DNA of 64,000 nt from a bacterium. Lineage in GTDB: Bacteria; SM23-81; DAOVCL01. The stretch lies in contig JAOZPP010000001.1 of the NCBI GenBank assembly GCA_029932675.1, positions 24,099-88,098 on the forward strand. Direction: 5' to 3'. The translations under genes were made by a program, and so were the position numbers. Every line of letters begins with the position of its first letter. The first letter of the stretch is position 1. A model generated the notes under the pieces. The model made no database searches. It was not told where the DNA came from and saw nothing but the letters and a program-made list of their open reading frames with translations. This document shows, in pieces, positions 1-64,000 of this stretch.

Positions 1-1067
1 TCATATTTTTCATATACAAGCCTCTTCGCTCTTTGTCCCATTGCATTAGCTAAATTCGGGTTCCGTAATAACCATAAGATAGCCTCGGCAAGGGGCTCAG
101 GTTGAGCCACTGGGACAATAAAACCACATTTATTCTTTTCTAGTAATTGCCGATTTCCCCCTACATCAGTGGCAACCACAGGTTTGCCACAGGCCATTAC
201 CTCCAAAATAGCCAAAGAAAGCCCCTCCTGCAAGGAGGGGAAAACTGCTAAATCAAATGTCTGAATGATTTCTTCGATGTTATCCCTGTGGCCAAGAAAT
301 CTAAAATAAGGCTCCAATCCCAATTTAACTACCAGATTGAAAAGTTCGCCTTTCAGTTCACCAGCCCCTGCTATAATGAATCTGGTTTGAGGAAATTGGC
401 TGACCACTTTTTGTACGGCCTTTATTAAGTATTCTTGACCCTTCACTTTTGTCAAGCGACCAATAGTTCCAACTACAAATGCATTTTCCTCTATTCTTAA
501 AGAGTTCCTTTCCACCTGAGTGCTAACCTTTTTCTTAAATCTACTCAAGTCTATTCCATTGGGGATAACCACAATTTTTTTTGCATTTATTCTGGCCCTC
601 GATATTAGAAATGCCTTTGTCTTTTCGTCCGGGACGATTATTATTTCAGAAAAAGAACTCTTAAACCGGTCATACAAATTCCTCACAAATTGGTTTCCCA
701 AATCTTCCCTACCTATTCCATGCCTCGTCTCAATTCTTACTGGAACCCGCTCCAAAGCAGCAGCTAACAGGGCCAATCTGGCTGTATGTGTATGTAATAA
801 TTCGAACTTCTTTAATCTCAAGAATTTCACAAAATTGGGGAAAATGTTTAAAAAAAGATGTTTATTTCTTGGAAAAACAGTAGTTTGAATCCCCAATTCT
901 CTTACCTTTCTAACAAAAGGACCCTGCGTAAAACAAGCCACCTCCACCAAAAACTTCTCTTTGTCAATTCCCTCAAGCAATGTTATCAAATGCCTTTCTG
1001 TTCCGCCAGATTGAGTAGGTCCGATAGTCTCCAAGATTTTATGTCTTGCTTTTCTCACTTTTTCCAT
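1..1067 (-). CDS. glycosyltransferase family 4 (GT1 fold), partial; 3' end lies beyond window start
   Basis: Minus-strand frame from ATG at 1065-1067 (MEKVRK...) stays open to position 1. It contains EGLSLAILEVMACGKPV, the typical GT4 C-terminal domain motif. Confidence 0.65.
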   Translation of the reverse strand, partial: MEKVRKARHKILETIGPTQSGGTERHLITLLEGIDKEKFLVEVACFTQGPFVRKVRELGIQTTVFPRNKHLFLNIFPNFVKFLRLKKFELLHTHTARLALLAAALERVPVRIETRHGIGREDLGNQFVRNLYDRFKSSFSEIIIVPDEKTKAFLISRARINAKKIVVIPNGIDLSRFKKKVSTQVERNSLRIEENAFVVGTIGRLTKVKGQEYLIKAVQKVVSQFPQTRFIIAGAGELKGELFNLVVKLGLEPYFRFLGHRDNIEEIIQTFDLAVFPSLQEGLSLAILEVMACGKPVVATDVGGNRQLLEKNKCGFIVPVAQPEPLAEAILWLLRNPNLANAMGQRAKRLVYEKY

Positions 1068-2047
1068 TGGGTTAAAGGGTGAGGTCGAAAAACAAAAACA
1101 AATAATTTAATAAAAGAGGAAAGTATACCCAAAATAGTGATCAAAACCGCACTTCGCAAATCTTTAGAAATCCTCAAATATTTCAACAACAAACAGAGAA
1201 AAGCTAAAATAAGAAAAGAGATAGAAAGTAACCCCCCGATCTTAATTCCTCCCCAAATAAAAAGAAAACCGATAATAAACAAAATTGTCACTGTCCTTTT
1301 CAAATGAAATATAAAACCATAATCTTTCAATTTTTTTTGTTTGAACTTTTTCCTTGCAATTAGATCCCAGCAGGTAAATCTATAACTCCTTTTTAAAAAT
1401 TTTGATAGAGTATCTGGTAAGGGATGAAAAACTATCAAATCCGAAATGTACTTTATTTTCGACCCTTCTTCAATGGCCTTATATATGAAAGCACGGTCAT
1501 ATCCGATTCTTAGAGTGGTATCAAATCCTCCTAAGCGATAAAAAATAGCCTTTTTATAAAAAAAATTCGTTCCAACAGGTGGAAACCGCTTTACGCAATC
1601 CTCCATATAGTTACAACTATTTTGAGGGAAGGAAATCGTGGAAGCTAAGGTCCTCTCAAAAAAATTTCTTGGATGGCAAACAAATGGTCCAAAAATTATG
1701 TCATTATCTTCAAATTTCTCACTGGCTTTTGATAACCAGTTCCTACTGGCTACTGCATCTCCATCAATAATGGCAATTCGGTCGTATCTGGCTTTCTCAG
1801 TACCTAAATTCATACAGGACGCAGCGCCTCTGTTCTCCTCTCTAAAGTAAATTCTGACATTTTTGTAATTTACAAACTCACTTAAAATTTCGTCAGAGGA
1901 GTCGGTAGATCCATCATCAACTATAATCAATTCAAACAAGTGGTAATCTTGATCTAATACAGATAAAACGGTATCCCTTACCGTTGAGGCATTGTTAAAT
2001 ACTGGTAGTATTACGGATATTCCCGATTTGATATTCATTGTCATCAC
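1055..2047 (-). CDS. glycosyltransferase family 2 with C-terminal TM segments
   Basis: N-terminal ILPVFNNASTVRDTVLSVLDQDY...IIVDDGSTD is a GT2 signature. Stop TGA at 1055-1057. Overlaps the next gene by 14 nt. Confidence 0.8.
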   Translation of the reverse strand: MMTMNIKSGISVILPVFNNASTVRDTVLSVLDQDYHLFELIIVDDGSTDSSDEILSEFVNYKNVRIYFREENRGAASCMNLGTEKARYDRIAIIDGDAVASRNWLSKASEKFEDNDIIFGPFVCHPRNFFERTLASTISFPQNSCNYMEDCVKRFPPVGTNFFYKKAIFYRLGGFDTTLRIGYDRAFIYKAIEEGSKIKYISDLIVFHPLPDTLSKFLKRSYRFTCWDLIARKKFKQKKLKDYGFIFHLKRTVTILFIIGFLFIWGGIKIGGLLSISFLILAFLCLLLKYLRISKDLRSAVLITILGILSSFIKLFVFVFRPHPLTQWKK

Positions 2048-3401
2048 AAATTTTACACTCTGAAATTCTTTTCAATACACTCGATAACGCCAGCATAATA
2101 AAAAATATCTTATATTCTTGTACTGATAAGAAAAAACCTGAAATTAGAAACCCAATAAACCCTACCATCAGCCCTCTTGAAATGGCTAACATTTCAAATT
2201 CTTGAAGATCCGAGAATCCCACAGACCCTTTTTGAAAATTCCTTAATGCTAACCAAATAATACCTATGAATGGAATGAATCCAATTACGCCCATCTCGGC
2301 AAGCACTTCTAAATACATATTATGAGCTAAACCTCCAAAAAGCCCAATATATCCTTCAGAAGCGTTAACAAAATTTCCCCAACCTATTCCAAGAAAAGGA
2401 TGATGTAAGAACATGGAGATGCCAGTCTTAAATAACATTAATCTCTTTATGATTGAAAGATCGGCTTGGAAATTTACAATTGATTTAACTCTTAACCAAA
2501 ATTGCGGAGGGACAACCTGAGAGAGAACAAAGGCAATTAGGAAAATACTGAGGAGATTTCGCTTTAGGTTTCGCCGATTGAACAACAATATACCTAAGAC
2601 TGAGACCAGGCCAACAACCCCTCCTCGGGAATAAGAGAAAACAATCCCCATAAAAAAAAGGAGAAATAGAACACTGAGGGCTATCCGTTTCCATATTATG
2701 ATCTCTTTCACAAGTAAAGTAAAAATGAGTGGAATGATCATGACTAAAGTAATTGCAAAATAATTAGGATCTGTACTAAAACCTCTCATTCGAAGCAAGT
2801 GAAAAACGTGTATGTATGTCCCCAACCCACTGCTGCAAAAACCATAAACAACACTAAAAGTTAAAATTCCAATAATTACAGAGAGGATTTCATTAATATG
2901 TTTGGACTTAGACACTAAGTTAATAACCAAAATAAAGAAAAAAAAGTCTTTTGACCACGTAAAAAGTGTTTTGAATCCGGTCTCAAAATTCCCTGTATTC
3001 AAAATTGAAAGACACCCTGCAAATAAGAAAACTAATAAGTATTTGCCTTGTTGGTCAAAATAAATGCGGGCTTCGCCGCGATGGACCAAGCGAATTATCC
3101 AAGCGGTGAAAGTAACTATAGCCAAAAAAGCGAATAAACCCTTAATCGAGAATCCATATTCAATCCCAGAAAACCTTATCGCGGCACAACTATATAAACC
3201 AAATTCCGGTTTGAGGTAGATAATACCAATGGTTGCCAAAATTGCCAAAAAAATTAGGAATTTAATTGGATAGGTGAATAAAAAATAAAAACAGCATATT
3301 TCAAGGAACACTAAACATAGAATGCTCCTGGCCCCATGATCCTTTGTGAGATACAGGTGTCTACCAGATGAGTAACCTTCAGCTTTATTTAGAGTTACCA
3401 T
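1995..3401 (-). CDS. O-antigen ligase / Wzy-like polysaccharide polymerase family membrane protein
   Basis: Polytopic membrane protein with FSYSRGGVVGLVSVLG, a Wzy_C-type motif. Sits in a glycan locus. Confidence 0.65.
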   Translation of the reverse strand: MVTLNKAEGYSSGRHLYLTKDHGARSILCLVFLEICCFYFLFTYPIKFLIFLAILATIGIIYLKPEFGLYSCAAIRFSGIEYGFSIKGLFAFLAIVTFTAWIIRLVHRGEARIYFDQQGKYLLVFLFAGCLSILNTGNFETGFKTLFTWSKDFFFFILVINLVSKSKHINEILSVIIGILTFSVVYGFCSSGLGTYIHVFHLLRMRGFSTDPNYFAITLVMIIPLIFTLLVKEIIIWKRIALSVLFLLFFMGIVFSYSRGGVVGLVSVLGILLFNRRNLKRNLLSIFLIAFVLSQVVPPQFWLRVKSIVNFQADLSIIKRLMLFKTGISMFLHHPFLGIGWGNFVNASEGYIGLFGGLAHNMYLEVLAEMGVIGFIPFIGIIWLALRNFQKGSVGFSDLQEFEMLAISRGLMVGFIGFLISGFFLSVQEYKIFFIMLALSSVLKRISECKICDDNEYQIGNIRNTTSI

Positions 3402-3444
3402 TCTCCTATCTTTACAAATATTCTTTCATGAAAACACTACCCCT

Positions 3445-4302
3445 CTATGCTGGTCCAATGTGAGAGGAGGAGTTTCCAAAAAGCTGCAGATAGCGATTAC
3501 GGATTTCTTCCCTCTTTACTATTCTCAGAGCATGATAAACACACAGTAGGGGAAATAATAAACCATAAAATAAAAGCACTGTGAGATATAGAAAAGGACG
3601 GAGATTGTTTAATGGAGGAACAAATACTGTAATCAAGACAATGGCCGTGACCAAAATCACTACTATTGTGTAATTAAAGGGCTTAATCAAGACATAGGAA
3701 AGTAGATTTTTCAATTGACTCGGCCTTGGGGAGGAAGAAAACTTAGAGTTAATACTTGTATTCACCGTAGGAACGCTGCGGTTACTTTTGCCAATCGCCT
3801 TTTTATACACCTCAATAATCGCTGAATCTTGGCAACCTAAATCCAACTGTTTATTGATGAACATAGAGATTGATGCCGAAAACGCCAGGGCGAAGATGCC
3901 CACCTTTGGTATCCCCTGATATGCGGCAAAGGCTAAACAGATAAAAGTTAAAGGATCAACTACACAATGGCCCACAAGGTCTAAGAATAAACCGTTTATG
4001 CTTGATTGGTTCCTTACCCGCGCTATCTCCCCATCGACACAGTCGAAGACGAACCAAAGCTGAAGGAGGAAAATACCTAAAAGCGATAACCCCGCCTTAT
4101 TAAAGGCTAACAGAATACTTCCAGCCACCCCAAAGCCAATAGAAAAGAGGGTAGCCTGGTTGGCGGTTATACCAAGGGGGAGGAGGAACTTGGTAAAATA
4201 GACGGAGATCTTCCTCCCTACAAGTTTACCATACCACCCGTCGTGAGTACGTGCTGGTTCCTGCCCCAGCTTTTTCAAATCCTTAATGGAATAAGCACCC
4301 AT
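3445..4302 (-). CDS. CDP-alcohol phosphatidyltransferase family protein
   Basis: Contains FDCVDGEIARVRNQSSINGLFLDLVGH, matching D-x2-DG-x2-AR...G-x3-D. Multi-TM. Confidence 0.65.
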   Translation of the reverse strand: MGAYSIKDLKKLGQEPARTHDGWYGKLVGRKISVYFTKFLLPLGITANQATLFSIGFGVAGSILLAFNKAGLSLLGIFLLQLWFVFDCVDGEIARVRNQSSINGLFLDLVGHCVVDPLTFICLAFAAYQGIPKVGIFALAFSASISMFINKQLDLGCQDSAIIEVYKKAIGKSNRSVPTVNTSINSKFSSSPRPSQLKNLLSYVLIKPFNYTIVVILVTAIVLITVFVPPLNNLRPFLYLTVLLFYGLLFPLLCVYHALRIVKREEIRNRYLQLFGNSSSHIGPA

Positions 4303-4413
4303 CTTTGAGTCTGGATTATATCTCCTAAGAGCTAAACCAAGTCCCAGAGGGCTATGTGGTCCCCTACCGTTGATTCCCCTCTTAGAGGATTTTGACGAGA
4401 CAATTGGGGGAAA

Positions 4414-5394
4414 TTATGTGACCACAAGATTTAGGTCATCAATCAACAACTCCCTATTAACTGCCCTAGTCCCAATCCCACCAATGACAATCCCTGCCGC
4501 ATGATTAGATAACTTTGCTGCTTCCCGGAGTGAGGCCCCGGCCAATCTGCTCACGACAAAAGTGGCGATAACTGTATCCCCAGCACCGGTGACATCGTAG
4601 ACCTCTTTGGCGACCGTAGGAAAGTGGGTAAAAACGCGTTTGGGCTCAAAAAGGGCCATCCCCCTTTCTCCCAAAGTGATCAACAAAACATCCACCCCAA
4701 CCTTCCTCCAAAGATCCCATCCCACCTCCTGCAGGTTCTCCTCATCTATGATGGGACGACCAGCGATCTCCTCTGCCTCCCGTCGATTAGGGGTGAGCAA
4801 GGTAGCCCCTTTATACATTTCCCCATGTCCCCTGGTGGGATCAACGGCTATAAAAACACCTTTCTCCCTGGCTAAGGAGATCGCCTCCTTGAGAAGATTA
4901 GGGCTTAGTGTCCCCTTCCCATAATCGGAGATTATCACCCCCTGAACGGAGTTCAGCTCCTTCTTAAATGAGTCCCACATCCTGTTTGAGATCTCCTCTC
5001 CTACCTCCGAAATCTCCTCCCTATCCACCCGCACAACCTGCTGCTGATGGGCTATGATCCTTGTCTTTGTGGTTGTCGGCCTGGAATCATCCTTGACAAG
5101 AGAGTAATCTTCAATCCTTTCCTTGCGTAAAAGGGAGTGGATACGCCTTCCCTCCCTATCATTCCCCACAACACCGATCAGAATAGGTTTAGCACCTAAC
5201 TGTTTGATATTATAGGCAACATTTGCCGCCCCCCCCAACTTTAGGGATTCACTCCTCACCCGCACAATAGGAACCGGCGCCTCTGGTGATACCCTCTCGA
5301 CCTCACCCCAGACATAGGCATCCAACATCACATCCCCCAAAATGAGCACTTTAACCAGAGGAAATCCCTCCACTATCCCCTTAAGACTTCCCAT
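4414..5394 (-). CDS. D-glycero-beta-D-manno-heptose-7-phosphate kinase (RfaE/HldE domain I type, pfkB family), stand-alone kinase
   Basis: LILGDVMLDAYVWGEVERVSPEAPVPIV...GGAANVAYN and EVYDVTGAGDTVIA closely parallel the HldE kinase domain. Confidence 0.65.
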   Translation of the reverse strand: MGSLKGIVEGFPLVKVLILGDVMLDAYVWGEVERVSPEAPVPIVRVRSESLKLGGAANVAYNIKQLGAKPILIGVVGNDREGRRIHSLLRKERIEDYSLVKDDSRPTTTKTRIIAHQQQVVRVDREEISEVGEEISNRMWDSFKKELNSVQGVIISDYGKGTLSPNLLKEAISLAREKGVFIAVDPTRGHGEMYKGATLLTPNRREAEEIAGRPIIDEENLQEVGWDLWRKVGVDVLLITLGERGMALFEPKRVFTHFPTVAKEVYDVTGAGDTVIATFVVSRLAGASLREAAKLSNHAAGIVIGGIGTRAVNRELLIDDLNLVVT

Positions 5395-5395
5395 C

Positions 5396-6457
5396 TTAGC
5401 TCCTTCCCATCAGTTTCTCTATCCCTTCTAAGACCTCCTCCACGGAAATAGATTCAATACAGCGAAAATCCCCATACTGACAAGAAAGGGGTCTGGCAGA
5501 ATAAAAAAAACAAGGGCTACACGAAAAATCCCTCCTAATGATTTCATACTTAGTCTTCCATGGGTGAACCCACCCTGGATTTGTAGGTCCGAAGATGGCT
5601 ACAGTGGGCAAACCTACGGCGGCGGCAATATGCATTAAACCAGAGTCATTGGTAACGAAGAGGTCACATCTTTTCATCAGTGCAGCAGTCTGCTTAATCG
5701 TGGTCCCTTTTACCATGTAGCCATCCCCCTCCAAGGACTGATCTATTCGCTGGTTTGTTTGCACCTCATCCGGGCCTCCGAAGATGAGGATCTTGGCCTT
5801 ATATCTCTGAACAAGAGCCTTCCCCAACTGGATGAACTTCCCCTCAGCCCATCTCCTCTTCGCTTGATTCTTGAAACGAGCACATCCAGCATGGAACCCC
5901 ACTTTAAAATCCCTGGCAATCCCCCTCTTCACCAACCAATCCCCCGCAAATTTCTCATCCCCCTCATCCAAGAATATCTCCAATTTCCCCGGGGAATCAT
6001 CCCTTATCCCTAAAAGACCGATCAGAGCCAAATTCTCCTCTACATCATGGCGTGGGTAGGATTCAGATACCCTTCTGTTGTTGAGAAAATTTAGGCTCAA
6101 AAGATCCAAATGATCATACCTGTGCCCCAACCTCAGTTTTGCCCCCACGAGTAGGCTGATCAGATTATATTCCCTCCGATTAGCTGGATAGGCGTTGATG
6201 GAGATATCATACCTGCAGGCTCTAAGCTGGGTTAGGAACTTAAGTGAGCGAAAGGCACCCTCCTTAATAAAATTCCAATGAATTACTTCATTTAGATGGG
6301 GATTTCCCTCCAGAATCTCGGCGGCGCCCTTGAACATGACCAAAGCGACAATATAAGCTGCGGGGAACCCCCTTCTGAGCAACCTCAAGGCAGGAGTGAA
6401 TAAAAGGGTGTTTCCAATTCCAGCAAGACTTATTACCAATATCTTCTTCACGCTCAC
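5396..6457 (-). CDS. glycosyltransferase family 9 (ADP-heptose:LPS heptosyltransferase-like)
   Basis: KILVISLAGIGNTLLFTPALRLL N-terminus and VTNDSGLMHIAAAVGLPTVAIFGPTNP C-terminal motif are typical of RfaF/RfaC/WaaQ family. Confidence 0.7.
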   Translation of the reverse strand: MSVKKILVISLAGIGNTLLFTPALRLLRRGFPAAYIVALVMFKGAAEILEGNPHLNEVIHWNFIKEGAFRSLKFLTQLRACRYDISINAYPANRREYNLISLLVGAKLRLGHRYDHLDLLSLNFLNNRRVSESYPRHDVEENLALIGLLGIRDDSPGKLEIFLDEGDEKFAGDWLVKRGIARDFKVGFHAGCARFKNQAKRRWAEGKFIQLGKALVQRYKAKILIFGGPDEVQTNQRIDQSLEGDGYMVKGTTIKQTAALMKRCDLFVTNDSGLMHIAAAVGLPTVAIFGPTNPGWVHPWKTKYEIIRRDFSCSPCFFYSARPLSCQYGDFRCIESISVEEVLEGIEKLMGRS

Positions 6458-6515
6458 CAGACTGCCAGTTCACCGAGGTAAAGGGGACTACTTCCCCATT
6501 TTAAGAACAATCTGC

Positions 6516-7508
6516 TCACCTTTTCTCCTGAACTGCCTTTGGGGTGATACCTCCCTTCACTACACCCTTTATGTCGACCAATGCGAATAGTATCCCCCCC
6601 ATCACCCCCACCAAAAGGGTAACAATGTAAGTCAACAACTGCATAGAGGCTGCCTGGGTGGCGACGACACCCACCTTTTGGAAAAGGATCATCCCTGAGC
6701 TTTCCCTCACCCCGATGCCGGCAATGGAGATGGGAAGGGCAATGGCTAAAGCGATAAGGGGAATGATGAGAAAAAAATAGAGAAGTTCAATCCTGATACC
6801 AATGGAAAGCGCTATCATATAGTTTATCAGAATCCTAATCGATTGAATTACTAAAGAGAGGCCAAGAAATTTAAAAAAGAACCCTGTGTTCCCCTTAAAG
6901 GAGTAGATTGAACCATAGATCTCTCTCAAAGTCCCCCTCAATCCAGAGGGGAGGAAATGAAAGAAAAACCTATCCCCCATCCTGGCCACCCATCGATTAA
7001 AGAAAACGAAAAATATAGAGAGGAGGATGAAAAGGGAAGCCAAAGTCAAGCTCAAGAGCTGGAGGCGCTGGAGGTTTCTTATAGAGAGCAGAGTAGCTAA
7101 AAGGGCTAAGGCAACTAAGGCCACAAACCCCATCAGCCTATCCATTATGGTGGCAGCAATCACCCCTTCCTTTCTCCTTACCCTCTTCGAGAGATCGTAT
7201 GCTTTGTAAACATCCCCACCAATATTGGTGGGGAGAAAGTTGTTGAAGAAAAGGCCGACAAAATAATAGTAGAGAGCCGCCTTTGGGGTTATCTCTATCC
7301 CCTGGATCTTCAGAAGTAACCACCACTGAATGGTCCCCAGCACGTTGCTGAGGGCAAAGAGGAAAACCCCTCCCAGGAAGAGAAATTTGTCCGCCTGGAG
7401 TAGTTGCTCAAGGATCTGCCCCACCCCAACCTTATAAAAGACCCAAGAGAGAAGAGCAATACTGAGGAGAGCCTTGAGTGAAGTAGTGAGAAATTTTTTA
7501 GAACTCAC
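6516..7508 (-). CDS. flippase-like domain membrane protein (UPF0104 / LPG-synthase TM-region family)
   Basis: Multi-TM protein with MSSKKFLTTSLKALLSIALLSWVFYKVG N-terminus, typical of TIGR00374-like proteins. A paralog lies at 37006..38028. Confidence 0.55.
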   Translation of the reverse strand: MSSKKFLTTSLKALLSIALLSWVFYKVGVGQILEQLLQADKFLFLGGVFLFALSNVLGTIQWWLLLKIQGIEITPKAALYYYFVGLFFNNFLPTNIGGDVYKAYDLSKRVRRKEGVIAATIMDRLMGFVALVALALLATLLSIRNLQRLQLLSLTLASLFILLSIFFVFFNRWVARMGDRFFFHFLPSGLRGTLREIYGSIYSFKGNTGFFFKFLGLSLVIQSIRILINYMIALSIGIRIELLYFFLIIPLIALAIALPISIAGIGVRESSGMILFQKVGVVATQAASMQLLTYIVTLLVGVMGGILFALVDIKGVVKGGITPKAVQEKR

Positions 7509-7521
7509 TCACCTCCCCCCA

Positions 7522-9990
7522 TCATCCGCTACCTCCCTTCTGAGCCGTATCCGCTTCTCCCTTGTTAATCAGGTTCTGCAGCAGCCCCTTAGCCCCTTTA
7601 TCATCAGGATGCCTCCCTACCCACTCCTCAAGCTGGCTTACCGCATCACTATCCCTCTTGGCCGCTAAATAGAGGCCAATCAGCCTCTTCATCCCCTCCT
7701 CGAAGTCTGGATCGATCTCTAAGGATTTCTTCAGACTGCTAATTGCCTCTTCTTCCTGGCCGAGTTGGTGTTGGATCATAGCTAAATTGACATAGTTGTT
7801 CAACTTCTCTGGCCATTTCCCTATCTCTTCCTGCACAACTTCCAAGGCTTTATCAAACTGCTTGTTTTTCACATATATCTGAGCGAGAAGTTCATAAGGC
7901 CTAAAGTCATCTGGCAGCACCTCAATGCATTTCTCCAGGGCAGCTACAGCTTCTTCGGTCCTCCCCTGCTGGTCATACTCATAGGCCAAAAAGACAAAGG
8001 CCGTCGTATAGTTGGCCAAAAGTTTCTTCATATTCTCGTTCTTGTAAACCGCGGGATCGGCCAGCCCCCTGAACTTGTAGACATCCCAGAGGTTGTGGTG
8101 CATCCTCTCCACATCAATCTGATGAGGCTTCTTCTCTGAGACCAACCTGTAGACCAACCCCTCCATCCTCAGGTAGTCCTGTAAACCAACCTTGTTGTCA
8201 TCGGAAACAGTAACCGCAAAGAAGATGGGTTTCCTCCACTCATTGGTAGTAATTATATTTTTCACCATGATGTCCTGCACCCTGATGATCTTTCCATTCT
8301 TCAACCTATAGGCCATAAGCCTCTCAATTTGATCGTCAGAAAGGCTAATGGGTACCTTAGGCTCCTGGTGCTTTAACTGAAGGATATACCAGGGTGTATT
8401 CAACAGGCTGAGGTTAACCACTCGTACGTCCTTCCTCACCCCCTCTACCTCCTGGATATACCAGAGGGGAAATGTGTCATTATCCCCGTTGGTGAAGATT
8501 ATCCCATTTCGATCACAGGATTCCAGCATATTATAGGCGTAATCATGGGCAATATAGTTGCCGGTGCGATTATGGGTTCTATAGTTATGGACAAAAGGGA
8601 TCACCGGAGTGACCAAAAAAACTACAGAGGCAAAGGCGATAAAACTTCTGCCCCCATTGTGAACCCTCTTCAGCCTCGACTTCAACCATTCGAGAATGGT
8701 GGAAACCCCTATACCTATCCAGAGGGCGAAGTAGACGAATCCTGGGGTATAGAAGTAGTCCCTATCCCTTACTTCCAGCCTCACCCCCTTTGTCCCATCA
8801 GAGAAGTTCATATAGAGGATGAGGCCCATAGTACCAATAAAGAGAAGGGAGAAGAGAAAGACGCCTAACCTCCTCCTCCTCTTCAGGAGAGAGGGTATTC
8901 CAATGAGGCCCAAAATGACTGGGAGGATCCAAAACCTCGCCGGGGTATACTGCTGGCGAAAGAAACCCCAGAAACCCATATGCCGATAGACCCCAAACTG
9001 ATGCGCCCAGGTCCCCTTGCGTTGGAACATCCCCTTCATCATCCCGGTTTGGCCATACTGTTTTCTCTCCAAGAACATCTTGAACCGCGTCCAGTTGGCT
9101 GGGTCGTTTTCGTCTATGGCCGGGTTGAGATGGGAACGGATGGGGATGTAGGCATTGGTCGAATAGCCTAAGAGGGCAACAAAAACGATCCAAAAGGCAA
9201 ACCGCCACCGCCTTTTCCTTTCTCCAGTTGTAGAAAGGGACATAAGCAGGGTGAGGATGAGGGCCCCGCTGGAGAGCACAAAGAAGGGCTCAATTCCCTC
9301 CGAATAGGAGACAAAGGCCAAAGGAATGATTGCCAGCCAGAACCTGAAGTCTCCAGCCTTCCTCCGATCGACAAGGAGAACTAAGAGAAGAAGTGCTGGG
9401 GCGGCCAAGAAGACCGTCATATGAAAACCTATCCCCACAAAGAGTAGGTAGACCATCAAGAGCAAAAGTTTGTCGCTCTGAGGTTTCTCCCAGTTCTGGT
9501 ACCAGCGCAGGGCTAACCAGCTAAGGAAGACCATAAGAAACATTGCCACTCCATAGACCTCAGCTTCCGTGGAATTGAACCAATAGGTGTCAGAGAAGGC
9601 CATAAACAGGCTCCCCACAATCCCCCCTACCGCGGGGACTACCTGGTTCCATCCCTTCCGCAACTCAGAGGAATAGAGCTTGACAACTCCGGAGATAAAG
9701 AGATAAGCAAAAGCTACTGTCCCTGCGCTGAAGAGAACGGAGATAAAGTTAACCCTCCTGGCCACAGAGCTAAAGATGGGCAGAAGGGTAAAGAGTCTGC
9801 CCAAAAGGACAAAGAGAGGAGTTCCCGGTGGATGGGGTATTCCTAAGATATACGAACAGGCGATAAACTCCCCACAGTCCCAGAAGGGGACAGATGGAGC
9901 CATAGTCCTCAGATAGACAATCAAGCTAATGAGAAAGACTAATCCAGCCAAACAAAGATCTAATGCCCATTCCCTTCTCTTTGTTTCCAT
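7522..9990 (-). CDS. DUF2723 (GT-C fold, PMT-like) membrane protein with C-terminal TPR repeats
   Basis: N-terminal PFWDCGEFIACSYILGIPHPPGTPLFVLLG motif with many TM helices. C-terminal ~250 aa are TPR-like repeats. Confidence 0.65.
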   Translation of the reverse strand: METKRREWALDLCLAGLVFLISLIVYLRTMAPSVPFWDCGEFIACSYILGIPHPPGTPLFVLLGRLFTLLPIFSSVARRVNFISVLFSAGTVAFAYLFISGVVKLYSSELRKGWNQVVPAVGGIVGSLFMAFSDTYWFNSTEAEVYGVAMFLMVFLSWLALRWYQNWEKPQSDKLLLLMVYLLFVGIGFHMTVFLAAPALLLLVLLVDRRKAGDFRFWLAIIPLAFVSYSEGIEPFFVLSSGALILTLLMSLSTTGERKRRWRFAFWIVFVALLGYSTNAYIPIRSHLNPAIDENDPANWTRFKMFLERKQYGQTGMMKGMFQRKGTWAHQFGVYRHMGFWGFFRQQYTPARFWILPVILGLIGIPSLLKRRRRLGVFLFSLLFIGTMGLILYMNFSDGTKGVRLEVRDRDYFYTPGFVYFALWIGIGVSTILEWLKSRLKRVHNGGRSFIAFASVVFLVTPVIPFVHNYRTHNRTGNYIAHDYAYNMLESCDRNGIIFTNGDNDTFPLWYIQEVEGVRKDVRVVNLSLLNTPWYILQLKHQEPKVPISLSDDQIERLMAYRLKNGKIIRVQDIMVKNIITTNEWRKPIFFAVTVSDDNKVGLQDYLRMEGLVYRLVSEKKPHQIDVERMHHNLWDVYKFRGLADPAVYKNENMKKLLANYTTAFVFLAYEYDQQGRTEEAVAALEKCIEVLPDDFRPYELLAQIYVKNKQFDKALEVVQEEIGKWPEKLNNYVNLAMIQHQLGQEEEAISSLKKSLEIDPDFEEGMKRLIGLYLAAKRDSDAVSQLEEWVGRHPDDKGAKGLLQNLINKGEADTAQKGGSG

Positions 9991-10004
9991 CTCTTCTCCT
10001 TTCT

Positions 10005-10730
10005 CTACCTCCCCAACGCCAGCCTATCGGCCAGGTAAACAGGCAGTTTTACTTCCGCCATCTTCTCCTGTGTCCGCCCCACATCATAAGCATATCTCTT
10101 CAACTCCATAAAACCTTTCTTGGTGTCATAAATACAAGCGGCGGCTCTGAAGTCCCCATCCCTGGGCTGACCTACACTACCCACATTAACTATATACCTC
10201 AGATCAGGATTCAGCTTCAGTCCATCAAATCCCATCTTATGGCAACCATCCTCCTGCTGGGTAAAGAGAACAGGCTGATGGGAATGGCCAATAAGACATA
10301 TCCTCTCCGAGAAGGTTCTGAATTCCTGGCAAGCTTCCTCCGGAGAGAGCACATAGTTCCAAAGACTCGGCTCGGAGGGGGCAGAGTGAACCATAAGGAT
10401 ATCCCCCTCTATCCACCTCAGGGGAAGGCCTTTAAGATATGCCTTGTTCTCCTCACTCAAGACCTCTGATGTCCACCTTATGGCCATGCGGGCAAAAGTA
10501 TTAAAGTATTCTATTCCTGTTTTCCCCACCGCGGCCCAATCATGATTACCGGCGATTACCACTCCATTGGTCTCTCTAATCAATTGACAACATTCATTGG
10601 GATTAGGCCCGTACCCTACTAAGTCCCCTAAACAGAGAAGGAGATCATATCCTGTCCTTTGAAGGTTGTCGAGAACGGTCTCCAAAGCCTCTAAGTTCCC
10701 ATGCACATCCGAAACTATAGCATATCTCAC
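10005..10730 (-). CDS. metallophosphoesterase (calcineurin-like phosphoesterase)
   Basis: MRYAIVSDVHGNLEALETVL...LCLGDLVGYGPNPNE with GNHD/GH motifs. Confidence 0.7.
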   Translation of the reverse strand: MRYAIVSDVHGNLEALETVLDNLQRTGYDLLLCLGDLVGYGPNPNECCQLIRETNGVVIAGNHDWAAVGKTGIEYFNTFARMAIRWTSEVLSEENKAYLKGLPLRWIEGDILMVHSAPSEPSLWNYVLSPEEACQEFRTFSERICLIGHSHQPVLFTQQEDGCHKMGFDGLKLNPDLRYIVNVGSVGQPRDGDFRAAACIYDTKKGFMELKRYAYDVGRTQEKMAEVKLPVYLADRLALGR

Positions 10731-11164
10731 TGTTCTTCTCCCTTTCCTTCATGTTTTTCCACCACCTGTTTAGCTATCGAATCAAGTATTCCGTTTACAA
10801 ACCTACCCGATTCCTTAGTGCTGTACTTTTTGGCCAGCTCAATAGCTTCATTTATAGAAACCTTGGCTGGGATATCTGGAAACCAAAGGAGTTCACAGAT
10901 GGCCAACCTGAGGATGTTTCGATCCACGGTAGCAATTCGCCGCAACTCCCAGTGTTTAGCCACCTTACCGATCAGTGCGTCGATCTCCTCCCGATGAGAA
11001 AAGGCCTTCTGGCTCAGCTCAACAAGGAATGATTTGGTCCTCTCACCAAGTTCATTGTTGTTTAAAAGATACTCCAAAATGGTAGGCAATTCTACCTCAC
11101 CTACCTCTATGGCATATAAGGCCTGGAGGACAACCTCCCTGGCTTTCCTCCTTCTCCCCTCCAT
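10727..11164 (-). CDS. nusB: transcription antitermination factor NusB
   Basis: RRKAREVVLQALYAIEV... NusB signature. Start taken at the internal ATG (MEGRRRK, 11162-11164), 5 nt after the ribH stop. The longer ORF to 11227 would overlap ribH by 57 nt. This is the classic ribH-nusB linkage. Confidence 0.8.
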   Translation of the reverse strand: MEGRRRKAREVVLQALYAIEVGEVELPTILEYLLNNNELGERTKSFLVELSQKAFSHREEIDALIGKVAKHWELRRIATVDRNILRLAICELLWFPDIPAKVSINEAIELAKKYSTKESGRFVNGILDSIAKQVVEKHEGKGEEQ

Positions 11165-11169
11165 AATTT

Positions 11170-11637
11170 CTATTTCAACTTGGAGATAAGATCGATCATC
11201 TCTATTGCAGAAAGCGCTGCATCCCAACCCTTATTCCCCACCTTAGCCCCCGCCCTATCCAGAGCTTGATCTAAACTATCTGCGGTGATCACCCCAAATC
11301 CCACCGGAACCCCACTCTCCATCCCCACCTGCGCTACCCCCCGGGAAACCTCTTTGGCCACAAAGTCGAAATGCGGGGTCTCCCCCCTAATCACTGCGCC
11401 TAAGCAGATGAGAGCATCATACCTCCCCGTGTGGGCTAACCTTTTGGCTAAAAGCGGAAGCTCAAAGGCCCCTGGCACCCAAAAGATATCCAGTCCCTTT
11501 TCCTCCGCTCCATGCCTGCGGAGGCAATCCAAGGCCCCCTCTAAAAGACGGACACTAATCAGCTCATTGAACCTCCCTACCACTATGGCAAACCTTCTTC
11601 CTTCTGCCCTTAGTTGCCCTTTAATCTCCTTGCCCAT
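11170..11637 (-). CDS. ribH: 6,7-dimethyl-8-ribityllumazine synthase
   Basis: [19 protein letters not shown]...[19 protein letters not shown] is a lumazine synthase signature. Confidence 0.9.
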
Positions 11638-11848
11638 TTCTCCTCCTTCTCAGGGGGGTTAATCCACTCTATTCATAAATTGCCGCTGTTCACCCTCCAC
11701 CACCGTTGAGCCCTGTTTTTCGGCCTTGCCCGAAAGAGGCGGAGAACCATAAATAGCTAAAAAAGGTTAGGCCTATTGTTAATCAGTTTATGAATAATTG
11801 GGTTAATTACCAAGTCCATCCTCCCATTTACTCTCCCTGACCCTAATA

Positions 11849-13054
11849 TTAGATATTAAGGAGATGCCCCAATTTCTCTCTCTTTGTCCTCAGATATTTA
11901 AGGTTCTCCCGATTGGGAGGAACCTCTATGGGGACCCTCTCCACCACCTTCAGGCCATATCCTTCTAAACCAGCGATCTTTTTAGGATTATTGGTCATTA
12001 TCCTTACCGTTGTCAGGCCCAAATCAGCCAATATTTGGGCACCTATCCCATAGTCCCTTAGATCCGGGGGGAAACCCAGGGCTTGATTAGCTTCCACCGT
12101 ATCCTTTCCCTCATCTTGCAGCACATAAGCCCTAAGCTTGTTAGCCAGACCAATACCCCTTCCCTCCTGTCTCATATATAAAAATACACCCAGCCCCTCT
12201 TTTTCTATCATCCCCAGGGCATAGGCCAACTGCTCGCCGCAATCACACCTTAAAGAACCAAAAATATCCCCTGTGAGACACTGGGAATGAACCCTGACCA
12301 AAACATTCTTCTTACCAGCAACCTCACCCTTGACCAAGGCAATGTGGTGGTTGCCGGTAATCAGGCTCTCGTAGAGGTGAAGTTTAAAATTACCAAATTT
12401 GCTGGGCAAATTGGTAGTTACAACCCTAACTACCAACTTCTCGGTGCGGCGACGATAGCTGATTAGATCTTTTATGCTAATAAGCCTTAAGCCATGCTTC
12501 TGAGCCAATTCTTTCAGTCTGGGTAATTTGGCCATCGAACCATCATCATCCATTATCTCACAGAGGATACCTGCCGGGTAAAGACCAGCTAACTTAGCCA
12601 GGTCAACCACTGCCTCGGTGTGACCCGCCCTGCGTAATACGCCTCCATCCATAGCCTTCAGGGGAAAGATGTGGCCTGGCCGGGCCAGATCCTCCGGTCG
12701 GGTTTGCGGATCAATCAAGACCTTAATGGTCTCTGCTCGATCATATGCAGAAATCCCCGTAGTAGTGTTTCTAATAGCGTCAACAGAAACTGTAAAAGGC
12801 GTCCCCCATTTTGCCGTATTCTCAGCGACCATAGGGGAGAGCTTCAACTCCTCCAGCCTCTCCTTAGTCATCGGCACACAGATGAGGCCTCTCCCATACT
12901 TGGTCATAAAATTAATGGCCTCAGGGGTAACCTTTTCAGCGGCCATAATAAAATCCCCTTCATTCTCCCTATCCTCATCATCGACTACTATCACCATTTT
13001 CCCCTTCTTTACATCCTCAATGGCCTCAGCTATCTGGCTAAATATCTTTTCCAT
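11849..13054 (-). CDS. ribBA: bifunctional 3,4-dihydroxy-2-butanone-4-phosphate synthase / GTP cyclohydrolase II
   Basis: Shows DHBP synthase ([18 protein letters not shown]) and GTP cyclohydrolase II (CDCG zinc motif) signatures. Start taken at ATG 13052-13054 (MEKIFSQ). The upstream in-frame extension to 13132 overlaps ribE. Confidence 0.85.
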
Positions 13055-13628
13055 AATTCCTCTGGATAGCTTGCAGGTACTTGACGAAAAGGTCAAACTC
13101 CACATTAACCCTATCTCCCACCTTCTTCTCACCCAAGTTTGTAGCCATCAAGGTATAGGGAATAAGAAAGATAGAGAACCGATCCCCTGCGATCTTCCCT
13201 ACGGTGAGGTTGACCCCATTTATGGCCACAGAGCCCTTCTCCACTAAGAAGGGAATGAACTTTCGGTCTACCTCTATGGTTAGGGAAGTATCTATCTTTC
13301 CCCTTATCCTTCCCACCGTATCAATATGTCCGCTGAAAATCCAACCTCCGAGGCGGGAGGCAAGGGAGAGGGATCTCTCTAAGTTTAATTTCTCCCCAAC
13401 CTTCACCCTCCCCAACGTAGTCTCCTCAAGGGTATTCTTCACCACTTGCACTGAGAAGGAGGATCTACCTACTTCGGTCACTGTGAGGCAAACCCCATCT
13501 ACGGCTAAGCTCTCTCCCTCCTCTAATCCATCTAAAACCAAATCAGCCCCTATCCTCAACTGGCTCCCCCTGGCAATGGAAGAGATCCCCTCTAATCTTC
13601 CCAGTTCTTCAACTATTCCGGTGAACAT
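13038..13628 (-). CDS. ribE: riboflavin synthase alpha subunit
   Basis: [12 protein letters not shown]...two lumazine-binding repeats ([13 protein letters not shown] / [12 protein letters not shown]). Confidence 0.85.
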
Positions 13629-14706
13629 AGGCAGTTATGAGAAGGTCTTCACCTATCTTTCGGACCTTCATATTATAAAGTCTGTAAAGCGAGGAAAGTT
13701 CCCTCACCCCCAGATCCCCAAATCCCCCCCTGCCCTCCCCCATAATCTTTGGGGAGAGGAAGATGAGCACTTTGTCCACTATACCCTCCCGCAGAGCGGA
13801 GGTAAAAACTTCCCTTCCCCCTTCTATCAACAGGGAAGTTATCCCTTTGGCGCCTAAGACCTTTGCAGCCTCCCTCAGATCTATCATACCATCACTGGTT
13901 GCGGGTACCTCCCATATCTTTGCCCCCCTCTTTTCCATCTTCTCCTTCCACGCAGGGGAAGCCTGCGAAGTAGTCATTATAATCAATTTACCATCAGAGG
14001 AGAGCACATTGGCCCCCGGAGGGGTCCTTCCTTTACTATCCAACACGATCCTCAAAGGGGACTTACCCTTGATATGCCTCACGGTCAATTGGGGATCATC
14101 CTGCAAAACGGTTCCAATGCCGACAACAACAGCATCTACCCCACTGCGCAGGCGATGTACGCTGCGCCGTGACTCAAAGGAGGTAATATATCTTGAGATC
14201 CCCTCTGTGGTGGCGATCTTACCGTCCAGGGTCTGGGCTACCTTCAGGATAACAAAAGGCAATTTAGTGCGCACATACTTAAGATATGCTTCATTTAACT
14301 GGGTCGCCTCTTCAGCCAAAAGTCCCACCTCTACAGCAATGCCCTGGGAAGAGAGCTCGGCGAATCCCTTGCCATCAACGAGGGGATTCGGGTCCCTAAT
14401 TGAGGCTACCACCTTAGATATCTTCGCCCTGAGGATGGCCTCAGTACAGGGGGGGGTCCTTCCCCAATGACAACATGGCTCTAAATTGACATAAAGAACA
14501 GCACCCTCGGCCCTTCCACCCGCTTCCTTCAAGGCGACCACTTCAGCGTGAGGCTCACCAACTGCTCGGTGATAACCCTTCCCCACCACCTCTCCATCAT
14601 TCACTATTACCGCGCCCACTAAAGGGTTGGGGCTGGTCTTGCCCCATCCTCTCCTGGCCAACCTGATGGCCAACCGCATATATCTCAAATCGAGGTGATT
14701 CTTCAC
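13609..14706 (-). CDS. ribD: bifunctional diaminohydroxyphosphoribosylaminopyrimidine deaminase / 5-amino-6-(5-phosphoribosylamino)uracil reductase
   Basis: YMRLAIRLARRGWGKTSPNPLVGAVIV...HAEVVAL...PCCHWGRTPPC deaminase motifs plus a C-terminal reductase domain. GTG start at 14704-14706. Confidence 0.85.
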   Translation of the reverse strand: MKNHLDLRYMRLAIRLARRGWGKTSPNPLVGAVIVNDGEVVGKGYHRAVGEPHAEVVALKEAGGRAEGAVLYVNLEPCCHWGRTPPCTEAILRAKISKVVASIRDPNPLVDGKGFAELSSQGIAVEVGLLAEEATQLNEAYLKYVRTKLPFVILKVAQTLDGKIATTEGISRYITSFESRRSVHRLRSGVDAVVVGIGTVLQDDPQLTVRHIKGKSPLRIVLDSKGRTPPGANVLSSDGKLIIMTTSQASPAWKEKMEKRGAKIWEVPATSDGMIDLREAAKVLGAKGITSLLIEGGREVFTSALREGIVDKVLIFLSPKIMGEGRGGFGDLGVRELSSLYRLYNMKVRKIGEDLLITAYVHRNS

Positions 14707-14887
14707 AGAATCTCACGGAAGGAGCTCCATCGATGATTAACAACATTTGAGAACTTAAGGCAAATCAGAGATCCTAAGGTGCGTGCCGTTTTTCATCGAT
14801 GGTTGCTCATTGATCATTGACCATCTCCATTTCGGTATCTACTCATCCCCTGGAGGCCATTCATTTACAAAGGCCAATTTACCTCAA

Positions 14888-14915
14888 AATATAAGCCACT
14901 CTTCCCTAAAGTCAA
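14888..14915 (-). promoter_or_regulatory. candidate sigma-70-like promoter for the rib operon (TTGACT-N16-TATATT on minus strand)
   Basis: -35 TTGACT (~14910-14915) and -10 TATATT (~14888-14893) read on the minus strand, about 175 nt upstream of the ribD start. Confidence 0.3.
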
Positions 14916-14977
14916 GCCTTTTTCTCCCCTTGACATCCATATCAGGCCCCTATATCTTCTCTAAAAAAGGAGGAGTG

Positions 14978-15604
14978 ATGAAAAAATGGACAATTGGGCT
15001 GTTTTCCCTCACTTTAATTCTGATTAGCTCAGCCCAGGGGGGAATTGTTTTGGGGATAAGGCCTTCTGCCAAGTATGGAACCAACTACATCGGGCTGGAA
15101 CTTTCCCCCCGATTTTCCCTCTATGGGGGAGCGGACCTTTTACAAATCGATTTTAGGGAGGAATACTTGGGCGGGCAGGCCACAGCCTCTCTCTTCGTCC
15201 CCAATTTAGGCTTTAAGTTACTTCTGGGGGAGAAGGAATTGAAGGAGATTACTCCCTATTTTTCCTTGATGTTGCTCAAATCCTTTGCCACTTTGGAGAT
15301 CGATGATAACTCATCCTTAGGGGATTATCTAAGCGAAGCCGATGAAAAAGTGATGGAAGAGTTATTAGGGTTTTGGGGGGTAAGCCCGGCAGTGGGAGCT
15401 GAATACCCCTTCTCCCCTAAGTTCAGTTTAGGTGGAGAGATCGGGTACAGGATCTTCTTCGCCCAGGGAAAACTGGAAAGGGCAAGATGGGGAGGCTACT
15501 ATCTCTTTTCTGATCCTGAAATCAATCCTCCCAGCAACGAGGCTGTGATTAAAATGGATATGACCCGTACCTACGCAACTGCCTGCCTCAACTTCAGGTT
15601 CTAA
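14978..15604 (+). CDS. secreted hypothetical protein, possible outer-membrane beta-barrel
   Basis: AAGGAGG RBS at 14967-14973. ATG at 14978 gives the signal peptide MKKWTIGLFSLTLILISSAQG. Alternating hydrophobic pattern and C-terminal ...NFRF. The upstream in-frame extension from 14783 has no RBS. Confidence 0.5.
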   Translation: MKKWTIGLFSLTLILISSAQGGIVLGIRPSAKYGTNYIGLELSPRFSLYGGADLLQIDFREEYLGGQATASLFVPNLGFKLLLGEKELKEITPYFSLMLLKSFATLEIDDNSSLGDYLSEADEKVMEELLGFWGVSPAVGAEYPFSPKFSLGGEIGYRIFFAQGKLERARWGGYYLFSDPEINPPSNEAVIKMDMTRTYATACLNFRF

Positions 15605-15608
15605 ACCA

Positions 15609-15642
15609 AAGAGGCGGAATTTCTTAGAAATTCCGCCTCTTG
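15609..15642. terminator. perfect 15-bp-stem hairpin immediately after the stop of 14978..15604; possible bidirectional terminator
   Basis: AAGAGGCGGAATTTCT / AGAAATTCCGCCTCTT inverted repeat. The plus side lacks a U-tract. The minus side is followed by TTGGTTTAG. Confidence 0.4.
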
Positions 15643-15919
15643 ACATAAAACTGCCATCAATCTATACAAAAACTACAAATAGTGGGTAATTCTCATAGAT
15701 TAGAGATACTCTACAGAATATCGATGTTTTTCACAATTGGAGCAGGTGTAAATATCTCTATAAATAATCTCGTGGTCTTCTGGATGTTTTGCGATTTATC
15801 ATTACTCAATCTTCAGTGTCTACAAGCGCACGATCATTGGGAGCAATTATCTATAAAAGAGGAACGCGCAAAGAATCAAAAGTCTCCTCCTACTCCATTC
15901 TATTATAACCTTCTTCCAC

Positions 15920-18900
15920 TCATCTAATCAACACCATTTTCCTACTCTTTATCATCTTACCCCTATCACCTATCACCTGTAACCTACAAATGTATACCCC
16001 ACTGGCTACTGGTTTGCCCCAGCTATCCCTTCCATCCCAAAGGACCCGATAGTAACCAGGTTTTTGCTCTTCATCCACCAGCGTCCTCACCAGTCCCCCC
16101 AATACATTATAGACCTTCAAACTAACGTGGATCGTGCTCGTAGCCCCTGCTCGTGAACCCCCAATGGCTGAGGGTTGGTAACGGTCTCCGGGTAACGAGT
16201 AACGAATCACGGTTGTTGGATTAAAAGGATTGGGATAGTTCTGGGCAAGGCCAAATTCCTTAGGAAGATTGGCAGTTAACCCTTGGTTGTCCACCCCCTC
16301 CGGAGGCAAGATGATAAACGAAGAGTCACTTTCATCCATCCCCACATTCCCTGACCTGTCATAGGCCAAAATTCTGACGATACAGCTATCAGAAGTCAGA
16401 CTATCAGTAATCTCCCAGACAAATAAGGAATCAGCTACTACACCTCGAGCTATTGTATCCCCATAGGTCCTCCCTCCATCATAGGAGAGGAAAACACTCA
16501 GACTCTCAATCCCTATATTGTCTTCAGCCTTAAACTTAATGGTATCCCTCTCCCCTACCCTCCACCTCTCCCCCCCATTGGGCACCAAAACCTGAACCTG
16601 GGGAGGGGTTCTATCCACTATGCTGAAAAAACCTTTGGTTTGGCCCTGTCCGCTGTTGTGCAGGAAATCATAAGCTACCACCCTCAACTGGCAGCTATCC
16701 GAAACAATATTGGGAACTTGCCATAGGTATGTGCTGTCACTGCCTTCAACGACTGCTATGGAGTCCCATTCCGTTTCTTCTTGGAATTTATAGAAAATGT
16801 GAAGTGTCAGGATGTCATTCTCATCTGTGGCGCTCCAGAGAATTTGGGTTTGAGCTCCACAGCTTAAAGTCTCGCCAGGCGATGGGGAATAGATGGTAAC
16901 CACAGGGCCTTTTGTGTCCACCAAGGTTGAGCCTTCGGGAGCATCGGTGAAGGCTTCCACATTCCCGGCGCTATCCTGGGCAATGGTCTGAAACCAATAG
17001 TACCCATCTCCGCTATCGGCAGAAAAGTAAAAGGTGCTCCCTGATGCAGCCTCCCCGGAAAGTATCCAGTCTACCTCTTTCCACTTGTACTTGTAGAATA
17101 GCTGTATTTGGTAAATACCACTTGATGGTTGAGAATCCGTGGCTGCAAAGTGAATTTCAAAAAAGGAAGCATTAGAGGAGTCCGGAACCTCTGTCACCCA
17201 GGATGTTGGGTTCACTCGATCCAGGAAGATGCTGTCATTTGCTACAGGGCTTAGATTGTCGGCAACATCCTTAACCTGGGCATATACCCTGCGCCAGCCA
17301 TCACCCAAGGAGGGGGAGAGAACAAACATCAAGGTGTCTTGGAGGGGGATCCACCCAGTAGAATTCATATTAAAGGAGGGATCCTCTGCCAGCCTTACTG
17401 AATTGGGGTAACCACCATAACCAAGGGCAACAACTACGGTATCGCCGTTCGTGTATCGACTGGAGGAAGGGGGGCGGTTGGACAAGCTAATAGAACAAGA
17501 TAGTCGATCAGTTTTCACCACCACCGAATCCTCAGCCAGGAAACTCCTCTCCTCCCAATTTCCCGCTGAATCCTCGGCAATCATCTCAAAGAGATAAAGC
17601 GTATCGCCGGTAGCATTGAAAATAATAGGATTACCAGGGGAGGCACTACCATAAAGATGCCACTCCCCCCCCTTCTTCCTATAATAAAGCTTCACTTGGG
17701 CTACACCGCTTGAAGGAGCTGGGTCGGAGTAGGTATAAGGAATTTGGAAATTGACCTGGTTGATATAATCTGGCAAACCGGAAACCTCAGCCTGTGGTGG
17801 TGCCTTATCTAAAAAAATGCTCTTGCTCAAAATAGAGCTTCTATTACCTGCTGGATCTCTCACTTGAGCAAAAACACTCCGCCATCCCTCGGCACCTGGA
17901 GTTAGAATATACAAGTAGCTTTCGGCTATATCGATCCACCCAGTCGAATTCACGGAAAAACTGGGGTCCTCAGCCAATCTCATCTGGCTCGGTGAACCGG
18001 TATAGAAAAGGGAAAGGGCAAGGGAGTCGCTATTGGTAAACCGGGGTGAACCCGAACTTATGTCCCCCATTATCAGACTCTCCAGCACAGGAGCCGTAGT
18101 ATCTACAACCACGGAATCCTCGGCCTCAAAGATCTGGTTCTCGATGTTGCCCGCCGAATCTTCCGCCACCACCACAAAGAAGTAGGTCCCCTCCCTCCCT
18201 GAATGGAAAGAAAAGCTCCCATCAGGGCTCTCAGTTCCATAACTTACCCAACCCTCACCATTCTTCTTATAGAAAAGCTCCACTTGGGTCACACCACTTG
18301 AAGGATATGGATCGGAATAGGTATAGGGTATCTGAAAAGAGAGGGTATTAATATAATCAGGCAACCCTGAGACCTTGGCCTGCGGTGGAGCCGTATCCAA
18401 GAAGATACTCTCGCAAACCACCTGACTCGTGTACCCTAGAGAATCTCGCAACTGGGTATAAATCTCCCTTAACCCATCCCCAGAAGTGAGCATATAGGAT
18501 AATTCAGGAGTGAGCTCTTGCCAATCTGTGGAATTAATGGAGAAGAGGGCATCCTGTGCCAATCTCATCTCAGTTATGCCCCCTTTATACTCCTCTATCT
18601 TGACCCTCACTGATTCTTCGTTGGAGTATTTGGGAGAACCGGAATCCAGGTCCTCTAAGGTAACTCTTGTTAAGGTTAGCACTGTATAGGAAGGTGACTC
18701 TGGAGAGAGGGGTCCAACATTACCAATAGAATCTACTGCCGCTACCCGCACCTTATAGGTGTGGCCTCGTAAACCCTCTATGGAAGAACAAGTATCCGTC
18801 GCTGTTGCCACCTCTACATACTCCGAACTATCAACTGATTCGTAAATGTTATAGTGATCCACTGGTGATCCTTGAGTAGGAGGTGACCAACAGAAGCCAA

Positions 18901-18991
18901 TAGAGAGGGAATCGGCGAGAAGGGATTTCACCCCCAAAGAAAGGCTAAGGAGGAAGATAACAAAAGGAACCGTGGCTTTTTTTAACTTCAT
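15920..18991 (-). CDS. large secreted cell-surface protein with three tandem ~190-aa repeats, an FN3-like N-terminal domain and a T9SS type-A C-terminal sorting domain
   Basis: Signal peptide MKLKKATVPFVIFLLSLSLG. Repeats begin MRLAQDALFSINSTDW / MRLAEDPSFSVNSTGW / VRLAEDPSFNMNSTGW. C-terminal NYPNPFNPTTVIRYSLP...VSLKVYNVLGGLVRTL...SGVYICRLQV matches the Por secretion tail. Confidence 0.75.
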   Translation of the reverse strand: MKLKKATVPFVIFLLSLSLGVKSLLADSLSIGFCWSPPTQGSPVDHYNIYESVDSSEYVEVATATDTCSSIEGLRGHTYKVRVAAVDSIGNVGPLSPESPSYTVLTLTRVTLEDLDSGSPKYSNEESVRVKIEEYKGGITEMRLAQDALFSINSTDWQELTPELSYMLTSGDGLREIYTQLRDSLGYTSQVVCESIFLDTAPPQAKVSGLPDYINTLSFQIPYTYSDPYPSSGVTQVELFYKKNGEGWVSYGTESPDGSFSFHSGREGTYFFVVVAEDSAGNIENQIFEAEDSVVVDTTAPVLESLIMGDISSGSPRFTNSDSLALSLFYTGSPSQMRLAEDPSFSVNSTGWIDIAESYLYILTPGAEGWRSVFAQVRDPAGNRSSILSKSIFLDKAPPQAEVSGLPDYINQVNFQIPYTYSDPAPSSGVAQVKLYYRKKGGEWHLYGSASPGNPIIFNATGDTLYLFEMIAEDSAGNWEERSFLAEDSVVVKTDRLSCSISLSNRPPSSSRYTNGDTVVVALGYGGYPNSVRLAEDPSFNMNSTGWIPLQDTLMFVLSPSLGDGWRRVYAQVKDVADNLSPVANDSIFLDRVNPTSWVTEVPDSSNASFFEIHFAATDSQPSSGIYQIQLFYKYKWKEVDWILSGEAASGSTFYFSADSGDGYYWFQTIAQDSAGNVEAFTDAPEGSTLVDTKGPVVTIYSPSPGETLSCGAQTQILWSATDENDILTLHIFYKFQEETEWDSIAVVEGSDSTYLWQVPNIVSDSCQLRVVAYDFLHNSGQGQTKGFFSIVDRTPPQVQVLVPNGGERWRVGERDTIKFKAEDNIGIESLSVFLSYDGGRTYGDTIARGVVADSLFVWEITDSLTSDSCIVRILAYDRSGNVGMDESDSSFIILPPEGVDNQGLTANLPKEFGLAQNYPNPFNPTTVIRYSLPGDRYQPSAIGGSRAGATSTIHVSLKVYNVLGGLVRTLVDEEQKPGYYRVLWDGRDSWGKPVASGVYICRLQVIGDRGKMIKSRKMVLIR

Positions 18992-19250
18992 CTCCTTTAC
19001 CTCCTATTTGAACGCAGATAAATGCAGGTTGTCCCAATTTAAGACGACTGCGGTTATCAGCGAAAAGCTGCGTCCCAATTAATTCTACAAACTCCTTTTT
19101 AACAGAATTAACGAGATAAACTGAGTAGGCATCTTCGAGGAAGCAGAACCCCGATTCTGCCACCTCATTTTGTTTCAATCAAATTTATACAAATTTTCGT
19201 GATATTTCAAATGAACACAATAAAAGTTCTACAGAAAGGAACTGCTTCTC

Positions 19251-20705
19251 TTAATTTCCAATTCTAAATACGCTTGCCACCTCATCCCTATACAAAAAGG
19301 TGGTGGTCTCCTTGAGAAACTGCTCCAACCGTTTTTCATGGCCAAAAACTAAAACATAATCATATTGGGGCAAAAATTCCTTCCAGTCAATAGCTCCTTT
19401 GAACTTATAGTAAAATTCGTCTGGAGCATAGTATGCTTTTCTATATCTCAATGGCTGTTGACCCCTGTAAGCAAACAGATAAGGGGTAATACCCGCTTTT
19501 TCAATTACATAGTAAGCCCAAAAATGCTGGTAAGGATTGATACGGCCCTTTTCCGCGATGCAATTGATGGGTAAAATGACCTTGTAGGGCGGATTTTTCA
19601 TCATCGCCTCATAAGAAGGCTCTAACTCCTTATCAATAGATCTATAATTGACAAATGTCGTGCCGACCTGTAAGAATTGTATAGTTACAACAGCAGGAAG
19701 AAAATATTTGATCATTTTCTCTTCTGGAGGTTTCACTAAAACAAGACCAATAAACATAAGAAATGGCAACATACGAACATCTACGTCCCCTCCTCCATGG
19801 AACCCATAGGGGAGAATCAGATACACTATAAATAGGGATATGAATACCCATAGCCATTTGCTTTTCCTTAAGGGAGAACGATGGAACCAGTCTGAGCTAA
19901 AGCCCATTATCAACACCACGGTGCACATCAGCAAGAAAATATCCTTTAACGGAGAAAAGTTTATATACATTCCTCCTAATGCTAAAAGCTTTTTGTAAAG
20001 TGTGCGGAAATAAATCCGCTGACTCCCCCCACCAGAACTCATATAGAAAATAAATAAAGCCAAGGAGGGAAGAGCTGTCAGAAAAATTTTTATAACCCTT
20101 CGACGATCTTCAAAGATCTTGAATACCACAAACAGGGGGAGAGTAAGCATCATCAAGGTGTAAGAAAACAGATGCGAAAAGTAAAGGACAACCCAGCTCA
20201 TCAAAAGGATAATCCACTTTCTAATCGATGGTTTTCCATAATATCTCAATCCGAGGGATAAACATAAGAAGAATATGGAAATACTTGCATAGTAATTCAA
20301 ATACCCCATATTAAAAAACCAATTATAAGCCCATAATACCGCAATCATAGCATAAGATAGATTTCTGGGTTCCACGGTGGCAACAAAGCAGGCAACAGCC
20401 AATGGTAGCAAAAGCAAATAAAAACTAAGCAGTAATTTACCAGCAAGTAAAGGGGAAACAAAACGGACAAGGGGGACTAAGATGAAATCAGAAATTAAAT
20501 TGGGCAGAGGGTAATAGCTTATAGAGAAATTCCGCTGGTATATGCTCTCGGAACTGTAGTCGGCAATTATCTTCGCTCGGGCTAAATGGTTAGGGTAATC
20601 CTGCAACGGCGGAAACTTCACAGACCACAGAGGAATCAAGTTAGACAGGAGAAGCAGGATAAATACAATAAGAATGTATCTTCTATGTTCAAAAGGTTCT
20701 TCCAT
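19251..20705 (-). CDS. polytopic integral membrane protein of unknown function (possibly polysaccharide-related GT-C-like)
   Basis: About 12 predicted TM helices. No recognised catalytic motif. Confidence 0.5.
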   Translation of the reverse strand: MEEPFEHRRYILIVFILLLLSNLIPLWSVKFPPLQDYPNHLARAKIIADYSSESIYQRNFSISYYPLPNLISDFILVPLVRFVSPLLAGKLLLSFYLLLLPLAVACFVATVEPRNLSYAMIAVLWAYNWFFNMGYLNYYASISIFFLCLSLGLRYYGKPSIRKWIILLMSWVVLYFSHLFSYTLMMLTLPLFVVFKIFEDRRRVIKIFLTALPSLALFIFYMSSGGGSQRIYFRTLYKKLLALGGMYINFSPLKDIFLLMCTVVLIMGFSSDWFHRSPLRKSKWLWVFISLFIVYLILPYGFHGGGDVDVRMLPFLMFIGLVLVKPPEEKMIKYFLPAVVTIQFLQVGTTFVNYRSIDKELEPSYEAMMKNPPYKVILPINCIAEKGRINPYQHFWAYYVIEKAGITPYLFAYRGQQPLRYRKAYYAPDEFYYKFKGAIDWKEFLPQYDYVLVFGHEKRLEQFLKETTTFLYRDEVASVFRIGN

Positions 20706-20896
20706 TCGTATCTTTATTCACTGGAGAGACAGATATTTATTATCTCTCCGCATCCTTCAGATTCTAATAGCTGGAGCTCGCGGCTATAAGGAGTAAAATC
20801 TCTCCGCCCTGTACTATATCATATTCTCGAAGAACTTCCAAGTCCTTTCTTTAAGAAATTGAATTGAGGACCTCGTGGCAGAATATCAACAATCGT

Positions 20897-21538
20897 TCAA
20901 TGCGGTAAGGATTCACATATATAGGGGAAAATCTGTTGAATGAACTCCTTTTCTAACTTCAAGGTTGCCTGCGGGTTACCCCCCATAACTGGTGCAGAGA
21001 TCCGAATTAGAGCCCTATCACTTCGCTTGCCTAAAATTCTCTTCATAATTAATTTGATCCTTTGCCTCAGTTCGTCACTGGTCACCTTGTCTCCGGATTG
21101 AAACCAATACAGGACGAGCCGAGTCTGGTCACCTTTGCGAAGGAGGAGTTTATCAACCTTGATTTTTTTTTCGCTTATATTTATCGGTTCCCTTCCTTTC
21201 TCAAGCACCGTCCATCCCAAAGCAGGATAACAGGTGCCCGGGGTATGCTCCAAAAATGATCCGCTTTGTTGCGAATAGTAACCTAAATAGAAGTAAATAC
21301 TTTCGTCCCCCCCGTTAGTATACCTCCTGAAGAAAGTAGTATCTGCCCTCACCGCCGCATAGACATAATCGTCGAACTCAAGCTCTATGCCTTCCCAATC
21401 CCCAAGTCTCTCTGGTAAATTCCCAAAAGAGGAAACCACCTTGGAAGACTCAGCAAAGTAAGTCAGATAGTTAGTATAAAACCCAGTCAGGGCAACAATG
21501 GCAAGTGCTACCCAGTAACTTTTCTGCACTCTATTCAT
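20897..21538 (-). CDS. epsI: exosortase-associated EpsI family protein
   Basis: About 210 aa with an N-terminal TM. Family-like profile. Lies just downstream of the exosortase gene, as in XrtA/EpsH-EpsI pairs. Confidence 0.55.
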   Translation of the reverse strand: MNRVQKSYWVALAIVALTGFYTNYLTYFAESSKVVSSFGNLPERLGDWEGIELEFDDYVYAAVRADTTFFRRYTNGGDESIYFYLGYYSQQSGSFLEHTPGTCYPALGWTVLEKGREPINISEKKIKVDKLLLRKGDQTRLVLYWFQSGDKVTSDELRQRIKLIMKRILGKRSDRALIRISAPVMGGNPQATLKLEKEFIQQIFPYICESLPH

Positions 21539-21745
21539 CCTTTTGCCACAGAAAGTGAAATATTTCAGAGAAAGTTGGACTTTTTAGGGCTTTTAAAATG
21601 TTGTGGTTCCCTAACGCATAACGCAGGATTTTTATTCGGTGACCTTCGGTGCTGAATGAATGTTATTTACCCTGTTCATCCTGTCAATCCTGTCTAAAAA
21701 TGGAAGTTCTCACGATTTAAGGTTCAAAATCTACAAAATCTGCGG

Positions 21746-22582
21746 TCATCTGTGTTCTTCAGTGGCAGTCTTCCCCTTTAAGATAGCCCCAAATATAGCT
21801 AACAAAATCAGGGAAAAGGCAAAGACCGTAATCCCGGAGAATTTATGAAAAAAGCCCTCTGCCATCTCTCTTCCAAAAAGATGTGAAAGAACCCCGGTAA
21901 GGGAGATTCTCGCTATGTTGGCAGCAATGGCTATAGGGATAGTAAAAAGAAATAGAACCGCTCTCTTCCAAAGAATCTTCTGATGAAGATAAGAAAAGAT
22001 GGCGCCAAGAGCCATCAATGAAATCAGAGACCTGAGCCCACTGCAGGCAGTTGCCACTTCCATAGTAAGATTAGGCAGATAGATGACATTCCCCTCCCTA
22101 ACGGCGGAGACACCAAGAGAGGAAAGAATTATCATCGATAATCTGCTGGCAAAAAGTTTAAGGGGAAGGGTGATTTGATTGTAGAGACTATCCGGGAAAG
22201 GGAAGAGGAAAACAAGATATAACCAGGGGAAAAGGAGCTCTGTGGTCATCTCTCTTCCAGTGAGCCAAAGGAGCAGTCCCCCTAAGACCATCAAGAAAGA
22301 GATGTTTGTACCAGTTGAAGACCAGGTTAACGTGCTCAAAATATATAAAAGACAACCGAATATCAACACGGGTAACCCAAACTCCGCTGGATCATTTCCA
22401 ATGGATGATATTCTCCCTCTCTTTCGCCAGACGATAAAAAGGGAAATGGGAAGGATGAGAAAACCATGGGAGTAGTCAGGATCCCAATGCCATCTATCCA
22501 CCAAACTAAAGAACATCGGATGATAGGCAAAGATCACCAAGAGAGAGATTAAAAATATTCTCCAGAATTTCTTTATAGACAT
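21746..22582 (-). CDS. xrt: exosortase (EpsH/Xrt family transpeptidase)
   Basis: N-terminal WHWDPDYSHGFLILPISLF motif. Active-site-like ATACSGLRS (Cys) and ANIARIS (Asn/Arg) motifs. Eight TM segments. Confidence 0.8.
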   Translation of the reverse strand: MSIKKFWRIFLISLLVIFAYHPMFFSLVDRWHWDPDYSHGFLILPISLFIVWRKRGRISSIGNDPAEFGLPVLIFGCLLYILSTLTWSSTGTNISFLMVLGGLLLWLTGREMTTELLFPWLYLVFLFPFPDSLYNQITLPLKLFASRLSMIILSSLGVSAVREGNVIYLPNLTMEVATACSGLRSLISLMALGAIFSYLHQKILWKRAVLFLFTIPIAIAANIARISLTGVLSHLFGREMAEGFFHKFSGITVFAFSLILLAIFGAILKGKTATEEHR

Positions 22583-22651
22583 TTCCTATGGATAGGAAGG
22601 TGTTAGGTTTTAGGAAATAGCTTAGAGAAGACGGGTGATAGGTGTTAGGTG

Positions 22652-23071
22652 TTAAGTGGAGAGGCGATGCTCATCCTTCCATTTGAGCAAGGATTTCTCC
22701 AATGCTCTCAGCATCTTTCCACACTCCTCGTAGGACTTACTCAACCTCTCGTATTGCCCCCTGGTCAAATAATCCTTGCGAAAAGCTATGAACAAGTGAT
22801 GCAGAGTCTCTTGGAGCTCCCCAAGAGAACGATTTATCCCCTCCAAGTAGATATTTATGTGCTTGTTATTCCAGCCCTCAGCTAAATTAGCTGCTATGGA
22901 ATTAGAAGACCTTCTTATCTGCGATCCTAATTCATAAAGCTCAAACTTAGGGAACTTAAGAGAGAACTTGCTAATCTCCAAATGCAGATCACAAAGCCTT
23001 TTGTATACCTCCAAATCCCCAAAGCTCTCTATCTTCTTATTGTCTTTTACCTTAAACCTACCACCTTCCAC
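22652..23071 (-). CDS. four-helix-bundle protein (23S rRNA intervening-sequence protein family, TIGR02436-like)
   Basis: SFGDLEVYKRLCDLHLEISKFSLKFPKFELYELGSQIRRSSNSIAANLAEGW is a typical family signature. Apparent GTG start. Confidence 0.6.
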   Translation of the reverse strand: MEGGRFKVKDNKKIESFGDLEVYKRLCDLHLEISKFSLKFPKFELYELGSQIRRSSNSIAANLAEGWNNKHINIYLEGINRSLGELQETLHHLFIAFRKDYLTRGQYERLSKSYEECGKMLRALEKSLLKWKDEHRLST

Positions 23072-23120
23072 CTTCTACCTTCTACCTTCTACCTATCACC
23101 TCTAACCTATCACTCACCTA

Positions 23121-23867
23121 TCACCTGATTACCACCATCCTTTTCGTCTTTCTCGCCTTTAACCTATCACCTACCACCTCTAACCTATAAAAATATACCC
23201 CACTGCAAACCTCTTCCCCAAAATTGTCCCTTCCATCCCACACGACCCTATAATAACCCGGCTCCTTTTCTCCGTCAATCAGATCTCTCACCTTCTCTCC
23301 CAAGCTATTGTAAACTTTTAAGGTTATGGGTATGAGGTGAGAGGCGTTAGGTTCCCCTTTCACCTTAAACCTTTCACCTATCACCTGGGGGACGGTGTAG
23401 CGGATGGTGGTGGACGAATTGAACGGATTGGGGAAATTTTGACTTAGTGAAAATCTTTTAGGCAATTCTTTCCCTTGAGTCTCATCAACACCCGATAAGG
23501 TAGTATCAGGAGAGGCTTCAGACAATGGCCCCTCCACTCCATCTGAGTCCACAGCAGAGACTTTAACCCAATAGGTATGCCCGGCTGAGCCGACAATAGA
23601 AGATATAGTATCATAAGCAATCTTTACGAACTTATAGCTCGTATCATTGTTTACATCTACCGCCCTATAGACCTTATAATGGTCAACAGGAGCCCCAGTT
23701 TTCGGAGGCGACCAGTGAAAAACAAGTGCATTTTCCTGCCCCAACGCAGAGGTGTTCCCAGGAGACAAAACAGAGTAGAGAACCACGATAGTCAGTAGAA
23801 AAAATGGCAACATCCGCAATTTTTGGGTCAATTTCCCCTCTCTCAAAAGTATAGCAGGAACAGGCAT
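23121..23867 (-). CDS. secreted FN3-like domain protein with T9SS type-A C-terminal sorting domain (paralog of the N- and C-termini of 15920..18991)
   Basis: FHWSPPKTGAPVDHYKVYRAVD matches CWSPPTQGSPVDHYNIYESVD in the larger protein. C-terminal NFPNPFNSSTTIRYTVP...ITLKVYNSLGEKVRDL...SGVYFYRLEV. Start is ambiguous (ATG at 23867, 23813 or 23933). Confidence 0.7.
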   Translation of the reverse strand: MPVPAILLREGKLTQKLRMLPFFLLTIVVLYSVLSPGNTSALGQENALVFHWSPPKTGAPVDHYKVYRAVDVNNDTSYKFVKIAYDTISSIVGSAGHTYWVKVSAVDSDGVEGPLSEASPDTTLSGVDETQGKELPKRFSLSQNFPNPFNSSTTIRYTVPQVIGERFKVKGEPNASHLIPITLKVYNSLGEKVRDLIDGEKEPGYYRVVWDGRDNFGEEVCSGVYFYRLEVVGDRLKARKTKRMVVIR

Positions 23868-23942
23868 TAGGTTCGTGGACTGTTCCTTCCCTAACGCTTG
23901 GATATTACTCGTCTTACGGACTCTTCTCCTCATAGTACACCT

Positions 23943-25625
23943 CTATCGCCATTGGGGTTGACCTGGTTGACCGATGGGCCACAAGGTATCACACATAACC
24001 CTAACTTCTTGACCCTTCTTTGGTAGGTCCGTAGCTCGTATAATTACAGGATAAGCGTTTGAGGTAGGAAAGGTATAATCAAGATAGTATTCCTTTGCTC
24101 TCTTGCTATCTTCTGTAATGGAAGGATGAACAGCAACCGTATCCCCATCCCCAAAGTCAACTTTCATTACAATGGTAGCGCTATCAACCCCTATACCTTT
24201 GTCCCGAATAGCAAAATGAATATGGGGTAGATTTCCATCCGATGTCCAGCTCGTGTCCGCAATATAAGGCGGGTTTGTGTCATCCCAACCGTCGTAAGGG
24301 AGTGCCCCTATATCTCCCCCATCATCAGCAGCCCTGATGCAGGGTGAACCCTCACGCAAGCGGTAGTCATCACTGGCAGGGTCAACAAACATAGGATCAG
24401 CTTTCATCCCATGGATTTCACACCCTTTAGATGTTCTAATACCGCTTAAAGTATAATTTGTATAATGGTTCCATTGCTGGATATATTCCGAGGCATCATA
24501 ATAACAATTATAATCGACATAATAGGAATCAGGTTGACTGGCGTCTGGATTTTCCGTCCACATCTCTAACCCCCTATACCCCCCATATATGTAGCATATA
24601 TTATTTTTGACGGTGACACCGTTAGCGCCACCTGGGGGGTTAGATGGACTCTCCTCGGGGATGCTAATACTCGCCTGAGTCATATTCACCACAGTATTAT
24701 GTTCTACCTTGGAATAATCACCACCAGTAACATCTCCCAAATCAAAACCAATCTGGATTCCATAAGATTCGCTCCCTCGTCCATCGTAAATCAAATTGTT
24801 TTTAACTATTGTCGAGTCATAACGAGCGTGGATACCTATTATTATATCGTGAATTTTATTGTTTAAACAATAGAAATGCCCTGGTTCTCCTGGTTCTTTA
24901 TATTTTATCCCAACATTCATATCGTAAAATTCGCAATTTTCAATTCGGATTTCCCTTGTCCTCCGAGGTGTAGGATCGTGAGAACTGCTTCCATATATTG
25001 TTATGCCCGTATTGTTCATTTTAACTGGCTCAAAAGCCAATGTATCCTCTCGGTTATGAAATATGGTGCAATTTTTTATCGTTATCGAATCGGAAAATTG
25101 GATAAAAAAAGCTCCAACATTGTCGTCCCCTTGAGTGCTGCAGATAACACAATTTTTAAACTCTAATTTTTTACATTCCCAGATGAAGATTGCCTGTCCT
25201 CCCCAGTCGTTGGTTTTAGTGACATCACCACTGTTAACTATGTTTACAGAGTCCACAGTGATATAATTTCTTGCACTATCGGGCTGGTGATCCTTGCCGA
25301 ACCGCCAGACATGATGGATACTATGCTGAGCATCTATCCATACATCGGCTCCTGGGTATGCTTTATAGACTATCCTATTAGAGTATGTACCCGAATTTGC
25401 TGGAATAATGTTACTCTCATAGTATCTTCCCTCCATAATCAGCACTGTATCCCCAGCCTGCAGAGTCTGAGCGGCGTGGTTTATCGTGGCCCAGGCGTTG
25501 GCCGTGTCCAGTCCAGAGTTGGCATCGTTGCCAGTCTTGGATACATAATAAGTTGTGGAGCTTACCTCACCCCACGAGAAGAAAACTGCTAACATTACAA
25601 TACCGAAAACCGGGAATTTCTTCAT
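23943..25625 (-). CDS. secreted right-handed parallel beta-helix repeat protein (pectate-lyase fold; probable polysaccharide lyase/hydrolase)
   Basis: Signal peptide MKKFPVFGIVMLAVFFSWG. Multiple PbH1-type repeats (ITIKNCTIFHN, IRIENCEFYDMNVGI, VVNMTQASISI). Confidence 0.65.
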   Translation of the reverse strand: MKKFPVFGIVMLAVFFSWGEVSSTTYYVSKTGNDANSGLDTANAWATINHAAQTLQAGDTVLIMEGRYYESNIIPANSGTYSNRIVYKAYPGADVWIDAQHSIHHVWRFGKDHQPDSARNYITVDSVNIVNSGDVTKTNDWGGQAIFIWECKKLEFKNCVICSTQGDDNVGAFFIQFSDSITIKNCTIFHNREDTLAFEPVKMNNTGITIYGSSSHDPTPRRTREIRIENCEFYDMNVGIKYKEPGEPGHFYCLNNKIHDIIIGIHARYDSTIVKNNLIYDGRGSESYGIQIGFDLGDVTGGDYSKVEHNTVVNMTQASISIPEESPSNPPGGANGVTVKNNICYIYGGYRGLEMWTENPDASQPDSYYVDYNCYYDASEYIQQWNHYTNYTLSGIRTSKGCEIHGMKADPMFVDPASDDYRLREGSPCIRAADDGGDIGALPYDGWDDTNPPYIADTSWTSDGNLPHIHFAIRDKGIGVDSATIVMKVDFGDGDTVAVHPSITEDSKRAKEYYLDYTFPTSNAYPVIIRATDLPKKGQEVRVMCDTLWPIGQPGQPQWR

Positions 25626-25743
25626 TGATGCTCCCTCCCAGATTTTTTGACTCACCCACTGAAAGTTAAGCTTCTGATTCTAAAATATTTATGCAATTCT
25701 TGTGCCAAGCGACAGAAAACGATTTTAAGGACTTAACTGATAG

Positions 25744-25866
25744 TACGGCAAAAAGTCCAATTAAAAGCTATAACTGGTTAAGCCTCAAAATGTAACCCAT
25801 TTATTTTCAATGCGATGCATTTTGCATCTGTAGTGCCCTAGAGCAAATTTTGACTTTTTGCCGTAC
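25744..25866. repeat. 123-bp palindromic element: perfect 15-bp terminal inverted repeats GTACGGCAAAAAGTC with an inner GATGCAtttTGCATC palindrome
   Basis: Arms at ~25744-25758 and ~25852-25866, with the inner palindrome at ~25814-25828. Lies at the GC-content transition. Confidence 0.6.
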
Positions 25867-26025
25867 CATCTTAACTTACTTATTAACAAAATCATAGTCA
25901 TCCTCTCTGTAATTGTGCTTTTCTATTAAGTGCCTATTTTTAGACCACTCTGTTCTAAAAATTACCAAATCACCATACAAAATTGAGGTATCTAAACTCA
26001 ATAAGTAACACTCAGATTTTATGCC

Positions 26026-27369
26026 TTAAGAAATAAGAGATACAAAGTTTCTCAATTTGCCCGATTTTTCTCTTGGAATCAGGTTAACAAATTCATAGTC
26101 AATATTCATAGATTCACCAAAATATTGGTGAATTTTTATATCCAAATATTCAATGGTTTGCTTTGAGAAATTACTATCTTTGACTATTTCCATTTTTATT
26201 TTATTGACGGTTTCTTGATAAATCTTAAATTGCCGAATTCCCCCATCTCTATTGATTAAATCTTTTATAATGTAATCAAAAATATAGCTATGGAGATGCT
26301 TTCCATCTGGGGTAATTACTACATCGTCTGTCCTACCCACTATCTTTTCAATAAGGGGCAAACCTCTTCCGCATTTACAAATTTTACTTGAAGCCGTACC
26401 CATATCACCAATATCATATCTGATGATGGGAAAGGAGTAGTTGTTTAAATCCGTTACAATTATTTTCTTGAGATTGGCATCATTTTTTAAGTCAGTTTCC
26501 AGAAACTCGGTATAGGTACAGTCGGCCATAAGATGATGACCACCTGATGGACATTGGAAAGCTATTAGACCTGTCTCTGCGGCCCCATATTCGCTCACAA
26601 GCTGACATCCGAAAACTGACTCAATTAAATCTCTTTGAAACTCACTAATAGTCTCTGAAGTACATTTAACCATTTTGAAATTTAGAATCTTACCATTTAA
26701 AGCATTTTCTTTTATAAAAAGGGCAAATTGATAAACCATAGAGGTATAACCCGTAAGGTATTCTGGTTTTTTTCTCAACATCATTTGATAAAAGCGATTT
26801 AAAGTTTCAGGATATAAATTATATTCTTTCTCTCTAAATCTGTTAAGAAGTAAGTCCTTTGCCTTTGTTTTTAGCCTTTCCTTCCAATTTACAGGAACAC
26901 CCCACAACATAGCTTCTTTTGCACCGATATCCAAGCCATACCACCTATGCCCTCTATACATAGCGGCATTGGCATATCCTGTAGCTCTCCTATCTTTGTA
27001 AAATTCTAGAGGTATACCAGTAGAACCAGAGGTTTCAGCTAAGGTAAGAGGCTTACTATGGTTAACCGCCAACATATTTTGCACATTCTTCCTTAAAGTT
27101 TCCTTAGTTAAAATAGGAATCTTAGCGAAATCCTCTGGATTACTTATATCATTCGGATATATGTTATGTTTTTTAAACAAGTTGTGATAATAGCGCACAT
27201 TTTCATAGGCATGTTCCATTAACTTCAATAACTTTCTCCATTGCAATTCCCTAATCTCATCTGGGGAGAGCCATTGATTTTCTTCAAGTTCCTTTAAATA
27301 TCTAAATAAAGGCTCTCTGCGCAGCTTCTCAATTATGTAGAATGTAGTCTTTGCTATTTTTTGATTCAT
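26026..27369 (-). CDS. phenylacetate-CoA ligase family adenylate-forming enzyme (CapK-like, capsule biosynthesis)
   Basis: SGSTGIPLEFYKDRRATGYANAAMYRGHRWYGLDIGAKEAMLWG is an AMP-binding motif of the PaaK/F390-synthetase family. Start at ATG 27367-27369 (MNQKIAK). Confidence 0.65.
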   Translation of the reverse strand: MNQKIAKTTFYIIEKLRREPLFRYLKELEENQWLSPDEIRELQWRKLLKLMEHAYENVRYYHNLFKKHNIYPNDISNPEDFAKIPILTKETLRKNVQNMLAVNHSKPLTLAETSGSTGIPLEFYKDRRATGYANAAMYRGHRWYGLDIGAKEAMLWGVPVNWKERLKTKAKDLLLNRFREKEYNLYPETLNRFYQMMLRKKPEYLTGYTSMVYQFALFIKENALNGKILNFKMVKCTSETISEFQRDLIESVFGCQLVSEYGAAETGLIAFQCPSGGHHLMADCTYTEFLETDLKNDANLKKIIVTDLNNYSFPIIRYDIGDMGTASSKICKCGRGLPLIEKIVGRTDDVVITPDGKHLHSYIFDYIIKDLINRDGGIRQFKIYQETVNKIKMEIVKDSNFSKQTIEYLDIKIHQYFGESMNIDYEFVNLIPREKSGKLRNFVSLIS

Positions 27370-27426
27370 TGTCTCTGATGCCGTCTCTGATTCCAGCTTC
27401 TTCGCAATAGGCGGCATATAATTTAG

Positions 27427-28410
27427 TCAAGAAGATATGGTTAAACGGAGTAACAGTTTTTTGAAGTCTGCTTCCCACATTTTTTGCTTTATGGTTTTGA
27501 TATATGCAATTTCTTTACATATAGTTTTCTTCTTTTTAAGTACTGTATTTATTGATCTCGCTATGTCTGATGGAGTATTCGCTGTAAAAACTGCGCCAGA
27601 ATTAAAATAGTCCCTTAAAGCTTTCTTATCAGAAAGTATCAAAGATTTCTCAACAGCAAGTGCTTCATACATTCCACAAACCAGGCAATCTTCAGATTTT
27701 GTCAAATCCATAATCAAATCAACAGAATGAAGCATTTGAATGTATTTCTCCTCTGGAAGATAACCAGTAAAGATTACATTTGTGGGTATTTTTTCAGGAA
27801 GTTTTTGCAAGTATCTCCTGTAATTTCCAGTGATGTAAATAAATATATTTTTATCAAGTCTTTTGGCCGCACCAATTACCTCTTCTATGGGTTCATCCTC
27901 ACCAAAAGACGAGATATAAAGGATATTGTATCTCCCCTTCAGTCTAATAGGTTCGATCTTAGGAAAATGAGGTATCGGGTCCGGTAAAACAAATCCCTTG
28001 CCACTGTATTTTTCAATCTCGTTTTTGAGATTACTATTCGTTACGATGGTCAAATCGGTGTTACGAATTATGTATTTAGTTAAATTAGTCAACAAAGGTT
28101 CTCTTGAATTCAAATGGTCGATAACTGAATTATGGGCATCGACGACTGCTTTAGCTCTAGTGATTTTTTTATATATTACTGCAAGTAAAGCAAGGACGAT
28201 TGAAGGATTTTCAACAAATAAAGTCCTTGGCCTTTTTATAATAAGCAGGTATACCGTTCTAAAAATGAGAACTGGATATCTAAGGCAACGAGGACCCTTG
28301 AGATCAAATTCATACAATTTAATATTTAACCTTTCACTCAGCGAAATATTTCTGCGTTGGTGTTCCCAGGTCACCCAAATTGTTTTATCTTTCGCTTTAA
28401 AAGTTCCCAT
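27427..28410 (-). CDS. glycosyltransferase (GT1 fold, GT4-like)
   Basis: Rossmann-like two-domain pattern, with C-terminal DCLVCGMYEALAVEKSLIL. Confidence 0.5.
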   Translation of the reverse strand: MGTFKAKDKTIWVTWEHQRRNISLSERLNIKLYEFDLKGPRCLRYPVLIFRTVYLLIIKRPRTLFVENPSIVLALLAVIYKKITRAKAVVDAHNSVIDHLNSREPLLTNLTKYIIRNTDLTIVTNSNLKNEIEKYSGKGFVLPDPIPHFPKIEPIRLKGRYNILYISSFGEDEPIEEVIGAAKRLDKNIFIYITGNYRRYLQKLPEKIPTNVIFTGYLPEEKYIQMLHSVDLIMDLTKSEDCLVCGMYEALAVEKSLILSDKKALRDYFNSGAVFTANTPSDIARSINTVLKKKKTICKEIAYIKTIKQKMWEADFKKLLLRLTISS

Positions 28411-28451
28411 CTATTCATCTCTCTATTGTGTGTATTTACCCTCACCAATCC

Positions 28452-28685
28452 TTAAAACCAAGGGTTCTTTAACCTGGCAATTTGAGTAAGCAATAACAAC
28501 AACTCCTTGGCCACTTTATATCTTCCCAATTTGTTAAGATGACAACCGTCATTGGCAATTCGAATAAATTCTTGGTCGTGATCAACTTTAGGTGGTTTAA
28601 ACATCGACTCCCCCCGCTTGCAAGCTACTAAGGCTGCTGCAAGTAAAGATAACATGATAAGAAAGTCTTTTAGAAATCTATGCAT
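28452..28685 (-). CDS. small predicted lipoprotein (hypothetical)
   Basis: MHRFLKDFLIMLSLLAAALVAC has a positively charged n-region, hydrophobic core and LVAC lipobox. No homolog recognised. Confidence 0.3.
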   Translation of the reverse strand: MHRFLKDFLIMLSLLAAALVACKRGESMFKPPKVDHDQEFIRIANDGCHLNKLGRYKVAKELLLLLTQIARLKNPWF

Positions 28686-28744
28686 TTCTCCACATTACTG
28701 TACCATACCATTCTGATACCTACGGCAGGATTTATTCGCTTTCC

Positions 28745-29578
28745 TCAAGGCAACAAAAGATGAGGGCATCTGCAAATAAGCTGATTTAGATGATCAGGTG
28801 TAAGAAAAAAGTAGTTAACAGACTTGTTACCAATTAAATGTTCTCTTAGCTTGTATCCATCAAACCAGTAGGATTTGTACCCAACCTCATAGAGAATGTG
28901 TAAAAGCTCCCAGGCTGTTGAACCTTCCTTATCTGGATCCGAAGAAAGCTCGATGAGCCAAGCAGGCTTAAATCTTGTAATAATTTCTGAAGCGCCCTTG
29001 ATAACCGCCAATTCATGACCCTCCACATCACACTTAATGAACGAGACCCCCTTTTTGAAACTTGTAATCAAACTATCAAGAGATTTGAGCTTCACAGTAA
29101 AATTCCTGGAGGTGCTATCTCGTTTCTTTCCATTTACAAGCCTAGCCTGATAGAAATTAGACCCACCAAAATCATATTTAGGTACCTCCATCTTACCTAA
29201 ACCTTCTTTGTCCGAGATCGCATAATTAAAGAGCTCAACATTGGGTAGAGAAAGCCTCTTGACACACCAAGATAATATTGTGAATGTTTCTGGAACTGGC
29301 TCTATACTGATAACATGTCCCGAACTGGAAACTAAATCTGAAAGCACCGTAGTATACCAACCAACATTGGCTCCAATATCAATAACGGTTTCGCCCTTAC
29401 CTACAATATATCTAAGGATTTTTAAGTCAGGTTCGTTCCTATTCCCAAATTTCTTAAGTGAGTTAAGATAGTGTAACCTTTTTAGCCAGATTATTGCTCT
29501 ATTTGGCAATATACTCAGAAAAATCCCCTTAAGTTTTCGCTCGATTGGCATGTCTTTCACGAATCTAATTTGACTCAT
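28745..29578 (-). CDS. FkbM family methyltransferase
   Basis: VIDIGANVGWYTTVLSDLV...ISIEPVPETF is a FkbM signature. Confidence 0.75.
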   Translation of the reverse strand: MSQIRFVKDMPIERKLKGIFLSILPNRAIIWLKRLHYLNSLKKFGNRNEPDLKILRYIVGKGETVIDIGANVGWYTTVLSDLVSSSGHVISIEPVPETFTILSWCVKRLSLPNVELFNYAISDKEGLGKMEVPKYDFGGSNFYQARLVNGKKRDSTSRNFTVKLKSLDSLITSFKKGVSFIKCDVEGHELAVIKGASEIITRFKPAWLIELSSDPDKEGSTAWELLHILYEVGYKSYWFDGYKLREHLIGNKSVNYFFLTPDHLNQLICRCPHLLLP

Positions 29579-29586
29579 CTATAGGC

Positions 29587-30738
29587 TCAAATTGTATTAT
29601 GCTTAACTAAAAGTTCGCTATAAACCTCTTCATATTTTTGGGTCATAACTTCTGCCGAAAATTCATTTAACACTAATTGGTAACCTCTATCAGCCAATTC
29701 ACAAGATTTTTTCTCATCACCAAGAAGTTCAAGAGTAGAATTAGTCAAAGCATCTACATCTTTGGGTTCCAATAAAATACCAGTTCTTCCGTTCTGAACA
29801 ATTTTTGAAACGGCTCCTACATTAGTAGCAATTACCGGAACTTTTGCCGCTAATGCTTCAAGAACAACCATCGGTAATCCTTCATCAAGAGAAGTGGAAA
29901 CAAAGAGATCTATTGTATTATATATTTCATTGATGTCGCTCCTTACTCCAGTGAAAATCACTTTGCTCGCAATACCCAAATTTTCAGTTAACCTTTCTAA
30001 ATCTTTCCTCAATATCCCATCCCCCACTATCAAAAAGATAACATCGTTTCTAATAGCTAATACACGCTTAGCAGCCTGAAGTAGATATTTATATCCTTTC
30101 TGCTCAGTTAGACGCCCCACAGTTCCCACTATTTTGCATCTTTTTTCATCTATCTGAAATTCCTTTATAAGTTTTCGTGATTTCCTATCGTTTGAGGTGA
30201 ATTTCCCTGTATCAACTCCATTATAGATAGTCCGTATTTTCACATCCGAAACCCCTCTATCTAACAAATCCTGATGAATGGCATCTGACACCGCTATTAT
30301 CTTATCGAAAAACTTGAGAGTAAGAGAATCTATTGCTCTATAAAAGGCCATTTTGCCGCTTTTGTTTGGCCACAGGTGGTCAGTAGAAATCAATTTGAGT
30401 TTTAAACCCACAGATGCGAGTAATCCTATGAGATTTGCTTTATAATCATGGCAGTGTAATATTTTAATCTTGTTGGTCTTTATGATCTCTCGAACTGCCT
30501 TAACACAGGTTAAGTCATACGGAGACCTCAAATCAATCCTGAAATTAGTGATATTCAAGTTCTCCGCGTAGTCCAACATCTCTACTCTTTCATCCCTTGG
30601 ATCTTTGAAGCAAAGGACTATAGGTTTAAACTTTCGTGGGCTGGCAAACTTTGTCAAAGCTAAAATTACATTTTCAGCCCCAAATAATCCACCACTACTT
30701 CTCAAATGCATTATATTAACCATATAGATCTTAGACAA
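29587..30738 (-). CDS. glycosyltransferase family 4
   Basis: EGLPMVVLEALAAKVPVIATNVGAV is a GT4 C-terminal motif. Confidence 0.8.
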   Translation of the reverse strand: MSKIYMVNIMHLRSSGGLFGAENVILALTKFASPRKFKPIVLCFKDPRDERVEMLDYAENLNITNFRIDLRSPYDLTCVKAVREIIKTNKIKILHCHDYKANLIGLLASVGLKLKLISTDHLWPNKSGKMAFYRAIDSLTLKFFDKIIAVSDAIHQDLLDRGVSDVKIRTIYNGVDTGKFTSNDRKSRKLIKEFQIDEKRCKIVGTVGRLTEQKGYKYLLQAAKRVLAIRNDVIFLIVGDGILRKDLERLTENLGIASKVIFTGVRSDINEIYNTIDLFVSTSLDEGLPMVVLEALAAKVPVIATNVGAVSKIVQNGRTGILLEPKDVDALTNSTLELLGDEKKSCELADRGYQLVLNEFSAEVMTQKYEEVYSELLVKHNTI

Positions 30739-30750
30739 TCTATGTTGCAG

Positions 30751-31893
30751 CTAAGTTCTGCTTGAGGGTTCCCACGCAGCAAATTTCTTTCCGCATAGCA
30801 GCTTTATCCACGCAGAAAGAATTGCTAAATTAGAAATAAAGAAAAAAAGTGGAATCTTGTAGATAGCTGAGAGTTGTTTCCCTTCCTTCTCTCTGATGTA
30901 GCCAAAAATAGTCAGGGCAAAAAAGAGAAGTTGGATTAGAAAAATCAACACATAGAAAATACTATTTTTCTCACAAAAAGTCAAACACATACTGCTGAGG
31001 AAAAAGATTATGTATAAAAATGGGACAACCCATCTCATCAGTTTATGACTTAGTAGTTGGATAGAGAAAAAACCATACCTCAAGGGGTTCAATAGCTCTC
31101 TCTTAGCGACTAATACCCTCAGCCCCCTTGCTACTGTCCTCACCTTTCTTTGAAACTCTGCGGTTGAGGAAGAAAGAACCCTATAGTATCCTATTGCTTG
31201 ATGATCAATAATACTTCGGTACCCTTTCTTGACAGTTGACAAAACTGCAAGGAAATCACTAGGTAGTTCCGATGGCCACTCTTGACATAGTCCCTTGCGT
31301 ATTACAAAAAATGAACCACTTAATCCCACCAAAGAGTAGATTTTACTTTCCAATTTTCTCAAGAACATCTCGTATCTTACATAAAAGCCTTCACCTTCTG
31401 ATTCGGAATTTAAAATTTTATCTACACTACTTACACAGCCAACTGTTCTGTCATTGAAATTTCTTACTATATTGCGAAGAGCATCCTTATTTAGCATTAT
31501 GGAAGCATCGGTGAGAACCAATATTTCTCCTTTGGCCTCCTTTATCGCTTCCCTTTGAGCGGATTCTTTCCCTCTTCTTTCTGGTATGGAAATGAGTTTA
31601 ACTCCTCTCTTTTCAAATTCAGAAACAATTTCGTCTGTTTTATCATCTGAGCAATCAGAGGCAACTATTATCTCAAGTTTATCTTCAGGATAATCTTGAG
31701 ACAGGCTATTTTCGAGCTTTTCTCGGATAACTTTTTCTTCATTATGAACTGCTATAATCAAACTAACATCAGGGAAAATATCTGCCTGTTCGACATCTTG
31801 GTGCTTGAAAAGGGAAACAACCATCAACAGCAAAGGATAACCTAAGTAAGCGTAAAAAATGCCAAAAGCCGACAGCCAAAATAACCATTTCAA
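30751..31893 (-). CDS. membrane-anchored glycosyltransferase family 2 (processive-GT2-like topology)
   Basis: N-terminal TM, then VSLIIAVHNEEKVIREKLENSLSQDYPEDKLEIIVASDCSDDKTDEIV. C-terminal TM helices. Confidence 0.75.
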   Translation of the reverse strand: MKWLFWLSAFGIFYAYLGYPLLLMVVSLFKHQDVEQADIFPDVSLIIAVHNEEKVIREKLENSLSQDYPEDKLEIIVASDCSDDKTDEIVSEFEKRGVKLISIPERRGKESAQREAIKEAKGEILVLTDASIMLNKDALRNIVRNFNDRTVGCVSSVDKILNSESEGEGFYVRYEMFLRKLESKIYSLVGLSGSFFVIRKGLCQEWPSELPSDFLAVLSTVKKGYRSIIDHQAIGYYRVLSSSTAEFQRKVRTVARGLRVLVAKRELLNPLRYGFFSIQLLSHKLMRWVVPFLYIIFFLSSMCLTFCEKNSIFYVLIFLIQLLFFALTIFGYIREKEGKQLSAIYKIPLFFFISNLAILSAWIKLLCGKKFAAWEPSSRT

Positions 31894-31972
31894 ACTTTGA
31901 CCTCCTATATCTCATTCTCATTAGACAGGATTTACCGGATGATCAGGATAATAGAAAATCAATTTAGTAATA

Positions 31973-33208
31973 CTACCCAAAATCTATAAGAAACTTAAAG
32001 ATAGACTCTATATCCGTGCTGGTGACATATTTATGTGTAGGTAAGGTCAAAATTCTTTCCGCCAAGAATTTCGCCTGGGGGCAATTTACTGCATTGCCAG
32101 CAAGATATTTTCCAATTCGAGGGATCTCAGCGATGGATTTTGGATACATCGTGGAGGCCCCTAAACCCGAACTGGAAAGAGTTTTATATAGTTTCGACCG
32201 CAAGCTCTCATTCTTAAGGATCAATGGAAATCTAAGGTAAACGGGATCGCCATTCTCAATTGGCAAAGGATATGAAATATTCTTGTTCTGTTTAATCCTC
32301 CTCATTATCAAATCAGCGATCCTTTTCCTCTGCTGATTAAGTCCATCTAACCTTTCTATTTGAGATATACCCAGAGCTGATTGGAACCTGCTGGGTTTTT
32401 GGATTTTGAAATTAGGATCAAATTTGGAAACACCCAATTGAAGAAAAGGCAATTTTTCGGGGAACCAATAGAGCCGAGGGCGAAGAAACGCCGAATACAG
32501 CAAAGCCTTGATGAGAAACTCTACATCTTTCAGTAATCCCGCTTCTGGTAACTCCAATAGGTATTTCTCAATTAACGATGCAATCCTATCGGAATTGGTG
32601 ACTATAACTCCTCCTCCCAGAGTAGTAACATTTTTCCCTCTGCCCAGACTGAAGAAGCCTACATCCCCCAAGGTCCCACAGCATTTCTCCTCAATCTTTG
32701 CTCCAAACGCCTGAGCAGCATCATCAACCACAAACACATTGTTGTGCTGAGCTATCTCACAGATTCTCTTTAGATCACTGGGCAATCCAAATAGGCTGCT
32801 GGGAACAATACAGAGGACATCACTGTAGTCTGTCCCCTTTAGCTTCTCGTAATCAAAGTCCAAGGTTTTCAGATCAATATCGCACAATTTGATTTTTAAC
32901 CCGGCTCTGACAATCGCTGAGGGGACAGAAAAACAGGTATAAGCGGGGATTAGAGCTATATTCCTATTTTTATCGGCTAATTGTGAAAGAGCTTTCAATA
33001 TAAGGGTAAAACCGGCTCTACCGGAGGAAACTAAGAAAACATATTTGACTTGTAAGTAATCCCTTATCTCCTTTTTAAATCTCTCTCTGCAGGATTCCTT
33101 GGAAAAATAGAATTTTAAACTCTCCAATATCTCTTTGATAGCAATTGGTGTTCCTGCCGGCGGAAGGGACTTGAACATTCTTCTCCATCTATAGCTGACT
33201 TTATTCAC
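31973..33208 (-). CDS. DegT/DnrJ/EryC1/StrS family PLP-dependent sugar aminotransferase
   Basis: VVDDAAQAFGAKIEEKCCGTLGDVGFFSLGRGKNVT (Lys in GKN) is a family motif. GTG start listed, and the true start is uncertain. Confidence 0.7.
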   Translation of the reverse strand: MNKVSYRWRRMFKSLPPAGTPIAIKEILESLKFYFSKESCRERFKKEIRDYLQVKYVFLVSSGRAGFTLILKALSQLADKNRNIALIPAYTCFSVPSAIVRAGLKIKLCDIDLKTLDFDYEKLKGTDYSDVLCIVPSSLFGLPSDLKRICEIAQHNNVFVVDDAAQAFGAKIEEKCCGTLGDVGFFSLGRGKNVTTLGGGVIVTNSDRIASLIEKYLLELPEAGLLKDVEFLIKALLYSAFLRPRLYWFPEKLPFLQLGVSKFDPNFKIQKPSRFQSALGISQIERLDGLNQQRKRIADLIMRRIKQNKNISYPLPIENGDPVYLRFPLILKNESLRSKLYKTLSSSGLGASTMYPKSIAEIPRIGKYLAGNAVNCPQAKFLAERILTLPTHKYVTSTDIESIFKFLIDFG

Positions 33209-33236
33209 ATCGAAAGTTCCAATACCATTAACTCAT

Positions 33237-33472
33237 TTGACAGGATGAACAGGATTTACTGGATTTTTAATTTTCTCAAGGAAACACCGAAGGAGACGGA
33301 AAAGTTGACCTAAGAAGCGCAGATTCCGTAGATCGTAGTTCGTGGATCGTAAATCGCTGTTCGTCACTCGTAAATCGGCTAATAATTTCGTGAATTTTCG
33401 TGGCCCCCTAACGCATAATCCATATTTATCATTGTGCTTAATGAACGTTATTTATCCTATTCATCTTGTCAG
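33237..33472. repeat. full-length copy of a TIR-bounded MITE-like structured repeat (archetype copy B)
   Basis: Left terminus TTGACAGGATGAACAGG (~33237-33253). Right terminus CCTATTCATCTTGTCA (~33456-33471) is its imperfect reverse complement. Internal CACCGAAG...CTTCGGTG sub-terminal inverted repeats. Eight CGTNNNT heptamers at ~33327-33382. CCCTAACGCATAA box at ~33406-33418. Confidence 0.6.
33327..33382. repeat. 7-bp-period microsatellite (CGTNNNT x8)
   Basis: CGTAGAT CGTAGTT CGTGGAT CGTAAAT CGCTGTT CGTCACT CGTAAAT CGGCTAA. Related arrays at ~35295-35336 and ~50121-50155. Confidence 0.6.
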
Positions 33473-33485
33473 CCCTGTTACACTA

Positions 33486-33725
33486 TCAGGATGAACTATA
33501 TTCAAGGACCTTACCAATCTCCTTCAATCTTCTCCTACCTCCCTTCAATTCGCTTTCCACCTTTTCCAAATAACGAATGGTGCGTCGATCATAGTAATGC
33601 TCGCCACAACTCCGACAAACCGGGGTCTTAATGTTAACATAAACGACATCTTTACCAACTGAAATCACTTCTTTGACATCCATCACTTGAACATCTTCGC
33701 TATGACAAATTACACACCTCATCAC
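33486..33725 (-). CDS. YgiT-type zinc-finger protein (MqsA-like antitoxin-type Zn ribbon)
   Basis: CVICHS...CRSCGEHYYD CxxC...CxxC ribbon. Overlaps the upstream DUF4258 gene by 4 nt (ATGA). Confidence 0.6.
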   Translation of the reverse strand: MMRCVICHSEDVQVMDVKEVISVGKDVVYVNIKTPVCRSCGEHYYDRRTIRYLEKVESELKGGRRRLKEIGKVLEYSSS

Positions 33726-34045
33726 GTCCTCCTTCTCCGATAATCAATCCATAATTTAGGATTAGGATGATATACCGTAATGACGATTGTTAAATCTTCG
33801 TCTTTACCATATGCACATAGGATGTGCAATGGCCGGCTTTTGCGGGTCTTGCCAAACATCAAAACACTGGGATAGGGTTTATCCCTCGGGTATTCCCGAA
33901 TTACCTCCGCGCTACAGACCGCTTCGTAGACTTCGTTTTCTTTAATCTCACCAAACATCTCATTTCTCATCTCAACCCTTGCATGCTGAGTATAAAACAC
34001 ACGATTACTCTCAAAGCATCGCTGAATCTTCTTAACCCACTCCAT
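33722..34045 (-). CDS. DUF4258 domain protein (putative toxin partner of the YgiT zinc-finger protein)
   Basis: YTQHARVEMRNEMFGEIKENEVYEAV...PYPSVLMFGKTRKSRPLHILCAYGKDEDLTIVITVYHP matches the DUF4258 profile. Confidence 0.6.
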   Translation of the reverse strand: MEWVKKIQRCFESNRVFYTQHARVEMRNEMFGEIKENEVYEAVCSAEVIREYPRDKPYPSVLMFGKTRKSRPLHILCAYGKDEDLTIVITVYHPNPKLWIDYRRRRT

Positions 34046-34061
34046 TTCATTAACATTTATT

Positions 34062-34233
34062 TTGACAGGATGAACAGGATTTACTGGATTTTTGACTTCC
34101 TCAAGGCAACACCAAATGGCACCGAAACGACCGAAAAATTATCACGCACATCCTTCCTTAGAACTTATTGATATTCAGTTGCTTTCGGTGTTTAATGAAT
34201 ATTATCCTGTCAATCCCTGTCTATCCTGTCTGA
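34062..34233. repeat. second copy (C) of the MITE-like structured repeat
   Basis: A 32-nt stretch TTGACAGGATGAACAGGATTTACTGGATTTTT is identical to copy B. Right end ATCCTGTCAATCCCTGTCTATCCTGTC. Internal CACCGAAACG...CTTTCGGTG. Confidence 0.6.
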
Positions 34234-34242
34234 GTTTCCAAG

Positions 34243-35274
34243 TTAGGGAAAGTGTTTAACGATCTTTGGCCCAAAATGGTTTGCTACTGATAAGGGTAAC
34301 TTCCTCCACAGTTTTATAGCCATTTTATACTTGGGATTGCTGGGGTTCAATGAGGGGATTTCGTCTATGGAGTTTAGATAATATTGCCAATGTAACTGCT
34401 TTATCTCCCCGCCCCACTGCTTTTTAAATTTAAAAGTCCCTGAATCCCAACTGGACCTGCCGAAATCAAAATATTTGAAGCCATTTTCACATCCATATTT
34501 TATTGCCTCCCAATATAATAAATCATTCGGACAATATCTAAAATAGGATCTTAAGGAAGAAGCAGAAGGAATATATACCCGGTCCTTCCATAGAAGCATT
34601 AGGGCACCGCCGACAACTTTCTTACCTAATTTAACCAAAATAACCTTGGTATCCAAAGGAAATTCTTGGATAATGTTTTTGAACAGACTGTAACCCCAGA
34701 CTGGTGTCCCCAGATCCCTCATATTCTCCCCAAAGACCCTGTAGAAATGTTTTAAGTGAGTTTCACCTCCGATATCAACTTTCAATCCAGACTTTACGGC
34801 CTTCCTCACCTGGTTTCTTACCTTCGCCTTGAAACTTTTCCATATCTCCTCCGGGTTGGGTGTAAGGGGTAAAATAAATGTTACTTTGTCCTCTTTAGTT
34901 TTGAGACCCAAACCTGAACCATTAACAGACCTCATCTCCAAGAACTGGGCATTCTCCTTTTTGACAAATTCTATTGCCTTAGTTAAGAGCAGTTCCTCAA
35001 TTTCCTGGCTATCAGCACAGATTCCCCCATAGTCAATCCAAGGGAGGGAGATGAACAGTTTTCGTCTCAAGATTCCTTTGATACAAACCATAGGGAAAAT
35101 TCCTTTAATCCTCTCATTATCAATAGCCATAAGGTAGGAAGATTTGTGACCAAAGCTTCTCTCAAAAACTCTAAGCCAACCGATTCGATGGGCTATGGTG
35201 ACCCGTGGGGATTTAGCCACATACTGCTCCCATAGTTTTTCATATTTATCGGAATAACGGACGATTCGTAACAC
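34243..35274 (-). CDS. FemAB-related / GNAT-fold acyltransferase (exopolysaccharide locus type)
   Basis: About 340 aa with a FemAB-like pattern. Resembles the PEP-CTERM-system-associated FemAB family. Confidence 0.55.
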   Translation of the reverse strand: MLRIVRYSDKYEKLWEQYVAKSPRVTIAHRIGWLRVFERSFGHKSSYLMAIDNERIKGIFPMVCIKGILRRKLFISLPWIDYGGICADSQEIEELLLTKAIEFVKKENAQFLEMRSVNGSGLGLKTKEDKVTFILPLTPNPEEIWKSFKAKVRNQVRKAVKSGLKVDIGGETHLKHFYRVFGENMRDLGTPVWGYSLFKNIIQEFPLDTKVILVKLGKKVVGGALMLLWKDRVYIPSASSLRSYFRYCPNDLLYWEAIKYGCENGFKYFDFGRSSWDSGTFKFKKQWGGEIKQLHWQYYLNSIDEIPSLNPSNPKYKMAIKLWRKLPLSVANHFGPKIVKHFP

Positions 35275-35468
35275 GACGATTAACTCCTTAATCTCGTAGA
35301 TCGTGGATCGTTGCTCGTTGCTTGTTACTCGTAGGGATTTTAAGGTTTAGGTCTCTATGTCATTCGTCATCAGGGTTTTGGCATTAACTTGAGGCCCACA
35401 CCAAAGTGCGGTAGAAGTCCTCTACTCAAGGCAATCTGAAAACTGATCTCTGACCCTATTAACCGATT
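35275..35468. repeat. divergent/partial copy (D) of the intergenic repeat family containing a CGTNNNT heptamer array
   Basis: CGTAGAT CGTGGAT CGTTGCT CGTTGCT TGTTACT CGTAGGG at ~35295-35336. Shares CTCAAGG...CACC motifs with copies B and C but lacks clear TIRs. Confidence 0.4.
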
Positions 35469-36878
35469 CTAAGAACTATGCTCTATTCCCTGTCCGCTGA
35501 AAACTGAATTCTTAAGCATTACTGTTATTGCCGTAATTGTATATAAATGTGGATAATACAGAGCCGAGAGAAATGTGGATGCCACCAAGAAACCTATCAT
35601 ACTCCCGTTAACGGAATTTCCCACATATTGACCAAATCCATACTGTGTATGTGATGAACTATAAATATGTGAAATGCGCCGGGTATCTCTGAAGTTAAAA
35701 CAGAAAAAAGCTAAAAAGCAGAAAAACCCTATAATACCCAATTCTGACATCACCTGGGGAATTGTCCCGTGAAGGACTCGCCCCCATTGTGTATTTGGGT
35801 TACTTTTCCCTTTATAATACAAGGGAAGATAAATCCCATCGTTGCCAGCACCAACCCCAATGATAGGATGGTCTTTGAACATCTTAAAACCGGCTTTCCA
35901 ATATTCCCTCCTTGTTTCAGCCGTTCCTTGAGTGGTATTTCTTATAGATTTCAGTTCCTCCACATACTTCTTGGGAACAAGAACACTGAAAGCAATTATG
36001 AAAATTGAACCCACCAAGACAGCACGAATCTTTTGAGGACTTTTCCACCAACAGTACCCCAAAACTGCTACCAAGCCGATAAATCCGCCACGTGACATTG
36101 TAAAGACAATACAAAGTATATACAAAAAGAGCAGAAACAAAGCAGAAAGTCTTTTTAGCTGGGTCTTTGCATGAAAAACTAAGAAATAGGAAAAGGGTAG
36201 GATAACAACTAATGCCAAAGCCAAATCATTTTCGTCACTGAGGAAATCACCTAAAACGATTCCAGTAGTCCCCCAAGGGTTCCCTGCTAAATATTGATAA
36301 ATACCCTTAATAGCTATGTAACCATAAATGATCAGCAACATCCAGATAAACTTTTTTAGTTTGTCTTCGGTTTTTATCAAATTGGTAGCCAAGAAAAAGG
36401 TAACAAAGAGCAACATCATTGAATAAAAGGTGCGGTAGGCCCAGAAATTGTTCCTGGCGGTAAGAACCGTCAAACCAATAAGTGCCATATAAAAAAGAAA
36501 CACCCAGCTTTGATTAGTCCAGATTACTCTCCTCTTTTTTGTAACGAAACTCAACAGAAAGGAGACAAAAACAACAATCGTAGTCAGCATTGCTATCCGC
36601 AACGGAGCCAACTGAGGAAATTGGTCCTGGGGACGAGCATATTCAATGAAATAGACTGCCATAATTCCCCACACTGGATACTTTATTATCCAAAAAAAGA
36701 TAACTATCCCAGGAATTAAAACAATAGGCAAAACTGAAGAAAATTTAAGAGGCAAACGTAATAAGATAGCACCTAACAGTATGGAAAGTAGTATAATTAA
36801 AGGGATTTTTAGTTTAGACAAGGTAAGGTGCCAACTAAGACCAAACCCTCTACTTGCATTAGTATTCCTTTTATACAT
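35469..36878 (-). CDS. O-antigen ligase / Wzy-like polymerase family membrane protein
   Basis: FTMSRGGFIGLVAVLGYCWW is a Wzy_C-type motif. About 12 TM helices. Confidence 0.65.
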   Translation of the reverse strand: MYKRNTNASRGFGLSWHLTLSKLKIPLIILLSILLGAILLRLPLKFSSVLPIVLIPGIVIFFWIIKYPVWGIMAVYFIEYARPQDQFPQLAPLRIAMLTTIVVFVSFLLSFVTKKRRVIWTNQSWVFLFYMALIGLTVLTARNNFWAYRTFYSMMLLFVTFFLATNLIKTEDKLKKFIWMLLIIYGYIAIKGIYQYLAGNPWGTTGIVLGDFLSDENDLALALVVILPFSYFLVFHAKTQLKRLSALFLLFLYILCIVFTMSRGGFIGLVAVLGYCWWKSPQKIRAVLVGSIFIIAFSVLVPKKYVEELKSIRNTTQGTAETRREYWKAGFKMFKDHPIIGVGAGNDGIYLPLYYKGKSNPNTQWGRVLHGTIPQVMSELGIIGFFCFLAFFCFNFRDTRRISHIYSSSHTQYGFGQYVGNSVNGSMIGFLVASTFLSALYYPHLYTITAITVMLKNSVFSGQGIEHSS

Positions 36879-37005
36879 AGGTCAAGACGGAAAGAATCAC
36901 CTTTCCCTTTCCAGCTCCCTCCGTAAATTTGCCAGCTCGATGAAAGAGCTAAATTTAGCACCATTACTTCAATGATCTCATTAACGCTCCTCAAAGTATC
37001 TATAT

Positions 37006-38028
37006 CTATATTACTCTACTTGTCTTTCTACTGAAAACAAACAAAACAAATCCAAAAACAATAATACTCCAATAACTTATTACCCGATCCAAAATAGCCA
37101 CTGAGAAGGCAACCTCCTTATCAAAGTTAAAAAATAACAAAATCCCCATTATGGCAAACTCAACTGCGCCCAACCCAGCAGGAGAAATGGGTATCGCTGT
37201 TAATAACGCGGAGGCAAGGGCAACAAAGGTTATTAGCGACAACCGGACTTCCAAGTGTAAAGAGTGTGTTACGAAAAATAACCTTCCTATCTCCAGTAAC
37301 CAGATGAGAAGGGTAAAACAGGCAAGCAACGGGACTCTTTTGATGGAATTGATTGTTCCCTCTTCAAAGCGACCATAAATATCTTCAATCTTGCCAGGAA
37401 GTATTTTCCTTATAAATCTATCAAAATACCTCATAGACAAAAGAACGAGAACAAAAATTACTACGATTGAAAATCCGGCTCCAAAAAGAGAAAGAATTTT
37501 AGGAGGGAGTTTACTTCTAAAACTCAATAGACCAGCAAATCCAAATAGAACGAAAAGAATCAGCATATCAGAAACCCTCTCCACAAAGATTGATCCCATA
37601 GTCTTTGATAATGAAAAATCATAATTTTTTTTAACAAGATAAGCTCTATACAAATCTCCCAACTTAGCCGGTATAACACAATTGGTAAACCAGGAAATAA
37701 AAAGTATCTCAGTAGCATCTTTTCTCGAAGCCCTAAAACCTGCATTTGTCAAGATCATCCTCCACCTAATTCCCCTAATGGGCACGGTAAAATAGAACAC
37801 TACAAAAGCCATAAAATATAAAAACCAGTTTGTTTTCTCTAAAATTCTTATCGTTTTATGAGTGTCAATTCGGGTATATAAAAAATACAATATTATAAAA
37901 GCTGCCGAAAAGGAAATTAATGTTTTTAGGCTAAAGAATTTCTTCCTTAGCGAAACTCCTTTGACAGAACTATCATTCATAATTAATATCTCGTTACCCG
38001 TAAAGATGCTTTTCGTATAACCTCTCAT
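37006..38028 (-). CDS. flippase-like domain membrane protein (UPF0104 family), paralog of 6516..7508
   Basis: Multi-TM protein with the same family pattern (RGIRWRMIL...). Overlaps the upstream GT4 gene by 35 nt. Confidence 0.55.
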   Translation of the reverse strand: MRGYTKSIFTGNEILIMNDSSVKGVSLRKKFFSLKTLISFSAAFIILYFLYTRIDTHKTIRILEKTNWFLYFMAFVVFYFTVPIRGIRWRMILTNAGFRASRKDATEILFISWFTNCVIPAKLGDLYRAYLVKKNYDFSLSKTMGSIFVERVSDMLILFVLFGFAGLLSFRSKLPPKILSLFGAGFSIVVIFVLVLLSMRYFDRFIRKILPGKIEDIYGRFEEGTINSIKRVPLLACFTLLIWLLEIGRLFFVTHSLHLEVRLSLITFVALASALLTAIPISPAGLGAVEFAIMGILLFFNFDKEVAFSVAILDRVISYWSIIVFGFVLFVFSRKTSRVI

Positions 38029-39112
38029 AGCTCTCCACCATCTTATCCACAGTGAATTTTTCTTTATATAATTGGAAAGCCTTTTGTCGCATTAAATCTC
38101 TTAAGTGGTCATCAAGCAAGATTTTTATTATCTTTTGAGCAAACTCTTTAGGCTCCCTGGTGTAGACGAGGTAGCCAGTTTCACCGTCTTTCACCGCTTC
38201 AGGAACTCCACCCACCGCAGTAGCCACAACCGGCTTTCCCGCAGCCATAGCCTCAAGCAAGACTATGGGTAGCCCCTCAGAACGAGAGGGGAGAGCAAAG
38301 AGATCGAATATACGCATTATAGAGGGAACATCCAGACGAACCCCAGTGAAGATGACTTTATTAGCGATACCCAAAGAATGAGCAAGATTAAGCAATTTTG
38401 CCTTTTCCTTTCCATCACCTACGATTAAGAACTTTACATTGGGAATCTTCTTGACAACTAGTGGGACTGATCGAAGCAACAATTCATAACCCTTTACCTT
38501 AGTAAGACGAGAAATGGAGCCAACCACTTTTTCCTCAGGAATTATACCGAATTCTTCTCTGATTTCCTTTTCATTATTTGGATCAGCATTGACAGAAAAA
38601 TTCGTACCATTGTAGATGACCCTTATCCTTCGGGGACTTATATGTTCGTATTTTATCAAATCATCTCTAAGGTGCTGAGACACAGCAACTATCTCACCAG
38701 TGAAGTGAGAAGCTACTCTCTCAGCCATCATATACCTCCCTTTATCTGGCCATTCTCTCATATGGTCAGTATGGATAAAAACTGGAGTTCCAGTAAGTCT
38801 TGTCGCAAGAAATCCGTCGAGAAAAGCCCCTGTGTTATGAGTGTGCACTATATCTATCTTTTCCCTTACCAATAGTTTTCTTACCTGCAACCAAACAAAA
38901 TATTTGCCATATTTTGACTTTCCCGAACAGAGAAATACCTTAAAGCCATCAGATTCTAACTGCTCAGCATATTCTCCCCCTTCTCTTAAACAGCAGACCA
39001 TTACCTGGAAACGGCGAGGATCCAGATAACGGCACAGATCCAGGATTACCTTTTCCAGACCACCAATTCCCATTCCCAGAGTTATTTGCAACACATTTAT
39101 GCGTCCTGCCAT
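37994..39112 (-). CDS. glycosyltransferase family 4
   Basis: RSEGLPIVLLEAMAAGKPVVATAVGGVPEAVKDGETGYLV. Confidence 0.8.
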   Translation of the reverse strand: MAGRINVLQITLGMGIGGLEKVILDLCRYLDPRRFQVMVCCLREGGEYAEQLESDGFKVFLCSGKSKYGKYFVWLQVRKLLVREKIDIVHTHNTGAFLDGFLATRLTGTPVFIHTDHMREWPDKGRYMMAERVASHFTGEIVAVSQHLRDDLIKYEHISPRRIRVIYNGTNFSVNADPNNEKEIREEFGIIPEEKVVGSISRLTKVKGYELLLRSVPLVVKKIPNVKFLIVGDGKEKAKLLNLAHSLGIANKVIFTGVRLDVPSIMRIFDLFALPSRSEGLPIVLLEAMAAGKPVVATAVGGVPEAVKDGETGYLVYTREPKEFAQKIIKILLDDHLRDLMRQKAFQLYKEKFTVDKMVESYERLYEKHLYG

Positions 39113-39196
39113 ATTCCTTAACCTCCAAGAAACTAATATCGTTATTCGTTACTTAATCACGCTTACAAAAAAGGTCTGTTCCCCCCTCTCCTCTAT

Positions 39197-39224
39197 ATCC
39201 TGACAATCCTGTTAATCCTGTCTA
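39197..39224. repeat. right-end fragment of the repeat family (ATCCTG x3) abutting a stop codon
   Basis: ATCCTGACAATCCTGTTAATCCTGTCTA. The TAG stop of 39222..40361 lies inside it. On the mRNA strand it reads UAGACAGGAUUAACAGGAUUGUCAGGAU. Confidence 0.45.
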
Positions 39225-40361
39225 AGAGTTCACAGTTTTCTTGACCATATCGTAGTATTTCTCAAGATAACACTCTTCAGAGAGGTATTTATGGACATAA
39301 TGATAACCGTTCTCAGCTAACTTACGGGCATAAACTCTATCAGACAATAGCTCCCGCATTTTTTCGGCGAGATCCTGGACATTTTCTGATTGAAAGAGGA
39401 GACCATTATATCCATCCTTTATGTAAGTAGGAATCCCACCGACATTTGATGCAATTATAGGCTTTTTTGAAGCCATTGCTTCAAGAAGCACCCTTCCCAT
39501 AGCTTCTGACCTTGATGGTAAAACAAACAGAGAGCATTCAGACATCAGTTGGATAGCCTCTTCATAAAAGACAGGATCACATAATTCAATTTTGTTATTG
39601 CCTCTCGCTAAGTCTGCAAAATATTCTTTATGACTGGGACACCAACCAACTATTTTCAAGCTATATTCAGGGAAATCAGGAGAAATAATCTTGAATGCCT
39701 TAATCAATATATCAACCCCTTTTAGATACCAGGGGTAACCGAGAAACAGGATATATTTTTTATCCTTTTTACCTTCTTTGAATAAATTAAGAGGGATAAA
39801 ACCAGCGAAGCGATAGTATCCTTCCGGGTATTTTAATTTTTTATAAGATTTTATCTGATTTTTGTTTAAGAGTTTGACTGCATTCGCCCGATTTAACACG
39901 AAGGGCATAATTATATGGGTGATATTGTGTTTGATCCGATCCATAAGAATAGGTTTCCCAGAACTTTGCTTAAATGCCGATTCGAAATTCCCATTTACCT
40001 CAACTATTACTTTTACTCCGGTTAATTTGCCGATAAGAAGAGCAATAATTCCTGTGAGCAATGGGTCGGGTGAAACTATTACATCAAACTTATTTTTGAA
40101 ATAATGTAACCACAATCCTTTGATTGGAAAAGAGATTAGCATAATTAGATTGCGAATAACGGTGGACCTCCTGGCTACACCTGCATGGAATCTAAAATCA
40201 CCAATAGTAGCATTTCGGTCTTCTTTTCTGCTCCTATAGACCGCAGTGATCACATCGCCACAAAATCCCTGAGATAAACATCTATATTTCTCTTGTGGAT
40301 AAGTCCAGTGCAGGGTACTTGGTCCTGGCTTAACAAATAGGATTCTATATTTTTTTTGCAA
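39222..40361 (-). CDS. glycosyltransferase family 4
   Basis: RSEAMGRVLLEAMASKKPIIASNVGGIPTYIKDGYNGLLF. Confidence 0.75.
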   Translation of the reverse strand: MQKKYRILFVKPGPSTLHWTYPQEKYRCLSQGFCGDVITAVYRSRKEDRNATIGDFRFHAGVARRSTVIRNLIMLISFPIKGLWLHYFKNKFDVIVSPDPLLTGIIALLIGKLTGVKVIVEVNGNFESAFKQSSGKPILMDRIKHNITHIIMPFVLNRANAVKLLNKNQIKSYKKLKYPEGYYRFAGFIPLNLFKEGKKDKKYILFLGYPWYLKGVDILIKAFKIISPDFPEYSLKIVGWCPSHKEYFADLARGNNKIELCDPVFYEEAIQLMSECSLFVLPSRSEAMGRVLLEAMASKKPIIASNVGGIPTYIKDGYNGLLFQSENVQDLAEKMRELLSDRVYARKLAENGYHYVHKYLSEECYLEKYYDMVKKTVNS

Positions 40362-40403
40362 CCGTTTACCTCCGTGAATTGAGGGAAAAGGCCAAAGGAG
40401 TTT

Positions 40404-41843
40404 TTAGCCTTTTCTCAAATTACGAATCGAAATTAAGGTATTTCTTTCAAACAATAAAAGGTAACCAAGATAAAAGATGGTACCAACCAGTATTTCTAAC
40501 AACAAACTCATTGTAGAATTTACGGAAAGAGGTTTAAAAATATATCGACTCCCTAAAACCCCAATTAACATAACTGCAGTAGCAATAAAAGGGGTTAATA
40601 GATTCCTGAAATATTTAAGAACGGAGATGTCAATCTTTCTTAAAGTCACCAATGTCCAGATTAAAGATATTACGGGATAAACCGTTAGCCAGGGTAAAGG
40701 TAGAACCTTAAATCCGTTTAAGCAAGCTATGTAAAAGGAGAATGGCAAAAAGATAGAATTTGCCAAATTAAAGTAAAGTCCCCAATGGGGGCGCCCCTGA
40801 GCATTATTTGCCAGATTGTTCACTACGGTAATAGAGACAATTATCTGTGCCAAGCATAGCAAGCGAAAGGGATAAATTGCAGGCAACCATTTCTCACCCA
40901 AAATAACAGGTATGATTTCACCAGCCAAAAAGGCTCCGCCAACAAATATAGGTAACACAATAATGGCAATAAATCTTGTTATTTTCAAGTAAAAATTTTC
41001 AAACTCACCAGGGTCGTTCTGAAATTTTGAAAATACAGGAAAGGAAACCCGTTGAATAAGTGACACTATTTTATCCGTGGGAATACTGGATAGTTGGAGG
41101 GCAAAGGAGTAAAAACCGACAGGTTGCGTCCCCAAGATTTTACCCGCAAAAAACCTGTCCGATTTTTTATAGACATAAAAAAGGGACCTGGATCCAGCAA
41201 CATTAATCCCGAATCGTAAAAAGGATTTTACTTCACTGAATTCATAATGTAATTTTGGTCTCCATTTTGTCAGAGCAAAAGTGACAAATACTCTCGCTAT
41301 TTGTCTCAATATATGGCCACCAATTAGAGTCCAGACGCCAAATCCGGCCTTTGCCATTGATAACATTGCGCTACTGGAAATCACTACGGCCATTAAATCA
41401 ATAAATCCAATTCTCTTGAACTTCAGGTTGCGATCTAATAACTTGTATGGAACAATCAAGGTTGCACCTATTACAAAAAGTGCGGAGGCTACTCGTGTAA
41501 TTGGAATGAGCCTACTTTCGTTAAAGATCCTCGCCGTTGGGTAGGCCAAGCCAAAAGCTATCATTCCCAAAAATATGCCGATAAATATCATAAACCAAAA
41601 TGTACTGGAAAGTTCGTCCTCAGTGACTTTTTCCTTCTGGATTATTGCTGCACCCAGACCCAGATCACTAAAAATCATAATATAACCGGTCAAAATGGTA
41701 GCTATCTCCATCAGCCCATAATCCTCAGGAACAAGTATGCGGGCTACCATAACAGTAATAAACCATGAGAATACTTGACTTAACGCTTTGAGTAACCCAA
41801 GCCATAGACCTCCTTTAAAGGCATCCTTAGTTATATTAGCCAT
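40404..41843 (-). CDS. wzx: Wzx-type polysaccharide flippase (MOP superfamily polysaccharide biosynthesis protein)
   Basis: Has 12-14 TM helices. N-terminal KGGLWLGLLKALSQVFSWFITVMVARIL...YGLMEIA is typical of Wzx/RfbX. Confidence 0.7.
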   Translation of the reverse strand: MANITKDAFKGGLWLGLLKALSQVFSWFITVMVARILVPEDYGLMEIATILTGYIMIFSDLGLGAAIIQKEKVTEDELSSTFWFMIFIGIFLGMIAFGLAYPTARIFNESRLIPITRVASALFVIGATLIVPYKLLDRNLKFKRIGFIDLMAVVISSSAMLSMAKAGFGVWTLIGGHILRQIARVFVTFALTKWRPKLHYEFSEVKSFLRFGINVAGSRSLFYVYKKSDRFFAGKILGTQPVGFYSFALQLSSIPTDKIVSLIQRVSFPVFSKFQNDPGEFENFYLKITRFIAIIVLPIFVGGAFLAGEIIPVILGEKWLPAIYPFRLLCLAQIIVSITVVNNLANNAQGRPHWGLYFNLANSIFLPFSFYIACLNGFKVLPLPWLTVYPVISLIWTLVTLRKIDISVLKYFRNLLTPFIATAVMLIGVLGSRYIFKPLSVNSTMSLLLEILVGTIFYLGYLLLFERNTLISIRNLRKG

Positions 41844-42047
41844 AAGAATCTATCCAAATTATGTACCGAATTCACAGCAACCCCGAGGAAAATCTCACAC
41901 CCAAATTGTTCCTCACCGGAGGTGCCATGTCTCTATCGAAATACAGCAAAAACGCTAAACGGTATGGAAAACACCATCGCTCGACTTTCAGGCACTCGAA
42001 AATGTTGATTCTCACGCTCTATTTGCATCAATCGCCTATAAGGTCAA

Positions 42048-42076
42048 TTGACCCCTAGTCGAGGATGTGTTATATT
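42048..42076 (+). promoter_or_regulatory. sigma-70-like promoter TTGACC-N17-TATATT embedded in 12-bp perfect palindrome GGTCAATTGACC
   Basis: -35 at ~42048-42053 and -10 at ~42071-42076. AAAGGGGG RBS and ATG at 42107. The palindrome is at ~42042-42053. Confidence 0.45.
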
Positions 42077-42106
42077 GGCTTGAACTTCTCAACCAAAGGG
42101 GGTCAA

Positions 42107-42916
42107 ATGAAGACTAACACACTCTTTGACAGAATGTCACCGAAGTCCCTGAGTGGCTTAATGGCCTCTCACTTTCAACACCAGTATAGGCTATCTCCTC
42201 AAGCAGCCAAGACTATCTGCCATGATGCAGTGTTATTTCGCAATCTCTTAGGTCAGCCAGCAAGGAGTGAGGGACAGATCCTCTATTATGCTGTCAAGCT
42301 GGGGGAGCCACCCAGCAAGCCCATTAAGGACTGTCAACTCCTCCCGGTGAAGCTGACTGTGTTTGACCCTGATGATCTTGACTACCGCAGAAGGTATGGT
42401 CAGAGGAGGCTGCTGGGATATATTATGATCCGCATCTGCCGGGAGGCCTATGAGCAGGGAGCAGTGTTGAGCATTGAGGATGTTGCCTCTATACTCCACA
42501 TCAGTGAAAGCACTGTGAAGCGGTATAAGAAGGCCTTAAGCCTTGCGGGTACTCCCCTGATCCTGCGGGGTGATACCGCTGATATGGGGCCGGGCACCTG
42601 CCATCGGGTTCCCATCGTTGAACTCTTCCTGCAGGGCTACTCAGAGACCGAGGTTGCCCAGAGGGTCAACCATAGCTTAGAGAGGGTGGAGGCCTATCTC
42701 TACGATTTTTTGCGGGTCTCCCTGCTGCTTGCCGATGGCTATAGCCCTGGTATGGCCTCCCGGATTGCCCATCTGTCCAAGGGCAAGGTCTCCTCTATCA
42801 GCCAACTGTATCACCGCTTGGCCCAGGATGCCTTCTACCAGGAGCCTCTGGCCAAGGTCTTGCAGCTCTACCAGTTGAGGCGGGACCTGAAAAAAGGAGG
42901 ATCTCCAGATGAGTGA
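42107..42916 (+). CDS. hypothetical protein with two predicted helix-turn-helix motifs (paralog A; DUF1670-like)
   Basis: HTH1 GAVLSIEDVASILHISESTVKRYKK. DMGPGTCHR box. HTH2 LQGYSETEVAQRVNHSLERVEAYLYDF. Paralogous to the next gene, with higher GC than the flanks. Confidence 0.6.
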   Translation: MKTNTLFDRMSPKSLSGLMASHFQHQYRLSPQAAKTICHDAVLFRNLLGQPARSEGQILYYAVKLGEPPSKPIKDCQLLPVKLTVFDPDDLDYRRRYGQRRLLGYIMIRICREAYEQGAVLSIEDVASILHISESTVKRYKKALSLAGTPLILRGDTADMGPGTCHRVPIVELFLQGYSETEVAQRVNHSLERVEAYLYDFLRVSLLLADGYSPGMASRIAHLSKGKVSSISQLYHRLAQDAFYQEPLAKVLQLYQLRRDLKKGGSPDE

Positions 42917-43709
42917 CCATTTCCCGCGGCGCCACTACAAGGCCGTCTATGGTCCCTTGGCTCAGAAGACATTGCACAACCTGCTGAAGCGAGAGCTTAT
43001 GGAGGAGTTTGGCTTTGAGAGTATGGGGTTGATTGCCGATGCCTTAATCAACCGCTTGCTGGAGCTGGTGGATACCTACACCCCTGAGCACTTCAGGCTC
43101 CTTCCTGGTCAGATGCTCTGGTTGGCTGTGGCCCGACAGGAGAAGGTGGGATATGGCAAGTCTATGTTGAGAAGCAAGTTAGTGCCAGTGATAGTCACAG
43201 TGATCAGTGCTGAGGACCTGGAAGCAATGGCAGAGGAGAGGGTTGACTTCAGAGAATTGAGACCCAAGGTAGTGGCTCGCATTCTTAAGGAGACTGATGC
43301 TCAAGGTGGGGTGCTGGCCTTAAGTGATGTGGGGATTATGCTGAGCATCAGTCCGGCAGCGGTCTCCTCTGCTGTCAAAGCCTACCAGGCAGAGCATCCA
43401 GGTGAGGTCTTGCCTTATCGAGGCACCTTGCATGATATGGGACCGACTATGACCCATAAGTTGCAGGCCATAGAATTGAAGCTCCAGGGATGCTTAACCC
43501 AGGAGATTGCCAGACGCATCCATCATGACCCTCAGAATGTGGACATCTACCAGACAGACTTTGAGAGGGTCTACCAGTTGTACCAGGATGGCAAAACCCC
43601 TCGCCAGATCAGCTTTCTGACCAAACTCTCCCTACATCTGGCAGAGGAATATATAGAGCTGATCAACAAGTATGTGGCTGAGGATGACTCATCGGTGTCA
43701 AAGAGCTAA
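42909..43709 (+). CDS. hypothetical protein with two predicted helix-turn-helix motifs (paralog B)
   Basis: GGVLALSDVGIMLSISPAAVSSAVK, DMGPTMTHK and LQGCLTQEIARRIHHDPQNVDIYQTDF align with paralog A. The start overlaps the upstream stop (ATGAGTGA), indicating translational coupling. Confidence 0.6.
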   Translation: MSDHFPRRHYKAVYGPLAQKTLHNLLKRELMEEFGFESMGLIADALINRLLELVDTYTPEHFRLLPGQMLWLAVARQEKVGYGKSMLRSKLVPVIVTVISAEDLEAMAEERVDFRELRPKVVARILKETDAQGGVLALSDVGIMLSISPAAVSSAVKAYQAEHPGEVLPYRGTLHDMGPTMTHKLQAIELKLQGCLTQEIARRIHHDPQNVDIYQTDFERVYQLYQDGKTPRQISFLTKLSLHLAEEYIELINKYVAEDDSSVSKS

Positions 43710-43878
43710 TGTCAAGTGGTCGGAACTGCCCACCTTATATTAGCTGGATAGCATCAGGGGGGCAACTGGAGAGGTGGACAGTGGAGACCACTCCACACTT
43801 CTTTGAGCAAAAGGGGGAAAACCCTCACAAAGCTTTAATTTGGCTAAGTAATCCCTCTCAGTTAACCGAGACTGGGGT

Positions 43879-44880
43879 TCAATTGACACTATCGCTTGTT
43901 TCAGAAATTGCTACCACTAAGCTTCGGACAAAATAGGCTAATGGTTCATTGCCTGCACAGACCCTTCTAAGTAAAAATAAATTAGATCCCTTGCTTACAT
44001 GCCCAAATTCTGCTGTGCAAGCATAGCGGTAACCCCTCTTAGCGACTAGTTCCTTCACCTTTTCATTGTAATGTTCGTTTAACCCAATAGGATAACAAAA
44101 CCCTGTAACGGGCTCGTCTAACTCTTCTTCGATTTTTTCTTTCGAGGCTTTAAGCTCTTCCTCAACTTCTTCCTCAGAAATGGTAGTTAAATTGTAATGA
44201 TTCACCGTGTGAGAACCAAACTCTATGCCATCCTTATGCATTTCCCTTATTTGCTGCCAGGAAAGCAGGCGGGCTGTTCGCTTTGGCCTGATGGTGGACC
44301 TTAACTCAGTGCGTAGTTGCTCAAGTATGTGGCGAATTTCAGCATCTTTAAGTCTTGCCAGGTATTTTTCCACCTCAAAATTCTTCCAGGTTGAGAATTC
44401 CACTTGCGGCATCTGCCTCTTTAAAACTGAACCAAGCTTTTCTCTAAATTCTTCGTGAGGAGAAAATTCCCCCATCCCTCGAATTTCATCCCACCAGAAC
44501 ACCTTGTCTGTCTCAATATATCCGGTAACCAAGAAAACTGTAGCTGGGATGCTATACTTCCGTAGTATTGGGAATGCAATATTATAAACGCTTTCGTAAC
44601 CATCATCAAAGGTTATAGCAATAGCCTGGGGGGGAAATTGTCCCTTTCCCCTAAGAGAATCTACTAATTCGTTCAACGAAATGGGATACATATAATCTTG
44701 CAGAAACCGCATTTGTTCCTCAAATCTGTTTCTCCAATGGGTGGTTATGTTATGATACATGAGAATAATCGCTCTGCTTTTCCCTTCTCTATGCAGAAGC
44801 CGATGATAGTAACCGAATTTATATGCTAAAGGAACTATTGTTTTTCTGGCGATGGATTTTACTACAAACTTCTTTACCAT
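43879..44880 (-). CDS. polysaccharide deacetylase (NodB-homology domain)
   Basis: AITFDDGYESVYNIAFPILRKYSIPATVFLVTGYI...FGSHTVNHYNL. Confidence 0.7.
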   Translation of the reverse strand: MVKKFVVKSIARKTIVPLAYKFGYYHRLLHREGKSRAIILMYHNITTHWRNRFEEQMRFLQDYMYPISLNELVDSLRGKGQFPPQAIAITFDDGYESVYNIAFPILRKYSIPATVFLVTGYIETDKVFWWDEIRGMGEFSPHEEFREKLGSVLKRQMPQVEFSTWKNFEVEKYLARLKDAEIRHILEQLRTELRSTIRPKRTARLLSWQQIREMHKDGIEFGSHTVNHYNLTTISEEEVEEELKASKEKIEEELDEPVTGFCYPIGLNEHYNEKVKELVAKRGYRYACTAEFGHVSKGSNLFLLRRVCAGNEPLAYFVRSLVVAISETSDSVN

Positions 44881-44964
44881 AGTTAGGTATATGTGCAGAG
44901 AATAAGAACAGGGTGAAACAAAAGACTTCCACTCCTCTCGTTTCCTCTGTTAGCTAAACTTTTT

Positions 44965-46062
44965 CTATGATCTTCTTATTATCTTAGTCTGATAAAAAAG
45001 CTTAAGTTTTTGGCTCAGCTGGACTCGCATGCTTTCGAAACTACTTCTATAAATTGTCATACTCAAGTTCACTCTTGCCTCTTTGGCCCAGTCGAACTTG
45101 TATTCTTCGTCACCACGCAAGAAATCAAATTCCTTCGCACCTTCTAAGATCGCATTCTCAATGCAATAACTGAACAACAAGAATCCGGGGCTTAGCTTCG
45201 CCCACTGCGGGTCAAAGCCGGCCTGATAATAGTAATACTTGCCGCCGTATGCAAAGGTATACATTGAAGCTATAGGTTTGCTCCCTATCTTTAAAAAACA
45301 GAGCCTCAACCAGTTCCTTTTGAAGAATAACCACATCATGTTTCTGTGGAATTCAGAAAATAATTTGTCCTGAAATGGACCGCGCAAACTCCTCTCACGC
45401 ATCCTACTTGTATTCAGCCTTACCAAATCGTTAAATGATTGCTTAAACTCACTGTCCTTTTTTAGAAGGGTGAACTCGCCATCGAATTTATTTTCGAACT
45501 TGTTCCTCTTCCGTTTTATGTTGTACCTCATACTTGGGCTGAGCGATTTAAGGTAGGATTCATAATTGGAAGGCAAGTGCACATAGGGACAAACAGCTTG
45601 CAACCTCGTGAACAGATACCAATCACGATTACAGTATCTGTGAATTAACCATACAGTTTTTGACCCAGCCGGAATGTCAGTAAGCTCGATAGCCCGCCAC
45701 TTAGGTTTCCGTGCGTTTAGATAGTCACGAATCTGAAAAAGGACCTCCGACTCATTCCCATCCTCTATTATGAAGTCTAAATAGTCAGAACCAACAGATG
45801 TTGAGCCCAAGAACTTTACTACACTACCACCCATCACTTTATTTTTAAGTAAGAAGAATGGTGCAATGCCTTTTAGTCTATAACCATCCCGAATGAGCAA
45901 TATCATTAACTCCTTGCCATCTTTGAAGCACTTCCACCAATTATATAGCCAATCCCAAGTTAGAAACAAGACATTTGATTTACTTCTCAACAGCAGTTCG
46001 TTCCACTCATCTCTCAAACCGTAAAAACCTTTATCTGTTCTTATTTCCTCAACTGTAGGCAT
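44965..46062 (-). CDS. GNAT-fold acyltransferase (FemAB/BioF2-like)
   Basis: About 365 aa. Family-level resemblance to exopolysaccharide-locus GNAT acyltransferases. Confidence 0.5.
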   Translation of the reverse strand: MPTVEEIRTDKGFYGLRDEWNELLLRSKSNVLFLTWDWLYNWWKCFKDGKELMILLIRDGYRLKGIAPFFLLKNKVMGGSVVKFLGSTSVGSDYLDFIIEDGNESEVLFQIRDYLNARKPKWRAIELTDIPAGSKTVWLIHRYCNRDWYLFTRLQAVCPYVHLPSNYESYLKSLSPSMRYNIKRKRNKFENKFDGEFTLLKKDSEFKQSFNDLVRLNTSRMRERSLRGPFQDKLFSEFHRNMMWLFFKRNWLRLCFLKIGSKPIASMYTFAYGGKYYYYQAGFDPQWAKLSPGFLLFSYCIENAILEGAKEFDFLRGDEEYKFDWAKEARVNLSMTIYRSSFESMRVQLSQKLKLFYQTKIIRRS

Positions 46063-46123
46063 TCTTTTGCACAGGATAATTTTATTCCACCTGCGTGGAT
46101 TTTATCTCGCTCTCTTAAGTGGG

Positions 46124-47482
46124 TCAACCGTTAGACCCTTTGACTCCCAGTGATCTGCAAAACTTAGAGAAAACCCTCCTGACCTTAGCAGATAGAAAAC
46201 CTGTTATTGAAGTTAAAAATGGTATTATGTCATCCCAAGCAAAGACAGCCCACTGCTTCTTCCCCAATGTTGAACGAAGCCAGCCCAGTAAGGAAATCGA
46301 GCCCTCTTTTCTATAATCCAAAAATGCGTTAAAGTCGAGAGAAGTCGAAAGCCACTTTATTCCAGTTCTATAAGAGAGATTGGAGGATACTCTTTTCCCA
46401 ATTGTGTCGCAGTAAGCAATATAGGCAAGGTTTACTCCACATCTGGTTCCCAACACATCCCAAAGGCCAAAGCGGGTATTGAATTCAATGAGTTTGAATT
46501 TGCCATCCCTTGAATCCAGTTTAAATTCCATACCACCCAACCCATTATACCCTATATCCTTCAGAAATTTGATACTAATCCTTTCCAGCTCCTCTTCGTA
46601 CACAGATTCAACAAAACTCGCACTGCCGAAGTGAATAGGGTTTAAACGCAGCTTTCTACCGGCGAAGTGACCTAATACCTTGTGAGTTTTAGAGATGTAA
46701 AATACAAAATAAAACAAGTCACTATCATCCCCTGGAATAACCTCTGAAATGATTACATTTGGGTCATAGACTGCAATTCTGCTATAGAAACTTAACAGTT
46801 CGCTACTCTTTGAGATGACAATGACTTTTCCCCATCCGCCCAGGATTTTTCGTATAGACTCTCTGTGCCATGAATCTGACCTCACTGGCTTAATGATACA
46901 GGGATAGGATATCTTTGTAGCTATCTCCCTAACTTCACTTAGGGAATTGGGAATGTATGTAACAGGAACTGGCACATTGAACTCAACGGCTGTTCTATAA
47001 AGTGCGTCCTTTGTAGTCAACTTTTCAATTGTGCTATGCTGGGGCCCAGTAAATAAAAAGAAGTCCTCTAAAATATTTTCATACTTGGCATAGCATAAAA
47101 CGGTGTTGTCCCCGGTAGGGAAGAGAACTGGTTTCTCTCCTAAAGTCTTGCTTAGACTAATCAAGTATTCTATATGTTCATTTTCATTTGATTCAACAGA
47201 GGGACAGATCTTACTTTGACAGTAGCGAGAGTTCATGCCTATTTGCTTTGGATTGGGATCCAAGGCGTATACTGGGATACCTTGTCTACCCAGGGACCTA
47301 ACGATCCCCAGCCCCGAGTAAGACATATAAGTTACCACCGCTGGTGGGTATCGGGAACCACTTTCCCTATAGATAGATTTAGGAGTCAACCGCGAAATAG
47401 GCTCCAACTCCACTGTGGACAAGCTATTTGCCTTGTCTGGGTAAACTTCTTTTTCTTGCATATCCCATAAGTATCTTCCCAT
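46124..47482 (-). CDS. ATP-grasp domain enzyme
   Basis: PPAVVTYMSYSGLGIVRSLGRQGIPVYALD N-domain plus C-terminal ATP-grasp features (EFNTRFG). Start uncertain (47482 or 47461). Confidence 0.6.
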   Translation of the reverse strand: MGRYLWDMQEKEVYPDKANSLSTVELEPISRLTPKSIYRESGSRYPPAVVTYMSYSGLGIVRSLGRQGIPVYALDPNPKQIGMNSRYCQSKICPSVESNENEHIEYLISLSKTLGEKPVLFPTGDNTVLCYAKYENILEDFFLFTGPQHSTIEKLTTKDALYRTAVEFNVPVPVTYIPNSLSEVREIATKISYPCIIKPVRSDSWHRESIRKILGGWGKVIVISKSSELLSFYSRIAVYDPNVIISEVIPGDDSDLFYFVFYISKTHKVLGHFAGRKLRLNPIHFGSASFVESVYEEELERISIKFLKDIGYNGLGGMEFKLDSRDGKFKLIEFNTRFGLWDVLGTRCGVNLAYIAYCDTIGKRVSSNLSYRTGIKWLSTSLDFNAFLDYRKEGSISLLGWLRSTLGKKQWAVFAWDDIIPFLTSITGFLSAKVRRVFSKFCRSLGVKGSNG

Positions 47483-47895
47483 TAAGTAACCTCATTTTCA
47501 CCCAGAAATAGTCAAACCAGGTTAACGATAATATGACGAGGGATCTTAACAACCGGGGCAGGTTTAATGACCTACTAACTTCCTCCGAAAAAGCACCAAA
47601 GTTGTGAACTTTTTTAATGTCAAACAGATTTTCTATGACGGTAAGCATCTCCTCGCCCGTGCTGTTCTCGAATGAAGTATCTAACTCTTGGTTTTCTCCG
47701 CTAACACCGTGCAGCTTACTTCTTCTTAGCAAGTACTTGTAATAAGCAGCATTTAACATATTCTTTAAACTCTTCAGCCTCCTTGAGTAGGACCAGGTTA
47801 GCGGGAAACAAGCATTAACAACCCGAATTATTCATGAACTGAAAATGAATTGGCATAAATTTTTCAAGGCCAATGATTTGTGTATTTGTTTCGTA

Positions 47896-47991
47896 GGGAC
47901 AGACATTTATGTCCGTCCGCTTCCTCGAACTCCCTACAGCAAGAGACCTCAGCGATTTAAGAGGTGCTGTGAATTTATGAATAATCCGGGA
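47896..47991. repeat. left copy of a ~100-bp inverted repeat pair (partner at ~49867-49968)
   Basis: GGGACAG...CGCTTCCTCG...TCCCTACAGCAAGAGACCTCAGCGATTTAAGAGGTGCTGTGAATTTATGAATAATCCGGGA. Includes the last 5 codons and stop of the methyltransferase gene. Confidence 0.6.
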
Positions 47992-48424
47992 CAATAACTT
48001 CGAGGCTCTGACTTACTTTGGTTTTAAAGGTCCCTCCTTTTCCTCCCCAAATTCGCTCAGAAAAAAGGAACCATCCGCCCGGTTTTAATGAATGAAAAAT
48101 CTGCACACAAAGTCTCTCAATTTCCGGAATATGATGTAAAGCATCCCAAGCTGTAACCAGATCATATTTGTTTGGAGTTAACTCGTATTTATTCAAATCC
48201 GCCACAATCCAGTTGATTTTCCCTAGGGGTTTTTGCTTCAGTTGACTATGATATTTTTTAGCTACGTTGATTTCCCTTTCACTACAATCCACAGCATCGA
48301 CAATTTTCCCGGCCCATGCCATTTCTAAACTCAGCCACCCTGCACCGCGACCAAGATCAAGCGCTCTATCCCCGCGGCATCCCCTGGCAAACAGAGTCAA
48401 GGTTCTCCGAAATAAGCTCCTCAT
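47975..48424 (-). CDS. class I SAM-dependent methyltransferase
   Basis: Motif I ALDLGRGAGWLSLEMA. Start moved to ATG 48422-48424 (MRSLFRR) because the upstream in-frame extension to 48589 would overlap the ACP gene by 224 nt in another frame. Confidence 0.5.
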   Translation of the reverse strand: MRSLFRRTLTLFARGCRGDRALDLGRGAGWLSLEMAWAGKIVDAVDCSEREINVAKKYHSQLKQKPLGKINWIVADLNKYELTPNKYDLVTAWDALHHIPEIERLCVQIFHSLKPGGWFLFSERIWGGKGGTFKTKVSQSLEVIVPDYS

Positions 48425-48626
48425 CCTCAACCTGAATGCCAAATGTCTCCTCGACGAAGGAAACCAATTCGAGAACTCCAGTTGAATCGATGATCCCCTT
48501 TTCCAGAAAGGAATCATTGTTCTTAAGCTTATCTTGGTTGTGTCCAAACGGGAAATTATCAAAAATGAATTTTCTAATCTGTTCCTCAATGGACATCTCT
48601 GCTTCTCCTGCAGAAGGGTTCAACAT
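48366..48626 (-). CDS. acyl carrier protein-like
   Basis: 85 aa with GIIDSTGVLELVSFVEETFGIQVEDEE, an ACP-type phosphopantetheine-attachment helix (DSxG). Confidence 0.55.
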   Translation of the reverse strand: MLNPSAGEAEMSIEEQIRKFIFDNFPFGHNQDKLKNNDSFLEKGIIDSTGVLELVSFVEETFGIQVEDEELISENLDSVCQGMPRG

Positions 48627-48684
48627 AAAGAACAGGGATTAAACCGTTCAAGTCGTTTGGCCGTTTAAATAGTTCACAACCAGC

Positions 48685-49524
48685 TTAAGGAAAATTGGTA
48701 TTCCTAAGCACCTCCTCTACCGGGGCGAATTCAAAGTCCCGGAGAAGTTTCTTGATTTTAATCTCTGTCACATCTAAGTTGGTGTAAGTCCGGAACTTAC
48801 TCAAAAATTTAAGCTCAACCTTTGGGGGAGTGGGATCTATCTCCCAGGGGTGGAAATAGATAATGGCCGGTTTACCCTCTGAATTAATCTTCCTTATCCC
48901 CTTCTTCACGAACCAATATGGATAAATCCTCAAATAGCCTCCGCCAGCTATGGGCATATTTCTTCCCCACAGCCGATAGGTGGACAAGGGAAATTCGAAG
49001 AATCTCTTCCCACTCTCCAGCTTCACTCGATAAGGGAAGCGCGGAGCGGTGGGGACTCCATACCTATCGTGGAGGATAGGAAAGACGCTGGAGTCATATT
49101 CAAATCCCAATTCGCTTAGAATATCCCAAGCCCAAAAGGTATCAACTGTTATGGAAAAGCTTGGTGCTCTGTACCCCCTAACCTTCACTCCGGAGACCTT
49201 TTCAATCGCCTCCATTGCCCTGGTTACATCTTCTCTAAACTCCTCTTTGCTCTGTTTATAGATTAACCGATGGGCATATCCATGGGTGGCTATCTCATGC
49301 CCTTCCTCCTTTATCTTAAGGACCAGCTCTGGAAATCTTTCGGCAATCCAACCGAGAACGAAAAAGGTGGCTTTTGTCCTTTTAACATTCAACAATTTTA
49401 AGATGTGAAGGAGGTTAGCCTCCACCCTGCTCTCACACTTATCCCAGTTCTTATATCCTATAACCTCATCGAATTCAGAGGCCTGAAACCAGTCCTCCAC
49501 ATCTATGCTAAGGGCATTCTTCAT
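48685..49524 (-). CDS. polysaccharide deacetylase family protein (PEP-CTERM/exosortase-locus subfamily type with DUF3473-like C-terminus)
   Basis: LSIDVEDWFQ...ATFFVLGWIAERFPELVLKIKEEGHEIATHGYAHRL...GYRAPSFS. Confidence 0.7.
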   Translation of the reverse strand: MKNALSIDVEDWFQASEFDEVIGYKNWDKCESRVEANLLHILKLLNVKRTKATFFVLGWIAERFPELVLKIKEEGHEIATHGYAHRLIYKQSKEEFREDVTRAMEAIEKVSGVKVRGYRAPSFSITVDTFWAWDILSELGFEYDSSVFPILHDRYGVPTAPRFPYRVKLESGKRFFEFPLSTYRLWGRNMPIAGGGYLRIYPYWFVKKGIRKINSEGKPAIIYFHPWEIDPTPPKVELKFLSKFRTYTNLDVTEIKIKKLLRDFEFAPVEEVLRNTNFP

Positions 49525-49866
49525 AACCTATTTCCAATGAAGCCCACATACAATTAGAAACTTTCCCGGCGGGTAAAACCATCCATAAACCACAGATGAC
49601 CTCCCTTAACTAAAAACCCCCTGGGGAATGCGTTGAGGTTTCTCTCTAAACTATTTAACTGGGTGAACACAGACTTCCGCGGATAAAATCAACACTGCTC
49701 GTGGCTTGTTACACTACGCTAAATTTCCTTCCCAGTGCTTATAGCTTGAAGAATGAAGTGGTTCTTATTTCGTTTCATTCACCTCCCCAGTAGCCAGTGA
49801 CCCATAAAGGATGACCTGGGAAATATCAAATTTTCTACTTCTCTCAAGATCAAATCTGCAGATTTT

Positions 49867-49968
49867 ATCCCGGATTATTCACAAATTCACAGCACCTCTC
49901 AAATCGCTGAGGCCTCTTGCTGTAGGGACTCCGCCTTAGCGGAGCCCGAGGAAGCGAACAGACTGTCC
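49867..49968. repeat. right copy of the inverted repeat pair (about 90% identical to ~47896-47991 in opposite orientation, with a 17-nt insertion)
   Basis: TCCCGGATTATTCACAAATTCACAGCACCTCTCAAATCGCTGAGGCCTCTTGCTGTAGGGA... The plus strand reads ATC CCG GAT TAT TCA CAA (IPDYSQ), a pseudo-copy of the methyltransferase C-terminus VIVPDYS*. Confidence 0.6.
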
Positions 49969-50120
49969 CTCCAAGACATAATACCTTAAATTTAAAAGGA
50001 TTGTGCCATTTCGTTTCCAATTTGTGAACAATTGAGGTTAACGACTTTAAGGCAAAATATTCATAAACCACCGATGAGCACAAGTTTTCCCAGGCACAAT
50101 CGCAACCCCCCAAAAAAACA

Positions 50121-50155
50121 TCGTAGTTCGTTGATCGCAGCTCGTTACTTGTGAG
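50121..50155. repeat. CGTNNNT heptamer array (third locus)
   Basis: CGTAGTT CGTTGAT CGCAGCT CGTTACT TGTGAGG. Confidence 0.5.
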
Positions 50156-50497
50156 GGGCCTCGGAGGAGCTTACTATCGAAAACCTTTAACCACTTTAAA
50201 ATGCCTCTCCCACCAGGGGACGAAGGATTCTCGAACCAGGTATAATCCTCACCCTCTCCCTAGTCCTCCCCCATCAAGGGGGAGGAGACCTTCCTGAACG
50301 CCCACTCCTGTGAGCGAGGAGGTTCACTAAATTCAATTAAGTTGTCAAAAATCATAAGTGGGGGAGAGTTAGCCCCTCAAGCCTACCTGGAAAACCTTGC
50401 TCAAAAACAAGATCTTGCAAATTTTAGCACAAACAGCTAACTACATAGATGTTAACTCATCGTCTGCTCGCTTAGAACCTAAGGGGATAAGCAAGAT

Positions 50498-51232
50498 CTA
50501 TCTTGTCTGCAGATTCCCCTTCCCAGATCTTCTGGTCCCCGGTCGCGGTTTCTTATAATACTTGTAGCCGTAATACTTGTAGTCATAGTAATATGGAAGG
50601 ACCTTCTTCGCGTTGTTCAGCACCACCCCAATCAGGTTCACCCCCCCCTCCCTGAGGAGGTCCACTGCCCTCTTAGCCACCTCCCTCTGGGTCTTCCCCG
50701 CCTCTATTACCAAGAGGACCCCGTCCATCTCAGAGCTCAAGATCAATGGGTCACTCACCGGGATGACTGGAGCACAGTCAACGACTATGGTTTGAAAGTA
50801 AAATTTGAGCTCGGAGAATATCTCTTTTATTAGGTTAGAGTTGAAAAGCTCCACTGGGCTTCCGTCCAAGATCCCACTGGTGAGAACCTTCAGGTTCGGC
50901 AAGGGGGTGGATTTGAAACAGGTCTTCAAGGGAACCCCCTTAGTAAGAACTTCGGCTATTCCCCCCTCTCGTTCCAAACCAAAAAGGCTATGTTGAATCG
51001 GCCGGCGGAGGTCACAGTCCACCAAGAGAGTCTTGGTCTCCCTATATTTGGAAATGGCTATAGAGAGGAAAGCGGCCAGAGTACTCTTTCCTTCCCCCAC
51101 AGATGGGCTGGTGATCAAGAAATTCTTCATCTCCCCTTGGGAGGATAACCCCCTGATCCGGGAGTAAAGCCTCCGGAACTCCGTGGGACCGGGAGACTCC
51201 TCGTCGTAAAAAGAGAGTATGTTGTTGTTCAT
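50498..51232 (-). CDS. BY-kinase (CpsD/CapB-type tyrosine autokinase, P-loop ATPase) with C-terminal tyrosine cluster
   Basis: Walker A SPSVGEGKST, A' LLVDCDLRRP, B IVVDCAPV. C-terminal YYYDYKYYGYKYYKK. Confidence 0.75.
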   Translation of the reverse strand: MNNNILSFYDEESPGPTEFRRLYSRIRGLSSQGEMKNFLITSPSVGEGKSTLAAFLSIAISKYRETKTLLVDCDLRRPIQHSLFGLEREGGIAEVLTKGVPLKTCFKSTPLPNLKVLTSGILDGSPVELFNSNLIKEIFSELKFYFQTIVVDCAPVIPVSDPLILSSEMDGVLLVIEAGKTQREVAKRAVDLLREGGVNLIGVVLNNAKKVLPYYYDYKYYGYKYYKKPRPGTRRSGKGNLQTR

Positions 51233-51282
51233 TTTACCTCAATGCGATGTTAACGACCAATAGTCAATATACAATAATTAAT

Positions 51283-51339
51283 TAGCAATGATCAATTAGC
51301 AAGCTCAAATTAAGAATTGAGCAATGGTCAATTAACAAG
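51283..51339. promoter_or_regulatory. paired direct repeats TAGCAATGATCAATTAGCAAG / GAGCAATGGTCAATTAACAAG flanking an imperfect palindrome; candidate regulator binding site
   Basis: 18/21 identical copies spaced 36 bp, upstream of the BY-kinase gene. A related ATCAATTAGCAAG lies at ~52541-52553 upstream of the TPR gene. Confidence 0.35.
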
Positions 51340-51403
51340 TGGGAGAAAAGCGAGATGTTCATTGATAATTGTCCACTGCTCATTGACCATTTTTACTTGC
51401 TTC

Positions 51404-52522
51404 CTATTTCATAAAGACCTTGAGGAGGAGGTGGAAACCCTTGCTGTCGTTTTCAGCGAGCTTTAGGTTCCTTTTCGCCTTTTCATAGTCTGGGTTTATC
51501 CTTAATGCCTGTCTGAAGTGGTGGATTGCCCGTTCGTTGATATACTTGCAGAGGACGGTATAGGCTATCCCTAAATCGTTATGGATATCCGCAAAGTGGG
51601 GATTCTTCTTAGCAAAATCCTCTAAGCTTTGAATGTACTGCCTCATCGTGGTATCATCTATCTCATCCTCCCTATGTAGAAACCGGAGATAGAAGTCCAG
51701 GGAGAGGGATTCAGCTTGCGAAATGCCCTCCTCGTCCCTGGCCTGATTAAACTCCTTCCAAGCCTCCTCCAATTGATCATTGAGGAGGTGCGCCTTTCCC
51801 CTCTCAAAACCCTCATTACGATAGCCAGGGTTCAATGTTGCCGCCTTTTCCATTGCTTCTAAGGCCTTCCTCTTCAGGTCTGTAGCCAGGGAGTAATCCT
51901 CCTTTACTATTCCATTGAGGATCAAGGCCAAGCTCAGGTTATAATATGCCTCTGCATAATAAGGATTGATCCCCACAGCTTTCTGAAAGCTGTCCGCAGC
52001 AAGCTTGCATTTTTGGGCCTTCAAATAGGCTGCCCCTAAGTTGTTATAGTAGTCCGCATAGTCAGGATCGATGCTTAAGGCCCTCTGAAAGGATAAGATG
52101 GCCTCTGCGGTTCTCTCTAAAGCCAGTTGAGCTTTACCTAAATTGTTGTATATTTTAGAGATGCTCGGATTTGCCCTTATGGCCTCCTGAAATTCGGCAA
52201 TCGCTTCCTCATACATTCCCTTTTCCAGGAAGGCTAAACCAACCCTGTTCTTCGCCTCCGCCTGATTAGAACCTGCAAGGCTCTCGGAAAGCTTAAGAAG
52301 GGATTCAGTCTCTTCCTTCTTCTCCTCATGAAGGGATTTAACCAAGGCTAAAAGAGATTCGTCAGATATCTGCGGATCATAGGAAATTTCATAAGATTTT
52401 ATTAAATTTCCTCCTTCGAAAAGGGAGCAAATTATCCTGTTTTGGAAGGCGTTATTTGATGTCTGAAGTAGATATTCTTTCCCTTTAGCCTTTATGGAAC
52501 TGCTAAAGCCAAAATTAGCCAT
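51404..52522 (-). CDS. TPR repeat protein (exopolysaccharide locus)
   Basis: Multiple TPR motifs (AIAEFQEAIRANPSISKIYNNLGKAQLAL...). Start taken at ATG 52520-52522 (MANFGF). The listed longer ORF begins at a TTG. Confidence 0.6.
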   Translation of the reverse strand: MANFGFSSSIKAKGKEYLLQTSNNAFQNRIICSLFEGGNLIKSYEISYDPQISDESLLALVKSLHEEKKEETESLLKLSESLAGSNQAEAKNRVGLAFLEKGMYEEAIAEFQEAIRANPSISKIYNNLGKAQLALERTAEAILSFQRALSIDPDYADYYNNLGAAYLKAQKCKLAADSFQKAVGINPYYAEAYYNLSLALILNGIVKEDYSLATDLKRKALEAMEKAATLNPGYRNEGFERGKAHLLNDQLEEAWKEFNQARDEEGISQAESLSLDFYLRFLHREDEIDDTTMRQYIQSLEDFAKKNPHFADIHNDLGIAYTVLCKYINERAIHHFRQALRINPDYEKAKRNLKLAENDSKGFHLLLKVFMK

Positions 52523-52577
52523 CTTCCTCCTCACAAACAAATCAATTAGCAAGTTAAAGTAAACCCCAAGTGAGCCA

Positions 52578-53717
52578 CTAATCGGTCATTGTTCCGCCGC
52601 CCAGGGAGGCAAATCTAATCCTCTTCTCCTTAGTATTCAACCCCCTTTCCCTTAACCGGCGGTATATTGTGGAAGCGCTGAGATTTATAAACCCATAAGC
52701 AGAGGTACTCAATTCCCTTTGAATCGATTTGGGGCCCAATTGAGGGTTCTGTTTTACTATCTTCACTATTTCGTTGAAATGGGTGGGACCCCTCCGCGAA
52801 GCTCCGAACCCTGCTTTGCGCCGAGCCTTAATAAGGGCAATTCTCTCCCTTTTCACCTTCTCCCACTCTTCCCTTAACTTCTCCCTCTCCCTCTCCAATA
52901 ACCTCCTCTCCTCATCTAACTTTGCCCTCTCCTCCTTCAGTTTAGCCCATTCATCCTTCTCTGCCCCAGGCTGAACAGCGGGGGTCCCCTTAGAAGGGGC
53001 GGAAACAGACCTTTCGGCAAGTTCCTGACGCAGGGATTTTACTACAAGATGAAGGCGACGCAAACCGACTTTGGTATGACCATATCTCGCAGACCTAAGC
53101 ACTTTCCTCACCTTCCAAACCCCATAGGTGGGATTCTCCTGCAATATCTCCTCTACCTTCTCCTCTATGGTAAGTTCCCTCTTCTCCGGAGGTGGCTCTC
53201 CTCTTGGAGGGAGTTTTTGTTCCTCCTCCATTAAGGGAGCGACCTCCTCTGATAACGATGGGGCCCTCTTCTCCAATGGCGGGGGCACAGCCTCCTCCAC
53301 CTCAGGCTCCTCTGGCTGAATCATTATGGTCTCTTTAACCGGGGATATGGGGATTCCCAATCGGCGAAGAAACCTTTTCTCGGCTTCCTCTACTGTATCA
53401 AATGATTGAATGAAATAATCAAGCTCCAAGAGTTGAAAGACCTCCTGTACTCCGGGTTGCATTGCTGCAAGCTTGATATCTCCTCCGCGACTGCGCACCT
53501 CCTTTATCTGCCCGGTAAATATACCCCATCCCGCACTGCTAATGTAATTCACCCCAGAGAGGTCCACAATTACGCGCCATAGTCCCTTCTCTATGATGGT
53601 GGTCAAAGCCTTCTCCAAGTCATCAGCCGATTCGGCATCGAGCACCCCTCTCACCTCAACTATACATATCCTCCCCTCAGGAGGACCTACTGCCCTTATA
53701 GATATCTCAGCGCTCAT
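52578..53717 (-). CDS. STAS-domain (anti-sigma-factor-antagonist-like) protein fused to a Pro/Glu-rich coiled-coil region and two C-terminal HTH-like repeats
   Basis: N-terminal IVEVRGVLDAESADDLEKALTTIIEKGLWRVIVDLSGVNYISSAGWGIF is SpoIIAA-like. C-terminal repeats ENPTYGVWKVRKVLRSARYGHTKVGLRRL and QNPQLGPKSIQRELSTSAYGFINLSASTIYRRL. Confidence 0.5.
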   Translation of the reverse strand: MSAEISIRAVGPPEGRICIVEVRGVLDAESADDLEKALTTIIEKGLWRVIVDLSGVNYISSAGWGIFTGQIKEVRSRGGDIKLAAMQPGVQEVFQLLELDYFIQSFDTVEEAEKRFLRRLGIPISPVKETIMIQPEEPEVEEAVPPPLEKRAPSLSEEVAPLMEEEQKLPPRGEPPPEKRELTIEEKVEEILQENPTYGVWKVRKVLRSARYGHTKVGLRRLHLVVKSLRQELAERSVSAPSKGTPAVQPGAEKDEWAKLKEERAKLDEERRLLEREREKLREEWEKVKRERIALIKARRKAGFGASRRGPTHFNEIVKIVKQNPQLGPKSIQRELSTSAYGFINLSASTIYRRLRERGLNTKEKRIRFASLGGGTMTD

Positions 53718-55285
53718 TAACCCCTTCCTTGGAAAAAGGTGAGGTAGAAAAAGATGGAAAGAAGAACTAAGATAAAGAAAACCTTTAACCCAATGAATCT
53801 CTCCCTTTGCCTTAGCCTATGGGGGATCCCCATCCAGGGAATCGTTCCCAGGACAGGAAGTCCCAATAGAGCCTCCACTTCTTCAACTTTTTTAAAAGAG
53901 TGGTCCATATATTCGGTCAAAAACACCAAGCCAAAACCGGTCATAGAGCCGAGGATAAAACCTAAGAGGAGGAGTTTCCTGCGATCTGGTTTCACTGGTT
54001 TAAGGGGTTTGGTCGCCGGCTCCAGTATTTTGAACCTGTATTCTGCCTCTGCTCTTTTCAGGGATTCCTCGATCTGAGAGCCCTGCGATTGCTCTAAGAA
54101 CATATTGTAAAGCCTTCTGTTGGCCTCAACTTCATCCTGAAGCCTGGAAAGGGCCAGCTCCTGGGCAGGGCCTTTGGTCAAGCTCTTTGTATATTCACCA
54201 ATGAAATTTAAGAGGTTCTCCCTCTTTCTCTTCAAAAACTCCATACTTTCCTTGGTTATCTCAGCCTCAGCCAAGTTAGAGGAGGAGGTTTCCTTCCTGA
54301 TTAGTTGTTCAATTCTTCCCCGGATATCGGCAACAAGTTGGTTCAGCTTCACCACCTTTGCATCAGTCCAGGAATACCTCCCCAATAGCCCTGGTAGCTG
54401 GTCTATTGCCTTCCTTAGCTCATCTTTCAACCTGAGAAGTTGGGGAGAGGAATGGTGATTAAGGAGAGAAAGCTCCTGAGGGGTAAGCTTTGATTTGAGA
54501 AAATTTAGGTGATCCTCCGCCTCCTTTAACTCCATCTCGGTAGAGGAAATCATTGAATTTATCTGAGCTAAATTGGCGGAGGTAATGGAATAGTCCTGAA
54601 TTTGGCTTTTTAGCATCTTCTCCTTAAATTTGCGCAGTTTTTCCTCTGACTCCTTCAGTTTGGCTTGATAGATCTCCAACTGCTCTTTGCTGAAGTTCAA
54701 GGCCTCCCGGATTCCTCCCAGTTCGCCCTTCAGAGTCTCTTGAATAAAGATCTCGCTTAAGGTCTTCGCCACCTTATAGGCCCCCTCGGGAGTTGAGCTT
54801 CGTGCCTTTATCTTCAGGATGCCCTCCTGCTCAGAGTGAACATCAATTTTTCTCCGTAAAGAGTTAATTAACCAGGTCTCCATAATTTGATCTACCGTAA
54901 GGTCAGGGTAATTAGGCTTGGCCTTCATCGCTTTCTCCCTAAGAAGAGGATTATTCATTAAGCCTAATTTAACTATCAATTTACTCATATACTCCCGACA
55001 GGTGACTCTCCTCTTTAAGGCGTTGATCCACCATTGATACTCCCTACTTCCCGGCCTTTGGTCAGAACGGGAGCCAGGAACCATCCTCTGGACGGAGGAA
55101 CTTAGGAAATTTGTCCCCCCAACCATAATGGTAGTGGAGGACTCATAAACTGGAGATATCTTATAACTTCCCAAAAATACGGTAAGGAGGATAACCACTA
55201 AGGGCAAGAGGAAGAGATGTTTCCTCCGTAAAAAAATCTGCCAATACTCTCTAATATCTACTTTAATTCCCTGTTCCAACTGCAT
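53717..55285 (-). CDS. polysaccharide chain-length determinant protein (Wzz/GumC/EpsF-like co-polymerase)
   Basis: N-terminal TM after IDIREYWQIFLRRKHLFLLPLVVILLTVFLG. Long periplasmic coiled-coil. C-terminal TM. Overlaps the next gene by 1 nt. Confidence 0.7.
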   Translation of the reverse strand: MQLEQGIKVDIREYWQIFLRRKHLFLLPLVVILLTVFLGSYKISPVYESSTTIMVGGTNFLSSSVQRMVPGSRSDQRPGSREYQWWINALKRRVTCREYMSKLIVKLGLMNNPLLREKAMKAKPNYPDLTVDQIMETWLINSLRRKIDVHSEQEGILKIKARSSTPEGAYKVAKTLSEIFIQETLKGELGGIREALNFSKEQLEIYQAKLKESEEKLRKFKEKMLKSQIQDYSITSANLAQINSMISSTEMELKEAEDHLNFLKSKLTPQELSLLNHHSSPQLLRLKDELRKAIDQLPGLLGRYSWTDAKVVKLNQLVADIRGRIEQLIRKETSSSNLAEAEITKESMEFLKRKRENLLNFIGEYTKSLTKGPAQELALSRLQDEVEANRRLYNMFLEQSQGSQIEESLKRAEAEYRFKILEPATKPLKPVKPDRRKLLLLGFILGSMTGFGLVFLTEYMDHSFKKVEEVEALLGLPVLGTIPWMGIPHRLRQRERFIGLKVFFILVLLSIFFYLTFFQGRG

Positions 55286-55360
55286 TTTTTATTGAAGTAA
55301 AATTTATTTTTAAGGGACTCATATACCTTCTCTAATACCATTTTTTCATTTAGCTCATCC

Positions 55361-56305
55361 TCACCGGGAGGAGAGCCTATCCACCAGGAGGTAGATTCCA
55401 CTAAGCGTGCCCAAAATTCCAATTACATCCCTGGTTGTTCCCCAAAATCCCCTCCAAAACGTGGACTTACGGGGGACGAAAACCGTGTCTCCAGGCCTTA
55501 GAAGAAAAGGAGAAGGGACCCCGGAAGGTGATTCTTCCAAGTTAACCTTTGCCACCCGGGAATAGGGGAGCCCCTGGCTCACTACCGTCACCTCACTCAG
55601 CTTGGCCTCAGGTGTGGGACCTCCAGCCATCACGATGGCCGCCAGAAGGCTCATATTCTTCTCAATGGTATAGGCTCCAGGGCGGCTGACCTCACCATAG
55701 AGATAAACCCTTTTGCCTCCCAGCTCAGTCGATCCCCCTCCGGTTGATATTCCCGGTATATAGACTGTATCCCCTGATTTGAGGGAAGGGAGAAGGGAGG
55801 GGTCCCCTGTCTCCAGAAATTTGGTCAAGTCCACCAGAATTGGCCTCTGCCCTTGGCCTCTGATGATGGTTACCCCACTCAAGATAGCGGTCTCCGTGGG
55901 ACCTCCAGCCTCAAGGATAGCCTGCCAGAGGTTGGGGAGTGCCTCAAATGTATACTTGCCTGGGGTGAGAACCTGCCCAGTAAGATATATCTTCTTACTT
56001 CCATATTGGGTAACAACCACAGTGGCCTGGGTAATCCCCTTGTTGTAGATAGAGATTTTTTCCACTATCTTCTTGCCCAATTGAGTAGGGGTGAGGCCGG
56101 CCGCGGTTACTGAACCTATTATGGGTAGGGTTATCTTACCATCCCGCCCTACCCTGACCTGAGCGTTCAGATCGGGCTGCTGCCAAAACTGAATGGAGAG
56201 GACGTCATCTTGACCAATCACATACTCCCCAGCAACCAGGGAGAGCGACCAGAGAAGAAGAACGAATAAGACGATTCCCCATTTTATATATCGGCAATCC
56301 ATCAT
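55361..56305 (-). CDS. polysaccharide export protein (Wza/EpsE-like, Poly_export + SLBB domains)
   Basis: Signal peptide, then YVIGQDDVLSIQFWQQPDLNAQVRVGRDGKITLPIIGSVTAAGLTPTQL. Duplicated SLBB-like GDTVYIPG/GDTVFVPR. Confidence 0.75.
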   Translation of the reverse strand: MMDCRYIKWGIVLFVLLLWSLSLVAGEYVIGQDDVLSIQFWQQPDLNAQVRVGRDGKITLPIIGSVTAAGLTPTQLGKKIVEKISIYNKGITQATVVVTQYGSKKIYLTGQVLTPGKYTFEALPNLWQAILEAGGPTETAILSGVTIIRGQGQRPILVDLTKFLETGDPSLLPSLKSGDTVYIPGISTGGGSTELGGKRVYLYGEVSRPGAYTIEKNMSLLAAIVMAGGPTPEAKLSEVTVVSQGLPYSRVAKVNLEESPSGVPSPFLLRPGDTVFVPRKSTFWRGFWGTTRDVIGILGTLSGIYLLVDRLSSR

Positions 56306-57120
56306 TACTCCTTTAGTCTATTTTGAATAAAACATACTGGAAAAAAATGAAATTGGCAAGGGAAAAAGCCACGGAAAATACTTCGGCGGTTTAAACCGTT
56401 CAATAATAGGCAAAAAGTAACCACTATGCGGGAATAGAATTGGCTAACCCCAAAGAAACCCCAAGAAAGAACTTGGTTCACTACAAGTCCTCCCTATAGC
56501 GGCTATCACCCCTCTGGTCTACAATAATCCCCCTCATCCCTTGAGGGGGTCATAACTTCTGTAAACAACCCTTTGCTTTGGGCATTTCTGAGAAGCTCCA
56601 AAAGGTTCTATAAAAGCTGCTCAGGAGCGGATCAGGGCAAAATGGGCATAATAAGATATAAGCAAAATCTGTGCCAAGGAAGGGGAACAAGTAAGTAATT
56701 CGGGGTTTCTCCTTCTATCCCCAAATTCTCCCCCCTTGGAGAGACTAATTTACCCTCCTTTGCCATAGAGTGTTTTCCTTTTATCTCCGCATTTTGCAAA
56801 GGGCTGCAAAGTTTATGCAAATACCTTCAACGAGAAGAGAAATTCCTCTTGATTTTCCCTCCCCCACTGCTTATTTTATAACCATCTCTACTACCTCAGT
56901 GGAACTGCTTACCTAACCCGGATTGTTCATAAGCACCTCACGGATGGATCTCAAGAGCTGTTCCTACAGCAAAAATATTAAGAAATTTGGGACTCGATGC
57001 TAATTTCTGAATAAATCGGGAAAGGGAAATCCGCAACCGGGCAGGAGCGGTTAGGTAAAAACTTTTAGCGTCAAGGCTTTCATATAGGGAAACATCTGCT
57101 AACCCTTGAGGATATCGATT

Positions 57121-58365
57121 ATGAAGGACCTCACCGGTCAACTTGAGCTGACAAACAAGAAACTGAAGAGGAGGCTTTACGATCTATATACCCTCTTCGA
57201 GCTTAGTCAACACCTTAACTCTGTACTGGAGCTTGATCCCCTCCTTGACTCCATCCTCCTGATCTGCCTAGGCCAAATGGGGGTAGGGGGGGCAGTTCTT
57301 TTTCTCACCCAAAGGGGGACGTTGAAGGTAGCCAAAGCCAAGGGGATGAAATCCCAAGATCTTCAGGGAAAGGAGATCGGGCTTCACAGCACCTTGGGAC
57401 AGTTCCTCTCTAAGGCCAACCGAGCCATCCTTTTTGGTGATTTAGAGAAAATAGCGGGGGCTGAGGAGGAGGTAAAAAGGCTAGACAGCTTAGAGTGCGA
57501 GGTGTGCATCCCCCTTAATATAAAGGGAAGGTTAAAGGGAATTTTAACCCTTACCCCGAAGATCTCTGGTGCTCCTTTTACAAGTAACGACTTAGAGTTT
57601 CTCACCACATTGGCCAATCAATTGGGGGTAGCCATCGAGAACGCTGAACTTTATGAGAGTGTAAAATTAACCAACCTCGAACTGAGGAGAACGCAGCAAC
57701 AGTTGATCCATAGCGAAAATTTAGCTACCGTAGGGAGACTGGCAGCTACTCTCGCTCATGAGATAAACAATCCCCTTGGGATAATAAAGAACTACCTCAC
57801 CCTTCTCAGCAAAAAGGGGAACCATAATTCAGAGACCATAGAGGTAGTAAAAGAGGAAGTGGAAAGAATTGGCAAAATCGTGGGACAGCTCCTCGACCTC
57901 TCCCGGCCGATGTCAGAACCAAGAAGCCCTATCGACTTAAATCAATTGATCAGGGAAACCTCCTCGGTCCTAAGAGAACAACTCCTCCGAGATGGAATCA
58001 CCTTAGAAGAGAACCTTTCCCCCATCTCATTAGTAAATGCCTCTCCTGGCCAATTAAAACAGGTCTTCCTCAACCTGATTGCCAATGCTAAAGAAGCAAT
58101 GCCTCGGGGTGGGAAGTTAGTGATAAATACCAAAATGGAAGATAACTTTGTGGAGATAAGTTTCTCAGATACCGGAGAGGGTATTAAGGAGGGGGAGATA
58201 AAACGGCTTTTTCAACCATTCTATACCACTAAAAAGGATGGTATGGGGTTAGGTCTCTCCATCTGTGAGGAGATAATTCGCAACCATAGAGGTGAGATAT
58301 TGGTCAAGAGGGGTAAAGAAAAAGGAAGTATCTTCACCGTTAGGTTGCCGGAGGTTGGTAAGTAA
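57121..58365 (+). CDS. GAF-domain sensor histidine kinase
   Basis: GAF N-terminus. H-box ATLAHEINNPLGII. HATPase_c N/G boxes (NLIANAKEAM, DTGEGI, GMGLGLSI). ATG at 57121. The listed 57106 start is a TTG. Confidence 0.8.
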   Translation: MKDLTGQLELTNKKLKRRLYDLYTLFELSQHLNSVLELDPLLDSILLICLGQMGVGGAVLFLTQRGTLKVAKAKGMKSQDLQGKEIGLHSTLGQFLSKANRAILFGDLEKIAGAEEEVKRLDSLECEVCIPLNIKGRLKGILTLTPKISGAPFTSNDLEFLTTLANQLGVAIENAELYESVKLTNLELRRTQQQLIHSENLATVGRLAATLAHEINNPLGIIKNYLTLLSKKGNHNSETIEVVKEEVERIGKIVGQLLDLSRPMSEPRSPIDLNQLIRETSSVLREQLLRDGITLEENLSPISLVNASPGQLKQVFLNLIANAKEAMPRGGKLVINTKMEDNFVEISFSDTGEGIKEGEIKRLFQPFYTTKKDGMGLGLSICEEIIRNHRGEILVKRGKEKGSIFTVRLPEVGK

Positions 58366-60425
58366 TGGGAGGTAGGATTCTTGTTGTAGACGACGAGGAA
58401 AGGATGTGCGAAAGCATGCGCGCCCTCCTCTCTCAAGAGGGATATGAGGTAGATACAGCCTTAGATGGAATTGAAGCCATCAAGAAGGCTCAAAAAGGAA
58501 GATTCGACATGGTAATTACCGACCTGAGGATGTCCCCGATAGATGGGATCAAAGTATTGGAGGGCGTAAAGGAAGCATCTCCTCAGACACTTATAGTCAT
58601 CCTCACCGCTTATGCCACCCTGGATTCAGCCATAGAAGCCATAGGCAAAGGGGCTTATGATTACCTGATGAAACCGGTGGAATTCCCAGATTTGAAGAAA
58701 ACGGTGGAGCGGGGGATGGAGAAGTTAGAATGGGAGCGAAGGCAGAGAGAGCTCATGATAGAACTCCGGGAGAAGAATATCCTCTTGGAACAGAGGCTAC
58801 GGGAATTAGACGCTGTCTATGAGGCTTCGACTTCTCTTATCTCCGTGCTCAAGCTCGATGATAGCTTAGAGAGGATTGTGAACTTAGCTGCGGATGTCTT
58901 AGGGGCTAAATTAGGTTCTTTAATGATCTTAGATGAGAAAGGAAAGTATTTAACTATAAAGGCAGCAAAAGGGCTGGAAGAAGATATCATTAGGCAGACA
59001 AGACAAAAGGTTGAGGGAAGCATCTCTGGTTGGGTAGCCCAGAAGGGAGAACCTCTGCTTGTGGAGGATATCGAATTAGACCCCCGCTTCCGAAGATTGA
59101 ACCGACAAAAGTACGAGACCAAATCTCTTCTCAGCGTTCCCCTAAAGATCAAGGGAAAGATTTTAGGGGTGTTGAATATGAACAACAAATCATCGGGAGA
59201 CCCTTTTAACAAATCTGACCTCCGCCTTCTTTCTACCTTCGCCTCTCAAGCCGCTTTGGCCATTGAGAACGCTGCCCTCTTCGAGGAGAGCCGAAAGAGG
59301 ATTAAGGAACTCTCTGTCCTCTATAGGATTGCCAGTAACCTCCCATCTTCTGAAAACCGGGAGTCTATGATCCTTATGGTCTGTCAGGGTTTAATGGAGA
59401 TAATGAATGTAGAGAACTGTTATTGGTTCCAGGGTGAGGGCAAAGAGTTCAATCTCGTTTACACTTGCCAGGAAGGGAAACCCACCTCCTTCCCCCCCCT
59501 TAAGCTAAAAATTGAAGAAGACCTTAGCTCAGAAAACCTTTCCCAAAGGGTGCACGCCTTCTTGGTCGCTAATGGCCTGCTCTCTTCCCAGGCTAAGGGA
59601 ACCCTCTCAGTCCCCCTGATGATTAGAGGAAAACTGAGGGGCATCTTCTCCCTATCAGCTCCAGAGGAACTCTCCGAGCGGGAGAAGAAGCTAACGTCAA
59701 TCTTAGTCTCCCAGGCCACTTCCCTCTACGAGACCCAAAGCGCCATCCTCTCAGCCGGCCAACTGATGATTATGGGCCAACTTGTTTCAGAGATCAGCCA
59801 TGACCTTAAACAACCATTGACCAGTATGCGTGGAACCCTCCAGATGCTCAAACAAAAGTGGGACAAACTGCCCTCGAAGGAGGAATATCTGAACAACTTG
59901 GAAAAGGATATAATGACGCTCTCTGATTTGGTCAGGGAATTACTTCGCTTCTCCAATCCTCAGTCATATGCTCGCCAACCAAAACAGATTACCGTGATAA
60001 TTGATCGGGCCTTGGAGCTAGTGGGAAGTGAGTTAGAGGCAAATGATATCAGGGTAGAGATCACTTCCCCCTCCCCACTACCCTCGCTTCTCTTAAACGA
60101 AAACGAGATCCTCCAGGCAATAATCAACATCATCTTCAATTCGATCCAGGCCATGCCATCTGGGGGGAGACTGGGGATAAAGGTCCAAGAGGTGAAGAAA
60201 AAGGGAAGAAATTTCCTAAAAGTTGAAATTTCCGATACCGGGGTAGGTATACCGGCCGAGAACTTAAGTCACATATTTGACCGTTACTTCACCACCAAAG
60301 AAGGAGGGACTGGTCTAGGCCTCTCTATCGTCAAAAGAATCATTACCGCTCATCAAGGAGAAATGGAGGTAAAAAGCACCCTTGGGAAGGGGACAACTTT
60401 TAACATCTATCTACCCATATTATGA
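58365..60425 (+). CDS. hybrid response-regulator receiver / tandem GAF / histidine kinase protein
   Basis: REC ILVVDDEERM...MVITDLRMSPIDG. Two GAF-like regions. HisKA/HATPase_c (EISHDLKQPL, DTGVGI, GTGLGLSI). Overlaps neighbours by 1 and 4 nt. Confidence 0.75.
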   Translation: MGGRILVVDDEERMCESMRALLSQEGYEVDTALDGIEAIKKAQKGRFDMVITDLRMSPIDGIKVLEGVKEASPQTLIVILTAYATLDSAIEAIGKGAYDYLMKPVEFPDLKKTVERGMEKLEWERRQRELMIELREKNILLEQRLRELDAVYEASTSLISVLKLDDSLERIVNLAADVLGAKLGSLMILDEKGKYLTIKAAKGLEEDIIRQTRQKVEGSISGWVAQKGEPLLVEDIELDPRFRRLNRQKYETKSLLSVPLKIKGKILGVLNMNNKSSGDPFNKSDLRLLSTFASQAALAIENAALFEESRKRIKELSVLYRIASNLPSSENRESMILMVCQGLMEIMNVENCYWFQGEGKEFNLVYTCQEGKPTSFPPLKLKIEEDLSSENLSQRVHAFLVANGLLSSQAKGTLSVPLMIRGKLRGIFSLSAPEELSEREKKLTSILVSQATSLYETQSAILSAGQLMIMGQLVSEISHDLKQPLTSMRGTLQMLKQKWDKLPSKEEYLNNLEKDIMTLSDLVRELLRFSNPQSYARQPKQITVIIDRALELVGSELEANDIRVEITSPSPLPSLLLNENEILQAIINIIFNSIQAMPSGGRLGIKVQEVKKKGRNFLKVEISDTGVGIPAENLSHIFDRYFTTKEGGTGLGLSIVKRIITAHQGEMEVKSTLGKGTTFNIYLPIL

Positions 60426-61810
60426 GAAAAGAAGAGGAAAACAAGGTCCTTGTAGTCGACGATGACCCCCGCATCTGCTGGATGCTTAATGAAGCCCTTA
60501 AAGACGAAGGTTATCAGGTCTTCACCGCCAGGGATGGACAATCTGCACTCCAGATAGCACTCAAAGAGAATCCTCAGGTGATGGTCTTGGATATAAAACT
60601 ACCCGATATAAGCGGATTGGAAGTACTGGAAAGGTTGCGTCAAGCAGAACTAAGGGTGGAGGTAATCATCCTCTCCGCCCACGGGGAGACTAAGAATGTA
60701 GTGAAGGCCATAAAATTAGGGGCGGCGGATTTCGTTAACAAACCATTCGATATTGAGGAAGTAAAGATGCATATCCGCAATACCCTGGAGAAGGGGAGAC
60801 TGAAGAAAGAAGTGCAGTTTCTCCGCTCCGAGTTGAAGGCCAAGAACAAGTTCGAGAGCTTCATTGGAGATAGCCCCCAGATCATAGAGATAAAGAAATT
60901 AATAGAAGAGGTGGCGGATAGTGGCCTTACCGTTCTCATCCGTGGTGAAAGCGGAACGGGGAAGGAGATCATCGCCAGGATACTCCACCACATCTCCTCC
61001 AGAAGAAGTGGACCATTCATTAAGGTTAACTGCGCGGCTATCCCCAAGGAGCTCTTAGAGGCAGAGCTTTTCGGATATGAAAGAGGAGCCTTTACCGGAG
61101 CCTACAAGCGAAAGCCGGGTAGGTTCGAGTTGGCCAACCAGGGAACCATCTTCCTCGATGAAATCGGTGACATGCCTATTGAACTCCAAGCGAAGCTTCT
61201 TCAAATCTTAGAACATCGGGAATTCGTCAGGGTGGGAGGGGTGGAGACCATCTCTGTGGATGTGAGAATCATCTGTGCCACAAATCAAGATCTGGAAAAG
61301 AACTTAGCTGAGGGAACTATGCGCGAGGACCTCTATTACCGGTTAAATGAGATAACCATCCCCATACCACCTTTAAGGGAGCGGAGAGAGGATATCCCCC
61401 TTCTGATAGAACACTTCATCAATATCTATAATAAACAATTCAACCGGCAATTCCCTCCCCTCTCCCCCTCCACTTTGCAAGCCATAGAGGAATATGACTG
61501 GCCCGGAAATGTAAGGGAATTGGAGAACCTGATAAAACAGACCATAGTTCGGGGAGATGAAGGGATCATTAAATCTGAACTGAAAAAGAGAAGTTCCCTT
61601 TCTTCCTCCTCCCCCTCTCCCCCCCAGACCACTGAGGATGAGCTCTCCCTGAAGAAAGCCAGCCAGAAGGCCATAGAGGAGACGGAAAAGAACCTGATCA
61701 GCAAGGCTTTAAATCAGACCAATTGGAATAGGAGGAAAGCCTCCCAGCTTCTGGGGATAAGCTATAGGTCCCTCCTCTATAAAATCAAGGAATACGGGCT
61801 GGGTACTTAA
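60422..61810 (+). CDS. sigma-54-dependent Fis-family response regulator (NtrC class; PrsR-like)
   Basis: REC domain. AAA+ GESGTGKE. GAFTGA-type ERGAFTGA. C-terminal Fis HTH QLLGISYRSLLYKIKEYGL. Confidence 0.85.
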   Translation: MRKEEENKVLVVDDDPRICWMLNEALKDEGYQVFTARDGQSALQIALKENPQVMVLDIKLPDISGLEVLERLRQAELRVEVIILSAHGETKNVVKAIKLGAADFVNKPFDIEEVKMHIRNTLEKGRLKKEVQFLRSELKAKNKFESFIGDSPQIIEIKKLIEEVADSGLTVLIRGESGTGKEIIARILHHISSRRSGPFIKVNCAAIPKELLEAELFGYERGAFTGAYKRKPGRFELANQGTIFLDEIGDMPIELQAKLLQILEHREFVRVGGVETISVDVRIICATNQDLEKNLAEGTMREDLYYRLNEITIPIPPLRERREDIPLLIEHFINIYNKQFNRQFPPLSPSTLQAIEEYDWPGNVRELENLIKQTIVRGDEGIIKSELKKRSSLSSSSPSPPQTTEDELSLKKASQKAIEETEKNLISKALNQTNWNRRKASQLLGISYRSLLYKIKEYGLGT

Positions 61811-62012
61811 TCGCTAATGAAGGGAGTATCATCTTAAATCTAAGAGTTCTTGACCTTAGTCAAAGGGTCTAGAGCTATCATTTCCTCAGTAGCTCTATGA
61901 TTAATTAGGTATTCACTGCTTTTGCTATGGTTGATAAGGGATTAGACGTTTATTGACCTAAGTTTCCAGGGTCCACTAGTGCGGTAGAATTCTTGTGCCC
62001 TGTTTAGTCTAA

Positions 62013-62045
62013 GGTGGCAGGAGATGGTTCTGCCGCCTTATTTTT
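62013..62045 (+). terminator. Rho-independent terminator downstream of the two-component operon
   Basis: GGCAG-gagatggtt-CTGCC hairpin followed by GCCTTATTTTT. Confidence 0.5.
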
Positions 62046-62079
62046 AGAAGACTTAGCCCTCTAAGTAAGGCAAAACCAA

Positions 62080-63807
62080 TTGAAGGTAAAAATTGCCCGA
62101 TACGCTGGTTTCTGTTGGGGAGTAAGAAGAGCGGTAAATATGGTTCTGGAGGCTGTACACAGAAGGGAACCGAACCTATTCACCTATGGGGCTCTCATCC
62201 ACAATCCTCAAGTCACTGGGCTCCTCCAAAACCTCGGCGTGGGGATTATAAATAACCCCTCGGATGTTACTCCCAACATCAACCTTTTCATAAGGTCGCA
62301 TGGGATATCCCCTCGGGAGAGGAAAGAGCTTCAGGACCGGGGAGCAAAGATCCATGATGCCACTTGCCCTTTGGTGGAGGTCGTGCAGAAGACGATCGAA
62401 AAATTTTCCCAAGATGGATATGGAATAATCATCGTCGGAGAGGCTCACCACCCCGAGGTATCCGCTTTATTGGAGTTTGCTCAGGGCAAAGGGGTAGCGA
62501 TCTCGAAAGAGGATGAGGTGAGGAAGCTTCCCCAATGGGAGAAGGTGTGCGTGGTTGCCCAGACGACCCAGGAGAGGAGAACTTTCAAAGAATTGGCTAA
62601 ACAAATTAGGGCCAAATACCGAAACTGCAGAGTATTTGACACCATCTGCCCAGCAACTGGAAAGAGACAGGAGGAGGTGCGAAAACTTTGTTCCAGGGTA
62701 GAGGCGATAGTGGTAGTTGGGGGGAGAAATAGCGCCAATACAACCCGCTTAGCCCAGATCTCCCGCTCCTTAGGGAAACCTACCTTCCATATAGAAACTG
62801 AGGAGGAGATAGGAAGGAAAGATTTTATAGGGGTAAAATCTATAGGTATAACTGCAGGAGCCTCCACGCCCAATTGGATAATTCAAAGGGTAGTGGAGAG
62901 GATAGAAAACCTGGAGAGGAGCGGTGGGTTGAGAGGACTTTTCTTCCGCGGGATAAGGTTCCTCATCCGCAGCAACCTCTACCTAGCCTTTGGAATAGCC
63001 TGCTTCAGCTATGCAGCAAGCCGCTTGCAGGGGGGCGAGCCCAGACTGGCTTTCCTTCTGGTAGCCTCGGGATACGTCTTCTCTATGCACCTTATCAACC
63101 ACTATACAGACCCCTCCCCGGCGAATTTCAACGAACCCTACAGGGTTTCCTTCTACCGCCAGCATAGATCCGCTCTGCTGAGCTTAGCTCTCCTCTCGTT
63201 GGTACTTACCATATCTTTATCCATTTATTTGGGTTCTCTCCCCTTCATCCTGCTTGCTTTTTTATCCTTAATGGGGGCAGTTTATCGGTTAAAGATCATC
63301 CCCCCTAGCTGGCCAATACTTCCTTATCGAAGGTTAGTGGAAATACCAGGCTCGAAGGATATCTTCCTCGCCTTGGCCTGGACCCTGGTAATAGTGGCTC
63401 TCCAGGGCCTGAGCAAGGGGAATAAGCTATCGCCTTCCTTGGGAGTAGCCTTTGCCTTCACCTTCATCCTCTCTTTGGTTAGGTCTACCCTCTTCAGCCT
63501 CAAGGACATTCAAGGGGATAGAATCGTGGGGAGAGAAACCTTACCGATAATCTTAGGAAAGAAGAAAACAAAACTGTTTCTGGTGACCATTTTAGCCCTC
63601 CTTAGCCTCCTCCTCCCCTTCTCCTGGATGCGGGGGTGGACATCCTCCCTAAGCCTCTGGTTACTCCCTACAGTGGCCTATTCTTACTTCTACCTTTTCC
63701 TCTACCATAAAAGAGTTATCTTTCAAGGTATTCTTTCCGAGGCGGTAGTGGATACGGGCTTTATCCTCTCCGGTGTCAGCGGTTATCTCTGGTCTCTTAT
63801 CCACTAA
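62080..63807 (+). CDS. ispH: fusion protein: 4-hydroxy-3-methylbut-2-enyl diphosphate reductase (IspH/LytB) N-terminal domain + UbiA-family prenyltransferase-like membrane domain
   Basis: IspH motifs GFCWGV, DATCPLV, GEAHHPEV, VVAQTTQ, ICPATGKRQ, VVVGGRNSANTTRL, GITAGASTP. C-terminal ~290 aa has 8-9 TM helices with UbiA-like NHYTDPSPANFNEPYR and KDIQGDRIVGRETLPI Asp-rich motifs. Confidence 0.75.
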   Translation: MKVKIARYAGFCWGVRRAVNMVLEAVHRREPNLFTYGALIHNPQVTGLLQNLGVGIINNPSDVTPNINLFIRSHGISPRERKELQDRGAKIHDATCPLVEVVQKTIEKFSQDGYGIIIVGEAHHPEVSALLEFAQGKGVAISKEDEVRKLPQWEKVCVVAQTTQERRTFKELAKQIRAKYRNCRVFDTICPATGKRQEEVRKLCSRVEAIVVVGGRNSANTTRLAQISRSLGKPTFHIETEEEIGRKDFIGVKSIGITAGASTPNWIIQRVVERIENLERSGGLRGLFFRGIRFLIRSNLYLAFGIACFSYAASRLQGGEPRLAFLLVASGYVFSMHLINHYTDPSPANFNEPYRVSFYRQHRSALLSLALLSLVLTISLSIYLGSLPFILLAFLSLMGAVYRLKIIPPSWPILPYRRLVEIPGSKDIFLALAWTLVIVALQGLSKGNKLSPSLGVAFAFTFILSLVRSTLFSLKDIQGDRIVGRETLPIILGKKKTKLFLVTILALLSLLLPFSWMRGWTSSLSLWLLPTVAYSYFYLFLYHKRVIFQGILSEAVVDTGFILSGVSGYLWSLIH

Positions 63808-64000
63808 AATGTCGAAAAGGTTAACAACCAAACTACCAAAGCACCATGGAGATTGCCTAAATAAATAGCTAAACTGTCGGGGAAGGTTACAAAAGCAAAG
63901 TGATTATCTATTGGTTAAATTATGTAACAGCTTGAGAAGTAGTGAGTTAAAGGTTAAACTTAACTGGCATTAATTTTGCATTTTAATAGTTTTGAAATGA

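Follow-up and report, generated by a model that had tools for sequence, protein, structure and literature searches.

Two small overlapping genes in the 64,000-nucleotide stretch of DNA analysed here (hereafter the window) likely form a chromosomal type II toxin-antitoxin (TA) module that is built like mqsRA and rides as a passenger in a Wzx/Wzy-type exopolysaccharide operon. Both open reading frames are present on the minus strand where the original prediction had placed them: the toxin gene at 33722..34045 (107 aa), followed by the antitoxin gene at 33486..33722 (78 aa from an ATG, or 79 aa from a GTG at 33725). As a TA module the pair is ordinary, being one more intact example of a known and catalogued type; the surprise is the element that flanks it.

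As predicted at the outset, the 107-aa protein belongs to the DUF4258 family (PF14076), which it matches in Pfam over the entire domain model (positions 1–71 of 71) with 70.5 bits against a gathering cut-off of 25 (E 1.5e-19). All residues common to the family are kept (H21, Y52, D55, PYPS57-60, RPLH71-74, T90, and Y92), and H21, R71, H74, Y92, and the DxPYPS motif are invariant or nearly so among the 73 DUF4258 homologues recovered, which are stand-alone proteins of 61–119 aa. The structure model of the toxin (pLDDT 95.8) shows the MqsR-like RNase fold known as BECR (Barnase-EndoU-ColicinE5/D-RelE), a compact alpha/beta fold with a helix packed on a four-stranded antiparallel sheet. The two structures that it matches best are both TA toxins, one of them MqsR; BrnT, RelE, CdiA-CT, and colicins E5 and D come next. 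By sequence, the toxin did not match the MqsR family profile (PF15723) at E up to 1. In the PDB, single-sequence searches returned nothing meaningful for either protein, and no solved structure was found with a DUF4258 profile. The 2025 survey (PMC11980606) catalogues DUF4258 among the RelE/ParE-superfamily TA toxins as an uncharacterised type II family of the BECR fold, and records no test of toxicity or RNase activity for any of its members. No target, structure, or activity is reported for a member. In a preprint, the family is assigned to the branch of BECR toxins that is colicin-like, treated as equivalent to Ntox49, and described with His-based sites (bioRxiv 10.64898/2026.08.28.747851). 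The proposed colicin-like site, with one His before the core helix and another on a late strand, fits H21 and H74. The toxin is probably an endoribonuclease, with His21 and His74 as the candidate active site and Arg71 and Tyr92 close by.

The second gene encodes a zinc-ribbon protein with cysteines at positions 3, 6, 36, and 39, and no helix-turn-helix (HTH). Its predicted YgiT/MqsA-type character was supported marginally by profile search, in which the TIGR03831 YgiT_finger model was barely passed (21.1 bits, cut-off 20.2). The MqsA models TIGR03830 and PF15731 matched over their N-terminal 54–56 positions only and both fell under cut-off (1–54 of 127, 20.7 bits vs 61.8; 1–56 of 131, 18.2 bits vs 30). 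The protein thus carries the N-terminal CxxC…CxxC zinc ribbon of MqsA, and not the full-length architecture that includes a C-terminal HTH of the XRE type; the structural alignment likewise covers the N-terminal domain only, with Foldseek E-values of 0.07–0.25 for a model built on a 5-sequence alignment. All four cysteines are invariant across 11 partner proteins. At 50% identity the antitoxin family forms 199 clusters, and since nearly all members are 60–100 aa long, the family is consistently HTH-less.

The junction of the two genes reads ACG TGA TGA GG, and the overlap is therefore GTGA (4 nt) if the GTG start is used or 1 nt if translation begins at the ATG. The ATGA overlap of the original prediction has to be corrected in this respect; it does occur in a close homologue, L011. 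The antitoxin ATG is preceded by an AAGGAGG Shine-Dalgarno sequence that lies within the toxin gene, at its 3' end. Upstream of the toxin gene we recognised no Shine-Dalgarno sequence and detected no sigma-70-like promoter, so the pair is probably transcribed together with the operon.

We propose that the first gene would give rise to a small toxin of the endoribonuclease fold, of the DUF4258 (Ntox49, BECR) family and with presumed RNase activity and toxicity, and that translation of the antitoxin would be coupled to the toxin gene. The antitoxin may be the equivalent of the toxin-binding N-terminal domain of MqsA and, by analogy, most likely binds the toxin directly, blocking access of the substrate; it is presumably labile. 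The Escherichia coli module MqsR/MqsA (YgiU/YgiT) has the same toxin-first order, coupled translation, and four-Cys zinc ribbon. In contrast to MqsR, which uses a Lys/Tyr-type site, the window toxin belongs to another sequence family (PF14076), shows 7% identity in the structural alignment, and has His-based conserved residues. Its partner is shorter than MqsA (78 vs 131 aa) and lacks the C-terminal XRE-HTH; consequently, DNA binding and autoregulation in the style of MqsA are not expected, and an MqsA-like repression of the promoter would not be possible. BrnT/BrnA and RelE-type modules differ in having unrelated antitoxins (RHH or Phd-type DNA binders), and their sequence similarity lies under detection. 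Partnering of DUF4258 with MqsA-type proteins is already on record, including 17 DUF4258-MqsA fusion proteins (PMC11980606), and for other DUF4258 members, such as Synechocystis slr1421, the partner is HicB (PMC4963859). The usual gene order in the 2025 survey is antitoxin then toxin (PMC11980606), whereas in the present subfamily the toxin came first in every case examined.

Seven unrelated neighbourhoods (with L001, L003, L007, L008, L137, and L139 among them), together with L010 and L011, have the genes in the same toxin-then-antitoxin order, and the two genes thus show the conserved, portable, co-oriented pairing of a type II TA module. In these pairs the genes overlap by 4 bp or abut, and the partner is a four-Cys protein of 75–86 aa. 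L010 and L011 are short contigs from close relatives, with about 88% nucleotide homology to the window pair. In L011 the toxin has become a pseudogene through an in-frame stop and a frameshift, with the antitoxin intact, a pattern of decay that is typical of TA loci.

According to Pfam, the operon runs on the minus strand in the order Wzx, two GT1, LPG_synthase_TM, Wzy, FemAB/GNAT, the TA pair, DegT, GT2, GT1, and FkbM, in agreement with the polysaccharide setting originally described; the wider locus is a PEP-CTERM/exosortase locus. By RibBA, the closest relatives of the host are 88–90% identical (P0081-P0086), and the closest named ones, which belong to different phyla, 74–77%. The upstream neighbour of the pair, which serves as a synteny anchor, is a FemAB/Acetyltransf_6-type acyltransferase (34243..35274, minus strand, Pfam), and the downstream neighbour is a DegT/DnrJ/EryC1 aminotransferase (31973..33208, minus strand, Pfam 165 bits). 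One syntenic comparator was recovered, L132, which is distant at 35–52% amino-acid identity. Here the orthologues of Wzy (35% identity), FemAB (50%), and DegT (39%) are contiguous with gaps of 3 and 43 bp, the DegT gene starting 43 bp after FemAB. Since L132 has this gene order without the pair, we conclude that the DUF4258-YgiT pair is an insertion into the operon of the window. The original prediction had proposed to check whether relatives lack the pair and one copy of the repeat; L132 has neither the pair nor any repeat. The GC content of the pair is not distinct from that of the neighbouring genes.

On either side of the pair lies a complete element with inverted arms, as had been claimed for repeat copies B and C, with the qualification that the right arm of B is degenerate. 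Element C occupies the intergenic space that separates the FemAB-like gene from the toxin gene (34046..34242), with 9-mer arrays at 34064–34089 (plus) and 34204–34232 (minus) about 115 nt apart. Element B occupies the intergenic space from the antitoxin gene to the DegT gene (33209..33485), with arrays at 33239–33264 (plus) and 33454–33482 (minus, degenerate). The arms of C pair in the sense RNA (RNA fold z = -2.76), and B did not fold beyond shuffled sequence (z = +0.54). The interior of B holds a heptamer/21-mer tandem array (33327–33377) and a CCCTAACGCATAA box in common with a copy at 21609. Across the window we counted 15 motif matches vs 2.0 expected and 7 arrays vs 0.16 in shuffles, and elements also lie in other intergenic gaps of the operon, at 21.6, 31.9, and 39.2 kb. 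B and C are each other's closest relatives, being alike over 53–67 nt outside the generic motif. This similarity takes the form of a direct repeat on the plus strand (33236..33302 and 34061..34127, 825 bp apart), found in B and C only and consisting of the array plus about 40 nt, with 87% identity over 67 nt by repeat finding and 92.5% over 53 nt by BLAST. Two complete flanking elements with so much in common beyond the motif make a cassette origin of the pair plausible, albeit unproven.

Inverted arrays of the 9-mer ACAGGATnn were found at 120 or more loci in many bacterial phyla and in Methanoperedens. The carriers comprise PVC bacteria, Acidobacteriota, Chloroflexota, Desulfobacterota, Gemmatimonadota, some Pseudomonadota, and the Methanoperedens archaea; Gemmata algarum JC673, Botrimarina colliarenosi Pla108, and Thiobaca trueperi DSM 13587 are carriers that can be cultivated. 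A typical arm reads TTTT(A/G)GACAGGATnnACAGGATnnACAGGAT and is followed by a loop of 10–150 nt and then by the inverse, and the free positions of the 9-mer are weakly complementary between the arms (45% vs 34% in shuffles). Most of the elements lie in intergenic DNA, and many of them stand on both sides of small genes, TA pairs included. Because they occur in other gaps of the operon and in unrelated contexts across phyla, the bracketing of the pair may reflect a preference for short intergenic DNA.

A possible but tentative alternative concerns the route of arrival of the pair rather than its function, and holds that the pair is cargo of a composite or cassette unit mobilised by the 9-mer-array elements, either through integration, by a single crossover, of a circle on which the TA pair and one element reside, or through two MITE-like copies moving the DNA enclosed between them. 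Consistent with this, the 825-bp unit set by the direct repeat encloses exactly the TA pair and (most of) element B, the arrays tightly abut the coding module (18 nt upstream of the toxin ATG and 4 nt downstream of the antitoxin stop), and the nucleotide homology of L010 and L011 stops at the edges of this module. In addition, L011 has an array of the same subtype behind its antitoxin stop. Separate elements tend to cluster across phyla (15/18 gaps under 2 kb vs about 39% estimated for uniform placement in 8-kb loci) and to bracket single small genes, and at one locus, L023, six TA pairs form an island with four arrays scattered among them. PIN and ParE toxins were the commonest neighbour families of the elements, accounting for 8 of 134 neighbouring proteins. 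However, among the nine independent homologous pairs, seven had no array in the fetched flanks (L137-L139 were not scanned), L010 had none upstream of the pair, its downstream side being cut off, and L011 alone had one, after the antitoxin. The array subtype of L011 occurs also at 21669–21697 in the window, away from any TA pair, so that TA pair and array need not share a common ancestry. Moreover, the window pair lies between two complete elements and not within one, no target-site duplication was seen at B, at C, or around the composite, and no recurrent transposase or recombinase was present among the 134 neighbours, which were otherwise diverse. With arrays in about 6 of the 21 operon gaps by a rough count, flanking on both sides would arise with a chance of about 8% under independence. 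These points weigh against the original suggestion that the pair was delivered or mobilised with the repeats.

With respect to known repeat classes, the flanking element resembles REP/BIME sequences and MITEs in being a short palindrome of many copies that is mostly intergenic, REPs in its location in operons just past stop codons, and 23S rRNA IVSs in having an inverted-repeat stem whose variable loop at times contains a small ORF. Inverted arms and multiple copies were both observed. It differs from all three in that its arms are tandem 9-mers with a 7-nt core, ACAGGAT, and two free positions. REPs and MITEs are normally lineage-specific, whereas this core spans many bacterial phyla and Methanoperedens, and the element has no linked RAYT or transposase and no target-site duplication. 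Integron cassettes are similar in that they are small genes without promoters, in many cases TA pairs, and that an imperfect inverted repeat of variable centre stands behind each of them, and L023 resembles a cassette array made of TA pairs. However, the core-like ends TTTAGAC…GTCTAAA put the GTTRRRY-like half 5' and the RYYYAAC-like half 3', the reverse of attC, which ruled out an attC site; most copies of the element are solitary between housekeeping genes, and, with no integrase-like ORF among the window ORFs scanned, the pair does not qualify as an integron cassette.

Other identities of the repeat were considered as well. That the repeats are ordinary promoters, which the original prediction had named as the contrary case, found no support, given their palindromic form, the lack of an orientation bias with respect to genes, and the absence of a sigma-70 match. 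An intrinsic terminator was rejected because, on either strand, the hairpin has the T-run on its 5' side and the A-run on its 3' side. A CsrA-titrating RNA, suggested by the likeness of CAGGAUG to CsrB repeats, is disfavoured, given that base pairing would involve most copies and that the motif also occurs in archaea. PDDEXK_3/GxxExxY genes sit inside element arms in L012, L021, and L105; of the six PDDEXK_3 genes in the loci fetched, however, three have no arrays nearby, which weakens the idea that the PDDEXK_3 gene is the autonomous form of the element. BLAST against plasmids and phages gave four plasmid matches, all unannotated, and no phage match. Rfam at E up to 1 gave no family, and we found neither an annotation nor a published description of the motif, the literature search also returning nothing relevant on 7VD7 or the YgiT-type zinc finger. 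It would be a rather unlikely outcome, in our estimate, that the repeat is an undescribed cross-domain palindromic class recognised by a conserved trans-acting factor, which marks or creates junctions for the insertion or exchange of small selfish cassettes such as TA pairs and GxxExxY/PDDEXK_3 genes, with the DUF4258-YgiT pair as one such cassette in the EPS operon.

As to function, we consider it unlikely that the module acts mainly in anti-phage abortive infection or in a stress response rather than as an addiction module or selfish element. The original prediction had also offered a putative role as an addiction module that would stabilise the island. Several TA modules of the RelE/ParE superfamily do act in phage defence (PMC11980606), the L137 homologue adjoins Cas6 and other defence-type genes, and that of L008 lies within a cluster of TA modules. 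In contrast, a defence role found no support, as searches with the pair gave no match to PADLOC models and no relatives in PHROGs or on viral contigs, the context in the window is a biosynthetic operon and not a defence island, and most homologues are located among housekeeping genes. It is quite unlikely that the pair is an inactive remnant, with an attenuated or dead toxin, kept by drift or read-through transcription. The dead toxin of L011 tells us that decay has occurred in the lineage, the toxin gene has no promoter or Shine-Dalgarno sequence of its own, and the degenerate right arm of element B suggests an old insertion; against this, both ORFs are full length, the family-invariant residues of the toxin and the four cysteines of the antitoxin are intact, and the strong ribosome-binding site and overlapping junction keep the translational coupling. 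Finally, a stand-alone polymorphic-toxin (Ntox49) domain with its immunity protein, a relic of inter-bacterial competition, is highly improbable, for although the DUF4258 boundaries overlap Ntox49 and CdiA-CT and colicin nuclease domains are among the structural neighbours, the 107-aa protein lacks delivery, repeat, and pre-toxin domains at its N-terminus and has no adjacent secretion genes, its partner is an MqsA-type antitoxin domain, intracellular TA toxins are its best structural matches, and all of its recovered homologues stand alone.

A type II TA module of the mqsRA build is therefore our preferred reading of the pair, which offers a convenient minimal model for the cleavage target of DUF4258 and for TA regulation with an antitoxin that does not bind DNA, the predicted antitoxin being an MqsA-like protein cut down to its toxin-binding zinc domain. 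TA modules can ride in biosynthetic operons, and this is relevant when variation among EPS loci is read. If it is true that a common factor recognises the flanking motif, the element would be something new in genome biology, and very widespread.

We confirmed two small ORFs on the minus strand between 33486 and 34045. The product of the toxin gene (34045..33722), 107 aa long, aligns with Pfam DUF4258 over the full model (70.5 bits, cut-off 25, E 1.5e-19). The antitoxin gene begins with an ATG at 33722 (78 aa) or a GTG at 33725 (79 aa) and ends at 33486; its CxxC…CxxC product scored 21.1 bits against TIGR03831 (YgiT_finger), 1 bit over the cut-off, and matched both MqsA models below threshold, over the first 54-56 positions only. 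Both family assignments of the original prediction were thus upheld by profile, but the ATGA overlap that it described was not found. The junction reads …ACG TGA TGA GG…, which makes the overlap GTGA or one base; the close homologue L011 does have an ATGA overlap. Five bases ahead of the antitoxin ATG, within the end of the toxin gene, is an AAGGAGG ribosome-binding site.

We compared the gene neighbourhoods of DUF4258 homologues that range in identity from 83% down to about 40%. Directly after each homologue examined comes a protein of 75-86 aa in which the four cysteines recur (alignment A6), and the junction is mostly a 4-bp overlap. The surroundings were different from case to case: the pair adjoins prephenate dehydratase and FtsX in L001, is flanked in the Elusimicrobia loci L003-L006 by a methyltransferase and a prepilin peptidase, is downstream of a polyketide synthase in L007 and of a HicAB pair in L010, falls within a series of other TA modules in L008, adjoins Cas6 in L137 and L138, and has P450 genes on both sides in L139. 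Constancy of a two-gene unit amid wholly changed surroundings is how TA modules are usually recognised in genomes, and the assignment of the DUF4258/zinc-ribbon pair as a TA module is well supported. In L011, the closest relative of the pair (logan SRR17165181_188289, 28-590; about 88% nucleotide identity), an in-frame TAA and a frameshift from a 1-nt deletion interrupt the toxin, and the antitoxin is intact. Toxin decay beside an intact antitoxin is a common fate of TA loci.

A total of 73 DUF4258 toxin homologues were found. In an alignment of 46 sequences, H21, Y52, D55, P57-Y58-P59-S60, R71-P72-L73-H74, T90, Y92, P94 and W99 were invariant or nearly so, and the window toxin retains every one of them. 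No solved structure was detectable for it by sequence, even with the DUF4258 family profile. Its AlphaFold model was very confident (pLDDT 95.8), and below the best structural matches came BrnT (7.1), several RelE, YafQ, HigB and ParE toxins, CdiA-CT domains, and colicins E5 and D. In a 2025 survey, PF_DUF4258 is one of 13 type II TA toxin families with a BECR fold; its authors describe a family of which nothing is known, and they count 17 DUF4258-MqsA fusion proteins (PMC11980606). The pairing is therefore already catalogued; its activity is not. A 2026 preprint puts DUF4258, as Ntox49, in the colicin-like BECR branch, whose characterised members are mostly tRNases and whose active sites have one His before the core helix and a second on the last strand (bioRxiv 10.64898/2026.08.28.747851). 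Two of the conserved residues match this layout: H21 lies in YTxHA, where the second helix begins, and H74 lies in RPLHI, within a late strand. Within this catalogued family, which has seen no experimental work, the window module is intact and ordinary.

The antitoxin was modelled with a pLDDT of 84.6. Its top four Foldseek matches were MqsA or the isolated MqsA N-terminal domain (probability 0.99, TM-scores 0.35-0.61, E-values of only 0.07-0.25), and a PDB search with a profile of 11 partner proteins ranked MqsA first. All 78 aa were taken up by the match to the N-terminal domain (60-70 residues), which leaves no space for an HTH domain. Searching 1.84 billion cluster representatives with a profile gave 199 relatives, nearly all of 60-100 aa; the absent HTH is a trait of the antitoxin family, not a truncation. 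Like MqsA, the window antitoxin has a four-Cys MqsA-type zinc ribbon, but it lacks the HTH, as its relatives do.

The analysis shows the fold and family of both proteins; it also shows that their pairing is conserved, that the key residues are intact and that translation is coupled. The toxin would be an endoribonuclease acting through H21 and H74. Hints to its substrate diverge, as the sequence family would suggest tRNA and the closest structures the mRNA-cleaving MqsR and RelE types. The zinc-ribbon protein, probably the less stable partner, would bind the toxin and block its substrate groove, as the MqsA N-terminal domain reportedly does on MqsR. The antitoxin is without a DNA-binding domain, and a scan from the FemAB-like gene to DegT showed no sigma-70-type promoter or terminator. 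The pair is probably expressed by operon read-through; this is the weakest step of the mechanism because the host may use promoters of another type.

The neighbouring genes bear out the placement of the pair inside a polysaccharide operon. The order, on the minus strand throughout, is Wzx, two GT1, LPG_synthase_TM, Wzy, a FemAB/GNAT acyltransferase, the pair, DegT aminotransferase, GT2, GT1 and FkbM methyltransferase, and the broader locus holds exosortase EpsH, DUF3485, a GNVR chain-length protein and a sigma-54 two-component pair. The GC content of the cluster (19000-42000) is about 0.38, compared with 0.47-0.48 in flanking DNA. Outside it, an 84-nt inverted repeat (47916-47999/49860-49943, 86% complementary, unrelated to the 9-mer arrays discussed below) encloses a 1.86-kb segment with a SAM methyltransferase and a DUF3473 polysaccharide deacetylase, and a 575-aa single ORF (62080-63807) is an unusual fusion of a full LytB/IspH (residues 3-276) and a UbiA prenyltransferase (304-541). 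A metagenome scan with the FemAB-like protein revealed one syntenic locus, L132 (identities: Wzy 35%, FemAB 50%, DegT 39%, GT2 52%; two extra genes). There the Wzy/FemAB/DegT gaps are 3 and 43 bp, and neither the TA pair nor the repeat is present, an absence for which the original prediction had proposed to look. Relative to L132, a distant locus and the sole comparator found, the window has gained the pair and the long spacers, which is evidence for insertion.

The repeat unit is the 9-mer ACAGGATnn with a conserved 7-nt core, mostly in three copies preceded by TTTT(A/G)G; an element consists of two inverted arrays and a loop. All seven arrays of the 64-kb window lie within the low-GC cluster. 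Full-length copies had been claimed on both sides of the pair, and elements C (34046..34242; arrays 34064-34089 and 34204-34232) and B (33209..33485; arrays 33239-33264 and 33454-33482) are indeed complete: in the sense direction, a GACAGGAT-type array stands just past the upstream stop codon and the inverse array 18-30 nt ahead of the next start codon. RNA folding paired the arms in C (z = -2.76), not in B (z = +0.54). Tandem heptamer/21-mer arrays of another type (ATCGTAG/TTCGTGG) occur at 33327-33377, inside element B, and at 35293-35331 and 50120-50146, all intergenic.

Did the repeats bring the pair? Elements B and C are 92% identical over 53 nt and 87% over 67 nt, well past the ~26-nt array, and no other copy within the window has this extension. 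The two stretches are direct repeats 825 bp apart, with the pair and element B enclosed. A circle bearing the TA pair and one element, integrated at a resident element by one crossover, would leave this arrangement. However, local duplication would give the same direct repeat equally well, the pair sits between elements rather than within one, there is no target-site duplication, and arrays also occupy three further gaps of the same operon (21669-21697, 31921-31951, 39187-39225). Seven homologous pairs elsewhere had no such repeat in their fetched flanks, in a scan that left out L137-L139; L011 has an array (TTAGACAGGATTGACAGGATGAACAGGAT) after the antitoxin stop. The proposal of delivery with the repeats agrees with the enclosing direct repeat, but mobilisation by the repeats is unproven. 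The addiction role that the original prediction named would be a further possibility. We consider a repeat-borne cassette a reasonable idea, though a rather doubtful one.

Scanning one genome per GTDB species (596 Gb, both strands) for GACAGGATnnACAGGATnnACnGG, with 19 specified bases, gave at least 120 stretches against about four expected by chance. Hosts among the matches listed were Verrucomicrobiota, Planctomycetota, Kiritimatiellia, Lentisphaerota, Chlamydiota, Acidobacteriota, Chloroflexota, Desulfobacterota, Gemmatimonadota, Bacteroidota, Armatimonadota, Nitrospirota, Poribacteria and Pseudomonadota, including the isolates Gemmata algarum, Botrimarina colliarenosi and Thiobaca trueperi; at least nine loci were archaeal, mostly Methanoperedens. 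The loci listed held 232 arrays, 85% intergenic by naive ORF calling, with 70 head-to-head pairs (loops 10-150 nt) versus 6 tail-to-tail, and flanking genes in near-random orientation (59 tandem, 22 divergent, 18 convergent). Between genomes the array alone is common and element interiors differ. Free positions of the arms were only weakly complementary (45% versus 34% in shuffles), which suggests that the 7-mer itself is conserved and not merely a stem. We found no Rfam family and no paper with the sequence; plasmid matches were few and all unannotated, and phage matches none.

Separate elements cluster, with 15 of 18 gaps below 2 kb against about 39% expected by our own estimate (uniform placement in 8-kb loci), and enclose single small genes. 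PDDEXK_3 (GxxExxY) genes lie exactly between head-to-head arrays in three loci (L012 950-1472, L021 841-1290, L105 4929-5356), starting at or beside one array and running into the other to end in …NPVNPV; no arrays accompany three further PDDEXK_3 genes among the fetched loci. In a Pseudomonadota MAG (L023, JBDRRF010000056.1, 150-5550), four arrays lie between six TA-like pairs of PIN, ParE and Phd/YefM type; this island resembles a cassette array, and no integrase was visible within the 8-kb locus. Among 134 proteins neighbouring arrays in the loci listed, PIN (5) and ParE (3) were the commonest families, a link to TA genes that is suggestive, not decisive. In the exosortase locus of the window, a 23S_rRNA_IVP (four-helix-bundle) gene (22652-23071) is framed, over 22582-23388, by inverted arrays of another short unit: CCTnnnA/ACCTTCC heptamers on the + strand (23043-23188 and 23352-23388) and ACACCTA-type units directly past its stop on the sense strand; the architecture is the same as in the 9-mer elements and the unit is different.

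By itself the pair is of modest interest, its notable trait being an MqsA-type antitoxin without an HTH. Of the features seen here, the 9-mer repeat around it most deserves separate study.

Follow-up and report, generated by a model that had tools for sequence, protein, structure and literature searches.

MITEs, which may bring promoters with them, are co-transcribed, form long stem-loops as RNA and can affect how stable an mRNA is (PMC3184786). The ERIC/IRU element of Enterobacteriaceae, a MITE of ~127 bp, is imperfectly palindromic, with terminal inverted repeats between AT-rich flanks (TA in ERIC); it is found in transcribed intergenic DNA, frequently inside operons, its RNA forms a long stem-loop, its sequence is unusually conserved between species, and a role in modulating the cleavage and stability of mRNA has been suggested for it (PMC3184786). 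Correia elements (CREE/NEMIS), the 104-157 bp MITEs of Neisseria, have terminal inverted repeats and size variants produced by internal deletion, carry outward promoter-like sequences at an end, sit upstream of genes and in operons, and form an RNA hairpin that is a possible RNase III substrate (PMC3184786). Chunjie, from Geobacter uraniireducens (178-235 bp), has ~20-bp terminal inverted repeats and a very stable predicted RNA fold, and inserts into an operon without disrupting it (PMC3184786).

Here we describe an element that resembles these families in the respects listed. We found it in a bacterial contig (GenBank assembly GCA_029932675.1, contig JAOZPP010000001.1), of which we analyzed positions 24,099 to 88,098 of the forward strand; this stretch of 64,000 nt is referred to as the window, and all coordinates are those of the window. 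The element has no sequence similarity to ERIC or Correia. It is longer than ERIC (170-185 nt), has three internal hairpins instead of one long stem, comes from another phylum (Zixibacteria-like) and is known from sequence alone. Unlike in Correia, its promoter motif is not present in all copies, no consistent TA duplication accompanies it, and its copy number appears low, with 4 copies in about 82 kb examined. Chunjie copies are recent, nearly identical and accompanied by 9-bp direct repeats; those described here are old and diverged, and their flanks suggest at most a 4-bp TTAA-like duplication.

Results

A lineage-specific spacer in a predicted exopolysaccharide operon

The original prediction singled out a gene-free, repeat-laden region that might be a regulatory hub, hold noncoding RNA genes or represent a recombination scar, and the items it listed (gap, inverted repeat, heptamers, hairpin, poly-C/poly-A tract and ORF) all lie where it placed them. 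The gap measures 973 bp and, by the ORF list and homology searches, is truly non-coding. It is bounded on one side by an XrtA-type polysaccharide deacetylase gene (48685-49524, minus strand) and on the other by a tyrosine-autokinase-like P-loop gene (50498-51232, minus strand; Pfam/NCBIfam). The genes of the operon follow one another in the order export, chain-length determinant, STAS-HTH, TPR, tyrosine autokinase, spacer, deacetylase and methyltransferase. As predicted from sequence, the operon is of the XrtA/PEP-CTERM exopolysaccharide (EPS) type, the genome is Zixibacteria-like, and the 973-bp gap is an internal spacer. As a side observation, the HTH regions of the STAS-HTH protein resemble IS3/IS481/Tc3-type transposase HTHs, and its gene is conserved in the sister operon; proteins with STAS and one HTH form a broad family of ~240 aa.

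49525-50497, no strand: non-coding spacer (ORF list, Pfam/NCBIfam, sister lineage and distant relatives)
49865-50113, minus: spurious 82-aa ORF reading through the element (ORF list, profile search)
50263-50285, no strand: perfect 9-bp GC-rich hairpin TCCTCCCCC-ATCAA-GGGGGAGGA (exact sequence)

In the sister lineage, which is represented in the metagenomes Ga0310045, Ga0190285, FS898 and FORT17, 747 nt occupy the equivalent junction. In relatives whose deacetylase is 57-59% identical, the junction upstream of the deacetylase gene is only 14-30 nt long, and a kinase-like gene or another operon gene directly precedes it, so that the spacer is a lineage-specific expansion. All that the 747-nt sister spacer and the window spacer have in common is the MITE-like element and a module of ~70 nt. 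The spacer of this EPS operon probably grew by insertions and local duplications, and would comprise one non-autonomous MITE-type element, a duplicated regulatory-looking module and unconserved filler, the last of which merely happens to hold the GC hairpin and the homopolymer run. An operon spacer filled with mobile repeats is an ordinary feature of bacterial genomes, seen here in a poorly known phylum. The supposed 1-kb "regulatory hub" would then be mainly a product of mobile-repeat insertion and within-operon local duplication: its main component is the MITE-like element, and a part of it does look regulatory, namely the heptamer array, three phased decamers and a -10-like box that are conserved in the sister lineage and duplicated.

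A search for known RNAs, which had been suggested as a check on a noncoding RNA gene, gave no Rfam match at the gathering threshold in the whole window, and a tRNA/tmRNA scan found none. The annotation of the locus should change to no gene and no known RNA. A permissive Rfam scan of the gap returned whalefall-1 (RF01762) at 20.5 bits (gathering score 37), together with a chance snoRNA match. The minus-strand GC hairpin and the purine-rich segment following it do resemble the whalefall-1 motif hairpin and its conserved 3' AGGGUGAGGA, but the score is sub-threshold, the sequence is low-complexity purine/pyrimidine, and the sister-lineage spacer gave chance matches only, with no whalefall-1; for these reasons we do not regard the GC hairpin as a member of that family. 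The hairpin itself is exactly as predicted, but it is not a significant structure when compared with shuffles (folding energy z = -0.5 on the minus strand and -1.7 on the plus strand), and in the sister-lineage locus (L006) we found only a loosely similar hairpin, C/U-rich and G/A-rich. We also considered it as an intrinsic terminator; neither strand has a U/T run, and it is thus not a canonical one. A terminator scan reported none inside the gap.

A dispersed element with terminal inverted repeats

The main component of the gap, present there in one copy, is an element of ~170-185 nt at full length, with 17-19-bp terminal inverted repeats and three internal hairpins (H1 to H3), and without coding capacity.

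49869-50041, minus: copy W-right, the right inverted-repeat arm of the original prediction, starting TTAACC and ending CCGGG (covariance model R1, 189.7 bits; alignments)
50019-50037, minus: 5' terminal inverted repeat CCTCAATTGTTCACAAATT of W-right, pairing with 49869-49887
49869-49887, minus: 3' terminal inverted repeat AATTTGTGAATAATCCGGG of W-right (alignments)
47818-47990, plus: copy W-left, the left arm, without H2 (covariance model R1, 204.3 bits)
11655-11807, minus: diverged copy in the ribBA-ribH spacer, terminal repeats kept and interior replaced (28.6 bits)
56913-57020, plus: short (104-nt) decayed copy upstream of a PrsK-like histidine kinase gene (alignment)

At least four copies are dispersed in the window, and copy lengths range from 104 to 184 nt. 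Outside the window, the element occurs in one Candidatus Zixiibacteriota MAG (JAOZNS01, two copies at contig ends) and in two metagenomes. In metagenome contig L004, two copies flank an AbiEi/AbiEii pair, and the sister-lineage locus holds one copy. Scanning metagenomes with the element yielded one real locus (L004) and one chance coding match (L005); the viral contigs, plasmids and phages that were scanned gave no match. The contexts are mutually unrelated (EPS, riboflavin, the AbiE toxin-antitoxin pair and a sigma-54 activator), and seven of nine copies are in sense orientation relative to neighboring genes.

The boundaries of the element are sharp. In all copies, inter-copy similarity ends exactly past CCGGG, and the terminal repeat CCCGnATTATTCAYRAA and its complement are found in all full-length copies, diverged ones included. 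The 5' repeat of W-right is identical to the reverse complement of its 3' end at 15 of 19 positions. The inverted arms 47916-47999 and 49860-49943 span 84 nt with 86% complementarity (gapped similarity extends over ~175 nt) and, like the heptamer array, lie far beyond chance expectation; the region is indeed repeat-laden, being built of repeats that recur elsewhere. W-left runs antisense to its flanking genes and provides the last codons and stop of the methyltransferase ORF 47975-48589, much as some Chunjie copies overlap protein genes (PMC3184786).

Mobility can be read from one site. The ribBA-ribH spacer holds the element in the window and lacks it in three relatives (L018, L021 and L022; RibH 81-85% identical), and we read this comparison of sequences as a filled versus an empty site, evidence of mobility that comes from a single site. 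The flanks of W-left form a perfect duplication (ACAA/ACAA), and those of W-right (TTAA/ATAA) and of the sister-lineage copy (TTAA/GTAA) match at three of four positions. The copy at 11.8 kb is flanked by TTAA/(A)TTAA, with the TTAA offset by one base, and both L004 copies and the copy at 56.9 kb have flanks without duplication; target-site duplications are thus inconsistent across copies. The element is small (MITEs generally stay below ~200-400 bp) and transposase-free, with terminal inverted repeats, dispersed copies and a filled/empty site, and our verdict is that it is probably a previously undescribed MITE of the ERIC/Correia/Chunjie kind. It would be the first MITE-like family for this candidate phylum, which has no cultured members. 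No autonomous insertion sequence with matching ends (CCCGnATTATTCA) was seen in the 25 compared loci or in viral contigs.

Copies from the same genome have diverged (the core is 86% identical, the 5' half much less), from which it follows that the family has not been recently active here. Diverged copies have lost the internal hairpins and retained the terminal repeats. Between the window and the sister lineage, four-fold degenerate sites are 44-52% identical, yet the final 62 nt of the element carry just 2 base differences, a pattern more like functional constraint or recent exchange than neutral decay. It is ambiguous whether the copies in the window and in the sister-lineage locus are the same insertion: in the sister lineage the module lies downstream of the element, and in the window one copy of the module lies immediately upstream of it and a second one downstream. 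Had the methyltransferases beside W-left and beside the copy in L003 been orthologs, the two copies would go back to one insertion; the identity of these proteins is only 28%, and we rejected this.

A duplicated module next to the element

The module of ~70 nt consists of a heptamer array, three ATCTGYG repeats in 10-bp phase and a -10-like TATTTT box, and is duplicated in the window (copies A and A').

50120-50152, plus: heptamer array of five TCGYNNN units (pattern search)
50103-50118, plus: C6A7 tract CAACCCCCCAAAAAAA, between the heptamer array and box A (exact sequence)
50047-50101, minus: box A, three 10-bp-phased ATCTGYG-like repeats, then TCATCGGTGGTTTATGAATATTTTGCCTTAA (alignment, pattern search)
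49664-49712, minus: 5' half of module copy A', a heptamer patch and TGATTTTATCCGCGGAAGTCTGTGTTCA (score 31, above 200/200 shuffles)
49600-49663, minus: apparent 64-nt insertion splitting module copy A' (comparison of A, A' and the L006 box)
49575-49599, minus: 3' half of module copy A', TCATCTGTGGTTTATGGATGGTTTT (alignment, pattern search)

The TCGYNNN array pattern has 15 matches in the window, against 0.18 expected by chance, and 13 of them fall in three intergenic arrays (33326-33378, 35294-35332 and 50121-50152). The sister-lineage locus has a collinear mini-array, AACGAAATACGATG, before the same box. The C6A7 tract is absent at the equivalent junction there, and a homopolymer of this kind is not beyond chance in the window. 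Box A ends 5 nt before the element and aligns with the sister-lineage box (3558-3612 of L006) at a local alignment score of 34, above 200/200 shuffles; judging by its motifs, it is a candidate internal promoter or operator. Together, the near-invariant 60-nt core of the element and the phased-repeat module shared with the sister lineage are concrete, testable candidates for sequences that control the exopolysaccharide tailoring genes.

The locus also has a PrsR-like activator gene (60422-61810), DUF1670 proteins (42065-43709) and sigma-54 promoters; perfect sigma-54 sites (GG-N10-GC, as TGGCAC-N5-TTGC) occur in the window at 25692-25707 and 56661-56676. A sigma-54 promoter within the element itself (TGGCAC-N5-TTTT or TGGCAT-N5-TTTC) was rejected because the -12 GC is missing.

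Predicted fold of the element

49889-49923, minus: hairpin H3, ACAGC..GCCUC[AGCGAUUUGA]GAGGU GCUGU, the best-conserved part of the family (alignment)
49926-49947, minus: hairpin H2, GGGCUCCGC-UAAG-GCGGAGUCC (fold, alignment)
49955-49972, minus: remnant of hairpin H1, partly deleted in W-right (alignment)
49874-49902, minus: sigma-70-like match TTGAGA-17-AATAAT, directed outward towards the deacetylase gene (10/12 consensus matches)

The RNA of W-right has a minimum free energy (MFE) of -67.5 kcal/mol (z = -4.2). Sense-strand folds of the copies have z-scores of -2.0 to -5.5, antisense-strand z-scores are similar, and strand preference is weak. In an alignment of seven sequences, 96.4% of helix cells are paired and double changes occur at three pairs; variants at pair positions produce G.U at 12 and A.C at 3. 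The loop-closing pair of H2 is AU, CG or UG depending on the copy, and H1, where it is complete, has two covarying pairs (CG to GC and AU to GC). These helix-preserving substitutions, in seven sequences only, give hints of an RNA or single-strand fold. An alternative pairing of the 5' domain (UGGCAUAAAU) with the H1 loop/3' strand, predicted in the sister-lineage copy, is uncompensated in L004a and was discarded.

Discussion

We propose that the element spread by transposition, using a transposase that would be encoded elsewhere, that its insertion targets may have been AT-rich, TTAA-like sites in intergenic DNA, and that surrounding operons would tolerate it mostly when it runs in their sense direction. 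At this locus it would be part of the mRNA, with transcription starting either at the sigma-54 promoter (56661-56676) and reading through, or at box A directly upstream, and the RNA would then adopt a stable fold, a four-way junction with about -67 kcal/mol. Such a fold could act as a determinant of mRNA processing or stability, as with ERIC and Correia elements. With box A as an internal promoter or operator, the element might uncouple the tailoring genes (deacetylase and methyltransferase) from the export genes. A bolder version, speculative and in our opinion unlikely, holds that the ~180-nt element represents a structured RNA class that is new and specific to a Zixibacteria lineage, whose four-way junction (closing stem plus H1-H3) would be under selection, and which would have spread in MITE-like fashion to become a cis-acting module in operon transcripts (EPS, riboflavin, toxin-antitoxin and sigma-54 regulator). 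If this is true, the structured-RNA element might set segmental mRNA stability or bind a dedicated protein, and together with the adjacent heptamer/decamer module it would be an internal control point for the exopolysaccharide tailoring genes. Should the RNA-level constraint hold with more copies, it would be another mobile element recruited as an RNA structural module.

A further step would be to make RNA function primary and the MITE-like spread secondary, so that the element is a structured noncoding RNA family (sRNA or cis-acting, ~180 nt, four-way junction) and is conserved for that function. The helices are kept by wobble and compensatory changes (the excess of G.U over A.C, 12 vs 3, and the three double-change pairs), every variant of the 3' core lies in a loop or yields a wobble pair, the final 62 nt hardly vary though synonymous sites are near saturation between the genomes, four of five copies have the lower MFE on the sense strand, and copies are mostly sense-oriented (7/9). 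Nevertheless, we consider this quite doubtful. Upstream of the copies there is no conserved promoter and downstream no terminator, with variable AT-rich sequence past the 3' end; two copies are antisense to all neighboring genes; diverged copies give up the internal hairpins while keeping the terminal repeats; antisense z-scores equal those of the sense strand; the genomic contexts (EPS, riboflavin, AbiE toxin-antitoxin, sigma-54 activator) are unrelated; and the comparison covers only seven sequences, with one covariation control also passed by related structureless sequences. The conserved block that would hold the RNA core is also where the sigma-70-like site sits, and an element that is mainly a mobile promoter, its 3'-end TTGAGA-17-AATAAT firing outward to drive the deacetylase and methyltransferase genes, would be Correia-like, as Correia elements carry functional outward promoters (PMC3184786). 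The consensus match is 10/12 in W-right and 9/12 in W-left, and the sister-lineage copy has the same site plus a hybrid match with the -35 in the element and the -10 in the flank. However, the site is degraded in three of seven copies (CTGAGA in L006, AATAGT in L004 and a 4-nt spacer-lengthening insertion in L002) by changes that all fit the fold, and in W-left and the L003 copy the promoter would read into a convergent gene in the antisense direction. The match is, moreover, to a consensus only, a sigma-70 one that may not be that of this phylum, at a locus with sigma-54 promoters and a PrsR-like activator; we find a mobile promoter improbable.

The recombination scar that had been suggested takes in this case the form of a device or scar made of the inverted copies 47818-47990 and 49869-50041, through inversion or composite-transposon movement of the deacetylase-methyltransferase cassette, or of an invertible promoter switch in each element. 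DNA between paired MITEs can be mobilized, as with IMU (PMC3184786). The two copies bracket exactly two genes, sister-lineage synteny stops just past the deacetylase gene, and the two L004 copies bracket the AbiE pair. The inverted ends, the promoter-like site and the EPS context resemble those of Bacteroides invertons, a point in favor of recombination. Yet invertons show both orientations and a recombinase, and we saw a single orientation in the window, L001, L006, L007 and L008, a set that takes in Logan contigs and three independent sister-locus assemblies; the window ORFs that were screened include neither a recombinase nor an invertase gene. The arms, 86% identical with indels, are a poor substrate for homologous inversion, other copies are solitary, and the arms themselves are two of at least four dispersed MITE-like copies that also occur in other genomes and contexts. 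We thus abandon the scar and regard recombination as very unlikely. A small protein, encoded by the 82-aa ORF or by an open frame shared among copies, is hardly credible. Although four copies share a frame that is open across the element, a conserved start codon is missing, nearly all differences alter an amino acid, and some copies can be read through in an antisense frame too. A search of 5.8 billion predicted proteins with a profile built from the four translations gave no homolog (0 matches), the gene predictions for L006 and L007 are empty at this place, and MITE-borne ORFs are a known artefact (PMC3184786). The region is therefore gene-free and its 82-aa ORF spurious, as had been anticipated; this ORF is, however, the longest and not the only one, since the gap is overlapped by four more, of 40-53 aa.

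The MITE assignment was also set against other kinds of mobile DNA. Integron attC sites have RYYYAAC and GTTRRRY core sites in an imperfect palindrome, and their cassettes lie in one orientation. The element ends in (TTAA)CCCG...CGGG and has no GTTRRRY, the window copies are mutually inverted, and no integrase was found, and attC was rejected. An IS200/IS605-type end, an omega-RNA and a bridge-RNA were rejected as well, because the element has genuine terminal inverted repeats and is accompanied neither by a recombinase or TnpB gene nor by a conserved target sequence. The STAS-HTH protein (52578-53717) was considered as a domesticated transposase domain that binds the element ends; no specific link was seen.

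Finally, assembly contigs break inside the element, and one Logan contig (L001) stops 30 nt within its 3' end. The element thus breaks metagenome assemblies at predictable points, which is useful for MAG finishing.

Gene content of the locus and position of the gap

The window holds a large XrtA/PEP-CTERM exopolysaccharide (EPS) locus, whose genes include an exosortase gene, an EpsI-like DUF3485 gene, many glycosyltransferases, Wzy, a flippase and FemAB-like genes. The gap under study, 973 bp long, lies within the minus-strand export operon of this locus, between the tyrosine-autokinase-like gene and the XrtA-type deacetylase gene.

Genes and promoter matches of the EPS locus (window coordinates)
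21746-22582, exosortase gene
25692-25707, minus, perfect sigma-54 promoter match (TGGCAC-N5-TTGC), intergenic, ~37 nt upstream of a 570-aa gene (23943-25655)
47975-48589, minus, methyltransferase, last gene in export-operon order
48685-49524, minus, XrtA-type deacetylase (TIGR03006, 375.7 bits)
49525-50497, the 973-bp gap
50498-51232, minus, tyrosine-autokinase-like P-loop protein, export operon
51404-52552, minus, TPR protein, export operon
52578-53717, minus, STAS-HTH protein, export operon
53717-55285, minus, chain-length determinant, export operon
55361-56305, minus, export protein, export operon
56661-56676, minus, perfect sigma-54 promoter match (TGGCAC-N5-TTGC), intergenic, ~355 nt upstream of the EPS export gene
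57106-61810, divergent from the export operon, PrsK-like kinase, hybrid kinase and PrsR-like sigma-54 activator

Judged by their sequence, both perfect sigma-54 sites would fit the PrsK/PrsR-like two-component system. The 379-aa STAS-HTH protein joins an N-terminal STAS (anti-sigma antagonist) domain to two HTH regions of transposase-DNA-binding-like type (HTH_21, HTH_32/Tc3), without a catalytic domain. The sister-lineage operon keeps it (61% identity); few relatives match it over the full length, and proteins with STAS and one HTH (~240 aa) form a wide family. This protein is a possible candidate for a locus regulator; no link between it and the element described below could be demonstrated. 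On the opposite strand, two adjacent DUF1670 genes (42065-43709, plus; one with an HTH_23 match) have a GC content of 0.50-0.53, compared with ~0.40 in their surroundings, and are possibly an inserted island within the EPS locus.

Features of the gap

All features named in the original prediction were found where it had placed them. Both the inverted repeat (84 nt, 86%) and the array of heptamers far exceed chance expectation (for the latter, 15 three-unit TCGYNNN matches against 0.18 expected, 13 of them in three intergenic arrays). The perfect 9-bp GC hairpin exists, but is not unusually stable (z = -0.5 and -1.7, ordinary for a purine/pyrimidine-rich context), and no U-run lies downstream of its stem. 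We rejected a whalefall-1 identity for this hairpin, given a score of 20.5 bits against a gathering score of 37 and no such match in the sister lineage. The C6A7 tract is likewise present, merely as a homopolymer run breaking a conserved junction. The 82-aa ORF is indeed spurious, as had been suspected: its start is not conserved, differences between copies are almost all amino-acid-changing and, while its reading frame is open in four element copies, that frame has zero homologs among 5.8 billion proteins.

The inverted repeat belongs to a dispersed family

In a gapped alignment, the two arms of the inverted repeat (47818-47990, plus; 49869-50041, minus) are similar over ~175 nt, and both fold alike, their ends pairing as a long closing stem around hairpins. 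A 22-base core pattern yielded two more copies, at contig ends of a Candidatus Zixiibacteriota MAG, the only public genome with the repeat core; an identical stretch is present in Logan contigs of run SRR21545388. With a looser pattern we found two direct copies in a metagenome contig (204-399 and 2139-2334) bracketing an AbiEi/AbiEii toxin-antitoxin pair; their mutual similarity runs ~35 nt past the element's 3' end, suggesting either that a larger unit was duplicated or that the MITEs were mobilised as a pair. A covariance model built on six copies recovered all of these at 140-233 bits, and revealed two diverged copies in the window that have kept the terminal repeats and lost the interior:

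11655-11807, between ribBA and ribH
56913-57020, upstream of the PrsK-like kinase gene

Similarity between copies ends abruptly, with (TTAA)CCCG at one end and CCGGG at the other, and the element's ends are 17-19-bp inverted repeats. The bordering sequence is AT-rich and resembles TTAA; a 4-bp duplication (ACAA) is perfect in one case, and several others match at 3/4 positions. Contigs from three different assemblers break within the element, as expected of a multi-copy repeat. Three relatives (RibH 81-85% identical) lack the copy seen in the rib operon, providing a filled and an empty site. In another relative (positions 5009-5417 of its locus), the ribBA-ribH spacer carries a different repeat, a tandemly duplicated ~125-nt unit bounded by inverted ends of its own (TTGTCATTCC...GGGAATGACAA), so that small repeats of different kinds have repeatedly settled in this spacer.

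The element has no sequence similarity in Rfam, plasmid, phage or viral collections. It behaves like, and most probably is, a MITE of the ERIC/Correia/Chunjie kind: leaving aside a consistent target duplication and a cognate autonomous element, the properties set out above are those by which bacterial MITEs are defined in the summary of PMC3184786. The family is new and belongs to a candidate phylum, but the kind of system is already known; we infer its transposition mechanism and target preference.

The long spacer is a lineage-specific expansion

In a sister lineage (three loci; deacetylase 84% identical), the TPR, kinase-like and deacetylase genes follow the same order as in the window, and the spacer measures 747 nt. 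Between window and sister, the genes on either side of the spacer share just 44-52% identity at four-fold degenerate sites, and a global alignment of the spacers reaches ~40%, not above shuffled sequence. Two things are nonetheless common to both spacers. One is the element (199.8 bits), oriented alike in both, with just 2 positions differing in its final 62 nt. The other is a ~70-nt module comprising a short heptamer array (AACGAA[A/C]TACGATG), three ATCTGYG repeats at 10-bp spacing and TCATCTG..TTATGAnTATTTTG..TTAA. In the sister locus L006 the module lies ~45 nt downstream of the element; the window has two copies:

50152-50047, ending 5 nt upstream of the element
49712-49575, downstream of the element, split by a 64-nt insertion

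Since the module is placed differently relative to the element in L006 and in the window, the shared element may go back either to one ancestral insertion or to independent gains in the same spacer. Relatives with 57-59% identity in the deacetylase have just 14-30 nt between this gene and the end of the one upstream (the kinase-like gene in another Zixibacteria group), and thus the long spacer is a derived state, a tight operon junction that expanded in this lineage. On the downstream side of the deacetylase, gene order is no longer shared with the sister lineage, where an 82-aa gene and an AMP-binding enzyme follow; the window has a methyltransferase, the left element copy (from which the methyltransferase ORF takes its stop codon) and an ATP-grasp gene.

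Possible RNA fold and promoter-like signals

In a seven-sequence alignment, 96.4% of cells were paired in a 45-pair structure (closing stem and internal hairpins H1, H2 and H3), against 38-47% in slid controls, the sequences being few and related and the structure derived from those same sequences. Both-sided changes occur in three pairs (two in H1, one the loop-closing pair of H2). Sense-only wobbles (G.U) occupy 12 pair positions, compared with 3 for A.C (G.U on the opposite strand), and variation in the 3' core is confined to loops or creates wobbles. Seven of nine copies are sense-oriented relative to neighbouring genes; z-scores are similar for both strands, and the sense MFE is lower in 4/5 copies, by 4-9 kcal/mol. 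This pattern is suggestive of selection for a single-strand fold, as has likewise been proposed for ERIC-type elements. A bolder reading, that selection maintains the element as an RNA module which spread in the manner of a MITE, seems to us unlikely.

An outward-facing TTGAGA-17-AATAAT match at the element's 3' end is degraded in 3/7 copies, each time preserving the fold. A sigma-54 promoter in the 5' domain was rejected (TGGCAC-N5-TTTT, without the -12 GC). Box A (50047-50101, minus), with three helical-turn-phased repeats and a TATTTT box, ends just before the element and is kept in the sister lineage; owing to this conservation it would be a better candidate internal promoter/operator than the element's own matches.

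We propose that the gap is an internal operon spacer enlarged by insertion of the MITE and by duplication and insertion of the short-repeat regulatory module. The element would be transcribed as part of the operon mRNA, with transcripts starting either at the sigma-54 promoter at 56.67 kb and reading through, or at box A, and its RNA would fold as a stable four-way junction, a putative determinant of mRNA processing or stability that may set tailoring-gene expression apart from export-gene expression. The original prediction is confirmed in its observation of a gene-free, repeat-laden gap, and partly supported in its reading as a regulatory hub, ncRNA gene or recombination scar.

Short repeats across the EPS locus

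TCGYNNN arrays (5-8 units) occur only in three intergenic regions (33326-33378, 35294-35332 and 50120-50152), all facing the same way and placed upstream of EPS genes on the minus strand (DegT-like aminotransferase, FemAB-like, deacetylase), and may serve a locus regulator as binding sites. Tandem ATCCTGTNN nonamers, usually three units, sit between genes at many points of the locus, on one strand or the other (13 matches versus 0.6 expected); in L006 they lie at 3668-3696, ~45-70 nt before the start codon of the deacetylase gene.

ATCCTGTNN nonamer arrays in the window
21669-21693
31925-31949
33240-33264
33454-33469
34065-34089
34214-34229
39197-39221

A second gene-free spacer of ~1 kb (33209-34242) carries heptamer and nonamer arrays and a 67-nt direct repeat (33236-33302 and 34061-34127, 87% identical); long repeat-rich spacers are general to the EPS locus and not peculiar to 49525-50497. 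The ATCTGYG motif of box A and of the L006 box recurs at 21738-21764 as a 10-bp-phased array, in the interval that separates the exosortase gene from the EpsI-like gene and on the strand opposite to both. A third short-period repeat, ACCTNNN heptamers of up to ~10 units, is found at 15955-15987 (inside the 3' end of ORF 15920-18991), 22634-22658 and 23044-23388; most units surround a 23S-rRNA-IVP-family gene (22652-23071), reaching into the adjacent FlgD-Ig-domain ORF. Finally, the 171-nt spacer between the TPR and kinase-like genes contains 3.2 copies of a 14-nt tandem repeat, CAATAATCAATTAG (51258-51302).
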